From Marsupella aquatica (taxonomy: Eukaryota > Plantae > Marchantiophyta): DNA of 64,000 bases. The stretch lies in the NCBI GenBank assembly GCA_973895155.1, contig OZ316895.1, positions 990,435 to 1,054,434 of the forward strand, written 5' to 3'. Both the position numbers and the translations under genes were made by a program. Under the pieces are notes generated by a model. It had not been told where the DNA came from. It ran no database searches and was given only the letters and a program-made list of their open reading frames with translations. Shown here piece after piece: positions 1-64,000 of this stretch. Every line of letters starts with the position of its first letter. The first letter of the stretch is position 1.

Positions 1-120
1 GTGAAGGGCCTTGAGGTGCACATTAAACAATTGAGCTTTGTCAAAGAACCTTGCCCATGGTTTTCATGGCTTTAAGACATATACTTGATGGACCCCCTAG
101 TGGAAAACCTGCAGTGAGGC

Positions 121-375
121 AACATGCCCCAACTTTCCATCTATTACAGTCTGGACCACATCCCAAATTCCATAAGTTGAGTTCTTATGTGGTGCCTTTT
201 TGTGACATTCACCATTTCAGACTTGCCATGTCAATTGCACAAGGCTTGAACATGCCCCAACTTTTCATCTATTACAGTTTGGACCCCCATCCCAAATTCC
301 TTAGGTTGACTTCTTGTGTGGTGCCTTGTTGTGTCGTTCACCATTTCAGACTTACCATGTCAGTTGCACAAGGCG
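121..375. repeat. Two-copy tandem duplication, ~128-bp unit
   Basis: AACATGCCCCAACTTT...GCACAAGGC occurs starting at 121 and again at ~249 with scattered substitutions. Confidence 0.8.
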
Positions 376-649
376 CTAGCATAGTAAAGCTTACCAGGGT
401 CAATGATGCTCCGTACGTACGCTACCAAGTCTACGACAGGAAGCACTATTTACGATCACGTAATGTCTTCTTGTGAAAACATAATGGATTATCCAATGGA
501 TTATGTCTACGGTTTGTTTTTGTCTGGTAGGACTAGGCAAGTCACAAGCATTGGGATTGAATGACAAATCCACCAAAATCCACATTGACCCTACTCCAAC
601 TGCCCACATAGGAGCCTTCCTATTTTCACCTATGGCATTGTTAGAGATT

Positions 650-998
650 TCTCAAGTCCTTGTATGGATTGAAGCAGTCTCCCAGACAATGGAACAAGCG
701 ATTTGATGATTTCATGTTTGCTCAAGGTTTTACAAGGATGGTGTATGATCCTTGTGTGTATACAAAATCAATCAAGAATGATGTATTTGGTTTCATCATT
801 CTAGTTATCTATGTGGATGACATGTTGATTGTGACTAAAGATCAATCTGAGGTTGACAATCTCAAGGCAAAATTGAGTGTTGAATTTAGGATGAAAGATC
901 TTGGTAAGGCCAAGAGGATCTTAGGGATGGAGATTTTTAGGAACTCTGAAACTGGACAATTGTGTTTGAGTCAAGGCCAGTATGCAAGGAAAGTTCTT
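650..998 (+). pseudogene. Ty1/copia reverse transcriptase fragment (near-identical to 3521-3868)
   Basis: Translates as LYGLKQSPRQW...YVDDMLIV...MKDLGKAKRILGMEI. The DNA is almost identical to the RT of the downstream copia element. Confidence 0.9.
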
Positions 999-1022
999 AC
1001 ACGGTTTCCAACGGGTCAGTGT

Positions 1023-1586
1023 TGATGGGAAATGAAATCCCAAGTCAATGTCATGACATATGGTATCGTAGCCATAGTGTATCGAAAACATACAAGTCAC
1101 CGGCAATGCATATGTGCAAGCTGCTAGCAACCAACATGCATAGAAAAAGTCCAATCACATTCCCAAGTGCCAAGAAAAAGCAACTGAGGTGGTATGTACG
1201 TAGTGGAGGTGTAAACCTCTGTATATAAAAGGCGTAAGAGAAACAATTGTACTGAAATCGAATCAAAACCGGCAGGATGCCAAGATCGGCCGGGAGCATC
1301 TAACAAATCACTGTGTGAATCTCGTGTACGAAACCGACGAGCACTGTCTGAGCTCTGTCAACAGCGATTCAAAAAGAACTGAAAAACCGACAAAGAAAGA
1401 CATGCCCTAAGTAGATCAAGTCAAGGCGTCACACTAACAAGCACGTTTTGCTTCAAGAACGGCCCAGACTTGCTACAAGAACATGACACTAACTCAAGTA
1501 GTACACTAGCCCTAACTACATACCTAGCGGGCATGCGAGGGACATGCCGATGTGCACAAGCGGCACTGTCCCTCGGCATGACATCA
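1023..1586. mobile_element. Possible solo LTR or LTR-like insert between two copia fragments
   Basis: Non-coding. Bounded by inverted TGATG (1023) and CATCA (1586), with a TATATAAAA at ~1222. Flanks AGTGT/AGTTG form only an imperfect TSD. Confidence 0.35.
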
Positions 1587-1587
1587 A

Positions 1588-4500
1588 GTTGTTGGACTTG
1601 GATCTGTAAGATTTCAGATGTTTGATGATGCTGTGAGAACGTTGAGGAATGTGAGACATATTCCCAGCATGATGAAAAATCTCATTTCACTTGGAGTTTT
1701 AGAAGCAAATGGCCATCAGTGGAGTTCTGCTAATAGTGTCCTTCAAGTTTCAACTGGTACTAAAGTTGTATTGAAGGGAAAGAGACATAGCAATCTATAC
1801 GTTTTGGAGGGCAGTGTAGTCTATGATGAAGCCAATGTAACCTTATCTCATGAGGAGACGGCCCGGCTGTGGCACTTCCGTTTGGGCCACATGAGTGAAA
1901 AAGGTTTGGTTATTCTTCAGAAGAAAAGATTACTTTCTAATTTGCAATCTTGCAAGTTGAAATTCTGTGAGCATTGTGTGCTTGGGAAGCAGCACAGGAA
2001 ACCCTTTAGAGTTGGAACTCACACCAGCAAGGAGGTACTTGAGTATGTACATAGTGATGTGTGGGGTCCAGCCCTTACTCCCTCACATTTTGGACGATTA
2101 TACTATGTCCCGTTCATAGACAATTACTCAAGGTATGTGTGGATATACTTTCTACATAGTAAGTCTGATGTTTTTGCCACTTTTAAGGAGTGGAAAGCCC
2201 AAGTTGAAAATCAGACTGGTAATAAGGTGATATATCTTCGATCGGATAACGGCGTTGCATATAGTTTCGGGGAATTTGGAACATATTGTAAGGAGCAAAG
2301 GATTACCCGTCATCTCACAACAAGTTATACTCCTCAGCAGAATGGTGTTTCTGAGATACTCAACCGAACACTATTGGACCGCTCGAGGAGTATGTTGAGT
2401 CAATCATGCTTACCACATGAGTTTTGGGCTGAAGCTGTCAACACTACAGCTTATTTGGTAAATTTTCCTCCATCCAGTTCTATTGGATTCAAGACGCCAT
2501 TTGAAATGAGGTACGCGCGTCCAACAGATTACTCACATCTAAGGATTTTTGGATGTGATGCTTATGTGCTTACACCTTCCCAGCTTCGATCCAAGCTGGA
2601 GTCCAAGTCGAAGAAGTGTATTTTCCTTGGCTATCAGAAAGGTGTAAAGGGCTATAGGTTATGGGATCCAGTAACCTGTAAGCTAATTGTCAGTAGAGAT
2701 ATGTCCTTTAATGAATCCAGATCATCAAAGGAGGGGGAGAGTTCTCAGGACTCCCATACTGACAAGGGGAAATCTCCCATCCCGGACCAGGTTGAGGGGG
2801 AGATTAGTCATGATGCTGTTCATGACAGGAGAGATGGAGAAGCTCCGGGCTTGGAGCTGGTTCCTGTGATGGAACAAGAGGAGCAAATTGTTGCTCGGGT
2901 ACCTCAAATTCAACCAGCAGCAGCAAATTAGCATGAGTCATCTACTAGAAGAACTTCCAGTTGTTCTACTAGAGCTCCTACCAGGTATGGTCAATGGGCA
3001 AACTCATCTAAGCTAAATGATATTGACATTGCACCTGATGAAGATGACATGGCTTTGATCTTAGAAGAAGGAGAACCGTCTTCGTACAGCGAGGCTTGTG
3101 CTTCAGAGCAGAAGCATGAGTGGAATGCAGCAATGCAGAGGGAGTTGCAATCTTTGAGTGTCAACAAAACATGGGAGTTGGTGGAGCTTCCAAGACGTCA
3201 GCAAGTGGTGGACAGCAAGTGGATTTACAAGTTGAAGGACAGTCCTTCAGAGGGTGGAGATAAGATCTACAAGGCAAGGCTTGTTGCCAAGGGATTCACT
3301 CAAGAGAAAAGAGTGGATTACAATGAGGTCTTTTCATCGGTGGCTAAGTATTCCACAATTTGGATCTTGTATTAGCTTGTTGTGTTTTTTGGTCTGGTGA
3401 TGAATCAGATGGATGTTGTTACTACTTTTCTCTATGGCAACTTGGAAGAGTTGATCTTCATGAGACAGCCACAGTTAGGCTTTATGAAGAAGAGCCAAGA
3501 GAACTTAGTTTGCAGATTGCTCAAGTCCTTGTATGGATTGAAGCAGTCTCCCAAACAGTGAAACAAGCGGTTTGATGATTTCATGCTTGCTCAAGGTTTT
3601 ACAAGGATGGTGTATGATCCTTGTGTGTATACGAAATCAGTCAAAAATGATGTATTTGGTTTCATCATTCTGGTTATCTATGTGGATGACATGTTGATTG
3701 TGGCTAAAGATCAATCTGAGGTTGACAGTCTCAAGGCAAAATTGAGTGTTGAATTTAGGATGAAAGATCTTGGTAAGGCCAAGAGAATCTTAGGGATGGA
3801 GATTTTTAGGAACTCTGAAACTAGACAATTGTGCTTGAGTCAAGGCCAGTATGCAAGGAAAATACTTGCACTATTCAACATGGAAAACTGTAAGCCAGTG
3901 AGTATTCCTTTAGCTTCACATTTCAAGTTATCATCGGCTTTCTCTCCTATGGATGCTGTGGAGAGGTCTGATGGCTAAGATTCCTTATGAGAAGGCAGTA
4001 GGCAGTGTGATGTATTTGATGACTTGTACTAGGTCTGACTTGGCCCTAGCGATGGACAAGGTTAGCAGATTCATGTCAAATCCAGTGAAGGTACATTGGG
4101 AAGCTGTGAAATGGATTCTCAAGTATGTGAAGGGAACACAGGACTATGGATTACTATTTGATAACATATCAGATAGAACATTAGTTGGCTATATAGATTC
4201 TAACTATGGAGGCTGTTTGGATACAAGGAGGTCTACAACTGGGTTTGTATACACTCTTGGAGGAGGATGTATCAGTTGGAAATCTACCTTGCAGAAGTGC
4301 ATTTCTCAGTCTACTACAGAAGCAGAGTATGTTGCAGCAGCAAAAGCAGCAAAGGAAGCAATTTGGTTAGATAAGTTGATCGCGGAGATGGGTTTAGAGC
4401 ATGGCAAAATGACTCTAAACTGTGATAGTCAAAGTGCTCTTCACTTGACTGCTAACCAGGTGATGGATAGCAGGGTGAAGCACATTGATATCAGGTATCA

Positions 4501-4735
4501 TTTTATCAGGCAAGCAGTGTCTGATAAAACTTTTGAGCTAGTCAAGATTGATGGAAAGCTAAATCCCGCTGATACCTTTACAAAAGTGATTCCTTTGGAA
4601 AGTTTCTCAAGACACCGTGCTACTTTGCAGGTTTTGCAGTTATTGTACAAGTACAATTATTTAGCAATGTGTGACTATTTGTATATGGATTACTCATTCC
4701 CATTTGGCTATGGCTTAGTTCTAGTTAACCCTTAG
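1588..4735 (+). pseudogene. copia pol polyprotein (integrase-RT-RNase H) with stops and frameshifts
   Basis: ORF pieces 1618-2931, 3049-3375, 3583-3978 and 3953-4735 are collinear segments of one pol. Confidence 0.92.
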
Positions 4736-4852
4736 TTAACCCTTGTGGTTTTTAGGGGGAGACCTGGTTTGGTGATTGTCTAGAACTTCCCGCTGAGGAT
4801 TCCATATGGTAGCATTTAGTCCAATCCCCAAGACAAGAGTGAAGGGGGAGTT

Positions 4853-5196
4853 TGTTAGATATTGCTCTAGTCTTGTGACTCATGAGCTAACCACAGTTAG
4901 TCTAACTCGGGTTAGGACTTAGCTAATGTTAGCGGTAGTGCTGTTGTGTATATAGCCAGGGCTGATGCCAGACCCTGGTGGAACTTAGGCTCATTGTTAC
5001 GGAGCTAGTTCAGAGATAGGGAGAGCTTGTGCTGTGAATGCTTGGTATGGCCGGTCGGCCTAGAGTTCAGTAAAGCTCTTGTGTGTTCCCGTGGACGTAG
5101 CCTCATGTGGAGGTGAACCACATATCTCTCTGTGTTGACTCTTGTGCGTTGGATGGTTCATGGGCTTGCCGTTGCGAATGTCGTCTATGCTCAACA
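4853..5196 (+). repeat. 3' LTR of the copia element (~344 bp)
   Basis: Starts TGTTAG 2 nt after the PPT and ends CTCAACA. Contains a TATATA box and the copia-type U5 motif CCCGTGGACGTAG...GAACCAC. Confidence 0.8.
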
Positions 5197-6705
5197 GCAT
5201 TGAATTGTTGTTGTAACCATGCCTCAGCTACAATGCGTAAAACCTAAGGATCGATCTCGAATGAGCCATTTTTCCTGTAGCATACAACTTTTCCTTCCAT
5301 AAGACATTAATTATATATGTTCTCACTTTGCGCTTTAGTAGAGGCAGACATTGCAATATTGGCCGGCCCTCAACTTTCATCGGTTCATTGCCTGTTCACA
5401 AAAGTGTATGGTTCACCGTCACTGCCTAACATTGCACCATAGTTTACAATGTACCGGGTTCTGGTTCTACAATGGAGGTCTGCATCTTATAAGCACCTTG
5501 ACAAGAACATCTGACGCAAAAGTGTCAAGGGCTGGGGTCAATACCCTAAGGAAAGATTTGTACAGGCCCATCACTCCAGGTTTTCTAGCCAAGGGGTCCA
5601 TCAAACATAATTATACCTCCTGGGTTTAGTTGTTTTTGCCCCTTTACTGGGTCTCTTGCAGTGTTTCCTTCCTGCGCAAAATTTGGCACATTTGCTACCA
5701 GGTAAGTGGCTAGAGCTCTTGTAGCAAGGTGATAAAGAGATAAATGACTATTTACTCCTTAACAACTCGATTTTGTTCCGATTAGGAGTGGATGAGATCA
5801 AAAAGACCAAATTATCATAATTTGATAAGTTTTTACCAACATTCTCTAGGTTGGAGAGATTTCTAATGATCTTCTTAACATAAGTGTTTAACCACAACTC
5901 AAGTGGGTAATCCTTAGGATTCATAGTGCAATAATAAAGACTAGAATTAACAAAGATTAAAACTAGAGGGAGAGTAGATAGGAGGTTTCAAATGCAAGGG
6001 AATTGAATTTTTGATCATCACCACTCCTTCAATAAGGATTATGGCATAATTTAAGATTCAGAAATCAACATTTTCTATGCTTTTTGATTTTCTCGTAGCA
6101 ACTCTTCTCCATCTATTGAATTTAGAAGACATGAATGTAAATCAACCCAGGACACTTTTCTGGTCTTGTTGAGGACGGTACTAGGATACTCGAATTGGCT
6201 TACTTCTCCTACAATCCTTAAGATTGCTTGTTTGAGTTTTGTGCAAATATCAATTTCCTCTTTGGTGAATCTTCCAAATGTATTGGTCACAAACCTCATT
6301 GATCTTCCAATATCATTAAGGCACACTCTAGCATTCATCGAACACTTCACAACAACTCAAGGGTTGCTAAACTTCTTCCTTTTACTCAACCATGGTAAAA
6401 AGAAGGGAAAAAAAGGCATAGATTCCTTCAAAGGCAATGAGGAAATCAAATGTATATTTTCTCTCCCTCTTTGACTTTGAGTTCTCCTCCTTTTATACTA
6501 AAAGAGTGAATTATGAAAATACATGCCTTTTCAAAACTCAAGTCTAAAGGAATATGTAAACAAATGTAAGCTACCCTAGTCAAAAATGGAGTAGAGTCTC
6601 CAATAACTACATAAATAAAATACTGGAGTCTACTTACTCATATACTAATCTATATAGCTATTTCTAGGTCTAAACTAATATGGCTCAAACTCTCTAAATA
6701 TAACT

Positions 6706-8447
6706 CTATTCTGGTCCTAGCTTTTGGGAAGGAACCTCCTCAAGGTTAGCCATGGCAATGGGTTCTGGTCGAAGGAAAACTCCTTGCTGGCCAGTGGTAA
6801 AAGGGATGGACGGGTCAATATCCATGTTCTCCTGATGGGCACTTGGGTCATGAGAATAAGTGTAAGAATGGGAGTGGAAGTGTGTACTGGGAGTGGGGAA
6901 ACCAGGAGGGTTGAGGGGTGATGAGGGGCCAGTGGAATAGACTCCTTCATGAGGACTAGGAGAGAAAGATCTGGTAGTAAAGGGAGGAATCTCAGTATCA
7001 GCTAATAGCTCCTCTGTAGTCAAGTCACTCATCTCCCTTAAGGCTTCACAGGTCTTTGAGAGACCCGTAAGTGCATCATCCACCTTGGCACTCACATCTA
7101 CCACTAAATGGTTAATCTTGGAGAAAAGGATGGGTGTGGTGTTCTTGGCCAAATACTCATCATAAATTTGGGCCTTAAGAAGATCCAGAGAAGCTATCTT
7201 AGTCAAAGGCTCAATCAGATCCAAAGATTGAGTGATACTGAGTTGGAGAGTATGCTGAAGCTCATTCTTCTTCGTACTCCTTTCCAACTGTTGTTTGAGT
7301 TCAGATACCTTCTTCTTGAGGAACTCATTCTCCTTCCCCAACTTCCTCTTATCTGTGGCATCACTCATGGTGGAGATCTTTTCAAGAATCTGCCTTGGTT
7401 TCACTCCTAACTTTTGAGAAATATCAGTGATGACCTTCTCCATCACAGTGGTCTTCCTCTTCACCTTCTGGAATGTGTCTGAGATGATCTGGAAATCAGC
7501 TAGGGTGTCTTGGGAGGCATGGCCGGGTGCATCCGGAAATTCAGCCGGGTCGACGAAGGCCGGGTCGGCAAAGTCCGGGTCGAGGTTCCGGGCAGCAGAC
7601 CGGGTCTTTCGAGGATTTGTCTCTGCTGGTTCCTCATCCTCATTGTCATCAGAGGTGGCCTGGGTGATATCTGGATCTGCCTCTCCATACTTTATGAAGT
7701 TGAACTTGGCCAATAGTAATTTCTTCTCCTCTCTAAACAAGACTCCTTCAAAGCTATATAGATGTACCAGGTAGCAGGAGAGGGGAGTAGGACCCTTATT
7801 GGATAGGTTCTGTACCAACTTCCTTATCAAATCAAAGATAAGCTTAGCCCAGTTGACTTTTCTTTCTCCCTTGTAAGCAGCAACAATGGTAGAGCCAACT
7901 CCAACAGTAACTCTTCTTGGCTTCTCAGGATACAGCAGGGGTAGCAGGAAGCTGAAGACTCGTTTCAAATCAGGATCCAAACACTTAGAAACATTAACCC
8001 GTCCTTACTGTTGATGGCTCCTTTGAAGTAAGGAAGGATTAGATTGACAACTCTCCCCACTGGACCTTCTCCTTCATCCTCTAATACAAAAGCTCCTGCA
8101 ACCATCATCTGAGTCCATCGCTCAGGTCGGCCTCTGGAGGTATCCTTAAACTCAGCCGGACACTCCTTGGATCGGATCTCTCTGATCATATCTTCGCTCT
8201 AATAACTCCAGGGTAGCTCCATCAGAGACTCATAGCCCATCCTGAGCAAAGACTCCCTCAATTTGACCTTCTCAGCTTCACTGTCCGGAATAGCTGGCCT
8301 CAGAATTTTCATGGCAATGGGGACCTCCTTTCTCTTTGATCGTCTCACAGGGGCTTTAACCGGAGTAGGTGCAGGTGATGTTGAGGTTGAATGCCCCTTA
8401 GAAACGTGAGAAGTGGACATTCTAGCTGGATCCGCCCCTTGCTCCAT
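6706..8447 (-). pseudogene. Retrotransposon accessory ORF (probably Ty3/gypsy Tat-type) with a coiled-coil C-terminus; one stop and one frameshift
   Basis: 8447-8199 is in frame with 8189-7965 across a TAG, then frameshifts into 7980-6706. Motifs RGRPERW, FLLPLLYPEKPRRVTV, RKVNW and TPLSCYLVHLY recall multi-copy TE-associated proteins of bryophytes (from memory, not searched). Confidence 0.55.
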
Positions 8448-9956
8448 AGGATTGCTGGAAGCAACAAATTGATTTCCAATAAATGACCTGCCTCCTCTAC
8501 GGCGAGCTCTACAATTCTGCAACTTCAGAATGTTCAATCGCTTCAGTGTCGACCAATGGTACAAATGTCCGGGTCGACCTGGCCACAGCGTTTCTGATCA
8601 ATTGACAAGCTTTTCTGGAGAAGTGTATCAAGATTCCGTCAACCAAAATACAGGTGCATCGAACTTGGGGAAAAGCTAGACTCAATCGGGCCTGCAATGG
8701 TGATGTCCGGGTCGACCTGGCCTCCCTTCTCATAACCGATGTATCCACGATCAGGATCTCAAACTTCCTGCCTTCCCTTCTAGCGGTGGAGTAGGCATTC
8801 CCCTCACAACGAATCAGTCAGTACCCTCATATCCAGGCTCTCATCATGCAATGCAAGATTGGTCCTATAATCCGGACCCAAGATCCTCTACCAAAAGGGT
8901 AGAGCCTCCTCACTCTACTGCTTAAACAGCCTAATGCGCTCGGGAGCTCAAAACCTACTAAGTTCGGCTTTGAGAGGTGTGAGAGGCCGGATCGACTCTC
9001 CTTCCTTATATCCGGATTCTGCTGTGGTCGTGCCTGTGTTTGACTTATGGTTTTAAAAACTTTGGCAATGGACAGTTGTTGTTCAATAGAGTCGCGTTGT
9101 AAGATTTTATATCTCATCACGGCTTATAGTAAAAAGTTCTGGGTCGATCCTCTTTCTCTAATATCAATCCGGGTTGACCTCAGATGGGCTTGAAAGTCTC
9201 GTACCACTTCAAAGTAGTCTTTAGGTCCTTTTTAGCCTCATTTGAGATCTTAAACGTAAATATTCTAAAATTTATGGTTAGTTAACCCTTCTTTCATAAA
9301 CATCCTTATCTCACAGCTCTATACAAAGAGGTTTTTACAAAAGTTTTGGTCATTATTTGCCAAAATGAATGGTCCAGATTTGACTGTACATAGATCTAAC
9401 GGTCATAACGTGACCTACAAATGTTTCACTAAGTGTAGGCTTCTCAGCTTGCCATAAGTGTCATGCCCCTGAATACATGTGCAAACCTTGGTCTCCTGCC
9501 TTTGTGATCTTCTCATGGTCTACAACATATTGTTCTTTGCCAACATGATATATATGAGTCTTGTGTGAAAGTTTCTACATTTCTGCCATTATGCTTTACA
9601 GTGATGTATATTTACATCTTGTACTTAATTTGTTGAGCTGAGAATTCATACATGGAAGAATTCATTCATCTTGAACTGGTAGAGAGCTTGAATGCCCATT
9701 GTTTAAATGCTAAAAGAAACGATGACAAAAATTATCATGCATGATTATATTTTTGACATACATAAATCCCATGGTTCTTTCCATCCAGACAAATTTTGAT
9801 GGGGCTCTAGAGTGTTCTAGAGTAACAGTCTAGAATTTCACTCTAAAAGCCTAGACCCTAATTCTAGCTTCTCATTGCAAGTTATTAGTAAGATAATGCC
9901 ACCGAAGCAAGAATTTGATGAGTCAGGTTTCACCATTAGTACAATAATGCCACCAC

Positions 9957-10184
9957 CCCGATGTAACCTGATGGGCAAGTTGACGTCTTGCCTGGCACGG
10001 AAAACCATAAAACGGCGGCCCAAAACAAGGCAATTTGATGTATATTCGCATTGATTCCCCGGCAATTCCCGAGTCTTCCCACGGACCCCCCCCCGCCCCC
10101 CCCCCCTCCCCCCGACTCCCCCGGACCCTCCCGACCCAGCCCGGCTTTCCCGACCCCCAATATGCCGGGCAAGGCCAAACCAGG
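9957..10184. mobile_element. 228-bp non-autonomous hAT element (MITE), same family as 47420-56869
   Basis: Perfect 8-bp TSD GCCACCAC (9949-9956 and 10185-10192). Ends resemble those of the large hAT: TGATGGGCAAGTTGACGTCTTGCCTGGCACG vs TGACGGGCAACTTGTCGAGTTGCCCGGCACG, and TGCCGGGCAAGGCCAAACCAGG vs TGCCGGGCAAGTCCAAACCGGG. Confidence 0.8.
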
Positions 10185-11547
10185 GCCACCACTGCAAGAA
10201 ACTAATGAATCTATCTTGCTGAGTCAGGTTTCATCGTTAGTAAGATAATGCCACCACAGCAAGAACTGATGAGTCAGGTTTCTACTGGTAATATCAATTG
10301 CAAACGCAGGAATGGATAAGTGGGATCACGGAAGACAGTTTTGTAGGTTAATATGGATGATGTGAGGACCGATCCTCTGCTTGTAACCGTTCTGTAATCT
10401 GTAACCTGCTTCATTTCACATGGAGAAGCATTTTTCTGTAGGCAATTTGTTGGAAAGTCCAGCAGAGCAAGGCAATTTTTGGGAGAGGATCAGTTGTTCG
10501 ACAGTCTGTTAAATGTCAAGTTATTCACGTTGTTGAATAGAGGTGTATCGAAGATAAAGTGTGCGGTAGGTTTTCTATGTTTCCACACGGATGTCACACA
10601 CCTCATATATTTTCCCTAACGGGTGAAACTCAACGCCAAGAGAGGTCCTGGGACAAATGTCTTTCTACCCACACTCAAGGCTAAATGCAAGTGAGCGGTT
10701 GGGGATGTTTACAAAAAAACAGCACTTCCTTACAGTCGTAACCACTTAAGAGAGTAAGCGGGGCCTAAAATCATACCAAGTGCTGTGTTCAATCGAGCTG
10801 TGTCTAAACAGGTCTAATTGGACTCATTTGAATTATTGAGCAGTATGTTGATTTTCTTAAAATCTTCTGTTGCTAGTATGTTCTTCATCGTCATGTATCT
10901 CTAGTACACTGGACTCATATCTACTCTACGATATTGATGAAGAAGAACAGCCAGCCAAAGCTTTTGACTGAAGTTGACTTAGTTGGTTCGCGACCACGTT
11001 ATCACAACGATCCAGACCATAGCCTGACAATTATGAACGTTTGGTTTGGAGTATCCCAAACCAAATTCTGATAAACCAAAATTCATTCAAAGGAAATTAA
11101 GTACTGGACAATCTGTCAAACTGATTTAAATATAGACGTTTTACAATATCTCCAAAGAATTAGGGTTCAGTGCAACAGCAGTACTTACAAACTTTAGGTT
11201 TTCGGCACTGAGTCGAAAATATTGTCAGGGTACATTCAAAGATTCAAGGCTAAAAAGCGCAAGCGCTACTTACAGGCTTAACTATCTTAGGTCACCGGAA
11301 TCCACCCTATGTACATCTATTTCTACGGATGGCATCCCATGGAAAGGAAAATAAAATTGCCCAAAGTTTAAATGCAAACCCTCATATGATCTCCAAAGTC
11401 CAACCAGCACTTGGGTTGGGTATGATAGCATCGGGAGTGCCGGATGCAGAAATTTTCTACAGAAGTGTCTTCTTTTAGGTGATGAGAATACTTCTCAATC
11501 GAATGCAGTTTCTGGGCTCAAGTCATCCCCAATCAGTTCCTTCACAC

Positions 11548-13569
11548 TCAAATTCCAGGCAGATTTCCATTGGATGCACTAGTAAGGATGAGATAAGCAC
11601 AAATTACGGAAGAAGAAAAGAGGGATACCCAAGTGCCACTGGGAACAAGTTCCATTGCAGCTGTGACTGGAGACCTCTCACGGCCTTCTGCCCACAACCG
11701 AAGTCGTTCAGCTTCAGCAGCATACAGTGCTCTTCCTTCCTCGTCAAACCAGCGTCCACGTCGGATCCAAAGACTGACAATTGCGAAGACAATGCGTGCC
11801 GGAGTGAGATAGTTAACTGCTTTGCCTGTTCCATTCACGAGACGAAGATTCGGCACCAGCGCTCTGGCAACAGTCTCGGGTTGCTCACAAATAAAGTTGA
11901 ACATCTTTTTGTTTTGAAGGGAAGCTCCACTAAGAAGCAAATCAGTGAGAACCATGCCCGGAGAGGCAGTGTGAATGCCTACTTTGGAACCCTTGACCTC
12001 TTCTAGCAGAGATGCGCTCATCTGTTTCAGACCGCACTTTGTTGCTCCATATGCTGCCGTCAGAGGTGTACTCGAACCTCCTGACCCAGCTCCATCCATG
12101 TTGAAGATATGACCTCCCTTCTTCTGAGTTTGCATGACCTTGATAGCTTCCCGGGTACAAATCAAAGAGCCTGTCAAGTTGGTTGACACTATCTGTTCTA
12201 TTTCCTCACCTGAAAACTCTAACAATGGTCTGAATCCTTTGTTCACACCAGCATTGTTAATCCACAAATCGACACTTCCGAACTCCTTGACAGCATATTC
12301 AGCAAGGGCCTGAACGTCATTGCTATTCGAGACATCACATGGTATTCCTGTTACTCTAGGGTCTTTCCTTTCAGGCCTCGGTAGGCCAAATAATTCCATC
12401 CTAGCATCTGAAGTCGAAAGGCTCCCACTCATTTCCTGAATTTCTTTACGAAGCTCTTCCACAGTGTTGTCCACCGATTCAGCACTGCGAGAAGTTATCA
12501 CAACATTATCCCCATTACGCAAAAACTCCCGAGCAAGAGCTTTCCCCAGTCCACGGGTGCTTCCAGTGATGATCACATTCCGACGCCCAGCCATAGCATG
12601 CTCCTTCAACACCTGCCCAGCCCCAATCATTGACCCAATAACAACTCCAGTCAACCAACTGAAGCCAAGCACGCCTTGCTCATGAGGACTGCCACCACCC
12701 AATTCCAATCCTGCTACTAACATAGCTCCCGTCCCGCTCATGATGAATACATACTTCCCCAACTGCCTCGAGAAAGAGAAGAAATCATCTTCAGCCATGC
12801 GCCATCCATCAGCGAACTTCTTTCGCCACGGTGCAGTCGGTGAAGGGTCCGTCTGATAGAGAAAACGCAACGGGTTCCACGCTAACTTGCCGCTCGTTCC
12901 CGTTTCATCGTGAACGGTAGAGCCTCCCTCGTTAAGAGTGGCTCCACTCAGCGTCCGCACAATTGAAGTGACAAATTTTCTAGCAGCAAAGTCAAGTCGT
13001 CTGATTGGAGAAGTCGCATCATCATCGAGAACACTCTCCACCATCTTTAGATCGGAGTCAAGAGTAACATGATCAGTAGTCGGCACTCCTAACCCTTTTC
13101 CATTTCTCGTGGCCACTGACTCGAGAGGATCGTCTTCAGTAACGTTGGAAGGGAGAACATCTCGAGATGCCACTATGGTTTCCTCTTCATCCTCACCTGT
13201 ACTTGAAGTATTTGATGAATCGCTTTTGGAAGATAGTAATTTGTGTCGAAGTCTCCGAGCAGAGAATACGCTGGAATTTGAGAAATGAACAGACTGCATG
13301 TCAAAGCTGAGGTTGCAGCCCAACTGCCCCTGAGCTAAACTTGAGGACGGACGCCTAGAAACCCAACATTCATCCACGAATTGCAGCCGCGTGCCTTTAC
13401 ACCGCAGCTGAAGAACACCTAATTGCCGAGAATAGCTACAACTTACAAGCGTCGACTTTAGAGTACGGCTCAATTTTAACCTCGAACCAAACACCTCCCC
13501 GTGTTTGCTCGATGGCAAGACCTGTGAAACCCCCGCCAAAACGCTTTGCAAACCACTCAATGTGGCCAT
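11548..13569 (-). CDS. NYC1: Chlorophyll(ide) b reductase NYC1 (SDR family), single exon, 673 aa
   Basis: First ATG at 13569. Ser/Arg-rich transit-peptide-like N-terminus. Hydrophobic segments before (GVVIGSMIGA) and after the SDR domain, as in NYC1 rather than NOL. SDR motifs TGSTRGLG, NNAG, YGATK, ASPGMVLTDLLLSG. Confidence 0.92.
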   Translation of the reverse strand: MATLSGLQSVLAGVSQVLPSSKHGEVFGSRLKLSRTLKSTLVSCSYSRQLGVLQLRCKGTRLQFVDECWVSRRPSSSLAQGQLGCNLSFDMQSVHFSNSSVFSARRLRHKLLSSKSDSSNTSSTGEDEEETIVASRDVLPSNVTEDDPLESVATRNGKGLGVPTTDHVTLDSDLKMVESVLDDDATSPIRRLDFAARKFVTSIVRTLSGATLNEGGSTVHDETGTSGKLAWNPLRFLYQTDPSPTAPWRKKFADGWRMAEDDFFSFSRQLGKYVFIMSGTGAMLVAGLELGGGSPHEQGVLGFSWLTGVVIGSMIGAGQVLKEHAMAGRRNVIITGSTRGLGKALAREFLRNGDNVVITSRSAESVDNTVEELRKEIQEMSGSLSTSDARMELFGLPRPERKDPRVTGIPCDVSNSNDVQALAEYAVKEFGSVDLWINNAGVNKGFRPLLEFSGEEIEQIVSTNLTGSLICTREAIKVMQTQKKGGHIFNMDGAGSGGSSTPLTAAYGATKCGLKQMSASLLEEVKGSKVGIHTASPGMVLTDLLLSGASLQNKKMFNFICEQPETVARALVPNLRLVNGTGKAVNYLTPARIVFAIVSLWIRRGRWFDEEGRALYAAEAERLRLWAEGRERSPVTAAMELVPSGTWVSLFSSSVICAYLILTSASNGNLPGI

Positions 13570-14179
13570 GACTAATTCCACAACAAAATTCCTTCACGAA
13601 TCCAGACTCTAAACCACAAACGTTCCGTTCGCCCGCTATCTTAATCAATTGAAACTCCCCTCAGTTCAGAAATTCCTCAATGCTCCGAAGCTTTCGAAGC
13701 TCATACGAACACTTAAAGTCGACGACATGTTCATTCGAATTTTGTGACAGTATTCAATCCGAGCAGCTTCGGTTTCTAGTAGTCGGGCCGCACACCACTA
13801 CAATTTTGCTTGCACGCACGGAGAAACGCCAAACCCGAACCCTTGGCCGGTCCGAGCATGAGCGATTCTCCAATAGCCTCTGGAAAAAGAGACGTGGTGG
13901 CTAGCGTGCAAACCAACGAAATGTGCGACGGTACGTCAACACTGCTGCTGCCGTACACGGAACCCAGAGTATCAGTAGTAGTCTATCACTCTATCCGATT
14001 GTGGAAGGAGCACAATTTTCATACACCCACCATTTCGTTTCGTAGGGGAGAAAACCACGGATCTGTAGACTCTCGACACCTCCTCCTTTTTTCGTCGTCC
14101 GTTTCTTAGTGCGCGTGTGTTCGCCGTGGTCTTGACACTTTCACGGGCCCGCATTCGACTCCATATTTTGGCCCCTGCG

Positions 14180-15880
14180 GAAGAGGATCCGGAAGCTCGG
14201 ATGGACCCAGACGTTCTCTCGTCGCTCCGCATGGACTCCATAAAACGAACAAGGATGTTGCTACTTTGGAACTCTCTCCGCTGCCCATGGATTCCATAAA
14301 AGAGGAAGTGGAAGCTCGGATGGCCCGAGACGTTCTCTAGTCGCTCCCCATGGACTCCATAAAGTGAACAAGGATGTTGCTACTTTGGAACTCTCTTTGA
14401 TCCCCATGGACTCCATAAAAGAGGATCTGGAAGCTTGCATGGACCGAGACGTTCTCCCGTCGCTCCCCATGGACTCCATAAAGTGAACAAGGATGTTGCT
14501 ACTTTGGAACTCTCTTTGCTCCCCATGGACTCCATAAAAGAGGAAGTGGAAGCTCGGATGGACCAAGATGTTCTCTCGTCGCTCCCCATGGACTCCAGTG
14601 AACAAGGATGTTGCTACTTTGGAACTCTCTTTGATCCCTATGGACTCCATAAAAGAGGATCCGGAAGCTTGGATGGACCGAGGCGTTCTCTAGTTGCTCC
14701 CCATGGACTCCATAAAGTGAACAAGGGTGTTGCTACTTTGGAACTCTCTTTGATCCCCATGGACTCCATAAAGTGAACAAGGATGTTGCTACTTTGGAAC
14801 TCTCTTCGCTCCCCATGGACTCCATAAAAGAGGATCCGGAAGCTCGGATGGACCAAGACGTTGTCTCATCGCTCCCCATATATGGACTCCATAAAGTGAT
14901 GTTGCTACTTTGGACAAAGAAACTGAAGCTAGGATGGACCCAGACATGCCATCAACCCACCAGGTTTTATAGCACCTGGGACTGCCCCTTTGGTATGTTG
15001 GCTAATTGAATGAAATTCATTTGGTTTTTTCAAGCCAAAAAATGAAATGAAAGCTTGGATGGACTGAGACATTGCTCCCCAGCACTCCATAAACTGATTG
15101 ATATTCTGGATGAGGAAACAGAAGCTCGGATGGACCACTACATTGTCATTTTGCTCCCCATGGACCCCTTGAAGTGATTTTGCTACTTTGGACAGGGAAA
15201 CGAAAGCTAGGATGGACCCAGACATGGCATCGGCCCACCCGGTTTATAGCACCTCAGACCTCGGTCGTCCGGGCTGTTGCCCCTCATTTAGTCGTTTGGG
15301 GCCACACCTTTGGTATGCTGGCTAATTGACTGGAATTTGGAACAAACCCCTTAAAAGTGATTTTGCTACTTTGGATGAGGAAATGGAAGCTTGGATGGAC
15401 CGAGGTGTAGTCCCTTTGATCCTCTAGGACTCCTTAAAAGTGGAAGGATATTAAAAGCTTGAATGGACCCACACATTCACACACCCAAGGAGTAAAGGGA
15501 TTCCCTGTCCATAGATTTTGCTACTATGGACAGGGAAACAGAAGCTCAGATTTTGCTACTTTGGAAACAGAAAAGGAAGGTTGGATGGACCAAGACATTG
15601 TCCCTTGGCTCCCCATGGACTCCATAACGAGATTTTGCTAATCTGGATAAGGAATACGGAAACTCGGATGGCCCAAGACGTGGCCCTTTTGCTCCCCATG
15701 GACTCCATGAAGTGATTGCTATGTTGGATGAGGAAACGGAAGCTTGGATGGACCAAGACATTTTGCCTTTGCTCCTAATGGACTCCACATAGTGATTTTG
15801 CACCTCTAGACAAGGAAAACAAAAGCTCGGATGGACCCAGACTCTGTCCTACTGTTCCCATGGACTTCCTAAAGTGATAG
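14180..15880. repeat. Tandem satellite: ~122-bp unit built from CCATGGACTCCATAAA subrepeats, degenerating into shorter units after ~14900
   Basis: Recurring GAAGCTCGGATGGACC...CTCCCCATGGACTCCATAAAG...GTTGCTACTTTGG. Confidence 0.9.
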
Positions 15881-16789
15881 CTAGCTTCCTCAACATGTTT
15901 CTAAGTTCCCATTCTGTTGTGATTAAGTCCGTCAAGTCCAAGTGTTGTCCAAGCGCCTACATTTTGCAATGTCATGTGTAGACAAGGACATGAAATTACG
16001 CTTCCTGGATTACTCAAATATCCTCATCACAATAGAGATAGCCTCTTATTGACTCAACAATTACACAGAACAATGTGATTACACAAGACCAATTGACCAC
16101 ACAGAATTTGCAAGGAGATATGTTAATTGAAAGAGTGATAGAGTCTCACTGTCAACTTCTGTCCACACAACATAGGCTCACCCCACAATGACCAAATCTG
16201 TGACTGGTGAGTGGATACCAATTTTCCATGTCTCAAATAGTTACGAGTCCAGTTAGAGACTCTTGCAAATATTAAAATTCAGAGAAAATTTCACGTCAAC
16301 AATTAATTCATATCCGTTGGATTTTACTTATCAATGGTGGAGATTGTGCAACGTGCCTTAACACTCGTGGGACAGTTGAAGACGCTCGTGTGGCAAGCCT
16401 GAAGAAAATGTCTGGTTCATGTGCAGGAATGATACACATTCTTTGATACCCAATTTAAACAGAAACTTGCATAGTACTTTGGGCAATAAAATAAGACCAC
16501 AAGTCAATCTTAACCATTGATGTTTATTGATCAATGATGAGAATTGTGAAACGTGGATTGATGCACAAAAAACTCACTCGTGTAAGAATTGTCATGCGTG
16601 TGAGAATGGAAACACATGCAAGAATGGTGGCATGTGTGAGAATTGTAACGCATGTCAAATATGTGCTAGTTGCGTGGTCACTCAAAAACTGGTAAAAAGT
16701 AATTAAATATGTGCCAGTATTATGGGGCAACTAAGTTGACGCCAAAATCAACTTGGATCTCTAAAAAATTTCAATTATTTTTTGGTTGT

Positions 16790-17400
16790 ACCAAATGGGC
16801 TTAAAATTCTCTACAAGATAGAGGAAAGCTAGGGGAATCTATAGGGGAAGCTAAAGTTTGAGCTCTCCAATTTGTGAGTTAAAAATGAATTGATATTCCA
16901 AATTTGTCTTAAACCCATCTTAGTTACTTTACGCCTACTTTGACTGAGCCGACTAAATCAACATCAAGAAACCAAAATCTATCTGAAACTTTGTGATTCT
17001 GCATTTTCTCCTTGCCTAACCAAATGTGCCAAAAGTTGTTGAGAGATAGAAGAAAACTAGGAGAATATGTACTTAAAGTTTGAGCTCAAACTGAGGTCAA
17101 ATTTGTGAGTTCAAAATAAAACTGTACCTATACTTGAAATTAGCCCAATGTTACCCTAAGCCAACTTTCCTAAGCAAAGTAAGCTTAAGCTAGGGCCAAA
17201 ACAATCCAATCGGTGAGATTTATCATTTATGTTATTCAATCAAATGGGCTGAAAATGTTCAAAGACATAGAGAAAACTATGGGAAATCTGTGGCTAGACA
17301 TTTGAACTCAAACAAAATTCCCAATAGTGAGTTAAAAACTTTAAGATACAAACTTATTTCACCTTACTTAACCAAATGAGTTGATTTTGTTGAGAGAAGA
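16790..17400. repeat. Three diverged ~225-bp tandem units
   Basis: CCAAATG(G/T)GC...GATAGA...AAACTA...TTTGA(G/A)CTC...GTGAGTT(A/C)AAAA at ~16791, ~17020 and ~17240. Confidence 0.65.
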
Positions 17401-17594
17401 AGAGCTAGTAACGGAATACCTCCACTTTATGTTACACCAACCTTACCCTAAGCCAACTTTACCTAAGTTGAGTAAGTCAAAGCGACGTTCATAATTTAGG
17501 TCATGTCTGTGCCTTTTTAATTATGAAAAAATGGTGATGAAAAAATATGTTCAGATGATGTTAATTTAGTGTTGGGATTTTGAAACATTTTATG

Positions 17595-18195
17595 TACCTT
17601 ATCAAATGATTTTAAAGTTACAATTGGGGTCAAACATTACACCAGCCCTTAAGGATGTGTTCACTAAAGAATTTTCATTTGCAACCTTATCAATTTTAAA
17701 GTTACAATTGGGGTCAAACAGTACACCGACCCTTGCGAATGTGTGCGCCAAAATGCCTTAACTTGTAACCTTATCAATTTCAAAGTTACAATTGGGGTCA
17801 AACAGTACACCGACCCTCGCGGATGTGTGCGCCATAATGCCTTAACTTGTAACCTTATCAATTTTAGAATTACAATTGGGGTCAAACAGTACACCGACCC
17901 TTGCGGATATGTGCACTAGAATGCCTTAACTTGTAACCTTATCAATTTCAAAGTTACAATTGGGGTCAAACAGTACACTGACCCTTGCGGATGTGTGCAC
18001 CAGAATGCCTTAACTTGTAACCTTATCAATTTCAAAGTTACAATTGGGGTCAAACAGTACACTGACCCTTGCGGATGTGTGCACCAGAATGCCTTAACTT
18101 GTAACCTTATTAATTTTAAAATTACAATTGGGGTCAAAAAATACACTTGTGAATGTGTGTAGCATGATGCCTTAACTTGTAATCTTCTTGATTTT
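17595..18195. repeat. 84-bp minisatellite, ~7 copies
   Basis: Unit AAAGTTACAATTGGGGTCAAACAGTACACCGACCCTTGCGGATGTGTGC...AATGCCTTAACTTGTAACCTTATCAATTT repeats with an 84-nt period. Confidence 0.92.
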
Positions 18196-19380
18196 TAACG
18201 TAATGGCTTGTTATGTTAAGAGTAGTATCAAATGTTGATCTTGCTTCTGCTATTTCTATTGAAAAAGAAACAATAGGAAATAACTCTCAAACTCAAGTTT
18301 TCTTATGCTTTACTTTGTAGCAAGCTCCTGAGATAGAGTATTAGTGTTTACATTTTCTTTATTTGTTAAGATTTGAGAAAACATTTACAAGTCAAATATG
18401 AAGCTTAGTCCAATTTTCTGGTCAAACAGTACACTAAGTTTAGATCTGAATATCAGAATGTTGAAAATTAGAACTTTTATACTTTCTTTTATTCACAAAT
18501 AATTATCACAAATCAATGTACTAGAGGTGAAATTTTGGAACTGCATAAATGTTTGATATTCGTTTATCAAAAAAAAATTATTAGCAATCACAACTGTTAA
18601 CCATATAGAGAGAAGAGAGAGAGATTAAACCTGTATTTCAAGTGTTGTAATAAAGTTGAGTTTGCTATTGATTGCCAAATAATTTGTAAACTTTCCCAAG
18701 CTTCTCTAGCAACCAAGAAGAAAATGTTCAACTCAAGAAAGGGTCAATGGGCTCAAGAATTGAATTGAAAGGACATTGTGCCACTTCACAACTAATAAAA
18801 TCCATATAAATTGTAATCATCAAACAAAACATGCAATCGTACAAACCTACCTGGTCACACAAAGAGAGCCCTACAAAAAATACTCCACTTGATGTCCGCC
18901 TCCAAGCTTGAATGTCTCATGTAAACTCTCCTCACACCTAGTGTGAAGTATGTTGTAAACCTCACTATAATCCTCCCTAAGCACACCAAAAGAGACATGA
19001 GTCAAACCTCCAATCAATCTGCACAAGCGCCTAAACATTGAATACAACATCATTAATTAATCTTCTAACCAACCTAATTTTCTTCAGTTTATTAATCTTT
19101 ACATAATGAAGAAAGTTACATTTAATAATAAGATAAATAACATCATAAAGTACAATTTATTACAGAATCTACATCATGCAAGGAAATGAGTGTTCATACT
19201 CCCATGAAAGTTGGCCTATCTATATAACCTCTCTCTCCACAACACTAGTGATGATTCTACACTTATGGTTTTTGTCTTTGTTTTCACTTGCCATGATATT
19301 AGGATAATTAATGATGAGAATTTTATTTTACTAGTATATATATTAACAAATTGAATCTTCAAACTAAGGTGCCTAAGATA

Positions 19381-21730
19381 TGGGAAACTATGCGCTTGTT
19401 GGGGATAAGCGGAACGTTCATAAAACTAGTCAAGGCACTATTACAACAGGCATCCTCAAGGACTTACGTGAATGGGTTGCTTTCCTCTGAGATTGGACTA
19501 TCGAGGGGTGTTAGGCAGGGTTGCCCTCTTTCACCTCTTTTATTTGTGACATCAACTCAGCCTTTAATGGATTTTATGGATGCTGAGATGGAGGCAGGGC
19601 GTTTAGATGGCATTCAAGTCTCAGCGGACTTGAGGATATGCTATAGGTTCTTTGCTGATGACTTGGGGATGTTCATCCCGGCCAAGCAGAGGAGTTTCCT
19701 GAAAGCAACAGCAGTGATACAGTGCTATGAATTGGCCACGGGGGCCAGACTGAATTTGCGTAAATCAATAGTCATCCCGCTAGCACTGTTGAGTATTCCA
19801 GCATGGTTACAAGAGACTGGATGTGTGATTAGCAAGAAAGGAGAGCTACAGAAATATCTGGGTGCTCCTTTGGGGGTGGACCTGAAAACGGAACAACTGC
19901 ATAGCTTTTGTCTGGATAAAATTGGGAAGAGGTTATCTTCTTGGTCGAACAAAATGCTTACCTTTACAGGACGCTCGCTTCTGATTAGGCACATACTTCA
20001 AGCAATTCCCATTTATCATACAATGTTCCTAAAGGCGTCTGCTGGTTTGGCTAGGAAAATGACTGCACTGTGCAGGGATTTTTTATGGGGTCATAACAAG
20101 GAGGGGGCAAGCGAGTTCCGCTGGTTTCCTGGGCATGTCTCTCACGTCCCAAGTTGGATGGCGGACTGGGGTTTAAAGACTTTCGCAGTCACTCGGATGC
20201 CGGACTGGGGTTTAAAGACTTTCGCAGTCACTCGGATGCGCTGTTATCAAAATGGTTTACCTGTGCAATGGACTACCCGGATATGGAATGGGCTAGAATG
20301 TTTGCTGAAAATCTGAATAGGATAACTATAAAGAAATGCGGAGGAATGGGTATACCTTCCGGGACAAAATGGTACTTGGCTGTCCCAGGGGACTCCACGG
20401 AATGGCATATACTGGGGATCTCTGGAAGGCCTGGGAATTGCTGCGAGCCAATCTGATTTTCTGTCCCTCTGAGCGGATACCTGGTAGATGGTCGATTTGT
20501 GATGTGCTCCGATGTTTAAAGGGAACGCAGGCGTGGAGCAGTGGTGACAGGGAAGCAGTGACAGTCCTTTGTGGAAGACTGGGCATCAGGAGCACGCAAG
20601 ATTTATGGTCAAGTGAAAGGAATGGATGGCGAGGGCTGGCAGGAAGGTGGCTACATCTACGTGGATTCTCAGAGGAACACTTAACACTTGGACGCAGATT
20701 CATTGGGCTGTTAGCTGACATCCCCCACTGTGAGTGGGGGGTGGAGCCTGGGCCGGAGAGCTGGTGTTGGGCGGACAACCCTACTGCTCTCAGGAGGTTC
20801 AGAGTGTCAAATAAGAGAGCATATCAGATGCTGCGAGAGGAGGTGAGCAATTTACAGAGTTTAAATAGGACATGGGGAATTGCAAGCACGGGCGACGAAT
20901 GGAGGGCAAGGTGGGCGGGGCTGTGGGGATCGGACTTGTCAAGGAGAGCTAAGATATTTATGTGGCGTGTAGTAGCATCGGGGCTCTTCACCGGGATTAG
21001 GGCGGTCAAAATTGGTAAAGGAAATGGAGAGTGCAAGCTATGTCCTGGAACACTGGAGACTATTTCACACTTGTTCATGACCTGTCAACATGCACAGCGC
21101 TGTTGGCAGCTCTGTGCACAAAGCTTTGAGGGCATATTTGCAGATTATTCTGGGGGGCTGCTTGGGATGATAAATTCTGCTGTGGGTAAGGAATATAGGA
21201 AGATAGTTAAAGTGATTGTCTTATACCAGATATTGTGGATGATCTGGTTGGGTCGAAATGAGCATATGTTTGTGATGGGCGGGGCCAGGAGGTTTGATAT
21301 GAGGTTCACTCTCTCGGAGGCGGTGGACCATGTCACTGCGGTCGGGCTTGCACTGCCAGCGAGCAACAGACGGACTAGGCTACTGAGAGTGAAAGAGATT
21401 ATCAATGCAGAGCAGCTCACTTGGTTGAGGCGTAGAGACTGCTGGATCACATCAGGATAGTGTAGGAATGATTGATGGAAGGGTAGTAGGCTGGATAGGT
21501 GGATGGATTGCAGTAGAATAAGTTTGTTAAGGCTGTTAGGATGGTCTCTGGTTCCGGATGGCTGGTAGGAATACTAGATACCGGTGCTGTTGGTAAGCGG
21601 AGTTCAGTTGTGTGTGTTGGGCTGGGATCTGTTGTGCTGGTATTGGTGGTGACTTTTCTGTTTGTTTCCCCCCGGCCATGGGGTTTGCATGGCCCACAAA
21701 AGTTATAAAAATTCTAAAAACGTTTAAAGG
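19381..21730 (+). mobile_element. 5'-truncated L1/Tx1-like LINE (RT C-terminus and zf-RVT), frameshifted
   Basis: RGVRQGCPLSP, FADD, KYLG, GGLGFKD and CxxC...HLFMTC motifs. 15-bp TSD AAGGTGCCTAAGATA at 19366-19380 and 21731-21745. A-rich 3' end. Internal 39-bp in-frame duplication at 20162-20239. Confidence 0.92.
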
Positions 21731-23138
21731 AAGGTGCCTAAGATAGTATTACAGATAGTTATAACTAATGGCTCAATCCAAGCCATCATTTTTCTTGTGG
21801 CATACTCTTGTTATTGTAGATGAGCTTTTGATGTCATTCTTATAAATTTAATTTAATTTAATTTAATACACATAAATTTAATACAAATTTACAACACTCC
21901 TCTGAATGTACTTTGGTTATATAGTTTCATGAAAGAATTGAGCTGGACCCACATACTAGTTTTCATCCAGTTGGGAAGGAAGATGTGGAAGTGATTAATA
22001 GTCCACCTGAATGGATCTTGAGAACCATAACCTGAATTACTCACTTGAGAGTTGCCCTGAGGAAAGTTGTGATGGGCCCAAAGGTGTCTAGAAAGTCCAT
22101 CTGATGCATAATATCCTGCACATTACTTGCTACATTCACCTCCTCTGAAACACTACTTAGAATACTGATCACAAGTCAAAGCACATTCTTTTGACAAGAG
22201 ACAACTTTAGACGACTCATAGACTCATGAGTTGACCTAGTTTCCATCCTGGAAATCAAGGATTCCACCTTGATTTGTTTGTAGCCAAATTTGTAGCTCGG
22301 AGGAAACAGTAATCTCTTAACATATGGGGATGAGGATGATAAGTGCTTTTGTGCTCCTCCCTCTCTCCGTAAACTTGCCTCATCTGTCGCTTGAACTACT
22401 TTTCTTTCACATTCTCTTGAAATATTTAAATGTGCCTACTCATTGTCCAATTGCAAATTCAAAACATTGGTTACATGGTCCATTGCCAACAGAGGAATCA
22501 TTTGCAAGGCTTGTTCCTACGTTCTCCACCCCAAGCTGCAGTACTCTGTCTTTTTCCTGGATGGAGTTCAAAGGACCGTGTTGTTATGCACCGTCCCCCT
22601 CCACGAGAACTGTATGCCCTTGTAACCTAGTCTCCAACCTTGCAACAGATCCACCAAAATCAACAACCAATCCACCAGACAGTCAAAATTGTATCGTCTC
22701 CCAAATGCAAATCCACTAACAAAAACACCCCGTGCTTGATAATCCAAGTGTTACGGTCAATGGGTTGGACACGACTCATGGGTTGGACATGACTTTATAC
22801 ACTTAGTCACTGGGCTTGGTCAACACCCACTTACTGTCTTACAGTAATGGTTTCCAGTGAGCGTGGAGATTCTCTAACTAGCCCAGGTCTGGTTCATTGT
22901 GATGATAAAAGCTCTCTTTACCACTTGGGAGGTTCTGACTTCAAGTCCTTGTGTTCAGTGTGAGCTTTTGCACCAACTCAAGTCAAGTGGAGCATACCAG
23001 GCTCCTTATTGCACAAAGAAACCTTTGTTAACACTTCAAAGTAATTAGTCCTCTCATTAGCAGCAAGTGTACATGTATAGAGGGCAGCCTATGGGACCCA
23101 ATGGAAGGAAGGGCAACCTCTGGGAGATGGGACCCACA

Positions 23139-24843
23139 TCCTAAACTATAATACAATGTTGTGCCCTTTTTTGCAGTAGTCGTCGTTTAAAAATGCAGGG
23201 CCATTTTGCGTGAAAAATGAAACGGCAAAAAATGAAGGAATAAAGCCCAAAACAAATCACTGCAACCCTTTGCCGCAAAGCTGCAACCCTCTAATGCTGC
23301 TTGCAGCTCTGCGACCTTCTGTCGGCTGCGTTAGACTCTCCCCTTGCCGCACCTCGATGAGCAAGGCCAGGCATCGGGCGCCCTCCTCCCAACCCTGCAA
23401 CGCGGCCCTGCCCTCCGGATTTCAGTCCAGGCGTTTTCAACACCGGTTTCAGGTCCAGGCGCCCTCAACTTTGTCAAATAGGTGTCTTTAAACTTAGCCA
23501 ACACAGGCCCTAAGTGACCTGATTCTCATGGTTCCCACTCCCCGCCAAGCCTTCGACCTTGCCGTGATCACTTGCCACTCAGTTTAACACTCAAAGACAC
23601 ATTGGTTGGGGGCCAAAATATTGAGACCAATTGTGGTCCGGGGGTGGCAGGTCCCCAGAAGCATATATGAGGGGACCACCTCCTCTCAAACATCCAAGTT
23701 GGAAAGTCACACTAACCACACCACCACCCCAAGGGGGAATGGCATTGGCAAGCAAGGAGCCGAGTAAACATGGATGAGGTTACCAAAGGGTTTCCATGCA
23801 AGGGGTAGAAAATTTGTGCTGCTGAAAAGTCGGCCAACCCGTGCCATCGCCCCAAGGGGTCTTGGCATTGGGGCGGCAAAAGCCAAGTAAGCGGTCGTGG
23901 CAACTTTAAGTGAAACACTTAAAGTAACCAAAAATCTGGGGTTACCAATGGGGTTGGGGAATGTAAGGGGTAGGAAATGTGTGTCGTTGAAAAGTGACAA
24001 TCAATAGTCGTGTCATAGAGGCGCGGGTTCTTGCAGGCAAACATGCAGGGAACATAACGTTCATACCACGTATTCCGTTGGCGTTAGACGAGAGACTTGT
24101 TTTCAGCCTACAAAGAGTCCAATTCCTGGTTCGAGTGGCATATGCCATGACTATCAATAAGGCACAGGGTCAGACTGTAGAACATGTAGGATTACAACTT
24201 TCTAAGTTGGTTTTCAGTCATGGTCAATTGTATGTTGCCTTTTCAAGGGCAACATGTCCTACAAGGATAAAAGTGTTACTTCCAGATAGTGAAGATGGAG
24301 AAGCAAAGTTGACCAAAAATGTTGTATATGAAGTTCTCTACTAAATCAATAAAGACCTCATAATATTGTGTATTCTTTCAAAATATTTTATTGTGTGAAT
24401 GTTGTTCTTTCACTTTTGTACTTAACAACATCTTTTACCTCACAAAGTCTTTGACTAATGACATATTTTACTTATCTACCATATTGTACTTACAACATTG
24501 TTATACTTAACCAAAAAAAATTCTCAACAACATATTGGGCGACATGACATCTTTTTTCCCAACGACCTCTTGGGCGACACAACATCTTGGGCAACACGAC
24601 ATCTTTTCTCTCATCAACCTCTTGGTCAACAAGACATCTTTTCTCTCAACGACCTCTTGGCTGACACGACATCTTTTCTCTCCACAACCTCCTGGCCGAC
24701 ACAACATCTTTTCTCTCAATGACCTCTTGGCCGACACGACGTCTTATCTCTCAATGACCTCTTGGCTGACACAACATCTTTTTTTCTCAATGACATTTTG
24801 GCCGACACAACTTCTTTTGTGCAACGCATGGGTATTGAGCTAG
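23139..24843 (+). mobile_element. Non-autonomous Helitron 1 with a PIF1 helicase C-terminal remnant
   Basis: 5' A|TCCTAAACTATA. Helicase motifs AYAMTINKAQGQT, FSHGQLYVAFSR and NVVYEVL at 23994-24344. 3' GTGCAACGCATGGGTATTGAGCTAG|T. Subterminal ~35-bp minisatellite. Confidence 0.88.
23994..24344 (+). pseudogene. Helitron RepHel PIF1-type helicase C-terminal fragment
   Basis: FIPRIPL...QFLVRVAYAMTINKAQGQT...HGQLYVAFSR. Confidence 0.88.
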
Positions 24844-25067
24844 TTCTAAACTATTATACACTATTGCACCCTTTTTTGCCATGGTCGTCATTCAAAAATG
24901 CAGTGCCAAGAAAAAGGTAATCAATTAACAGAAGGGATAAAACCAAAAACAAATTAAATATAGAGTGGACCAAAAGGACAGGAAATCTTTTCACACAAAA
25001 GGAAATCAAATGGTGGAAACAAAAGACAAAAAATGGAACTAACCCTCTTACATGCACGAGTATCAAG

Positions 25068-25294
25068 GAGAAACAGACTCTACCCTCATAGATATACAAG
25101 AAAACAATATTGAGTGCATGGTGTAATCATGAGTAAAAATTAATTGAGTAAAGTCAAGCACAATAACTTATTTGGTAGAAACAAACTCTACCCTCATAGA
25201 TATACAAGAAAACAATATTGAGTGCATGGTGTAATCATGAGTAAAAATTAATTGAGTAAAGTCAAGCACAATAACTTATTTGGTAGAAACAAAC
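25068..25294. repeat. Near-perfect two-copy tandem duplication (~108-bp unit)
   Basis: AGAAACA(G/A)ACTCTACCCTCATAGATATAC...CTTATTTGGT occurs twice. Confidence 0.85.
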
Positions 25295-26249
25295 GCTGGG
25301 ATGGACTGCTCCCTTGTCCCCATCTATCCCCATGGACTGTGAGAAGGGGCACACCGTGTTGCACCTAATTATGAGACAACCCAACTATAAATGGATGGTA
25401 AACGCTCTCATTAATTGCTTACCTACATTTTTGTCCCTCTACAAACATTATGTGCTCACCTCAAAGTCAAATTGAGAATGTCAATGAAATGGAATGAAAA
25501 TACACATTTCAAATCTTCCGCATCTCCACTGTGGCAAAGTACAAGCGCTCCTTGTAACAAGAGCCACACTCTCAAAAAAATAGGATTCATTCACAGTACT
25601 CCCCCAAAAAACTCAAGTAGCACTATAGCAATAAATTAGTCAAAGAATTATTTGAAACAAGAACAATGGTCTGTCAAAAATAGTATTCAGCAATTGCTTT
25701 TGCAAATTAAAATTTCCTTTAGCTCCACAATGAAAACATTTATTCAATCCCGGTAACAAGAACAATGTTATATAAGATACAAGATTATGTAAACAGATTT
25801 CTGAAAGTAGTGTAGTCATTCCGCAAAGTGTCAATGCCCTAGAATATTTTAAAAATGTGTTGAAGAATATGAATCCATTCTAAATATTGAGGTTATTTGG
25901 GAATTAGATTTGCCCCATAGCCTCCCTTGGTGAGAATTGTTCATTTGGTTCATGAGTCATTGTGTTGCTTGCTTCCCTTTTAGCACGGCTTACAAACATT
26001 AAAAAATATGTTTGGGTAAATTAAATTCATTTGGTATTTTACCATTGAGCAAATTACTTGAGGCAGTATGAGTAAAATGTGAAGCATTCATAAACCATAG
26101 AGGCCAAATCAGGTATTTATATAAGGGCCTAAATGTACTTTATATTTTTAATGAACTCTATTTGGGGCGAAGCCTTCAATTAAAGTGCTTTGGCCTCTGA
26201 CAAAATATCTTTTAGACGAATCCCCAAGCAATCCCCCACAGAAAAAAAT

Positions 26250-27290
26250 ATTAGGATCGAGCTCGGATTCTTTCTTCCGGAGGGAAGGGCGCACGAGGAT
26301 GGCTTCAGGCCAATCCAGTCATTCCTCATTTGCGGATATCTTCAGCAGAGTTCTCCACATCCATGCGTCTTTGTATGGGGCTGCCCCACCCACTTCTTGC
26401 AGGTTTACCTCCTTCTTGCACTTGTGGGAAGCCTTGTGATGCCACATGTGTTCATCTTCTTTGGTGCAGTTTGGGAGGTGAAACCATTATTGTCCACGAC
26501 GCTGTGCAAGATGCAACTGCTCGGGTTCTCTTTGGCTCTTTGGTATGCGTGCGGCGGGAGGTGGTACTCGAGTTACCTGGTCCTCCATCACAACGGTTAC
26601 GGGTGGATCTTACCATGGTCGGTGAGGGTCAACGTACTTTGGCGGATGTAGTGGTGACAAACTCATTGCGCCAAGACATCATTGGGATAGCAGCAACAAC
26701 GGTAGGGGCAGCAGCGTCACGTGCGGCAACAACGAAGCAGGCCAAATATGTTGCACGAGCTTCATCCGACAGCTTCCTCCCCCTTGCTCTGGAGCTATTC
26801 GGGCATCTTCATCCTCAGTTTGATGGGCTTCTTCGGCAAGCTGCACGAGATGTTCATGGCCGAATGGGCCCCACCGGACCCCCCGCTATCTGTTTTGACC
26901 ACGCACTTTCGCCACCGCATTTCAGTCACCTTACAACGTGCTCAAGTTCGGGCCATCTATTGTCGATCTCTTATAGTGGGTGCTAGTGTGCCTCCGCAGC
27001 GGCTAGCTCCCCTAGAGGATGTTCCAATCCCACTTGCCGATCTAGTTTTGACCCTTGATGTGGACTTTTTGCCTTATTTGCTAGAAATGATGAGGACCTC
27101 GGTCCGTTTGGGTTAGTTTTAGTCCCCCTTTCTTGGTTTTTAGGGGTTCCCTATTGCTCATTTCTAGTTCCTCTTTCTTGGTGTTTAGAGGTTCCCTTTT
27201 GCTCACTTCTTTTAAGTTTGGTTTTGTCCACTTCAGCCCTCTTTTGTTTGTTCATGTGTACTCTATTTGGTCCCTTTCTATAAAAAGTGT
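26250..27290 (+). mobile_element. 3' fragment of a CRE-like non-LTR retrotransposon (CCHC finger and restriction-like endonuclease), nested in Helitron 2
   Basis: RLCMGLPHP, CTCG..HLLWC, HDAV, RVDL, DVVVTN, K..KY, FLPLALELFG and FRHRISVTLQRAQ motifs. Confidence 0.8.
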
Positions 27291-29669
27291 GTATATATTT
27301 TTTATTTTTTTAGACATGAGTGAGGACAGAGTTCGTGACAGGGAAAATCTTTGGACAGAAGTGATGCTTTGGTCTTTGACACTATTTTGTATGGACAAAA
27401 AAGTTCTGTGTGGACAGAAAAGTAAACACTAGTATCCATGCATATTTATATGTTTTAACCTAGTCCATCCAAGTTTCATTTATCCATGGGGGCTTCATGG
27501 ACAACCTACCAGTCCATCTGGGCTATAAGTTCTATTTGGTACAAGGAGGGGAAAAGTCACTATAATACCATATGCTCTAAAAATTGTACATTTACAAACT
27601 CAAGACAAAATAAGAACAAATTTTAGCCATCAATTGAAAATTTGTTTTTCTGCAACTACTGGATTCATCCATACCCGTATTAATCTCAATTACCTCTGCC
27701 CAAGCTACCCATAGCCTACCCAAACTTAACAAAGATAACAAATTAATTTAATATTAATTAAAAACTAATTATTAAAATTGAGTTTTAAAGAATTGGATAT
27801 TTATTAGACTTAAAGTTTTGGGAAAAACTTGAGTATAAATAAAATATATACAATATTAATTTCTCTAAAAAATTATAATTATAAAACAATTTTTTTCTCA
27901 TTTGGTTGTGCTTGGACTCTATGCTGCGGTGACCATTATCTTGCGTTTCCAATTTCTATGTGCAATACACGAGTTGTTGAACAGCACCACAACAACTCTA
28001 CCTTGCCTTGACATATTTTTCTCATCTCGCCTCACATTGACATATTTCTCTCACCACGGCAATTTGTTTCTCACCCTCGACATCTTTTAGGTCCTTGATT
28101 TTTGTTTCTGTCCTCCATATAATTTCTCACCTGACTCGACATCTTTTTCTCACCTTCACATCTTTTCTCACATTGACATCTTATATAAGTTTTCTCATCT
28201 TAACATCTTTATCTCACCTCAACACCTTTCCCTCACCTTTGACTCGCATCTTTTCTCTCCTCAACATCTTTTCCTCATCTTTACATCTTTTTTTCACCTT
28301 GACTTCTTTACCTCACCTCAACATCTCTTTTTCTCATTGAATTGACATCTGTTTTCACCTTGATATCTGACCTTTTCCTCACTTTCACATTTTTATCTCA
28401 CCATAATATCTTTCTCTCATCTTCACATATTTTTCTCACATTGCCATCTTTTCTCTCCTTGACATATTTTTTGCTTGACTTTTTTTTTCAGTTGCTCGAC
28501 ATCTCTTTTTCTCATCAACATCTTTGTTCACCTTGACATCTTCTCCTCACCTTGACATCTTTCCTCTCCCTGGACATCTTTTTCTCACTTCAACTTATTT
28601 TTCTCACCGCACCATCGTTTGTGCAACTTTGTCTTAATGACATATTTTTTACTTAACGACAACTTTTCTCTTAACAACATCTTGGGCAATGTGATGTCTC
28701 TTTTCTTAGGTACATCTTGGGTGCCACAACATATTTTTTCTTAGCGATATCTTTTTTCTTAAGGACATCTTGGACGACACCACATCTTTTTTTTCTTAAC
28801 GGCATCTTAGGCGACACAACATCTTTTTTTCTTAACGACATCTTGGGCAACACAACATCTTTCTTCTTAATGACATCTTGGGGGACGTAACATCTTTTTT
28901 TCTTAACGACATCTTGGGTGACATAACATCTTTTTTTTCCTAATGATATCTTGGGCAACACAACATCTTAACGACATCGTTTTTCTTCACGACATCTTTT
29001 GTGCAACTCGCGGGTATTGAGCTAGTCTATACTATAATTTGCCATCAAAGTCTAGGGTTCATGACTTCCTTGGAGTGAAGCCATGGGCCATAATCTATCT
29101 AGTAACAGGAAATTTTTATAGCTAGACTCTAGCTGTTCATAGATACTACAAGGAGTCTTCCTGTGCATACTCGGTAGTACTCAGGCTGGTGGTTGTAATA
29201 ATGTCTAGTCTAAGAAGAGAGCCCTGAATCGTAAACAATAAACAAGTAAAAGAGGGAACAGTTTTTTCTGAAGAAAGGCAAGAGAGGCAACACAGTGGAC
29301 TCTCCTGGCTATGGTCTTCAGTTTTTCCTTTCTTTTCTCCCCTTCATTTGGTCTCACGCTTTTAGAATTTTGTCTCCTCCTTTGGCACATTTTGTCCTAT
29401 AAGAAAGGTTAAACAAGTACGTTGCCAAGGAAAGCCGACACTATGAGAGGATACCTTGTTTCCGTTTGATTCTGACAAGAGACTAAAGCTGACATGGACC
29501 ACCTCATTTGACCAGATACTCTCATGGACCACCCTCACCTGCATTGCCCACTTCAAAATGTTACATGTTACTGAGATAACACTTTTCTTTCATACAGTGC
29601 TCATCTTGTGGGTGTCACAATTGTACTTGGTCCATCTCAGTCTAACTCAAACTTTGCCAGTGCCTTCTA

Positions 29670-32320
29670 TTGGGGCAGGCGGGGGAGTTTTCTCGGGCCG
29701 CCCGCTCCTTGGTCCCCCTCTCCCCCTCTCCTCCTTCAGCCGAGACCGTTCTTGCCTTACGGTCTCTTCATCCCCCGGCTGCATCCGAGGTTCCTTGTTT
29801 TCTCGGGAGCTTTACCCCCAAGACCGAGTTCTCCCTATCCCGTGAGGTGTTCTCCTCTGTCTTCCTTCATCTACCCCGCCTATCTACGGGCGGGATTTCT
29901 GGGATGAGGTTCGAGCACCTACGCGATTGCTTTTGTCCCAACGACTCGGCATCTGGTTTTTCTGAGTTGTTCCAGGTCTGTGCCCATGTAGCGGGGGGCC
30001 GTATTCCTCCTGTGGTCGCTCGGCTTTTGGGGGCCCGTCGGCTTCTGGCTATGGCCAAAGAGACTGGGGGTGTCAGGCCCTTGGCCATCGGGGAGGTCTT
30101 GTTCCGCTTGGTGAGCTGTTGTGTTTGTCTGCAAACTCGGGCTCCCTTTTCATCACATTTTTTTCCTCACCAGTTTGGAGTGGCCACCCCCGGCGGTTGC
30201 GAGAGTGTGGTGCATGGCCTTCGTGCCATCTTGGATATCCACCCCGACTGGGCTGTCATTCAGGTGGATGTGGCTAACGCATTCAACTCTGTATCCCGTC
30301 GGGTCATGTTTGAGGAGTTGCGGGCCGCTGGAGGGGAGATCGCATCCCTCATCCCCTTTGCCCGGGCCTTCTATGGGGGCCCCGACCCCCCTGGTTTACC
30401 CTGACCATCTTGTTCCTGGGTCCTATGTGACCATCTCATCCGAGTCCGGGACTAGGCAGGGTGACCCCCTTGGTGGAGCGTTGTTTGCTATGGGGCACCT
30501 TCGTGCTATTCGTGCCTCTTTGGCTGCCTTCCCGGGTTGCATGTTTCCTTCTGTTGCGGATGACACTCACATTGTTGCCCCGGTCTCGCTTGTTGGGGAC
30601 GCCTTTGTGGACCAGCTTGCCCTCATTGGTCCTTCAGTTCAGCCTTCGAAGTGTGGGGTTTGGTCTCGTCTCCCCCTCCCCCACTCTTTCACCCCACCTC
30701 TTGGTATATCCATTCGGCTCGAGGGCATTAGAGTCCTTGGGGTGCCTTTCGGGGGAGCGGCCTTTGAGCAGGATTTTCTTCTAGCGGCCCTGTCCCAGGA
30801 CGTTTTGCATATTGACCAGTTGGCGTCCTTGGGGGATGCCCAGATCTCCTTTTTGATCCTGGTCCTATGTTTTGTTCGGCGTCCTTCCTATCTTCTCCGG
30901 ACAGTCCCTCCTACCGCGATGTTCCTGTCCTTACTCTCTTCATTTGACACCACTGTGATGAGAGTCTTTGGTCACCTCATTGGTCCGGGAGCCCTTGATG
31001 GAGAGGATGGTTCTTTTGCGGCTAGGTAGGCTGCGTTACCCCCATCAGGAGGTGGTATGGAGTGGCCTCGGCAGTGGACATTGCCCCTTGCGCGTTTCTT
31101 GGTAGTTGGGCGTAGGTGGCCCCTGCCCTGGCCTCACGTTTCATTGTGGACCTTCGGCCTATCCTCTCTGACTCGGTCATGGGAGTGGAGAACGGAGCTC
31201 TCCCTTTTCAGGTCCAGCTTCGTCATGCACGGTCATTATTGCCGGAGGACGTGCAGAGCGTGGTCCCTGCTTTCGAGGGAGTTGTTTTGGACAGCCCGGA
31301 TCGAGTCCAACAGGTGATTTCTGATCGCATGCACCGACACACCCTTTCCAGCATGCTTTCTGAGGCACCCTCGGATTTGGTACGGGCACGTCTTTTATCC
31401 GGTTCGGGCGCTGGTTCGGGGGCTTGGCTATCGGCGAGTCCTCTTTGGGCCCCCTTTCGTATGAGTTCTTTTATTTTTACCACATCCACGCGCCTTCGGT
31501 TGGGTCTTCCTCACCCCTGCCTCTTGGGTCAGCCCACTTGCGTCCGTGGAGCGCCCCTTGATGGGCAAGGCATTCACATTCTCAGGTGCGGTCATGGTAG
31601 TGAGAGGACTGCGACCCACGACAACATTCGGGACGTGGTGGCGGCCATTGCCCGTGATTCTGGTTACCATGTCATGATGGAGTAGAGACATGTGTTACCT
31701 CCACGGGATGGGGTTTCTGATCGTCGTCGGGCAGATCTGGTATTCTCTCGCGCTGGTGTTCGTGCCCTTGGGGATGTCGTTGTTGCTGATCCGACTAGTG
31801 GGGCCAACGTGGCTTCGGCAGCTCATGTACCAGGCCATGCCGCCGCGAGGGCAGCTCGGCTGAAGGAGGAGGCCTATGCTGTGCGGTACCCCGGGGACCT
31901 CTTCTATCCGTTTGCCGTGGAGGTCTTTGGGGCGTTACACCCATCCTTTGACCGTTTTCTTCGCTCTTGCGCAGTTCAGTACGTCGAGCGGAGGCCCTAT
32001 CCCCCCCGTGTCGGTCATCACTGCATTCTTTAGACAGAGGGTGTCTGTTGCGCTTCAGCGGGCACAGGCGTTCACTATTCTTCGTAGGGGGAGGTTGTTG
32101 GTCTTAGGGCCGCTAGTAGGATTCCTTTGCTTGACCCCCCCATGCAGTTCACACCAGAGCTTTACCAGGCTCTCCAGTTTGCTGATAGGTAGGCGTTTGG
32201 GTTCCTGTCTTTGGGTTTGCTTTTCTTGGCCCCTTGGTGGTCTCCCCCCTTGATTGGGTCTTTTGCGTGAGGGATCATGTCTCCCGGTTCGGCGCCCTCT
32301 GTTTTTTGGCCGTTTGATAT
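29670..32320 (+). mobile_element. CRE-like RLE non-LTR retrotransposon, 5'-truncated and degenerate (RT, zinc finger, RLE)
   Basis: GGISGMRFEHL, GGVRPLAIGE, PHQFGV, DVANAFNS, GTRQGDPLG, PSVADD, IRVLGVPFG, GAWL, RLRLGLP, HILRC, HDNI, RRADL, DVVVADP and FYPFAVEVFG motifs across frameshifted ORFs. Confidence 0.88.
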
Positions 32321-33049
32321 ATAGGACTCAAACAAGCATCACCTTCTCCGCTACGTTCCATGGGGCTGGGAGGACTGAGTATGGATATTGTCAGAAATTT
32401 TAGGCCAATAAGATAGCAACTCTTCCAAGGACTGAGAGAAGTACAAAGACTGTAATAGGGAGTATGATTTTGCCTCACACTCCCAGTTAAACTGCAGGGG
32501 TACCCCTTGCCCCTATATAGGAACAATATAAGGTATTGTTATTGGCTCCTAAGCTAAAATTCATATATTTAAAATATTGTGTACACCTTGGCATACAGTG
32601 TATTTGGGGCCCAGGGGTGTCAGAGGGAGTGATCCTACCCCTGGCCCATGAAACCTGGCCCTTAGTACGATGGTGGAGATCAGAAAGTTATGCTGCTCCT
32701 TCCCAGCAAGCCACCCTTTTGTTTCGTAGAGTATCTATATATATTTTATTAAAGCAAGAAGCCGCGTTGTCCTTCCTGGAAGGAATTGAGTACTGGGAAC
32801 ACTCTTCAGTTGTCTCACCATCCTGTGCCTGTGACGAGCAGTGACAAAATTACGCCAATAGAACTGTGACAGGTGTAAATCTGACTCAGATGTAGGGTGA
32901 TCGATGGACAGCTACTGTGGTTGCAGTACCTTAACAGCCAAGCTCAGGAATACTTGACCACAGCCCATGCACTGCAGGTAGTGGAACGACTCAGGTACAG
33001 TGGGTACCGTGTACCATTGTGGTCCTGGACTGTAAGGGGCCTCCACTGT

Positions 33050-34131
33050 ACAGTGTAATAAGTGCAGGTTCCTAGGAAGAACCCCAAACCTACACTTATC
33101 CACCGGATTCACTACAGTCTACTGGGAATAAGTGCACCGTGGTGTGTAAGTGCATTCCTTGGGTAACTGCAGGCTTATTTTGTAATCCCATGATGATACT
33201 TTCTTCAGTAAATGCACCAAAAAATGCACTGTTTAAATGCAGTTAAAGATCACTAAAAGATAACTACATAAGTGCATATTCATCTATAAGAGTGCACATG
33301 CATATATTAGAAGCATTTCTGGATAAGTGCATCTGACAACCATGTACAATAGTTTCATGCACTTATCCATTTGATTCCTGCAATATGAGAGTTCCGGGTA
33401 CAAGGAGTCTGATGTGCTTGACCTGACAAGCACATACATGAAAGAAGAGAAAGGAGCAACATCAGCATATTTTATTTTAATTGGACCCAATACTAGTATG
33501 AAGCAATTTTTAATTATGATTAAGTGTATGAGCAATTTCACATGCACTTATTGGATAGTGCATCATGCATATATGGATAAGTGCGTGAATGATATCCCAT
33601 GCACTTATTGCATAATGCATCATGTGGATAAATGCAACCTTGGGCTGTCTTGTCTTCTGGGGAGCCTGCACTTAGACAAGGTAGACTATATAAGTGTAAG
33701 GGATATCATTATTGCACCGTATGTGTATGGTTGTACTACCCCATTAGTGCAGGCAATTCACATCTGCACCTACTCATATGTGCTGTCAGGTCACACAGTA
33801 CTCCTCGTATACTTAGCCTGCATATTGCATGATTCAAGTAGATAACTGCATGAAACCACTTTACGAAATTGTCTGTTGCACATATCCAGAGATGTTACTA
33901 ACATATGCACTAATTGACGCATATATTAGAATTATGCAAAATGTTTTGGTGCATTTACTTCGACCTTCTGGTCCCCCTTGGGTGGTGCTCCTTTTTTGGG
34001 CCCCCCGTTTTGTAGTTTGGCCATTTGAATGGATTTCGTTTGGTTTTTTCGAGGAAACTAAAATAAAAATGTTTTGGTGCATGTATGATATGAGAGAGCG
34101 TGCACTTATGCACTTGGGCTGCAGAGCCCTG
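33050..34131. repeat. Region dense in AAGTGCA/TGCACTT motifs; possible degenerate DNA transposon
   Basis: Many AAGTGCA, TGCACTTA and TGCATA motifs in both orientations, ending ...GCACTTGGGCTGCAGAGCCCTG. No matching left terminus found. Confidence 0.3.
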
Positions 34132-34299
34132 ACGTTCGGTGGAAGGAGAAGCGAGACCAGGTATGTCAAGGGACCGAGTTTTCCTGCAGGTGTTTGGATC
34201 AATTCCAAGTCATCATCATCGTCAATTTTTTCTTCGAACAGTTGCTTTTCGAAATGAAAAGTCATCGTCATTTAAGTAAGAAAAGGAATGTGCCATGCA

Positions 34300-35222
34300 G
34301 GTTGTGGGGATCGCATTGGACCCTCCAAAATTCCAAATGAATCGATGCTGAACCACTGTTGATATGGCATCCCGAGAAGACGAAGCCTCCCGTCTGCTGC
34401 CGCTGCTGCTGGATGACAGAGATCGATGAATTGTCAATCCAATCAATGAAGTCACCTGTCTGCTGGAAAACAGTGAGACTCTAGCTCACTCTCTCCGCTT
34501 TCCGAGAAGCTCACTTTGTACAGGTGTGTCCTCGTTGCAGTAAAACTTTTCGGAGTAAAAGAGTAGACATTGATCTCTTTGCTGAAGGTCTAGTCGACAA
34601 CAGTGTTAGCCATCTTGGTTTGGATATTGGGTGCTGCACCTCAAGCGACGCTCCTGCTTCTCGGTTTCCTCCTGCTCGACAACTCTAGCTGATTCGGGTT
34701 TCGTATATGGAATTGGGTACTGCTGCTCTCCTGCTATTCCAATTCTAGGTTGTGGTGTGGCTGGTACTGCTGCTGGTCGAGCGTTATAGTGACCAGAATC
34801 TCTAGCCATCTCTCGTGCCGTGCGGACTGACTGACGACTGTCTGCCTTCGCCTCCCGAGTACGCACTCTTTGCATCGCCTGCCTCTTTGTTAGTCTCTCT
34901 TGTCCTGGTTCGCTTAAGAGCATGCAATCCAGCTTACTGCTGCGTACTTAATTGACATAGTCTGGTACTTTGGTGACACGAGCATACCCGTACACTCTTG
35001 AGCACAAGTGTTGGAGGTTTGTGCTCAACGATTACAGTAGCGTCTTCGCTATTTGGACTCTCTCCCCGTTCCTCCGCAGAGAATTCCGAAGGTTCACATT
35101 GGGACCCCGGGAGTTTCTCCATTCGAACTTCGCCTGTTTAGTCTTCTCTTGCTGTTTGTGTGTTTTCAGAGGGAAATGAACGAATGATGCTCAAGTATCT
35201 TGGCTCCAAGAAAACCGGGCGT
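34300..35222 (+). ncRNA. Putative structured non-coding RNA, copy 1 (paralog at 63270-64000)
   Basis: Blocks of identity with the copy at the window end, no conserved ORF, and compensatory changes in helices (see findings). Confidence 0.45.
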
Positions 35223-36915
35223 GCTCTAGTTGGGCGGCATCGCTAAGAAACTGAGTCTGAGTTGGAATATCTCTGGGGGAGAGTTGCATGCCTTTTTCTC
35301 CTGCATGATGCCAATTGGGTTTTAGTACGCCAGGAGTAATACGTGTAGCTAAGGGAGTTCCGATCTTCATATGAGAAACCTCGTGAAGTTTTGTTTCGAG
35401 CATCGGTGTGACCTCGAATTTGCAGGAGAGATCGGCGATTATCAGCAGACTATGAGATCTTCAGTAACGGGGAGAGCTACAAACTAAAAGTTTCGATGTG
35501 ATGATGATACAGATAATTACAGGGCCCTGTTCACACTGGCAGATCTGGACCAGCGCGGATGAGAGTTTTAACTTGCTAGGTAAGCAAAGTTTGTCGTGTG
35601 TCAAACAAGCTTCTATCAAGCACCCCCAACCCTCCATGCCGTCCTGAGATGTGATCACTTCGAAGGAAGGATCTTCTCTTGTTCTGAAGATTCTCGATAT
35701 CTATGCCTCCTTTTTGTCGATGGGATCTGGTAAATCAAGCTTCACCTCACTTTGGACGTTACGGACCTGAGTTCGGGGTGGTGGGTCCAGTATTATGGAT
35801 CGGATTGCAAGAAGTCGTCTGGAGTGGTCGATGCAATCCTTTCAGTCGATCTCTTGCTTGCGTAGAGCAAGAAGCGCCAGAGGGAGTAGAATGTGAAACA
35901 TGATCGGACAATCGCTAGTGCGGTAATTTATTGATGCATGCTACATTCCTCTCGAGTATTAGGGTTGATAAGCAATTTCTTTCGTGGGCTGGAATAATAA
36001 TCAAGTGGAAAAAATGTAAATGTACACTTCGAGACAAAATTTGATTCCGTGGGTGGTTGGACGTTTTCGGGAACCAACTATCGTCCAAAGTCTGTCTTAT
36101 TATTTTTCCTGTCCTGGCGTTAAATGCTGTCGCTCGTGTTGTGTTCCCAATGATATAATCTGGGCCCTTCTGATACAGAGTAATGAACTGAACCGGTAAT
36201 GCTTGAAGACTTTCTCTGATGTCGAGGTCTGTTTTTGGCTGCAACTTTTCATCCGCGACAGTCACATCCTAACACTGCGCGGAAGGATGCATACCATGAA
36301 TGAGCTTCTAAATTACATCAATCGCATTTTTGCAATGGATTCCGTGGCCCTCACGTCCTCAGCAGTTCAATGTAGGGTACGGTATGGATGGATCAAACTG
36401 GACGTGTCTTTTTATTCGGTGCCCTGTTGTTTGAAAAGTTAATTGATGTTTGAGAACGAATGAGGGAGAAGATGCGGACTTACTACGAAATAGGAACTTC
36501 GGAAAATTGGTCGTTCTTTTAGCATCCTTCTGAAAGAAACGGCAGTGTGGTCCAATTATTGCATCATTATTAGCAGGGCTCATTTTCCAACCCCCGGGAT
36601 TCTACTGTCGGTTTTCTTCCCTCCATGGGACTATGACTTCAGGGTTAGGCTGCCGGGTTCAATGCAGGAAATAAATCATCTCAGATGTTTCTGCCTCTTT
36701 CTCCGTCTCTGAACTCGGCTCGTAGCTTGGGTGAAGTAAAACATGGTCTGGCCCAAAGTATAGCAGTGACCGTCAGAAGCTAGTATGAACAAATTCACTG
36801 ATCTGAGCGCTATGCTAAATACCTGACGCAGTATTTGTCCTCAACGTGTAGATCACAGACGCTTCTCCTAGGCAGAATCTGATCGAAGGAGCCAAGCTTT
36901 CTGAAGGTGGGCTCA

Positions 36916-39478
36916 ATGCCCTTTATAGACGGTGTCGGAGATGAGTTGGTGTATGCAGCTCTTGTTGCTGCTCCGGTAGTCTTCATCTGTCGCACGTCTT
37001 TGGGGGGGTAAGGATTCTACTTCTCGACATTTATCTCAATGAATGACTAATTTATGCCAAGATTTCTCAGTAAACTGTAAAGTGCACGAGTTCTCTACTT
37101 CTTGTCAATTGAATATTGTTTGTTGCTGCCCCTGTAATTTCAGTAACTATGTGAAGCTATGTGGTACCTATACCTGTAGGAGCTTCGTGTAGGATCAAGC
37201 ACCTTCGCCAGGTGCGTTGGAGTTTAAGCATTGTTGGGGTTCAAACAATTAGATTCCCCATTATCCCCTTGCCCGACGATTTGAATAACCACCGCTTGAG
37301 TGATCGTCTCATGCTCCATATGCATCAGCTGCGGGATGGGCAGTCTCGGGGTTTGACCACTGTTTTTTTCTTCTTTACGGTGGTAGATTAGGATCTCGCG
37401 TCACTTGTAGACACGAAATTCGCAAGAAGGAAACCAGTCAAATAAACAAGGGAAATTTTTTTAAGGGTTTCTCACAGATCCCAAGTTATTGACACCTCAT
37501 TTTTGCAGGCATCCTTTGAACTGGTTGAAACATGGGGCCTTTCTTGTCCGCAAGTGGGTGGCTGGTGTATGGAGTAGTATGAGGGGGCAACGTGGGGACC
37601 TTGATAGAGATGTGACCGGAGAAGGATATGCCAGACGTATGGAGGCGCCTGCTGAAAACGAGTGTTGCTCAATCTGCCATGATGCGTTCATATTGCCCTG
37701 TCAGGCAAATTGTGCTCATTGGTTTTGTGGTAATTTCTCTGTAACATTGTTTAGAGAGATGTTAACGTAATCGTTCTCCAGAGGAATACTTATATTAATT
37801 GCTCAGTCATTTTACTGGGTTACTTGTGTACAATGCTGAGGTTCCTCGTAGGTGTTGAATCGGGAATTCAACCATATAACATACCAGATTCACCGCAGTA
37901 TATCCTTGCTTGTATGGACTAGATAAAATGATGTTGGCCAATACAAATAGGCGAGGAACCCAGCATGACTGACTAGCCGTCGTCAAGGTTTTGTCAGTTG
38001 TGACTTCACGACAGTAAATTATTAGCGTTCCATTCGTAAGTTTTGTAACAACTTTCCATTCCAGAGTAGACGGCCTAATTTGGAGAGTTAACTAGTTCAT
38101 TTCTTGTTGGGATGACTGTTTGTCTTACATCAACAAATTCCATGTCTGTCATTTTTCTGCGCAGGAGAGTGTATTTTGCGAGTATGGCAGCACACTTCCG
38201 CACTTCAACCCTGCAAATGCCCGATCTGCCGGCGGCCAATCACTCTTCTAATTCCCAGCGAAGTTCCTACAGCTGCCCCAGAACAGCGGACTGTACAGGA
38301 AATAATGAGTGATATTGCCAAATATAATCGAATCTTTGGTGGTGGTGTTGTCAGTTTAGTTCAGGTTTGTATCATTATTCATCCCACTGGTCCTCACCTA
38401 CGTCCTTCGAAATAAGGGTTCGATTTATATGACAGTTGCGTCTTGGTTGTAATTATTTATTTTGGTTGCCATGTTTTCTTTATTCTGCACTTTTCTAAAT
38501 TACGTTGAGATCCTCTACTAATGCTTTCTCTCGGTTTGTAATCAACATATCAGAGAGTACGGGATATGCCACTACTTTTACGCCGATTAGTCAGGGAAAT
38601 GATGGATCCTCGAAGAGCGTTACAGCTCATTCATAGAACTCCAATTCTCTTCTATGTAAGTAATAAGATTCCCCTGGGCTCTTCATATCTTGTTAAGAAC
38701 GAATGTAGCGGTCATTTCTGCTGACCGTAACCATTGTGACTGAAGAGAATGTCGTGTCAACATTTTGTGGCTTGTCTGTCCTGATTATTTTCCGGAAAGA
38801 CTTATCCTAAATTGTGGAGATTTTAGACCGATTACGTGTTCAAGAAAATAACAAGGTTTTATCACTGGTAAATAACAGCTGGTGTTCCTGGTATTCTACG
38901 TCTTCTCTCCACTCGACATCATTCCTGAAGGTATGTCTCATTTGTGCTTTCTACTAGGTCTCTTCATGGGCATGTGGTAGTCTTATCGTGATGTTGAAAC
39001 AGTCAAAGTGCCAGATCTTGCTCTCCGTTCTGTCCTTCTACCGGGAGGGAAGTCTTACTGTGCCCAATACATTTATATTATGTTGCCAGGTACCAAATGC
39101 CGAGATGGGTAGAATAGAGGGAGACGTGGTTGCTGATGTCATTTATTTTAACTTCTTGTAGTGAGGGAAGAACTCAGGAGAGGTAATTGGCTGGAGTTGG
39201 TTGGTGGTGAATAAGGAGTGAACAATTGTGGAAGAATGACTTGCATCCTAGTGCGTTTCTCTACCTGATCACCTCCAGGGACTCTGATTTCATCACCATA
39301 TTGACTCTATTCTTTGGTTCTACCCCCCTGAAGGTTACCGTTTTGGTGCTTGTTGGCAGGAATCGTCGGGCTAGTGGGCTTCTTAGATGATCTTTTAGTG
39401 ATGGTGGTTGTTCTCTTCTATATGGCTATGCTTTATCGTTCCACGCTTCTTCTGCACCATGGTGGCCAAGCCCAGTGA
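36916..39478 (+). CDS. RNF170: RNF170-like ER membrane RING-HC E3 ubiquitin ligase with DUF1232. Exons 36916-37007, 37509-37729, 38165-38364, 38554-38655, 38879-38930, 39360-39478 (261 aa)
   Basis: All introns are GT-AG with consistent phases (786 nt in total). RING: CSICHD...QANCAHWFCGECILRVW...CPICR. Also YNRIFGG, DMPLLLRR and YVFSPLDIIPEGIVGLVGFLDD. Confidence 0.9.
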
Positions 39479-42360
39479 AGATTGTTTGTACATATTACAG
39501 TAATGGGGTACTTAAGCAAACGACGTCTCAGACGATTTATGTTCTTGGAGCTCAGTGAAGTTGTTGTTAATTTGCTGAGACAGCTGGGCTTTTTATTAGT
39601 TTGCAACGGAGAACAGGAGATGCAAACTTTGCAAATCCTCGCATATTAGTTGTTGCCGCAGACAGTGTATAGCATATCCATTCCAATGCTTCGTTGATGA
39701 AGAATTGGAAGCCCAGTGAACCTTTTCTGACGACAAACTCTTTAAGAGCAGTGTCAGGATTATGATCAATATCCGAATGAATCAGATGGCCCAGTGCCGG
39801 ATGCACAGACAGCATTGAACTGCATGTCATGAATGCTGTGAAGCAAAAACATTTACATTTAGGAATTTGAACAGCTCGAAAACGGAAAATACTGATGAAA
39901 ATAAATGAACGGCACGCTGGACGTGCACTGGGATTACAGAAGTATCACTGCGGTTGGAAAACTACAGACTCAAAACAGAGTTAATTACATGATCTGCAAG
40001 TGAAGACATCAATTTGATGGGAAGGTTGGTCTAATGACATGTGCGGGAGGAGCACAGCAACATTTTCGAATTTGAATTACCTCCCACAAGAGATGAGAAG
40101 TACAGTACGTGTATTCCAACCGATTATATTTGCCTGATCCAGGTTCGCGAAAGGAAAACTCTTAACGGTTTTTTAAAGCTTAGCTGGGATCCAAACGCTA
40201 AGGTGTCATCCCAAAATGCCTGTGTGAAATTTGAGTTTCTTTAAGGTTCAGAATGGAGATTAGGCTTGAAGATTATAGCTTTGTTCTCTAATCATAGCGG
40301 CTTTTCATGAAAGCGAAAATGCATGTGGCCAACAACATTTGCTCTCTGCATTTCTCCTAGCAACTTTGTGTGCCTAAATGGTTTCTCAGGTAAGAAAGCT
40401 TCTTTGGTTACAACATTCAAGGAATGGCTCTTATAGAATCTTCTCTTCATCGCCATTATAGATCCATAACTTGCAAATTAGTTTCATCAGCTCCCAAAAT
40501 GGAGATTATCGTTTGAGTAAATATGAAAGCTCATCATAAGTATCTCAGTTGGCTGACCAAGTTTTGGTGGGGGTAGACTTAAAAAAAGCTTATCATTTTG
40601 GTGCTCCGACGGGAGGCAAAAGAACTTTACCTCGCGATCACAAGTAGGTCACACGAGTGCATGTGTGTACATTTCTGGGCCCCCTTTCTCTTCCCCCTGC
40701 ATATAAACAATGCTACCTCAGGGAACTGACAACTCTCCTTCGACTTAAAGCACTCTATTCCTTTAGGATAATTAATTCTGTCAATGTCCGCGGTATGATT
40801 TTGACAGAATATTCATGCCTGGAATATAATTCTGTAAACTCAACTCTAGGGACGAATACAGCAGACGAAATCACTTTTTAGGCCAAAGGTTGAGTTATTG
40901 TAAAGTCTCCCCAAAAAGCGAAAATTCTGAAAAGTCATGGTGAGATGCACCTGCGCCCACCGCAGCCCTGGGCAGCAAGCGAAGCACCACCCTAAAGTCA
41001 GCACTGGTGCATAGCAGCATGCAGCTGGATCAAAATGGAGCGGGATCACTCAGACTGAAGCTTGATCAAAATGCAGCAGCACTCAGCAGCTATTACACGC
41101 CCTGGCCTAGCAGGTTGAAGCTGGTTTGAAGTGCAGCTTCAGCTCCACAGAAGCTGGTTCAAAATGCAGCATCATTTTAGGAGTTTAGGCAGCTCGCAGC
41201 TTGTTCTCGCACCGGTCCTTTGCCATCATAGCCCGCCTTCCTCTCATCTTCGTTAAGATCCACAGCAAGCAACTGAATCGTGTATAGCAGCCCTCCGATG
41301 CACGCATTCGTCAAACCTGAGGGGGGCTTCCGTTTCATGATCTCCCCAGCAGCCAAAACGAGTTTCGCCTCTACTGCCACCCCCTTTGTGCACTGCCAGG
41401 CGAGTATACTGCCTCCACATTCAGTTCTAGAAACAGAACTGCAGGCCAATTTGCTCGTGATACCAGAGTCTATGGAGAGCTTTAATGTCACAGCGATTTT
41501 GTGTCAAATTTCATACTCTCTGTATAACTCTCAGAGGGGTGCTCTAGTGTTGACAACTGAGGGCCTAAGGAAAAATTAGCTTCAGAAAGTTGCACATTAA
41601 ACCTGTCACCTTCAATGCATACTATTCGAAGATTTTGCATTCGAGTTTTCGGTCATGAATGGTTTAAGAAGCTTTTATATCAGTTGCCATCTACTGTAGT
41701 GCAGTTAGCGCAGGTTAGTGTCGTTTTTGTATGTGCAGTCTGTCATGTTTTGCACTTAGCATGAAATAAATTAGGTACTTCTCAAATTAGGCATATTCTT
41801 TGGAAAAGTTTCATTTTGGCTGAAGACTCAACTATCACCAGCACTGGAACCTCCATCTAATACAACAGAATTACGTCTAAAAAAAATATCACAAACAAAT
41901 ATGCGACATTGTGGTGGCCTTACCTTTCATGCATCGTTTCCACCATTTAATAAAATTTGTCATCCATGCTGTTGGATCTCGTGCATCTTTCACGAAAAAG
42001 AAAAAGTTTCATGGGTTGTTAATGGAAATTAGGAGCAGTGTTTTCAGCAAAGATAATCTATAATGTTCAACTCTTTGTTTCAAAGCGAGTACGGTCTGTG
42101 AATAAATTTGAAAGAGCATGGAAGCTGAGTAGTGAGGTAATAAGTAATCTTGCTCCTCCCACACTGGTGCCTTTTGGATAATCCTGACTCCTTCACAGAT
42201 CATGAAAATTTTAGAATATTGGTTTAAATAATAAGAAATGTATTCTCATATTATAGTGAATCCATGGAAAAAAAAACTTTAGGATCCGTTGACTTTTTTG
42301 AAAAAAATAAAATTATACTCTTACCACTAAACTATACAAGCCACAAATTAATATTAACAT

Positions 42361-42889
42361 AGTGCTCAGGTTGCTTGGCCAATTGTGGGTCAAGAAATTT
42401 AAATGGAGATGTTGGGGCAGTTTTCAGGGGATACAGATATCTTTTGGATTTCTCCAACTTTGGCGAGAGTACTGTGGTGAATTGCAACTTTACTCAACTG
42501 CTATTGGTGGACTCTTTTTAGCAGCCCTAACACTTTTTGCTGGTTGGTTTCAATACCATAAAGCTATTCCAAACTAGCTTGGTTTCATGATGTAGAACCT
42601 AATTGTATCATCATTTAGCAGGGCTACGAGTATTTGGTTCTCTTTTCTGGGCCGGGCATCAAGTACATGTTTTCTTACCTATAAATCAACTTCTAGGTGC
42701 TGGAGTAGATCCCAAGGAAATACCTCTTGTGAGTTTATTTCCATTTAGTGATCTTCTAGCTGAACTTTGCCCAAGTTGGGTAAAATGATTAGCACCGTCT
42801 TTCACTTTGAATTGGTCAGAGTACTCAGATTTTTAACTTCTAGTAGAGGTTTAAATCCAGTTACTGGAGGTCTTTGGCTAACTGATGCT
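42361..42889 (+). pseudogene. psaA: Nuclear plastid DNA insertion (NUPT): degenerate psaA fragment
   Basis: Frameshifted pieces read [63 protein letters not shown] and RGLNPVTGGLWLTD. Confidence 0.93.
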
Positions 42890-43200
42890 GGGTATGCAAT
42901 AAGTGTAAAAGTAAATGAAAAACAACGGATTGTTTTTCTCACTCAGCTATATCTAATATTTGCATTATTACTAATTCTTTTGAAGGTTTAATAAATATAG
43001 ATTGTTACACATACATTCCTATGTATCTATATACATATGAATGCATATGTCTCTCTTACTATTAAAACAAAAATGAAGTCAAACATACTCCAGCTTGGTA
43101 ATTTTCACCATCTGTCCAAGGTTGAGCTCTGGGATTTAAGGGTGGACATAAAAAGCAACCTACAGACACTTTCATTCGGGATAACACTTGCATCCTCCGT

Positions 43201-43330
43201 CTTACCAAGGCTTCTGGTAGAGAGTTAATGCTTATTCCTCAGATACCCTATTCCTCAGATACCTTACCAAGGCTTCTGGCAGAGAGTTAGCCAATGCTTA
43301 TTCCTCAGATACCCTATTCCTCAGATACCT
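43201..43330. repeat. Two-copy ~63-67-bp tandem duplication
   Basis: CTTACCAAGGCTTCTGG(T/C)AGAGAGTTA...ATGCTTATTCCTCAGATACCCTATTCCTCAGATAC occurs twice. Confidence 0.85.
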
Positions 43331-44625
43331 TCATTGCATCTTCTCTGAGATTGGGAGTTGGAAAACCTGTAAATATTTCAAATCTGTTTTAGTCAAATCT
43401 AGTTTCGTGCATTTCCACCATAAACTATATTTCAACTTGAATCAAATCTGTTTCTCTTCCAATCTAGATCCATCCATTTCCACCATAATTTGAAGCATTT
43501 CTTATATATTTTCTTGAGTTAAGAATTGATACAATTACACATTTGTATATCACCTTGAAGTAATTTGGAATATATTGTTGCTCAATCGGACCAATCCAAA
43601 TGATGACCTTGGTGTTGCTTTCCAAGATTTCATGTAATATTGTTTTGGTTTGGCATTCAAAAGACGAAATCCGCACATCTATGCACGTCACAAATTACTA
43701 TTGAGTCGGATAGCAATCACACTGAATCACGAAAACCTGGTGAGACGCACCAAAAATTGATTATTGCACCGTCTCTTCACAAGGGCTGCTGGAGAATGGT
43801 GAGACCCGTAAACAAATCAATACCAACACCTTGGGGAATTGAAATTGTAAATGGTGACTACACAGATCTTTTGCCCTGCTGGTAATCACACATCAAAATG
43901 TGTGGTAATCACACATCAAAATGTGGCTGTATTCATTGATTGAAAGAAAAAAAACTAGGGTTATCAGGCTATACACGAGTGTCGTACATAGTATATGCCT
44001 TTTGCACACCAAATCTATCCCCGTACAGTTGGTCAATAAGATTCACTCATTACAACTGCTAATCAGATAAATACGAATAAATTTAAGTCCTTTCGTTTCG
44101 TTTGTCTGATTATCTAATTGTCCATCGGAGTTATTATTGTCTCGTTAAGGTCACCCCATTGGCGGTTTCTTGAAGTAAGAATTGCAAGACGACGTAACTT
44201 TTTAATGATCATTCAACGACTCCTCAGAAATTAGTCAAATCGATCGGCGTTGCATATACTCCCTTTGTGATAAATTTCCACCCACAGTATTAAAAATTAC
44301 AATCTTATTGACATTGATTACATTGCCACCCAGTTTCACAGTAGTGCATACATTGGTATAAACTGCCATCACTAGTTGTGTACTTTCCACCGCTTGTGCG
44401 ACTGTTTACAATTGAGGCTCCCTCCATCAGCCATAAATGAGACACAGGAGGTAGCCCTTCGGTTGTGGAGTTTCGGAAAGTCCTGCCAATGTTGACAAAT
44501 TCTTCAGGCTGGACATTCAAGTCTTCCTTCTGATGTGCAATGCACATTTTGGCTGTTCTCAACCACTCCATCGTTGCTGTGAAGGTCTGAAGGCGCTTGC
44601 AAGACGCTTGAATGCTGGCAGAACG

Positions 44626-47022
44626 TCACTCGACATGTTGAAACCCTGGAAGTAGCGAGGTTAAAAATCCTACTACAATCATCTGCAATTCTTTGATTAT
44701 GCCCCACCAGTTCGGATTTTGAGGAGGATGCTCTGCCCTTTGCTCATCTGCTCCTGGTGGTCCTTCACGTTGACCAGTAGCACCATTCGGACCTGGTGCC
44801 GCAGGTGGTGTATCTTCTCTTACTTCGTGTCCTAGTGGTGCATCTCTAGCATTTGGAGGTTGGACTGCCTCGGCATTTGGAGCACCTAGCAAACGATTCA
44901 AGAGTGTTGGTGACCATAAAAAGTACCAGGACAGCACTGGATCCAACGGCCAAATCAAGGTTCTGGTCACTATCATTTAATATAGAGAAGCAAACAGTTA
45001 CTCTGATCTCTCTCTCTCTTACAGGTAGATGTCATCACCAGTCTAGCCGAAGGCAAGGGGGAAGGGACTGGAGCGGGGAACGTAGTTTACCCTCACCACC
45101 TGGAACTAGTTGCTGGGGTGGCATCATAGCACGTTGGGCACTTAAGGAAATCCACCTAAGAATAGGAGCCAAAGCTCCAGTTTGGTACCTAAAACAACAA
45201 AACCAAGTGTAAGGAGCAAAAAAACAACCAAACTATGTCCACAAATATTTTCAAATACCTTGGCACAGCGTAAGGACTAAACGTTGGAAGCCAGAACCGA
45301 TCTATCGTCGGATATTCTTGAAAAGAATCTAAGCATGAAGTGATAAAGTTTCACCCTCTATGACAAACAGGAGACCTATTGAAACTGAGAGGAACTTTTG
45401 TGATCATTAACGACTAATCAGACAGATGTTAATGATCACAAAAATTCAAATCCAATAGAACACGAAGTAGGATGCAGTACAGCCTATTGCATAGATTCTT
45501 CATGCAGACTAGACTGCCCTCTTGGAAGCCAGACTTTTGATACTTACAAGTACACGATCACGGCAAGGAGCAAAAGCAGCATCAGTCTATCTCTTGTCCC
45601 ATCTTGGTTGAACACAATGACTACAACAGCCAGCTTCAGTATCAGCAACACATCCAGTTGAAAGCCCACTTGAAACCTACGCACCACCTGCTGCTGCCTT
45701 TGTGGGTCACCAGGCCTGGGAACTCCTTGACGCGGCCTTACAGCACCAACTACAGGGCGTTGACGTAATCCATCTGGTGCTGCATCTCTTGCTTCGGCTT
45801 GAGGGGCTGCACGTCCAGCCTCTGCGGGCCTAGCTGCTGGAGGTGTCGCTGGATGCGTTTGTCCTTCGGGTCGAGCAGGCGGTGCCACTCTGCACCTCAC
45901 AATTCCGAAATCTCAAAAGTTGCACATCTTAAGGGCCAAACAGATCCCTTCCTAGTTTGACAACCTAGTTTAAAACCACCGGACATATCAGGAGCATGAA
46001 ATACTGATGTAGACTGGGAAGACCTAATTCTGGCGCGACTCATAAAGGTCTGTGTATCTGGCGTGTCCATGAGCTAAGTATTCCTCACGACACGAAGCAG
46101 TCCCCACCTTTAAGGATTGACATAATAGACTTCGAAGACGGTAAGAACTTCCCAGCATTGACTTAATTCATCAGCTCTGGTTCATGTTTCGGTTTCCGTG
46201 ACAAAGTCCAATCTGAACAAATTCTTGCTTTAAGTGCGTGCTAGTGGGATGTGCATTCTTCCAACCCAGAATCTTGTGTTCAACGGCAACTAGTCTGCAA
46301 CGGAAACTTCATATCGAGTAGTCTCTATATCCCAAATTGACGGAAATGTAATCATGATAATAGTGGTGAAGTACTTACGGAGGCAAGTTGAAAGACAGCG
46401 GGATAAATCCGCTCTGAGGAATTGTTCCCATTGCATTGAACATCGGCATCACAGGTACAGCGAAGATCCCTCCGGGTGGGGGCTGCTGATCCTGACCTGG
46501 AATCGGATAGTAAGTTGGAAAAGGACCAGGTAGCAGAACTGGAACCAAAGGACCCAGGGCATTAAAGTCAAATCCTGCTCCAGGGGTGGACGGATTAAAT
46601 GGCCAATTCTCCATGGCTGGCATCTGAAAGGAACCCAATAGCCCACAAATTATAAGTAATCCCAATGCATATCGCCTTTCAATTGCAGGTCAGTCTGGGG
46701 AGAACAAAGTTTTACCGATGGTCGATTATTTTAGGTTGCTGAATTACTTTACGTCAATGAAACTTACGGGTAGAAATCCCCGAAATGGGCCATCTTCAGC
46801 TGGAGAAATCCCTGGGGAAGCAGCCGACTTGCCCCTATCGATCCCGTCGGCGACGAATGGTTCCCGGTGAGAGCTCAATGGATCTCCTGCGCGTTGATCA
46901 ACTCCTCCTGCCTTCTTCTCAGCTCCCTCTGGAACCCCATGCCCTGCCCTGCTCCCTTCTCCTTCGTCTTGTCCTGATCTGAACCTCTCTGCTGTGGTCG
47001 ACGCTTCACCCTGTTCAGCCAT
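44626..47022 (-). CDS. EBS7: EBS7-like ER-membrane ERAD factor. Exons 47022-46768, 46623-46379, 45889-45548, 45188-45091, 44885-44626 (399 aa)
   Basis: GT-AG introns with consistent phases (1200 nt in total). RRFQVGFQLDVLLILKLA...FNQDG..RL...YLYQTGALAP and the C-terminal WWGIIKELQMIVVGFLTSLLPGF match my recollection of Arabidopsis At4g29960/EBS7. Confidence 0.82.
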
Positions 47023-47111
47023 GCCGGCCCTTTCACTTCTGCTATACGATTATGAATCCCTTTCAATCTTCAAAAAATCTCGATGAACTTGCAAACCATC
47101 CTCGACTCCGC

Positions 47112-47186
47112 AAACCCTAAGAAATCCGGGGATCGATCTTCCGTTCACTGGGCCGACAGGTTGTCAATTGTCAAGATGATGGCCCA
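47112..47186 (-). promoter_or_regulatory. Telo-box (AAACCCTAA) and site II (TGGGCC) motifs upstream of EBS7
   Basis: AAACCCTAA at 47112-47120, TGGGCC at ~47149 and GGCCCA at ~47181, all within 170 bp of the ATG. Confidence 0.45.
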
Positions 47187-47519
47187 CAGTGAGAAGCTCC
47201 ATAATTCCTATTCGATCACGATAGCTCGCAGGGCAAAATCTTAATGAATCTCGGCTCAATGCAAACAGCACAATGCTCATGTCTGAACGTGATCCTTCGA
47301 GGGTTTTTTTAACTCGTTTTAAAAACCTATAAGTAGAGTAGTGCTGTACTGCCAAGTCCGCAATCTTTCCGTGCCGGAGACGAATGGGATTAGAAGAACG
47401 AGCGAAGGGACCACTTATGCCCGGTTTGATGTGACGGGCAACTTGTCGAGTTGCCCGGCACGTAAACTCGGCATTTGCCGGCCTGAAATGCTCTCATTTG
47501 ACGCATATTCGCCTTTATT

Positions 47520-48030
47520 CCCCGGTTCGGCCCGAACTTCTCCCGGCCCGGCCCGAACTCCTCCCGGCCTCTTCCCGGACCCGGCCCGCCCCCCCCCCCT
47601 ACCTCTCATCACCCGGCCCCGGCCCTACGCCGCGGCTTTACATCCCGGCCCGGCCCGGGTGGAGGGGGGCCCGGGTGGGGGGAGGAGGAGGCCCGGCCCG
47701 GGTGGGGGGAGGGAGGAGGCCCGGCCAGGGTGGAGGGGGGCCCGGGTGGGGGGGGAGGAGACCGGGTGGGGAGGAGGACGAGGCCCGGGTGGGGGGAGGG
47801 AGGAGGGCCGGCCCGGGTGGAGGGAGGCCCGGGGGGGAGGAGGCCCGGGTGGGGGGAGGCCCGGGTGGGGGGGAGGAGGGAGGCCCGGCCCGGGTGAAGG
47901 GAGGGGTGGGAGCAGGGAGGAGGGAGGCCCGGGTGGGGGGCAGGAGGGAGGCCCAGCCCGGGTGAAGGGAGGGGTGGGAGCTGGGAGCAGGGAGGCCCGG
48001 CCTGGGTTAAGGGAAGATAAGCCCGGGTTT
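47520..48030. repeat. Left subterminal G-rich array (GGCCCGGGTGGGGGGAGG-type units)
   Basis: Many GGCCCGG units separated by G-tracts. Confidence 0.85.
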
Positions 48031-48687
48031 TAGAGTTATGGATAAACTCAATTGAGATAAGCCATATCTGCTAATTTGGGGTTGTGATGATTTCTCGCCT
48101 ATCTAGTATTTCAACTCCGCTAAATATAGAACGTTTTTTCATTCTAAATTGTATAAAACTTTGAGTTTTTCTCATTAGACACACTTCACTAAAAGTAGAG
48201 CACTCTATGTAAAGAGATAGAAAAGACTTTTGTGCGCGCGTGCTTGGAGGTTTTACTCGGCATGTGGTAATCCGCATAATAATTTTCTTCTTATCCCTTA
48301 ACAATTTAGTGGTACTTGTGGGTATCGTGAAATAAATTTTGACAATGTTGACATTCATGTATGCATGTTTGGAGCTAAAGCTTGACATGTGATATTTTAC
48401 ATGATTATCACTAATTGTCTCATATGTTTTCACTATATCGATAAATGCTCATTAAATTATAGATATCACATACGTCGGATAGTAATGTTAACAACCAGAA
48501 AACAAAAGAGAACCGTTGTGCGCATGTTTGGAGTTTGACTCGACGTGTGATATTTCACAGTAGTTTTTTTTCTCGTTTTATTGTTGTTACTTCAAAAGAC
48601 TAACAAATAATCATTCAATTTTTATTAAGTGACTATGTTTAGCGACGTATAAGAAGACACTCTATGTGTAAAGTTCTTGTTTCGATC

Positions 48688-51461
48688 ATGTCTTCCGAAG
48701 AAGATGAGTCGGGCAACTCATCAGCTCATTCTACTCCTATTAGGCACGGTGGAAATCACAATCGAGATTGTAGTGCAAAATTTTCCCCAGTGTGGAAATA
48801 TTTTGAACGATGTGATACGCCATCAGCGTGTAATGATATTAATCGTATATATTGAAGATGCAAATTTTGTAAGAAATATACAACGCATCATGCAACACGA
48901 GCAAAAGCATATTTGTTGGGAAACATACACAAAGGAGATGTGCCACCTTGCACAGGCTTGTATGGAGTTGTTGACTTAAATGACATCAATAGAATGTACA
49001 ATGTCATAAAGGTTGACCCATCCATAAAGTACAAACGAAGTGATGGAAGTCATGTTTTGTTATCCATGAGAGGTCGTAGGTCATATAACCCATCTTCCAA
49101 TTTGCAAGCATCAACTCGAGACTCAAATTTTGTTGACCTCGATGAGGATGGAAATATGAGTCATCGAAGTAGAGCATCAAATTTTGCAAACCCAATCATG
49201 GATGCTTATCAAATTCCAAATAGAGCTCATTTGGATAAGCTGTGGGCCAAAGCTTTTTATTCAAGTGGTATTTCGTTCAATGTGTCGGAGAATCCTTTCT
49301 TCCGTGAAGCAGTCACAGAAACCTCGAAAGGGATTGTAAATGGATATTCTCTTCCGGGTATGCGAAATTTGAGAATGAAATTATTGGAGGAGGCTAGAGT
49401 TGATCTTACAAAGGACATGACAAAAACAATGAAGGAGGCAAAACCTTTTGGATATTCCCTTTCATCCGATGGATGGGAAAATATCCGAAGGGAACCTTTG
49501 ATGAATGTCATGTTGTTGAGTTCAAAAGAAGATTTCTTTTTGGATAGTTGGAACGCTGCACAAGCCGACAAGAAAGATGGGAAGTATCTTGGTGACATGT
49601 GGTTAAAATACATAGATGACATTGGCGCCGATCACATCATACAAATTGTTACCGATGGGGCGCCTGCAAATCATGTAACAGGTGAAGAGATAGTCATGAA
49701 AAAATATCCGCATGTGACATGGAGTTGGTGTGCTACCCACGTTTTTAATTTGTTGCTAGAAGACATGTGTGGCCACAAGAATGTTGTGCTAGATGAGCGG
49801 AAAAAAAATCCATTCAAAATTATTTTTAAGCACTTGAGATGGATAGTTAAAGCAGTTATATCATCACAAAAGTTGTCTGCAATATTTGTGAGGAAATTTG
49901 GTGACAGGAAGTTGTTAAATCCAAATGCAACGAGATTTGCAACAATTTTTTTAATGGCGCAGAGAGCATTGGAGCTAAGAGGAGCTTTACAACAAATGGT
50001 CATTGATGATAAGTGGCAATCCTATCGTGATCGCCTGCCAGTTCGACCAAAGTCACAGGGGCATATGACGAGGGGAAAGGCAGACGAACTTAAATCGTGG
50101 ATACAACAAGATACATTTTGGGCTCAAGTAAAATCTACAGTTGCTTTTTTCCTGCCGTTGGTGAAGATGTTGCGAGAATTCGATGGAGTTTCACCACAGT
50201 CTCCTTGGCTATATTGGAGCTTGAAAAAAAGAATAGCTAAACTGGAGGCGAGCATGGAGGATTGTACATTAGTAACAGATTACTTAAAATCCAAAGATAA
50301 TGAAAGTGTATATGGATCGACAAAAATCACTTACTACTGATTTCATGTTAGCAGCAACATATTTGAATCCTCAATTTTTCTTCGATGAAGATGAAGATGT
50401 GGCAGGAAATGCAGAACTGTATAGAGGCTTCAATGATTACGTTCGTAGATATGCAGAACACAAGGTGAAGGCAGGAATCAACCATGATCGAGATGTGACG
50501 ACACTTATTTCTGACATCCAAATGCAGGCATTTGAGGCTAAAAAAATTGCCTTCATCGATTACAATTAGAGGAGCACAATCGAATATTGGGAAATTAAGT
50601 CCAGGAGAGTGGTGGCATTTGTATGGAGCTGATTACGCGGAGCTAAGATTGATGGCGAGAAGAATCACGCATCAACAAATGTGTGCATCTTCATGCGAAC
50701 GAAATTGGAGTTCGTACGGCTTTATCCATTCAAAAAGCCGTAGTAGGTTGACCAATGATCGGGCAAAAGACTTGGTTTTTGTATTCACAAATTCGAGGGT
50801 GCAAAAAGGGCTCACGAAGATGAGAAACCCTCATACGTCTATGTATAGACGATATGATGAAAGAACAACAACAAATAATGGCCCGAGGCCTACTTCCATA
50901 GAAGGATGTCACACCGAACAACATGGTGTTACATGTGTGGCTCTTGGAGAGGATGATGTGGAGGATTTTGATACAATTGATGATGCAGATGAGGCTTTGC
51001 AAGGATTATCATTACTCAATGATAGTGATATGTTGACTTGTATTCCACCAGATACTGAAATAAGTGATGTCGGAGAATGGGAAGATGAAATGGATTTAAT
51101 GATGTTCCCTACAATCGATGAGTCTCAAATTCAGGATGACGAGGACTACTCATTTGATGCAAACTTTGTAGTGCCTTCCCAACCAAACCCATCCTTCACA
51201 TACCCAACATTGAATCTACAAAATGATGTCCAAGCAAGTACTTCGTACTTATTTCAACGACAAGGTGCTACATCGAAGCTCTGTCCTGAGAGAACAACAC
51301 CAACTTTGTTTGCGCAACCTGATGATGCACAGTGGGGACAACATGTTTCTCCAACACAAAATATGTATGAAAGGCAGAACATGACAAATCCATACACATC
51401 AAGCATACATGCCCGTGTTGGGGCATTTCAAGAATATCATAGCGCAGATCCGGTCCAATAG
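48688..51461 (+). pseudogene. hAT transposase (BED finger, DUF659-type DDE core, hAT dimerisation domain, acidic tail); one stop and two frameshifts
   Basis: SPVWKYF...(TGA)RCKFC BED finger, in frame with 48913-50340. Core motifs SDGWEN, QIVTDGA, WCATHVFNLLLED and ATRFAT. Then AATYLNP, EWWHLYG and SASS-like CASSCERNWS..FIHSKSRSRL. Confidence 0.93.
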
Positions 51462-51654
51462 ATGACAAGACAATTTCAATTTGATCGACAGTTGCAAGAA
51501 AATGAGAACAATAACACAAGGCACTTTTTGTCACAACCTTGATATCTGTTTAGGTATTACATGCTAGTACTATACGACAAACTATGATATACTATGCCGG
51601 ATTGTGCATGTCCTATGCAATAAAATATGCTATACTAAACATTGTGTGTGCAAT

Positions 51655-53622
51655 CTACTCATTTGGGTTCTCATTGTCTTGCGCTTCTGCTTTCACCTCT
51701 GCCAGTTGCTGACGACGACGATGGCGACGAATAGATCGCTGCATGTTTTGCTCATCTGTTGTTGGTCGATTGGCCATGGCATATTCCTTCCACTGTTAGA
51801 ATCTACCACTGAATAGCAAATTGTCAAAGTCACCATCTGACAAGTTGTATTCATTAACTGTGAAGTTGTCAATGGGCCTTGAATCGATCTGTGTCATTGC
51901 AATACTCTCTTGAGTCATGTCTTCAGTGTCTTGTTGTGTCTCCATTGGTGGCATTTGTTTCAACAAACCTCATTGCTCATACTCTCGTTCATGAAATGGT
52001 TTCCGACACCAACATTTTTGGCTCTTCTTTATCCACCGAAACAAGCAAGCATGATGCCATAAGTGACCGCATATTCCCAAAATGGAAATAGATTCAAGAC
52101 CCCATGGATACAAGCACCAAGTACATCTTCCATCCTTTTCTCGAACAAATTGGGCCATACTTTCATCGGTCTTCCACTTGTCAAAAAATTTCTCTACATC
52201 TTCTGGATCCTCCTCCACATCCGAAAAAAGATGAGATTCTCCCGTAGGATCAATCATTTGCAAGTTCATATAATTGTAGTTCTTGCATCTTGATTTTTCC
52301 TTGTCTGATTGTCCATCCACCTCAGCAGTGTTCATTTGCTCGATCTCCTCTTGCAGATTGCTTATGATCACCTCTTGTGATGCAACCTGATTCTTCAAAT
52401 CCTGAATGACTCTATCTGCCTCTTGAACTTGTTTCATTTGACTACATTGACCATCCTTTTGGGCAAGTTGTTTGTTGAGCTTTGCGATCTCCTCCATCTT
52501 GTCGTACAGTTGCACCTTGTATTCCTTCACCTCCGAAGTAGTCACACTTTGAATGAGCATTTTTTCCATTGCTTTCATCTTCAAAACATTATCTTGCAAC
52601 TTTGACTTATAGTAGTCAATGCTGCCAGCTTCACAAAGGTCAAGACAAAACTTTGTGCGGAGATTGTTCTCGATCAAATGACCAATCTCTGTGCCCAAAC
52701 TCTTGCACACAATCTCCATGCTCAATGATTCTTTCTTTGGATCCAAAACACCAGTGAACTTTCCTGGTAAATTATTACTTGTAGATGCTGCAATGTTTGA
52801 TGTTTTATCCACATGTTTTGGTGTGCTGAAACTTTCAGATTTAGTGAAGAGTCGTTCTAGTGCAGTCGGCTTATCTTTCTGATGTGCATGAATATCTTGC
52901 ACATCATGTATCTTTCTTTTTGACCCTTTGTTGGTTGCTTGACTCGACATATCTTTTGTAGTATTTTTGTTGTTCTTGAAACCTATAATGTCCAGGACAG
53001 ACTGATGCACAGAGTGAGTCATCTTGCCATCTTCTGTTTCCCAACGGTAATCCACCTTCCACTTGAGAATAAATTCAACAATTAGGAGTCAGAGAAAAGG
53101 AGGATAAACCGAGCTTGTTTTGCCTTGCACTTTCTTTGGAGCATACTCTCGAAATCTTTGCTGCCAATGCTTGCCAATTTCCACATGTGTTACCTTGGAC
53201 ATTGTGTACTTCTCTTGCATCCAAGACCTTGTGGCCCATAAATTTTCATCATCAAAAATAATTTTCATCCATTTTTGGAACTCCACACGTGGCATCAATA
53301 TCTCCAATTCTTTGGCATTGATGGGCCATTCATTGTGAGGAGGTTTCACATTTGGCATTGTGATATTCCATTCAACATCCTTGGTGTCCTCATCCATTTT
53401 GGTTATGCTTTGCCCTGCATGATTGCTACTCATTCCAATGTCCTCGTCTATGGGTTGAGAATCTTCTTCAGCGTATTGATCCTGAGACCAAAGGTGTAAA
53501 TCCTGAGCAGGTTGCAAATATAAATATGGAATCTTTTTAGGTTTTTTCTCCTCGTCGGATTCCAAATCCCATTTTTCCATCCTTGCAGATTCTACAATAA
53601 CAAAAACATTTTTAGCATTCAT
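51655..53622 (-). pseudogene. hAT cargo gene 2: unknown N-terminal domain, coiled coil and RING-H2 (putative E3 ligase), ~655 codons with three in-frame stops
   Basis: ORFs 53622-53089 and 53055-51970 and the downstream codons to TAG at 51655 are all in one frame (1968 nt). RING-H2: CTWC-x14-CGHLWHHACLFRW-x6-CWC. Heptad-rich central region. Confidence 0.8.
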
Positions 53623-53764
53623 TCACCATACACCCTTCAAGATAAAATTGATAACAAAATACAATGAAGAAAAATGAGTAATACATTTAATTCATATGAC
53701 ATGATTAAATAGATAATAGTTCATGACATCTATCATTGTCATTCACGATGAAACTATAAAATCC

Positions 53765-55422
53765 CTAATCTCTTAGATAAGGACTATTGTGCTGAACTAA
53801 TCTACAATCTTGGAATGTCCTCATCATTCTCAAACTCCAATGAACACAATCCATTATTTTTTTGACATCAATGGCCATCATGTCACGTATCATAATATCC
53901 AATTTAGGGCCATGCTCTCTAGCATTCCAACCTCTATTCAAATATCGTGTCATTGGGTCATTCCATCCCAATTTTCTGTGAGTAATGTCTCAAAGACATT
54001 GCCCAAAGCATATATGTCAGTTGCTTGACTGTACACTGCTGGATCGGAATGAACTAGCTCAGACGCCAATTGTGGATATTGTTTTTGATATGCAACTGCT
54101 TTCTCTGTAGGGGTGGGCCACATTCAATTTTGTGGTAATGTGCATTGTGACTTGTGTTTGGACAACCCAAAATTACATATTCTTACATAAACTCTAATTG
54201 CCAAATCATCCTCGTGATCAAAGTGAAGAAGGATGTTCCCAAAATGAAGATCACAATGGAAACGGTCGTGTGCATGCAAATATTGCAAGGTCTCCAATAG
54301 AGCCATAGCAATCCCCAAACGATGTTCCAAAAAGAGTTTCTTTTCGGATATGAATGTCACATCAACCTCAGAAGTGGATTGTGTCTTCCCTTTGCTCTTA
54401 CTCCATTTTCCACACTTATCTATGAAGCTTCCCAAGTCACCTCCATTGTAATGGTCATAGATAAGTTTCGGTGGATCTTCGATAGTTATTGCGAAGGCCC
54501 CAATTATTCCTTTGTGATTCAAACCTCCCATGAGCACTTCTTGTAAGGCATCTGTTCGTCTCTTGTGCCGGTCTCCATCCTTAAATCGTTTTACAACCAG
54601 TGTTGCATTTCGAGGAATCAATGGGCAATCCAATATATGACATATGAACACATGTCCTTGGATGCCGCTTCCAATGCGATGCAAATTCGATACTTGCTCC
54701 CTCCTCAAGAAATGAATACTCTTGACTATGGGAACAACTCGTGATGGACGCGTTCCTCTATTTGCAACCTCCACGTCAATCTCTCCAAACTGCATGACCT
54801 TGCTCGCATATTTGACATTACTCTCCGATTTGGCCATTGCTAACTTTTTGCTCCATTTAGCTAGAAAATCTCTTCTATGTGTGTATAGCCCAGGAACTCC
54901 AAGCATGACGGTCCCAGCCTCATCCAAATTGGATTCCAACTTGTCCCAAAGATTTACCGCAAAGTTCAATGCCAAATGTTCAACAAATCCACCCGGCTTC
55001 TCAAAATTATTTATTAAGGCAGCAATTTCATCTCAGGTCATGTCCTCTTCTTTCTCCACAGTCTCACGCATGCAACGTCCCATGTCATTTAAAAGGTTTT
55101 TGTAACCCTCTGCTCCATGCATAGCATACTTCCTCTCAAAGCCATCCTGCTCATACTGTGCTGGCAAAGTGTAGGGATATAAAATCTTTTTCCAAATTGC
55201 AACTAACACATGTTGCCTTCTCTCTTTCAATGCAACACCAATTGCTCCTCCTCTATGTTTCCGTTTCCCTAAGGTTTTGCCATGTTTACAAATTTCTAAG
55301 GTTTTGTGAGCATTCCTTAGAGCATTGAGGGCATGAGGATCTGGTTGGTATCCCTCGTTTAGCATGGTCTTCATTGCCTCAAAAAGTTTCATATACTCTA
55401 CACTCACATTTGCAGCGGCCAT
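53765..55422 (-). pseudogene. hAT cargo gene 1: protein kinase with a ~250-aa unknown N-terminus; two in-frame stops and one frameshift
   Basis: IGSGIQG (Gly loop), VVKRF, alphaC LQE, HCDLHFGNILL (catalytic loop) and ICNFG (DFG position). After the TGA at 54124 the frame continues with YPQLASEL (APE position) and TDIYALG. The stop at 55033 is in frame with 54975. Confidence 0.85.
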
Positions 55423-56199
55423 GTTCTCAAGTAACCACAACAAGTTGTAGGACAAAGAATAGGCACTTACGGAGTGTGTTGGCTGCTTGCCGAGGGTATG
55501 GATGATGCAAGTACAATAAAGCTGGATCAAGAATCCTGAAATATCATTTCACACTTTGTGTTGGTACCAATAATACCCAAGCAATGAAATTTTAATATTT
55601 GTTCAATTTTTTATTCATTTATTTAGTACTTTGAAAGTAACAACGATGAGGGGGAAAGACAACTATGTGAAATACCACATGCCAAGCCGAAACTCCAAGC
55701 ATGCGCACAAAAGATGTCTTTTCCTTCAAGTTGTTACATTCCTATTCCAATCTATGTGAAACCTATAGTTTAGATGTCATTTGTAAATGTTGTGAAAATA
55801 TTTACAAGGAATCAAGATATCCATGCAGAGTACCACATGCCGAGCGGAAACTCCAAGCATGCGTACATGAAAATCTCTATCCTAGAAAATACTCCACTCA
55901 ATTCACAAATCACACTAAACTGTTAAGGCGATAATAGGTTCTCTCATACGAAATACCACATGCCAAGCATAAGCTCCAAGCATGCGCATACGTGAGAACA
56001 CTAATATCCCTCCAAATTAAAACTAAATGTTAAAGTCATACATGGCAAAGCATAGCAAAAAAAGACCAAAAACAATTCAAAAACTAGTGAACTAAACTCA
56101 AAACTAAGCAAAACATAAGCAAAAGCAAGAAAAACTTACCAAAGGCCTCTCCTACAAAACAAGCAAACTTAGTAATGAAAAGTTAGTAATGAGAGAAAG

Positions 56200-56790
56200 T
56201 GAGGAGACCTCCTCACTTTATAGGCCCGATCCCGGTCTGCCCCCCCTCCCCACCTCGCGAGCCGACCCCGGGTGGCCGAGCCCGATCCCCCCCGATGGCT
56301 GCCCTCCTCTCGCGCGACCTAACCCTAAAGTCCCCCCCGGCCCGGCCCGGCCCGGCCCGGTCGCTCATGGTGGGCCCGGGCCGGGGGAGCTTTAGGGACC
56401 GGGGCGGGGAATTAGGGACCGGGGCGGGGGGGCGGCTTTAGGGTCCGGGCCGGGAGGGGGGGGCTTTAGGGTCGGGCCGGGAGGGGGGGGTCCGGGTCGG
56501 GAGGGGGGGCTTTAGGGTCCGGGCCGGGAGGGCTGTAGGGTCCGGGGCCGGTGGGGGGGAGGGGGGCTTTAGGGTCTGGGCCAGGGCCTTTAGGGTCCGG
56601 GCCGGGAGGGCTTTAGGGTCCGGGGGGGGGGGCTTTACAGTCCGGGCTGGAAGGGTGAAGGGTCCGGGCCGGGGGAGGTTTAGGGTCCGGGGTCGGGAGG
56701 ATGAAGGATCCGGGGTCTGGGCCGGGGGGTTTAGGGTCCGGGGCCGGGAGGGAAGAGGACCGGGAGGGAAGAGGCCGGGACCGGATGATG
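56200..56790. repeat. Right subterminal G-rich array with interspersed plant telomeric units (TTTAGGG-TCCGGGCCGGG)
   Basis: Around ten TTTAGGG units alternate with (T/A)CCGGGCCGG and G-tracts. Confidence 0.85.
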
Positions 56791-58836
56791 TCGACCGGGA
56801 GAGACCGGGTGTTGGCTTGCCGGTTGACGGCCTTAAAACGGCCTATTTGCCGGGCAAGTCCAAACCGGGCACTGATGTCTGATGGAGCCAACCTGACGCT
56901 TTCACACACGGTAAACGTAATCAAATGTCATATCCAGTGTATTTTTTTAAGGTTTTTTACTTTTAGCCCGTGTGGTGAATGTTTGCTTCTCTAAGGGAGT
57001 AGACTCTAGAAATATTCTCTGTCAGATTTCACAGAATTAAATTGTGACTCTCAGATATCCCTAGATTTAAGGAGGACCGTTAGATTCTTGCTAACGGGGT
57101 CCATGATTTGGGGGAAGAGTGGCTAATGGTGTCAGGAAAATGTACCAAATATTAGCCAAAAGTGATGAAAGTTTTTTGGGGAGGTGGAATTTGGCTAAAA
57201 TTTGCACTTAAAAAATAAGCTGGTCATATCCTTACTACGTCAACAAAGTAAGCATCGACTAAAGGCTGTTAGCAAAGGAACAAAGGTTATTACCGGAGTG
57301 GCGTCCCCTTAATTGCACATCAAAATGTGATCATATGACATGTATTAATAATTAATAATTATATCACTCTATACATATTTTGTTTAATTGTATATCAAAA
57401 TGTGATTTTTTACCATGTATTATGTCACTCCTTACCATGATAAACTCAGATGTTTTGTTAAAATCACCAAATGTTATTTACACTCTATAATATGCTAGAC
57501 TGCCAAATCTTAATCTTAACTTTAGTCTGCTTACAAAAGATGAAAAAAAGCGGGAGTGATTTTGTACCATTAGTTATACAATGTGTATAACTATGATAGT
57601 TGTATTTATAAAAGAAAGATACAAGGGACAACAATGGGAGACATGAGCATGTATATGATAATCATAGGTATTTTAATAATTATATAAGTTACATGGAAAG
57701 GCTGCCCATGGGAGGGAGGCACATTGGAAAGTGTGTTCTCATCGCCAACTTCTCTTTAAAAAAACATCTCATTAAAATATTGTTTTTGAGAACTATATTA
57801 TATCTGGAAAGTCGCACCATAGGGAGGGGCGCGTGGGCGCTTGAAGAGGGATGGAATTTATCCACAAATTTTAATTCAGGTGGGGCAAATTCCTTCCCGG
57901 CGTGTAATTATATATGATTTAAGAATGAACTTTGGAGGTTAGATTTGTGTAATTTAATAATTATCTGCAATTTCAAAATGGGTGGGAAGCATACAGGAAT
58001 AATCCTATGTGTTTTTATTTCTGTTTTTTTAATTATAAGAAATGAGAAATTGGGTGTTCCCAAAAGAATGGTTTGGCAGGTTCTAAAAACATGGAATTTT
58101 TTTACTCTTCATTTCATTTTGTTGGGAGAAGGTGATAATTTTCTTTTTGGATGTGCAGGATTTTTTTTTACATTTTGTATTTGCCCACAATTTTGCAATG
58201 TATAGTGTTGGAGAAAGCTACGGTAGTTTTGGGTGGGGGATGGGGACAAGAGCAGAAACCTCCATCGCCGCACTACTTCTACCTCCCCACTCACAACTCA
58301 CTTTTTTCACATTTCTCATCAATTTTGTGCTTCAACAACTTACATAAAGTCTGTTTGGTAGCACTATTTTAGTGTCAATCATGTAAGTTCTTCTTGAATA
58401 ACACTCCTCTTGGTGCAATGCACTAGAATCTGACTCATGTTTCTTATCACTCTCTTTTTGGACCAATTTTTTTGTGTCCATTGTGTCCTTCATTTCTGCA
58501 TTATACTTCCACCTCTCCTTCCTCCCTTGCACAACTCATGCTTTAATTTTTTATTTCAGGCAAGCTTGGTTTTGTTGGATTTCAATTTTGTGAAGGGCGT
58601 TCGTGACAAGCAAGTAAAACAACCTTGGATGAAAAACTCATGGTTTTACTGAAAAAACTCATGGTTTTACTGATCGGGGATCAATCTGATCAACCTGAAT
58701 GAGCACAGAATTGACATTAAACGACTGACATTGAAAGGGAATATCCCATCAACCCAAATGACGAAAGATTCTTCTAAAATCTGCTATCGTTACAGATCTA
58801 CTCTAGACCATCGAGATACCAGATCCTAAAGGAGCT

Positions 58837-61233
58837 TCACTTCGTGGTCTCTTTTGGTAGCTCATTCTCCTTAGCGTCCTGTTTTGCTTGGACAATCTTG
58901 ATTGTGACGGTACAGTTTTGGAATAAATTGTTTGCTATGCTATTACCCATAGTCACAGTGGAAGTCCCTCTCAGCTGTTTGGCTAAAGTTGAATTTGCTT
59001 GCACCTCATTCTCCCAATTCACTACTTCAAAATCTAGTAGAAAGTACTTGCTTCTCGCATACTATTCTCCCACATTGACCACAAAAGTATTCAAACCAGA
59101 CTCCTGTCAAAAACTCAAAAAATAAGTCAGGAACGTCATCCATTAAAGTAACAAAGTGCTAATTCATTAATAGCTATGGATGCTTCACCATCTGCAATTA
59201 TTGTCCAAGACAGCAGGGCCAAAACAAAGAGTCAACCACACACATTGTACCTGTACTGGTTTTGGTGTTATGGACAATTGCATCGCAGACTTCTCACTCA
59301 ATCCAAGGTGTTGTGCTCAGTATCCTTGCATCTCAGGTTTTCCAGTCACAAGAGTTGTTAGCGGATTCAAGCTACACGAAGATCCCACAATCTGTTCCTA
59401 CACAAATTTCCTGCTGACCTCTGTTAACGTAGGATTGTAATTCAACATTGGATTAGAATCCACCAAAGTGGCAGCTTCCATGGATCTCAGTGTTTGCGTC
59501 CGATCGTACCTCTGGTACCCACTAACAGTATGGTGACCAGAAATCAATCTGCCAATTTCATTGGGAATGCCTTTGGCTGCAATTCTAGTAATTAGTGTGG
59601 CTCTCCCCATTCGATTGCTAAAAGAGTCTCCTGGCAAACCAACCAAGGTCGACATGCTCTTGAGCCACTTGGTCGTTCTATTTTTGGCCACCTTATGGAC
59701 CCTGCTATACCATATATTTCCAGTTGGGTTAGTTATTGGCCCCAAGAACAAGTCAGGTTTTGTCCCCTCTGTCAGCTCAGGCAAATGGCGCAAGTATTGC
59801 CTGACCGTCATCAAGAAATCTGGCTTGTAAGTGTGATACACACTTCTGAACTGTTCCTCATTGTCGCGAGCAAGAGTATTTGCATTATTTTTACTTTGTC
59901 TCTCCTGGAAACTGCATGAAGAGCAAAGCTTGTTAGAAGAGTTAACTTCAAAGAAAACAAACTCACAGGGAACGCCAAAGGACAAGTATAACCAGTTGCA
60001 AACTCAAATGAAAAATAGCTTGAGAGATGGCGTCTGGCCACTGATAATAGATATGACAGAAATGATAATGCCCCTAACCAGACTGAATTTTGCTCAGCTG
60101 CAAGGCCCTACATGAGGCTAATCAAGAAGAAGCTTATTAATTTCTTCTGACTGGTGACCAGTCTTACCGTACATAGTCCTTTCCCTCTTTATCGACCCGA
60201 ATACTAATGTCATCCCCATGCAGATCCCACACTTCTTGGTCTCCACAAATGCCCATCCCGACAAGGACAAAAAACGTCAATTGCTTTTGGCAGCCATGAC
60301 TAAAATTGATTTGATGATCCATGTTGGCCAGGATTGCCTTCTCCATTTCTTCAATAAGAATACTCACCTGCAAGAAGAGATATATGGGAATCATCATACG
60401 CTAACGAGGAAAAACGAGATCAGCAAAAATTGAAATCGACACCTAAAAACTCACTTTCTTCCTCTTCTTATTGGCTCCATCTTTGGCACTCTTCTTGATT
60501 GCTGCTTGCAACATCATTTGAGTTCTGGTAAATGATGGATGAGAATTGACATTAAAGCCTTTCTCAACAAGATCCCTTCCCCTCTCAAAGCCCGCAGGTT
60601 GCTTGCACGTCTTATCAGCCGATTGTAGCCATTCATAAGATTCATGAATGAGGCTGATGGGAGTGGTGTGCCATCGTATTCCACAGCACGAGTATAATAT
60701 GTTGCTCAATAGCTCATCAAGTTGTCTTAGTGGCTAATCACCGAGCGAGATAGTCATATCCCAATTCAAGGCACTGCACAAGGGGTCTGCCCATTTGGCA
60801 GCCCATCGGTCATTCTGCTCTTTTGGAAGCTTTTTGATTGCTAGACCCGCATCAGCCAATGTGAATCAGGAATTACCCTCAGTCTCGGAAGTAACCTGTA
60901 TCTTGACTAACATTGGCTTGCTTACCCCCTGCTCGTGCCTTCATTATGAGGCACAATTGCATCAGAAGTGGTCTTAGCTCCTGGACCTTCACTAGAGCAT
61001 TGCCCACCTACAACATTGTCAAAAATGTAAGATAACCTTGGTAAAGCTTTACTGGTCGATAAGCTCCTTCGTTGGCCATTCCATAGGCAACTCAAGATCT
61101 TCCAGATAGCACATCTTGACATCATCCTCACTTCAGTCCTCTCCCCCAACAGACATTGCCTCATCTCCACTTCCCTCTCCCATCTTGGATTGGCCTGGCC
61201 GTGCCAGCAAATGAGCAGAATTAGAGATAACAA
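58837..61233 (-). pseudogene. Crypton-like (DUF3504-type) tyrosine recombinase gene with introns, degenerate
   Basis: N-terminal DRWAAKW...LDELLSNIL; GMGI(C)GDQE at the catalytic Arg position; FQERQSKNN; FSNRMGRAT (HxxR position); ISGH; YQRY; C-terminal LFQNCTVTI. Likely GT-AG introns near 60455-60369 and 60167-~59915. 5' boundary uncertain. Confidence 0.72.
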
Positions 61234-62299
61234 AGAAACAACATAGCTGAGAGTTGCACCATGCCATATTAACTAAAATTGCAGGATAGAAACAATATCA
61301 ATCATATAGACGTTGAAAAGGATACCACAAGTTGCAAATCCTCCTGATGCTATAATCCACAATTTCAATTCAAACTCTATGAAGCACAACACACTGGGAA
61401 AGAAGCAGCATATCACCATTTGTCAAAATCTAACGTCACAATTTGCAAGAAAACATTTCAAAAGCACAATCACGGTTTGCTTGCAATGAATTTTAGCAGC
61501 ACCCTAGCAGCAACTCGCATTTCAAGTGCCCTCTTCAAAATCTAGCACCGCAACGCATCGATCCCCAAGAAAACATTTCAGAAACACTGACACTGCTTTG
61601 TTGCCAACAATGCTTGATTGCCAAGATTTTAGTAGCGCCCTGGTAGCAATTCGCTATTAAAGTGGCCTCCGACAACAAAAACAAAGGAAGGGTGGCGCGC
61701 TGCAGCAAGACAATGCAAATGAACGAATTAATTTCAAATGTGGAAGCATGTGAGGTTCCACAAGCTTCCCTTGTATATCCTCCCAAACAATAATTTGTGT
61801 GCACCTCTTTTCATTGGTTGGACAGGTCATAGCTGGTAACCAAAACTCAAAACTGGATTACTTACGTTAGCGGAGGTTTGGATGGCGATTACATGGGGCC
61901 TATTGGGGTTCCCAGGTCCCTCCATAATGTTTCCCGGCTACGACGGTCAACTTTCTGTCAGAACCTGGTCTCCCCATTAGCCCCAATAACCCCCCTCTAA
62001 ACCTTCGTTATCCTATACTTTGGCTGACCCCACCCCAACCAACTGCGGCCTGACAATGGCCAAACACCTAACAAACTGTGGCCCAACTCTCTCAACCCAG
62101 ACTTGGCTGAAGGCAGCCCAATGACAGTGTCTTGACTCACCTCAACATCCAAACTCAGCTACATGCGGCCTGACTCGCTGCGATGATGGAGGCAGCGACT
62201 CCCTGGCACGCCTGGACCCGGGATCCCAAGGTGAGATGAGACCTTGACATGAGACCCAAGACAATGGGTCCCAACCCCGACCCTAACTTAACCCCTTGA

Positions 62300-63114
62300 G
62301 TTGGTTCCAACTCCCCACCGAGCTCGTGGACTTGCCGTTATCTCTTGGGTTGGGGGCCAAAATATTGGGACCAAAAGTGGTACGAGGTGGCAGGTCCCAA
62401 TATGAGGGGACCACCTCCTCTCAAACATCCATATGTTGAAATTTCATACAAACCACACCACCACCCCAAGGGGACATGGTGTTGGAGAGTAAAGAACCAA
62501 GTAAACAGGGATGTGGTTACCAAAGGGGTTCCATGCAAGGGGATAGAAATAAGGCCCTTTGAAAAGCCGGCCAAGCTGTGCTGTTGCCCCAAAGGGTCTC
62601 GGCTTTGGGGCGGCCAAAGTCAAGTAAGCGGCCACTTCGACTTTAAGTGAAATGCTTAAAGTAACCAAAAACCTGGGGTTACTAATGGGGTTTTGGGGAT
62701 GCAAGGGGTTATCGAAAACAGGCCTTTGAAAAGTTGGCCAAGCCGTGCCATTGTCCCAAGGAGTCTCGGCATTGGGGCGACTAAAGCCTAGTAAGCGGCT
62801 GCGATGACTTTAAGTAAAATGCTTAAAGTAATAAAAAACCTGGGGTTACCAATGAGGTTTTGGGGATGCAATGGGTGACAATCTTTTAACTTGATTTGGT
62901 TTTTCTTTCACTTTTGCATTTAACATCTTTGACTAACTATAGTACATCCCTTTACTTCTGGATCATTTCATGTATTTAACAACATCTTGAACGACATGAT
63001 ATCTTTTTCTTCACAATACTTTTTTTTCTTCACAAGATATTTTGTATATGTGTATATGACATTTTTTTCTTCGCTACATCTTTTGTATGATGCACTCCTA
63101 TTCAATTGAGCCAG
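62300..63114 (+). mobile_element. Degenerate Helitron of the same family as 23139-24843
   Basis: 62345-62880 is homologous to 23600-23990, with an internal duplication. Degenerate 3' end ...ATTGAGCCAG|T. Left boundary uncertain. Confidence 0.7.
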
Positions 63115-63269
63115 TAACCTATAATCCTCTGTTCGATGGTCTACTTTCGACTGCTTTTTCAAGGCCCCAAAAAACCTCGTGAAGCACCAATGTGGTCATG
63201 TCTGTGACCGCAGCCCATCTTTTATGCTGAAACCTTCGTTCGATCATCCCATTCAACCCTTACTTGTCA

Positions 63270-64000
63270 GCTGTGGCCGATCGCATCGAATCATCCGAAC
63301 GCTAAATCTATGAACTACGGCCGATTTACTGCAACCCCAAGTCGACGACTCCTCAATCCACGAAGGCCCCGTTCTGCCGCTGCTGCATGATTGTGATGCG
63401 GCTGAGCTCGAAATGGTCCTGCTCTACAAGTACTAGCGTATTTGGGCTTGTTTGTGGATTTGGGTGCTGCAGCTTTATAACTGAAAGCAAATTATAATGT
63501 GGCCGCTACTGCTGCTGGTTCAGCGTTACAGCAACCAGGATCTCGAGTCATCTCTTGTGTCCTGACTGTGACGGACTGTCTGTCTGCCACACTACGCGTT
63601 CGCTCCACCTCCTAGTAAGCACTACGCACTCTTATCTCGCCTGCCTCGTTGTTTGTGTCTTGTAGCGTTGTGCATTGTTGTCTGGCGGGGAGCATACAAT
63701 CCTACTCATGTTATTAGAATGACATAGTTTGGTGCTGCGGTGATATGATTTCCTGATCTACAATTGCCGGTACACTCTTGAGCCCAAATGTTGGAGATTT
63801 GTGCTCACGGATTACAGTAGTTCCTGCATTCTGTGGACTCTCTCCCCCACAGTCTGCATAGGAGGGCACATGGTCGCATTGGGGCCGTGGAGTTCTTCCA
63901 GTCGTTTGATCTTTCCCTGTTTAGTGTAGTTGTTGTGGTTGGTGTCGGAATGAATGACCGAAGGATTTAGTCAGGGTTTAAGGAAACAGGGCGCATTGTG
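63270..64000 (+). ncRNA. Putative structured non-coding RNA, copy 2 (runs off the window end)
   Basis: Homologous to 34300-35222, with indels and helix-preserving substitutions. Confidence 0.45.

Follow-up and report, generated by a model that had tools for sequence, protein, structure and literature searches.

A decayed hAT transposon of Marsupella aquatica with kinase and RING-like genes as probable family cargo

hAT elements are textbook one-gene cut-and-paste transposons. In the window, a 64,000-nucleotide stretch of Marsupella aquatica contig OZ316895.1, a hAT transposase shares one pair of ends with a protein kinase gene and a gene for a RING-like protein. This raises the question of whether the two additional genes (referred to here as cargo) belong to the transposon and, if so, what purpose they serve.

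Results

The interval 47420-56869 is one 9.45-kb hAT (DUF659) element, with a single pair of ends and one target duplication (TSD) around all of its parts. The features of the element, and a short relative elsewhere in the window, are as follows.

47412..47419: left TSD, CACTTATG, 7/8 identical to 56870-56877
47420..47428, + strand: left TIR, CCCGGTTTG, its sole + strand occurrence in the window, with one on the - strand at 56861
47500..48030: left subterminal array of GC-rich repeats, units rich in CCCGG (GC 0.75; repeat families D1 and D4)
48236..48603, + strand: upstream block built of three ~45-bp units; its end lies 85 bp short of the transposase ATG (blastn)
48688..51461, + strand: hAT transposase, DUF659 type, broken (Pfam domains, motifs)
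53580 (or 53622) to 51655, - strand: cargo gene 2, coiled-coil/RING ORF of 641-655 codons (Pfam, homolog alignment)
53592..53610, - strand: predicted 3' splice site, a pyrimidine tract plus TGTAG, 11 nt before the gene 2 ATG
53763..55422, - strand: cargo gene 1, protein kinase of about 552 codons (Pkinase/PK_Tyr_Ser-Thr, E 2e-10/5e-15)
55465..55470, - strand: possible 5' splice site GTAAGT, 43 nt before the kinase ATG
55623..55987, - strand: second upstream block, inward-facing, 201 bp before the kinase ATG (blastn)
56220..56800: right subterminal array of GC-rich repeats, units of the CTTTAGGGTCCGGG type (GC 0.74; families D2 and D3)
56861..56869, - strand: right TIR, nine bases identical to the left TIR
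56870..56877: right TSD, CACTGATG, pairing with the left copy at 7/8
9957..10184, + strand: short non-autonomous relative (228 bp) whose ends resemble those of the element (blastn, E 1e-5 and 4e-4)

An earlier note on this DNA had described the hAT termini as clean. The ends are real, but with TIRs of only nine bases and a TSD matching at 7/8 the word was generous. A unique contig in sequencing run X3 stops at 47447, supporting the left end, which also aligns with the end of the 228-bp relative at 9957. This relative has a perfect 8-bp TSD (8/8; GCCACCAC), and its terminal alignments match the big element. Extension of the TIR to a CAGTG start was rejected, since it fits the right end only and not the relative. 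Ac/Hobo TIRs commonly begin (C/T)A(A/G)NG, which is a tendency and not a definition; those of this element begin CCCGG and have no such start. Repeat and blastn comparisons revealed no internal TIR or target duplication within the element, such as a nested transposon with termini of its own would leave. The transposase domains, 8-bp TSD, short TIRs and subterminal repeats at both ends place the element in the hAT superfamily, whose features these are (PMC10368747).

The transposase was recognized by its DUF659 (97.6 bits against a cut-off of 34.7, E 7e-28) and Dimer_Tnp_hAT (38.4 bits against 21.4, E 1e-9) domains. We located the motifs SSDGW, VTDGA, CATH and CERNW, and roles were assigned to D 49468, D 49654, CxxH at 49729-49740 and E 50697 by what we take to be the hAT motifs. 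DUF659-type transposases are presumably linked to Tag1-like plant elements. The BED finger is degenerate: it keeps the W, the CxxC and the last C, Tyr replaces His, a stop interrupts it, and the transposase pieces gave no BED match in Pfam. The C-terminal tail is long, acidic and Ser/Thr-rich. No solved structure matched the hAT transposase in sequence. Its lesions are a stop at 48853 and frameshifts near 50290 and 50546-51.

Two cargo ORFs on the - strand are convergent with the transposase, as had been described (about 550 and 655 codons), and both lack coding introns, being colinear with uninterrupted homologs. The kinase has an N-terminal region of about 230 residues with a basic patch, followed by a kinase domain with an HCDLHFGN catalytic loop. 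In the window it carries stops at 55035 and 54126, a frameshift near 53954 and an NFG in place of DFG; Asp is read at 54174 in nearly all contigs. P0001-3, P0085 and L002 keep the full set of Gly loop, beta-3 Lys, helix-C Glu, HxDxxxxN and DFG. By motif, these relatives have the pattern of active kinases, and the window copy itself is broken. Uninterrupted homologs are 540-553 aa long and include P0085 (CAM6081650.1) of Calypogeia fissa, a species with eight kinase-family proteins on seven different contigs. The protein search returned about 20 relatives at E<1e-10 and then dropped sharply to distant kinases. The best PDB match was Roco4 (E 5e-9), which is too weak for subfamily assignment, and the ESM Atlas gave generic matches only. 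The kinase profile was found neither in viral contigs (0 of 123 candidate stretches) nor in prokaryote genomes (0 of 55). An NCBIfam search gave no match at cut-off. Of the 304 candidates of a metagenome scan only 3 matched; they come from a single assembly and are too short for a hAT transposase.

Gene 2 encodes a conserved N-terminal domain of no named family (53373-53040) followed by a basic patch, a coiled coil (about 52610-52340), a RING-H2-like finger (52125-52006) and a conserved C-terminal tail. It is interrupted by stops at 53091, 51972 and 51798; an uninterrupted homolog is a RING protein of 643 aa. The RING-H2 label given to it stands as far as the eight ligands go (C-x2-C-x14-C-x-H-x2-H-x2-C-x10-C-x-C, kept in P0008, P0010 and P0011), but the last pair is C-x-C, versus the C-x2-C of the C3H2C3 pattern, and Pfam scores of 21-26 bits fall below all cut-offs in P0008, P0011 and the window (best in the window, 21.4 versus 27.3). 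Gene 2 may encode a RING-type E3 ligase. Its AlphaFold model had a pLDDT of 37, and the ESM Atlas held no usable match to the N-terminal domain. KRKR-like basic patches occur in the kinase and gene 2 families alike.

The stops had been presented as decay because each is one C>T or G>A change from a sense codon. The same can be said of any stop codon, and we rejected the argument as evidence on its own. Decay was confirmed by the homologs: other copies or homologs read Arg or Gln at 55035, 51972 and 51798, and Arg aligns to 53091 in homologs and to 54126 in most of them. Of 39 listed read differences, 28 have the window carrying the C>T or G>A change. The stops of the earlier lesion account hold, but three frameshifts and the DFG-to-NFG change had been overlooked. 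The element, one member of a multi-copy hAT family, is dead. Its TSD and many copies are signs of past movement only and do not imply present mobility.

All 30 bins were covered in four of four sequencing runs. Depth over the three-gene bins (48655-55323), taken as summed contig depth and not as copy number, was 338-2951 in run X1, 117-549 in X3 and 1626-38236 in X4, against 45.7, 14.6 and 58.6, respectively, for the unique left flank. Two X1 records (1310 bp, depth 406; 1364 bp, depth 30) join the transposase tail to the RING tail, each at about 83-90% identity. A JGI contig (L003) has the kinase followed by gene 2, with identities of 52% and 40%, respectively. Family copies therefore carry the cargo, judged by gene depth above the unique flank and by recurring RING-transposase and kinase-RING junctions; linkage of all three genes in other copies rests on these junctions and depths, with none seen whole on one molecule. 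NG86 dN/dS was 0.09-0.37 in five of six kinase pairs (the sixth was saturated) and 0.30 for gene 2; the pairs are distant and near synonymous saturation, and the values show constraint, not whose benefit it serves. By this measure the cargo is under purifying selection. The proposal of a stable kinase/RING cassette was right in that both genes were once intact and other copies carry both, but in L002 gene 2 is replaced. With that exception, we consider it very probable that the kinase and RING genes are stable family cargo of the hAT element.

L002 has the upstream block and kinase as in the window, but a DUF6729 gene in the second slot and no RING gene. Since gene 2 is swapped there, the kinase does not always need a RING partner. 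The DUF6729 gene has no similarity to the hAT transposase. Candidates for the D, D, DxxH and E of an RNase H-like fold (ADHHH, DKCC, DxxH and GS..(N/L)E) are conserved in most rows of its alignment, and Foldseek placed the ISCth4 transposase at ranks 2, 3, 5 and 6 (E 0.5-0.7) for its model (pLDDT 52). Superposition on ISCth4 gave Z 5.8 and rmsd 6.3 over 133 aligned residues, tied with short helical matches. Toxin-domain matches of the same model were rejected: they align 81 residues at 5% identity, over a helical bundle of a common kind. The gene probably encodes a DDE transposase.

The two upstream blocks are inverted copies of one another (70.7% identical over 376 bp, E 4e-33), and the block at 48236..48603 is colinear with positions 1-340 of L002. 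The upstream-block motif has four matches in the window versus 0.02 expected (0 of 100 shuffles). The block is likely a promoter or leader. The spacing from TGTAG through 11 nt to the gene 2 ATG is identical in the window, L003 and L001, within an otherwise diverged spacer, and GTAAG is present at the aligned place in L002. The inverted duplicate block, the conserved acceptor-like site and the swap of the second slot in L002 are newly seen here.

Discussion

Searches of the openly accessible literature listed no hAT element whose cargo includes a kinase or a RING protein. DUF659-type hAT elements share the DUF659 and dimerization domains, 8-bp TSD, short TIRs and subterminal repeats; this one differs in its 9.45-kb length, its two extra conserved genes and the inverted block before both units. 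Pack-MULE and other Pack-type elements also carry nontransposase coding sequence between transposon ends. Here, in contrast, a transposase is present and the cargo consists of whole intronless selected genes, kept over about 50% protein divergence; the element is thus not a non-autonomous carrier of host gene fragments but has whole ORFs with intact full-length homologs. In maize MuDR, the convergent mudrA and mudrB genes are driven by duplicated inward-facing ends, with promoters in long TIRs. The present element likewise has convergent transposase and accessory genes and duplicated inward-facing sequences, but its block is set about 800 bp in from short TIRs, and its transposase is of hAT type. 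KRMA kinases are cargo of nematode Mavericks and are exchanged between elements (10.1101/2022.07.12.499685). They too are a kinase family travelling in DNA transposons, but are HipA/CtkA-like with a ubiquitin-like domain, whereas this kinase has a conventional Pkinase/TKL-like fold and sits in a cut-and-paste plant element with a RING partner.

Transposon-encoded anti-silencing proteins have precedent, and VANDAL VANC and the Spm TnpA accessory protein are sequence-specific regulators (PMC5735166; 10.64898/2026.08.24.746577); the accessible part of the latter makes no mention of "kinase" or "ubiquitin." VANDAL and Spm resemble this element as DNA transposons with dedicated conserved accessory genes and repeated noncoding motifs. 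They belong to other superfamilies; here the transposase is hAT, not Mutator-type, the cargo is a kinase plus a RING protein, and an anti-silencing role is a guess.

That guess, though tentative, is our leading one for the purpose of the cargo. As a whole, we hold it possible that the locus is a decayed multi-copy hAT whose conserved kinase and RING protein acted in the nucleus to remove a host silencing factor. The two inward-facing blocks would drive convergent transcription, one of the transposase and one of the cargo. The cargo transcript would serve for the kinase if left unspliced; joining its leader to the acceptor that lies 11 nt ahead of the gene 2 ATG would instead yield gene 2. Both proteins would enter the nucleus via their conserved basic patches, where a protein of chromatin or silencing would be phosphorylated by the kinase and ubiquitinated by the RING protein; the pair would parallel VANC or TnpA without homology to them. 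Two points count against this scheme: VANC and TnpA work at the DNA of the element that encodes them, and a DNA-binding domain was found in neither cargo protein. The sub-cut-off RING with its C-x-C pair and the apparent dispensability of the RING gene in L002 also argue against it.

The cargo might instead regulate its own transposase, with phosphorylation setting its onset or timing and ubiquitination clearing it, which would spare the host. The common upstream block would coexpress transposase and cargo, and the acidic Ser/Thr-rich transposase tail could take such marks. We regard this as rather unlikely, because in L002 the same kinase has an unrelated DUF6729 gene as its neighbor, which points to a host target more than to a single transposase, and, to our knowledge, most hAT elements work with the transposase alone. 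L002, where the kinase occurs without the RING gene, also weakens a poison-antidote or drive model, in which the kinase would be harmful to cells or spores once the element is lost from them, with gene 2 removing or blocking the kinase. The kinase-gene 2 tandem is tight and maintained across 50% divergence, and nematode Mavericks carry the KRMA kinase family and a protease as cargo, of which one gave rise to a toxin (10.1101/2022.07.12.499685). However, copies like that of the window lose both genes, and many dispersed copies would gain little from a one-locus drive, which makes such a model quite unlikely.

Purifying selection is silent on the beneficiary, and some copies are annotated as genes in C. 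fissa, so the cargo could benefit the host, or host-useful source copies could have been picked up repeatedly, with nothing gained for transposition. Most of the C. fissa kinase-family entries are fragments, however, and the window cargo has decayed like its transposase. The concern that the cargo might match an ordinary host gene was not borne out: the closest homologs are intronless, multi-copy proteins, the relatives fall off sharply past about 20, and protein searches recovered neither a close host parent of the cargo nor an intron-containing or single-copy parent of the kinase. We therefore think host benefit improbable. It is very unlikely that the right half (block, kinase and gene 2) represents a mobile unit of its own, or another transposon's arm, that fused with the hAT element and is carried passively. 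In L002 the block and kinase do lead into another gene, one that resembles a transposase, and in organism C matches at depth were confined to the RING finger part. Against this, the whole element sits within a single pair of ends and a single TSD, with no internal counterparts found, the upstream block also precedes the hAT transposase, and the transposase-RING junction recurs in diverged copies.

A bolder version of the anti-silencing reading, which we consider unlikely, is that a portable cassette (promoter block, dedicated kinase family and alternatively spliced second slot), common to liverwort DNA transposons, moved between the unrelated hAT and DUF6729 DDE superfamilies; the kinase-RING pair would then constitute the first transposon phosphorylate-and-degrade anti-silencing system. 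Retention of the cargo over about 50% divergence would imply an element-host interaction through phosphorylation and ubiquitin, unlike the DNA-binding accessories of VANDAL and Spm. With intact natural copies known (P0085, P0011), the target can be sought in a liverwort model. Some "bryophyte-specific" kinase and RING families should be treated with caution as transposon cargo, and the DUF6729 genes are a probable unnamed transposase group.

Structure and decay of the element

The kinase- and RING-carrying hAT element is real. An earlier note had proposed that a transposase and, on the opposite strand, two long cargo frames lie between 47420 and 56869. All three were located, with Pfam support for the transposase and the kinase.

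Genes of the element
48688-51461 (+): transposase, within 47420-56869; Pfam DUF659 and hAT dimerisation domain
55422-53763 (-): kinase reading frame (gene 1); Pfam protein kinase
53580-51655 (-): gene 2 reading frame (coiled-coil/RING-H2-like protein); RING-H2 matches in Pfam, sub-threshold

The window copy is dead. Its transposase is broken by one stop and two frameshifts, its kinase contains two stops, one frameshift and NFG in place of DFG, and gene 2 contains three stops. The earlier note had recognized the in-frame stops but overlooked the frameshifts in the transposase and the kinase. Its further argument, that stops separated from a sense codon by a single C>T or G>A change indicate decay, is empty in that form, because this holds for any stop codon.

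The hAT features that could be judged clearly are present in the element at 47420-56869; the end features used for comparison were taken from PMC10368747. The TIRs are 9 bp long (CCCGGTTTG) and flanked by CACTTATG/CACTGATG. The ends were confirmed by a 228-bp relative (window 9957-10184), whose ends can be aligned with those of the element and whose 8-bp duplication is perfect; by a unique identical contig of public run X3, which runs across the left flank as far as 47447, the point of a jump in depth; and by GC-rich repeat arrays at both element ends. The 228-bp relative is non-autonomous and sits inside a short tandem repeat. Depth and loose ends place a different high-copy repeat (56940-57400) to the right of the element, starting ~70 bp away.

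The cargo belongs to the transposon family

Part of the element interior was found in six of the seven public runs listed. Four runs, from organisms A and B and two studies, were mapped on the element, each with about half of its words; one of the four possibly derives from the source sample itself. All 30 bins across the element were covered in these runs, and bins over the transposase, gene 2 and the kinase alike reached about 7 to several hundred times the left-flank depth, a summed contig depth that does not equal copy number. Other copies have sense codons at 55035, 51972 and 51798 and Asp at the DFG position of the kinase, and are free of the three frameshifts. In the sample of listed differences, 28 of 39 scored have a C>T or G>A change in the window copy, the pattern expected for decay of methylated DNA.

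Two diverged contigs of run X1 (about 83 to 90% identity; depths 406 and 30) each bridge the tails of the transposase and RING genes, and in run X5 a contig with 96% identity and depth 2 does likewise. In organism C (runs X5 and X6), only the RING finger region had deep matches. No record spanning the whole element was present among the run contigs examined. The depth over all three genes and the junctions in diverged contigs bear out the earlier suggestion that the cargo belongs to the family and not to the window copy alone.

Conservation and selection

Intact, intronless kinase homologs in public assemblies (540-553 aa) are 50-56% identical, and gene 2 homologs (543-643 aa) 41-59%. A library-wide kinase search gave 71 matches, 20 of them at E<1e-10, beyond which there was a drop to distant kinases. 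Among 10 matches looked up, three clusters are from Calypogeia fissa (eight proteins, seven contigs) and one from Riccia fluitans. The window kinase clusters with two C. fissa proteins in the tree, so a liverwort is the likely host; the gene 2 homolog P0009 is also from this species, and its annotation stops short of the RING finger. JGI metagenome locus L003 keeps kinase and gene 2 in the order and spacing of the window. NG86 dN/dS points to selection on the cargo (kinase, 0.09-0.37 in five pairs, the sixth being saturated; gene 2, 0.30). The unusual last RING pair, C-W-C, is common to homologs P0008, P0010 and P0011, which makes it a feature of the family and not a result of decay. A broader group of odd kinases (P0034-P0069, Riccia fluitans included) has WNGG, HNDLHxxN and DWG motifs and forms several long-branched groups in the tree.

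JGI locus L002 (5.8 kb, both ends missing) contains the upstream block and an intact kinase as in the element, followed by a DUF6729 gene (E 2e-11), in whose second part D, D, DxxH and E motifs are conserved. In the tree, the L002 kinase branches as sister to the remaining ten close relatives (94/94; the midpoint root leaves the direction of exchange unreadable). Either the kinase cassette serves another transposon type too, or slot 2 is exchangeable. Fold matches of the DUF6729 model to ISCth4, Hermes and integrases were weak and none was significant; DUF6729 genes are likely a transposase group so far without a name. The gene (L002 2527-5822) has a probable intron and DDE-like motifs, and its homologs include one in Platanthera zijinensis.

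Among known transposons, VANDAL and Spm have accessory genes (PMC5735166; 10.64898/2026.08.24.746577) and nematode Mavericks a kinase cargo (10.1101/2022.07.12.499685). The literature searched (subscription journals, Repbase and preprint supplements being outside reach) listed neither a hAT element that carries a kinase or RING gene nor a paper naming DUF6729.

A duplicated upstream block

A 376-bp block containing three units of ~45 bp lies 85 bp upstream of the transposase start codon, and a second, inverted copy (70.7% identical) lies 201 bp upstream of that of the kinase. The window has 4 occurrences of the block motif versus 0.02 expected. MuDR has a convergent layout, which the inverted twin blocks resemble. 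In both block copies (48236-48603, 55623-55987), each unit ends in a splice-donor-like TG-GTA. The units could thus serve as short leader exons instead of protein-binding sites.

In the window, L003 and JGI locus L001, TGTAG stands exactly 11 nt upstream of the ATG of the gene that follows, and in the window and L002 a GTAAG stands a short way upstream of the kinase start codon. Gene 2 is therefore probably produced by splicing past the kinase. In L001 (1480-1561), the short gene start after the kinase, with this same spacing, resembles the start of P0011.

Possible roles of the cargo

The two-gene cargo is selected, multi-copy and enclosed by hAT ends. We tentatively favor a role in which transposase and cargo would be co-expressed from the twin blocks and both cargo proteins would act in the nucleus, where a host silencing or chromatin factor would be phosphorylated and then ubiquitinated. 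Nuclear action is suggested by basic patches conserved in both cargo families; on visual inspection, the cargo proteins showed neither a signal nor a membrane segment. Against a silencing-factor target count the RING score under the cut-off, the occurrence of the kinase without RING, and the failure to find a DNA-binding domain in the cargo proteins.

The cargo might instead control the element's own transposase, which we consider unlikely; that it forms a poison-antidote pair is more doubtful, and its being kept for host benefit slightly more so again. Least probable is that the cargo half is a separate unit fused into a hAT element; the block precedes both transposase and kinase and therefore ties both halves into one element.

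Other features of the window

An uninterrupted 681-codon short-chain dehydrogenase frame (11548-13593, -; adh_short E 4e-39), notable for its lack of introns, resembles chlorophyll b reductase NYC1. Inspection by eye revealed decayed Ty1/copia-like integrase and RNase H frames (1582-4735, +), LINE-like reverse transcriptase and zinc-finger frames (19318-21460, +), and two related RT-like fragments that belong to a further type, non-LTR or DIRS-like (26255-26986 and 29646-31685, +). A 432-codon frame with no match in Pfam (6706-8004, -) is likely a retroelement-associated ORF. The frame at 59398-60003 (-), also with no Pfam match, has tyrosine-recombinase-like motifs and is possibly Crypton-like.
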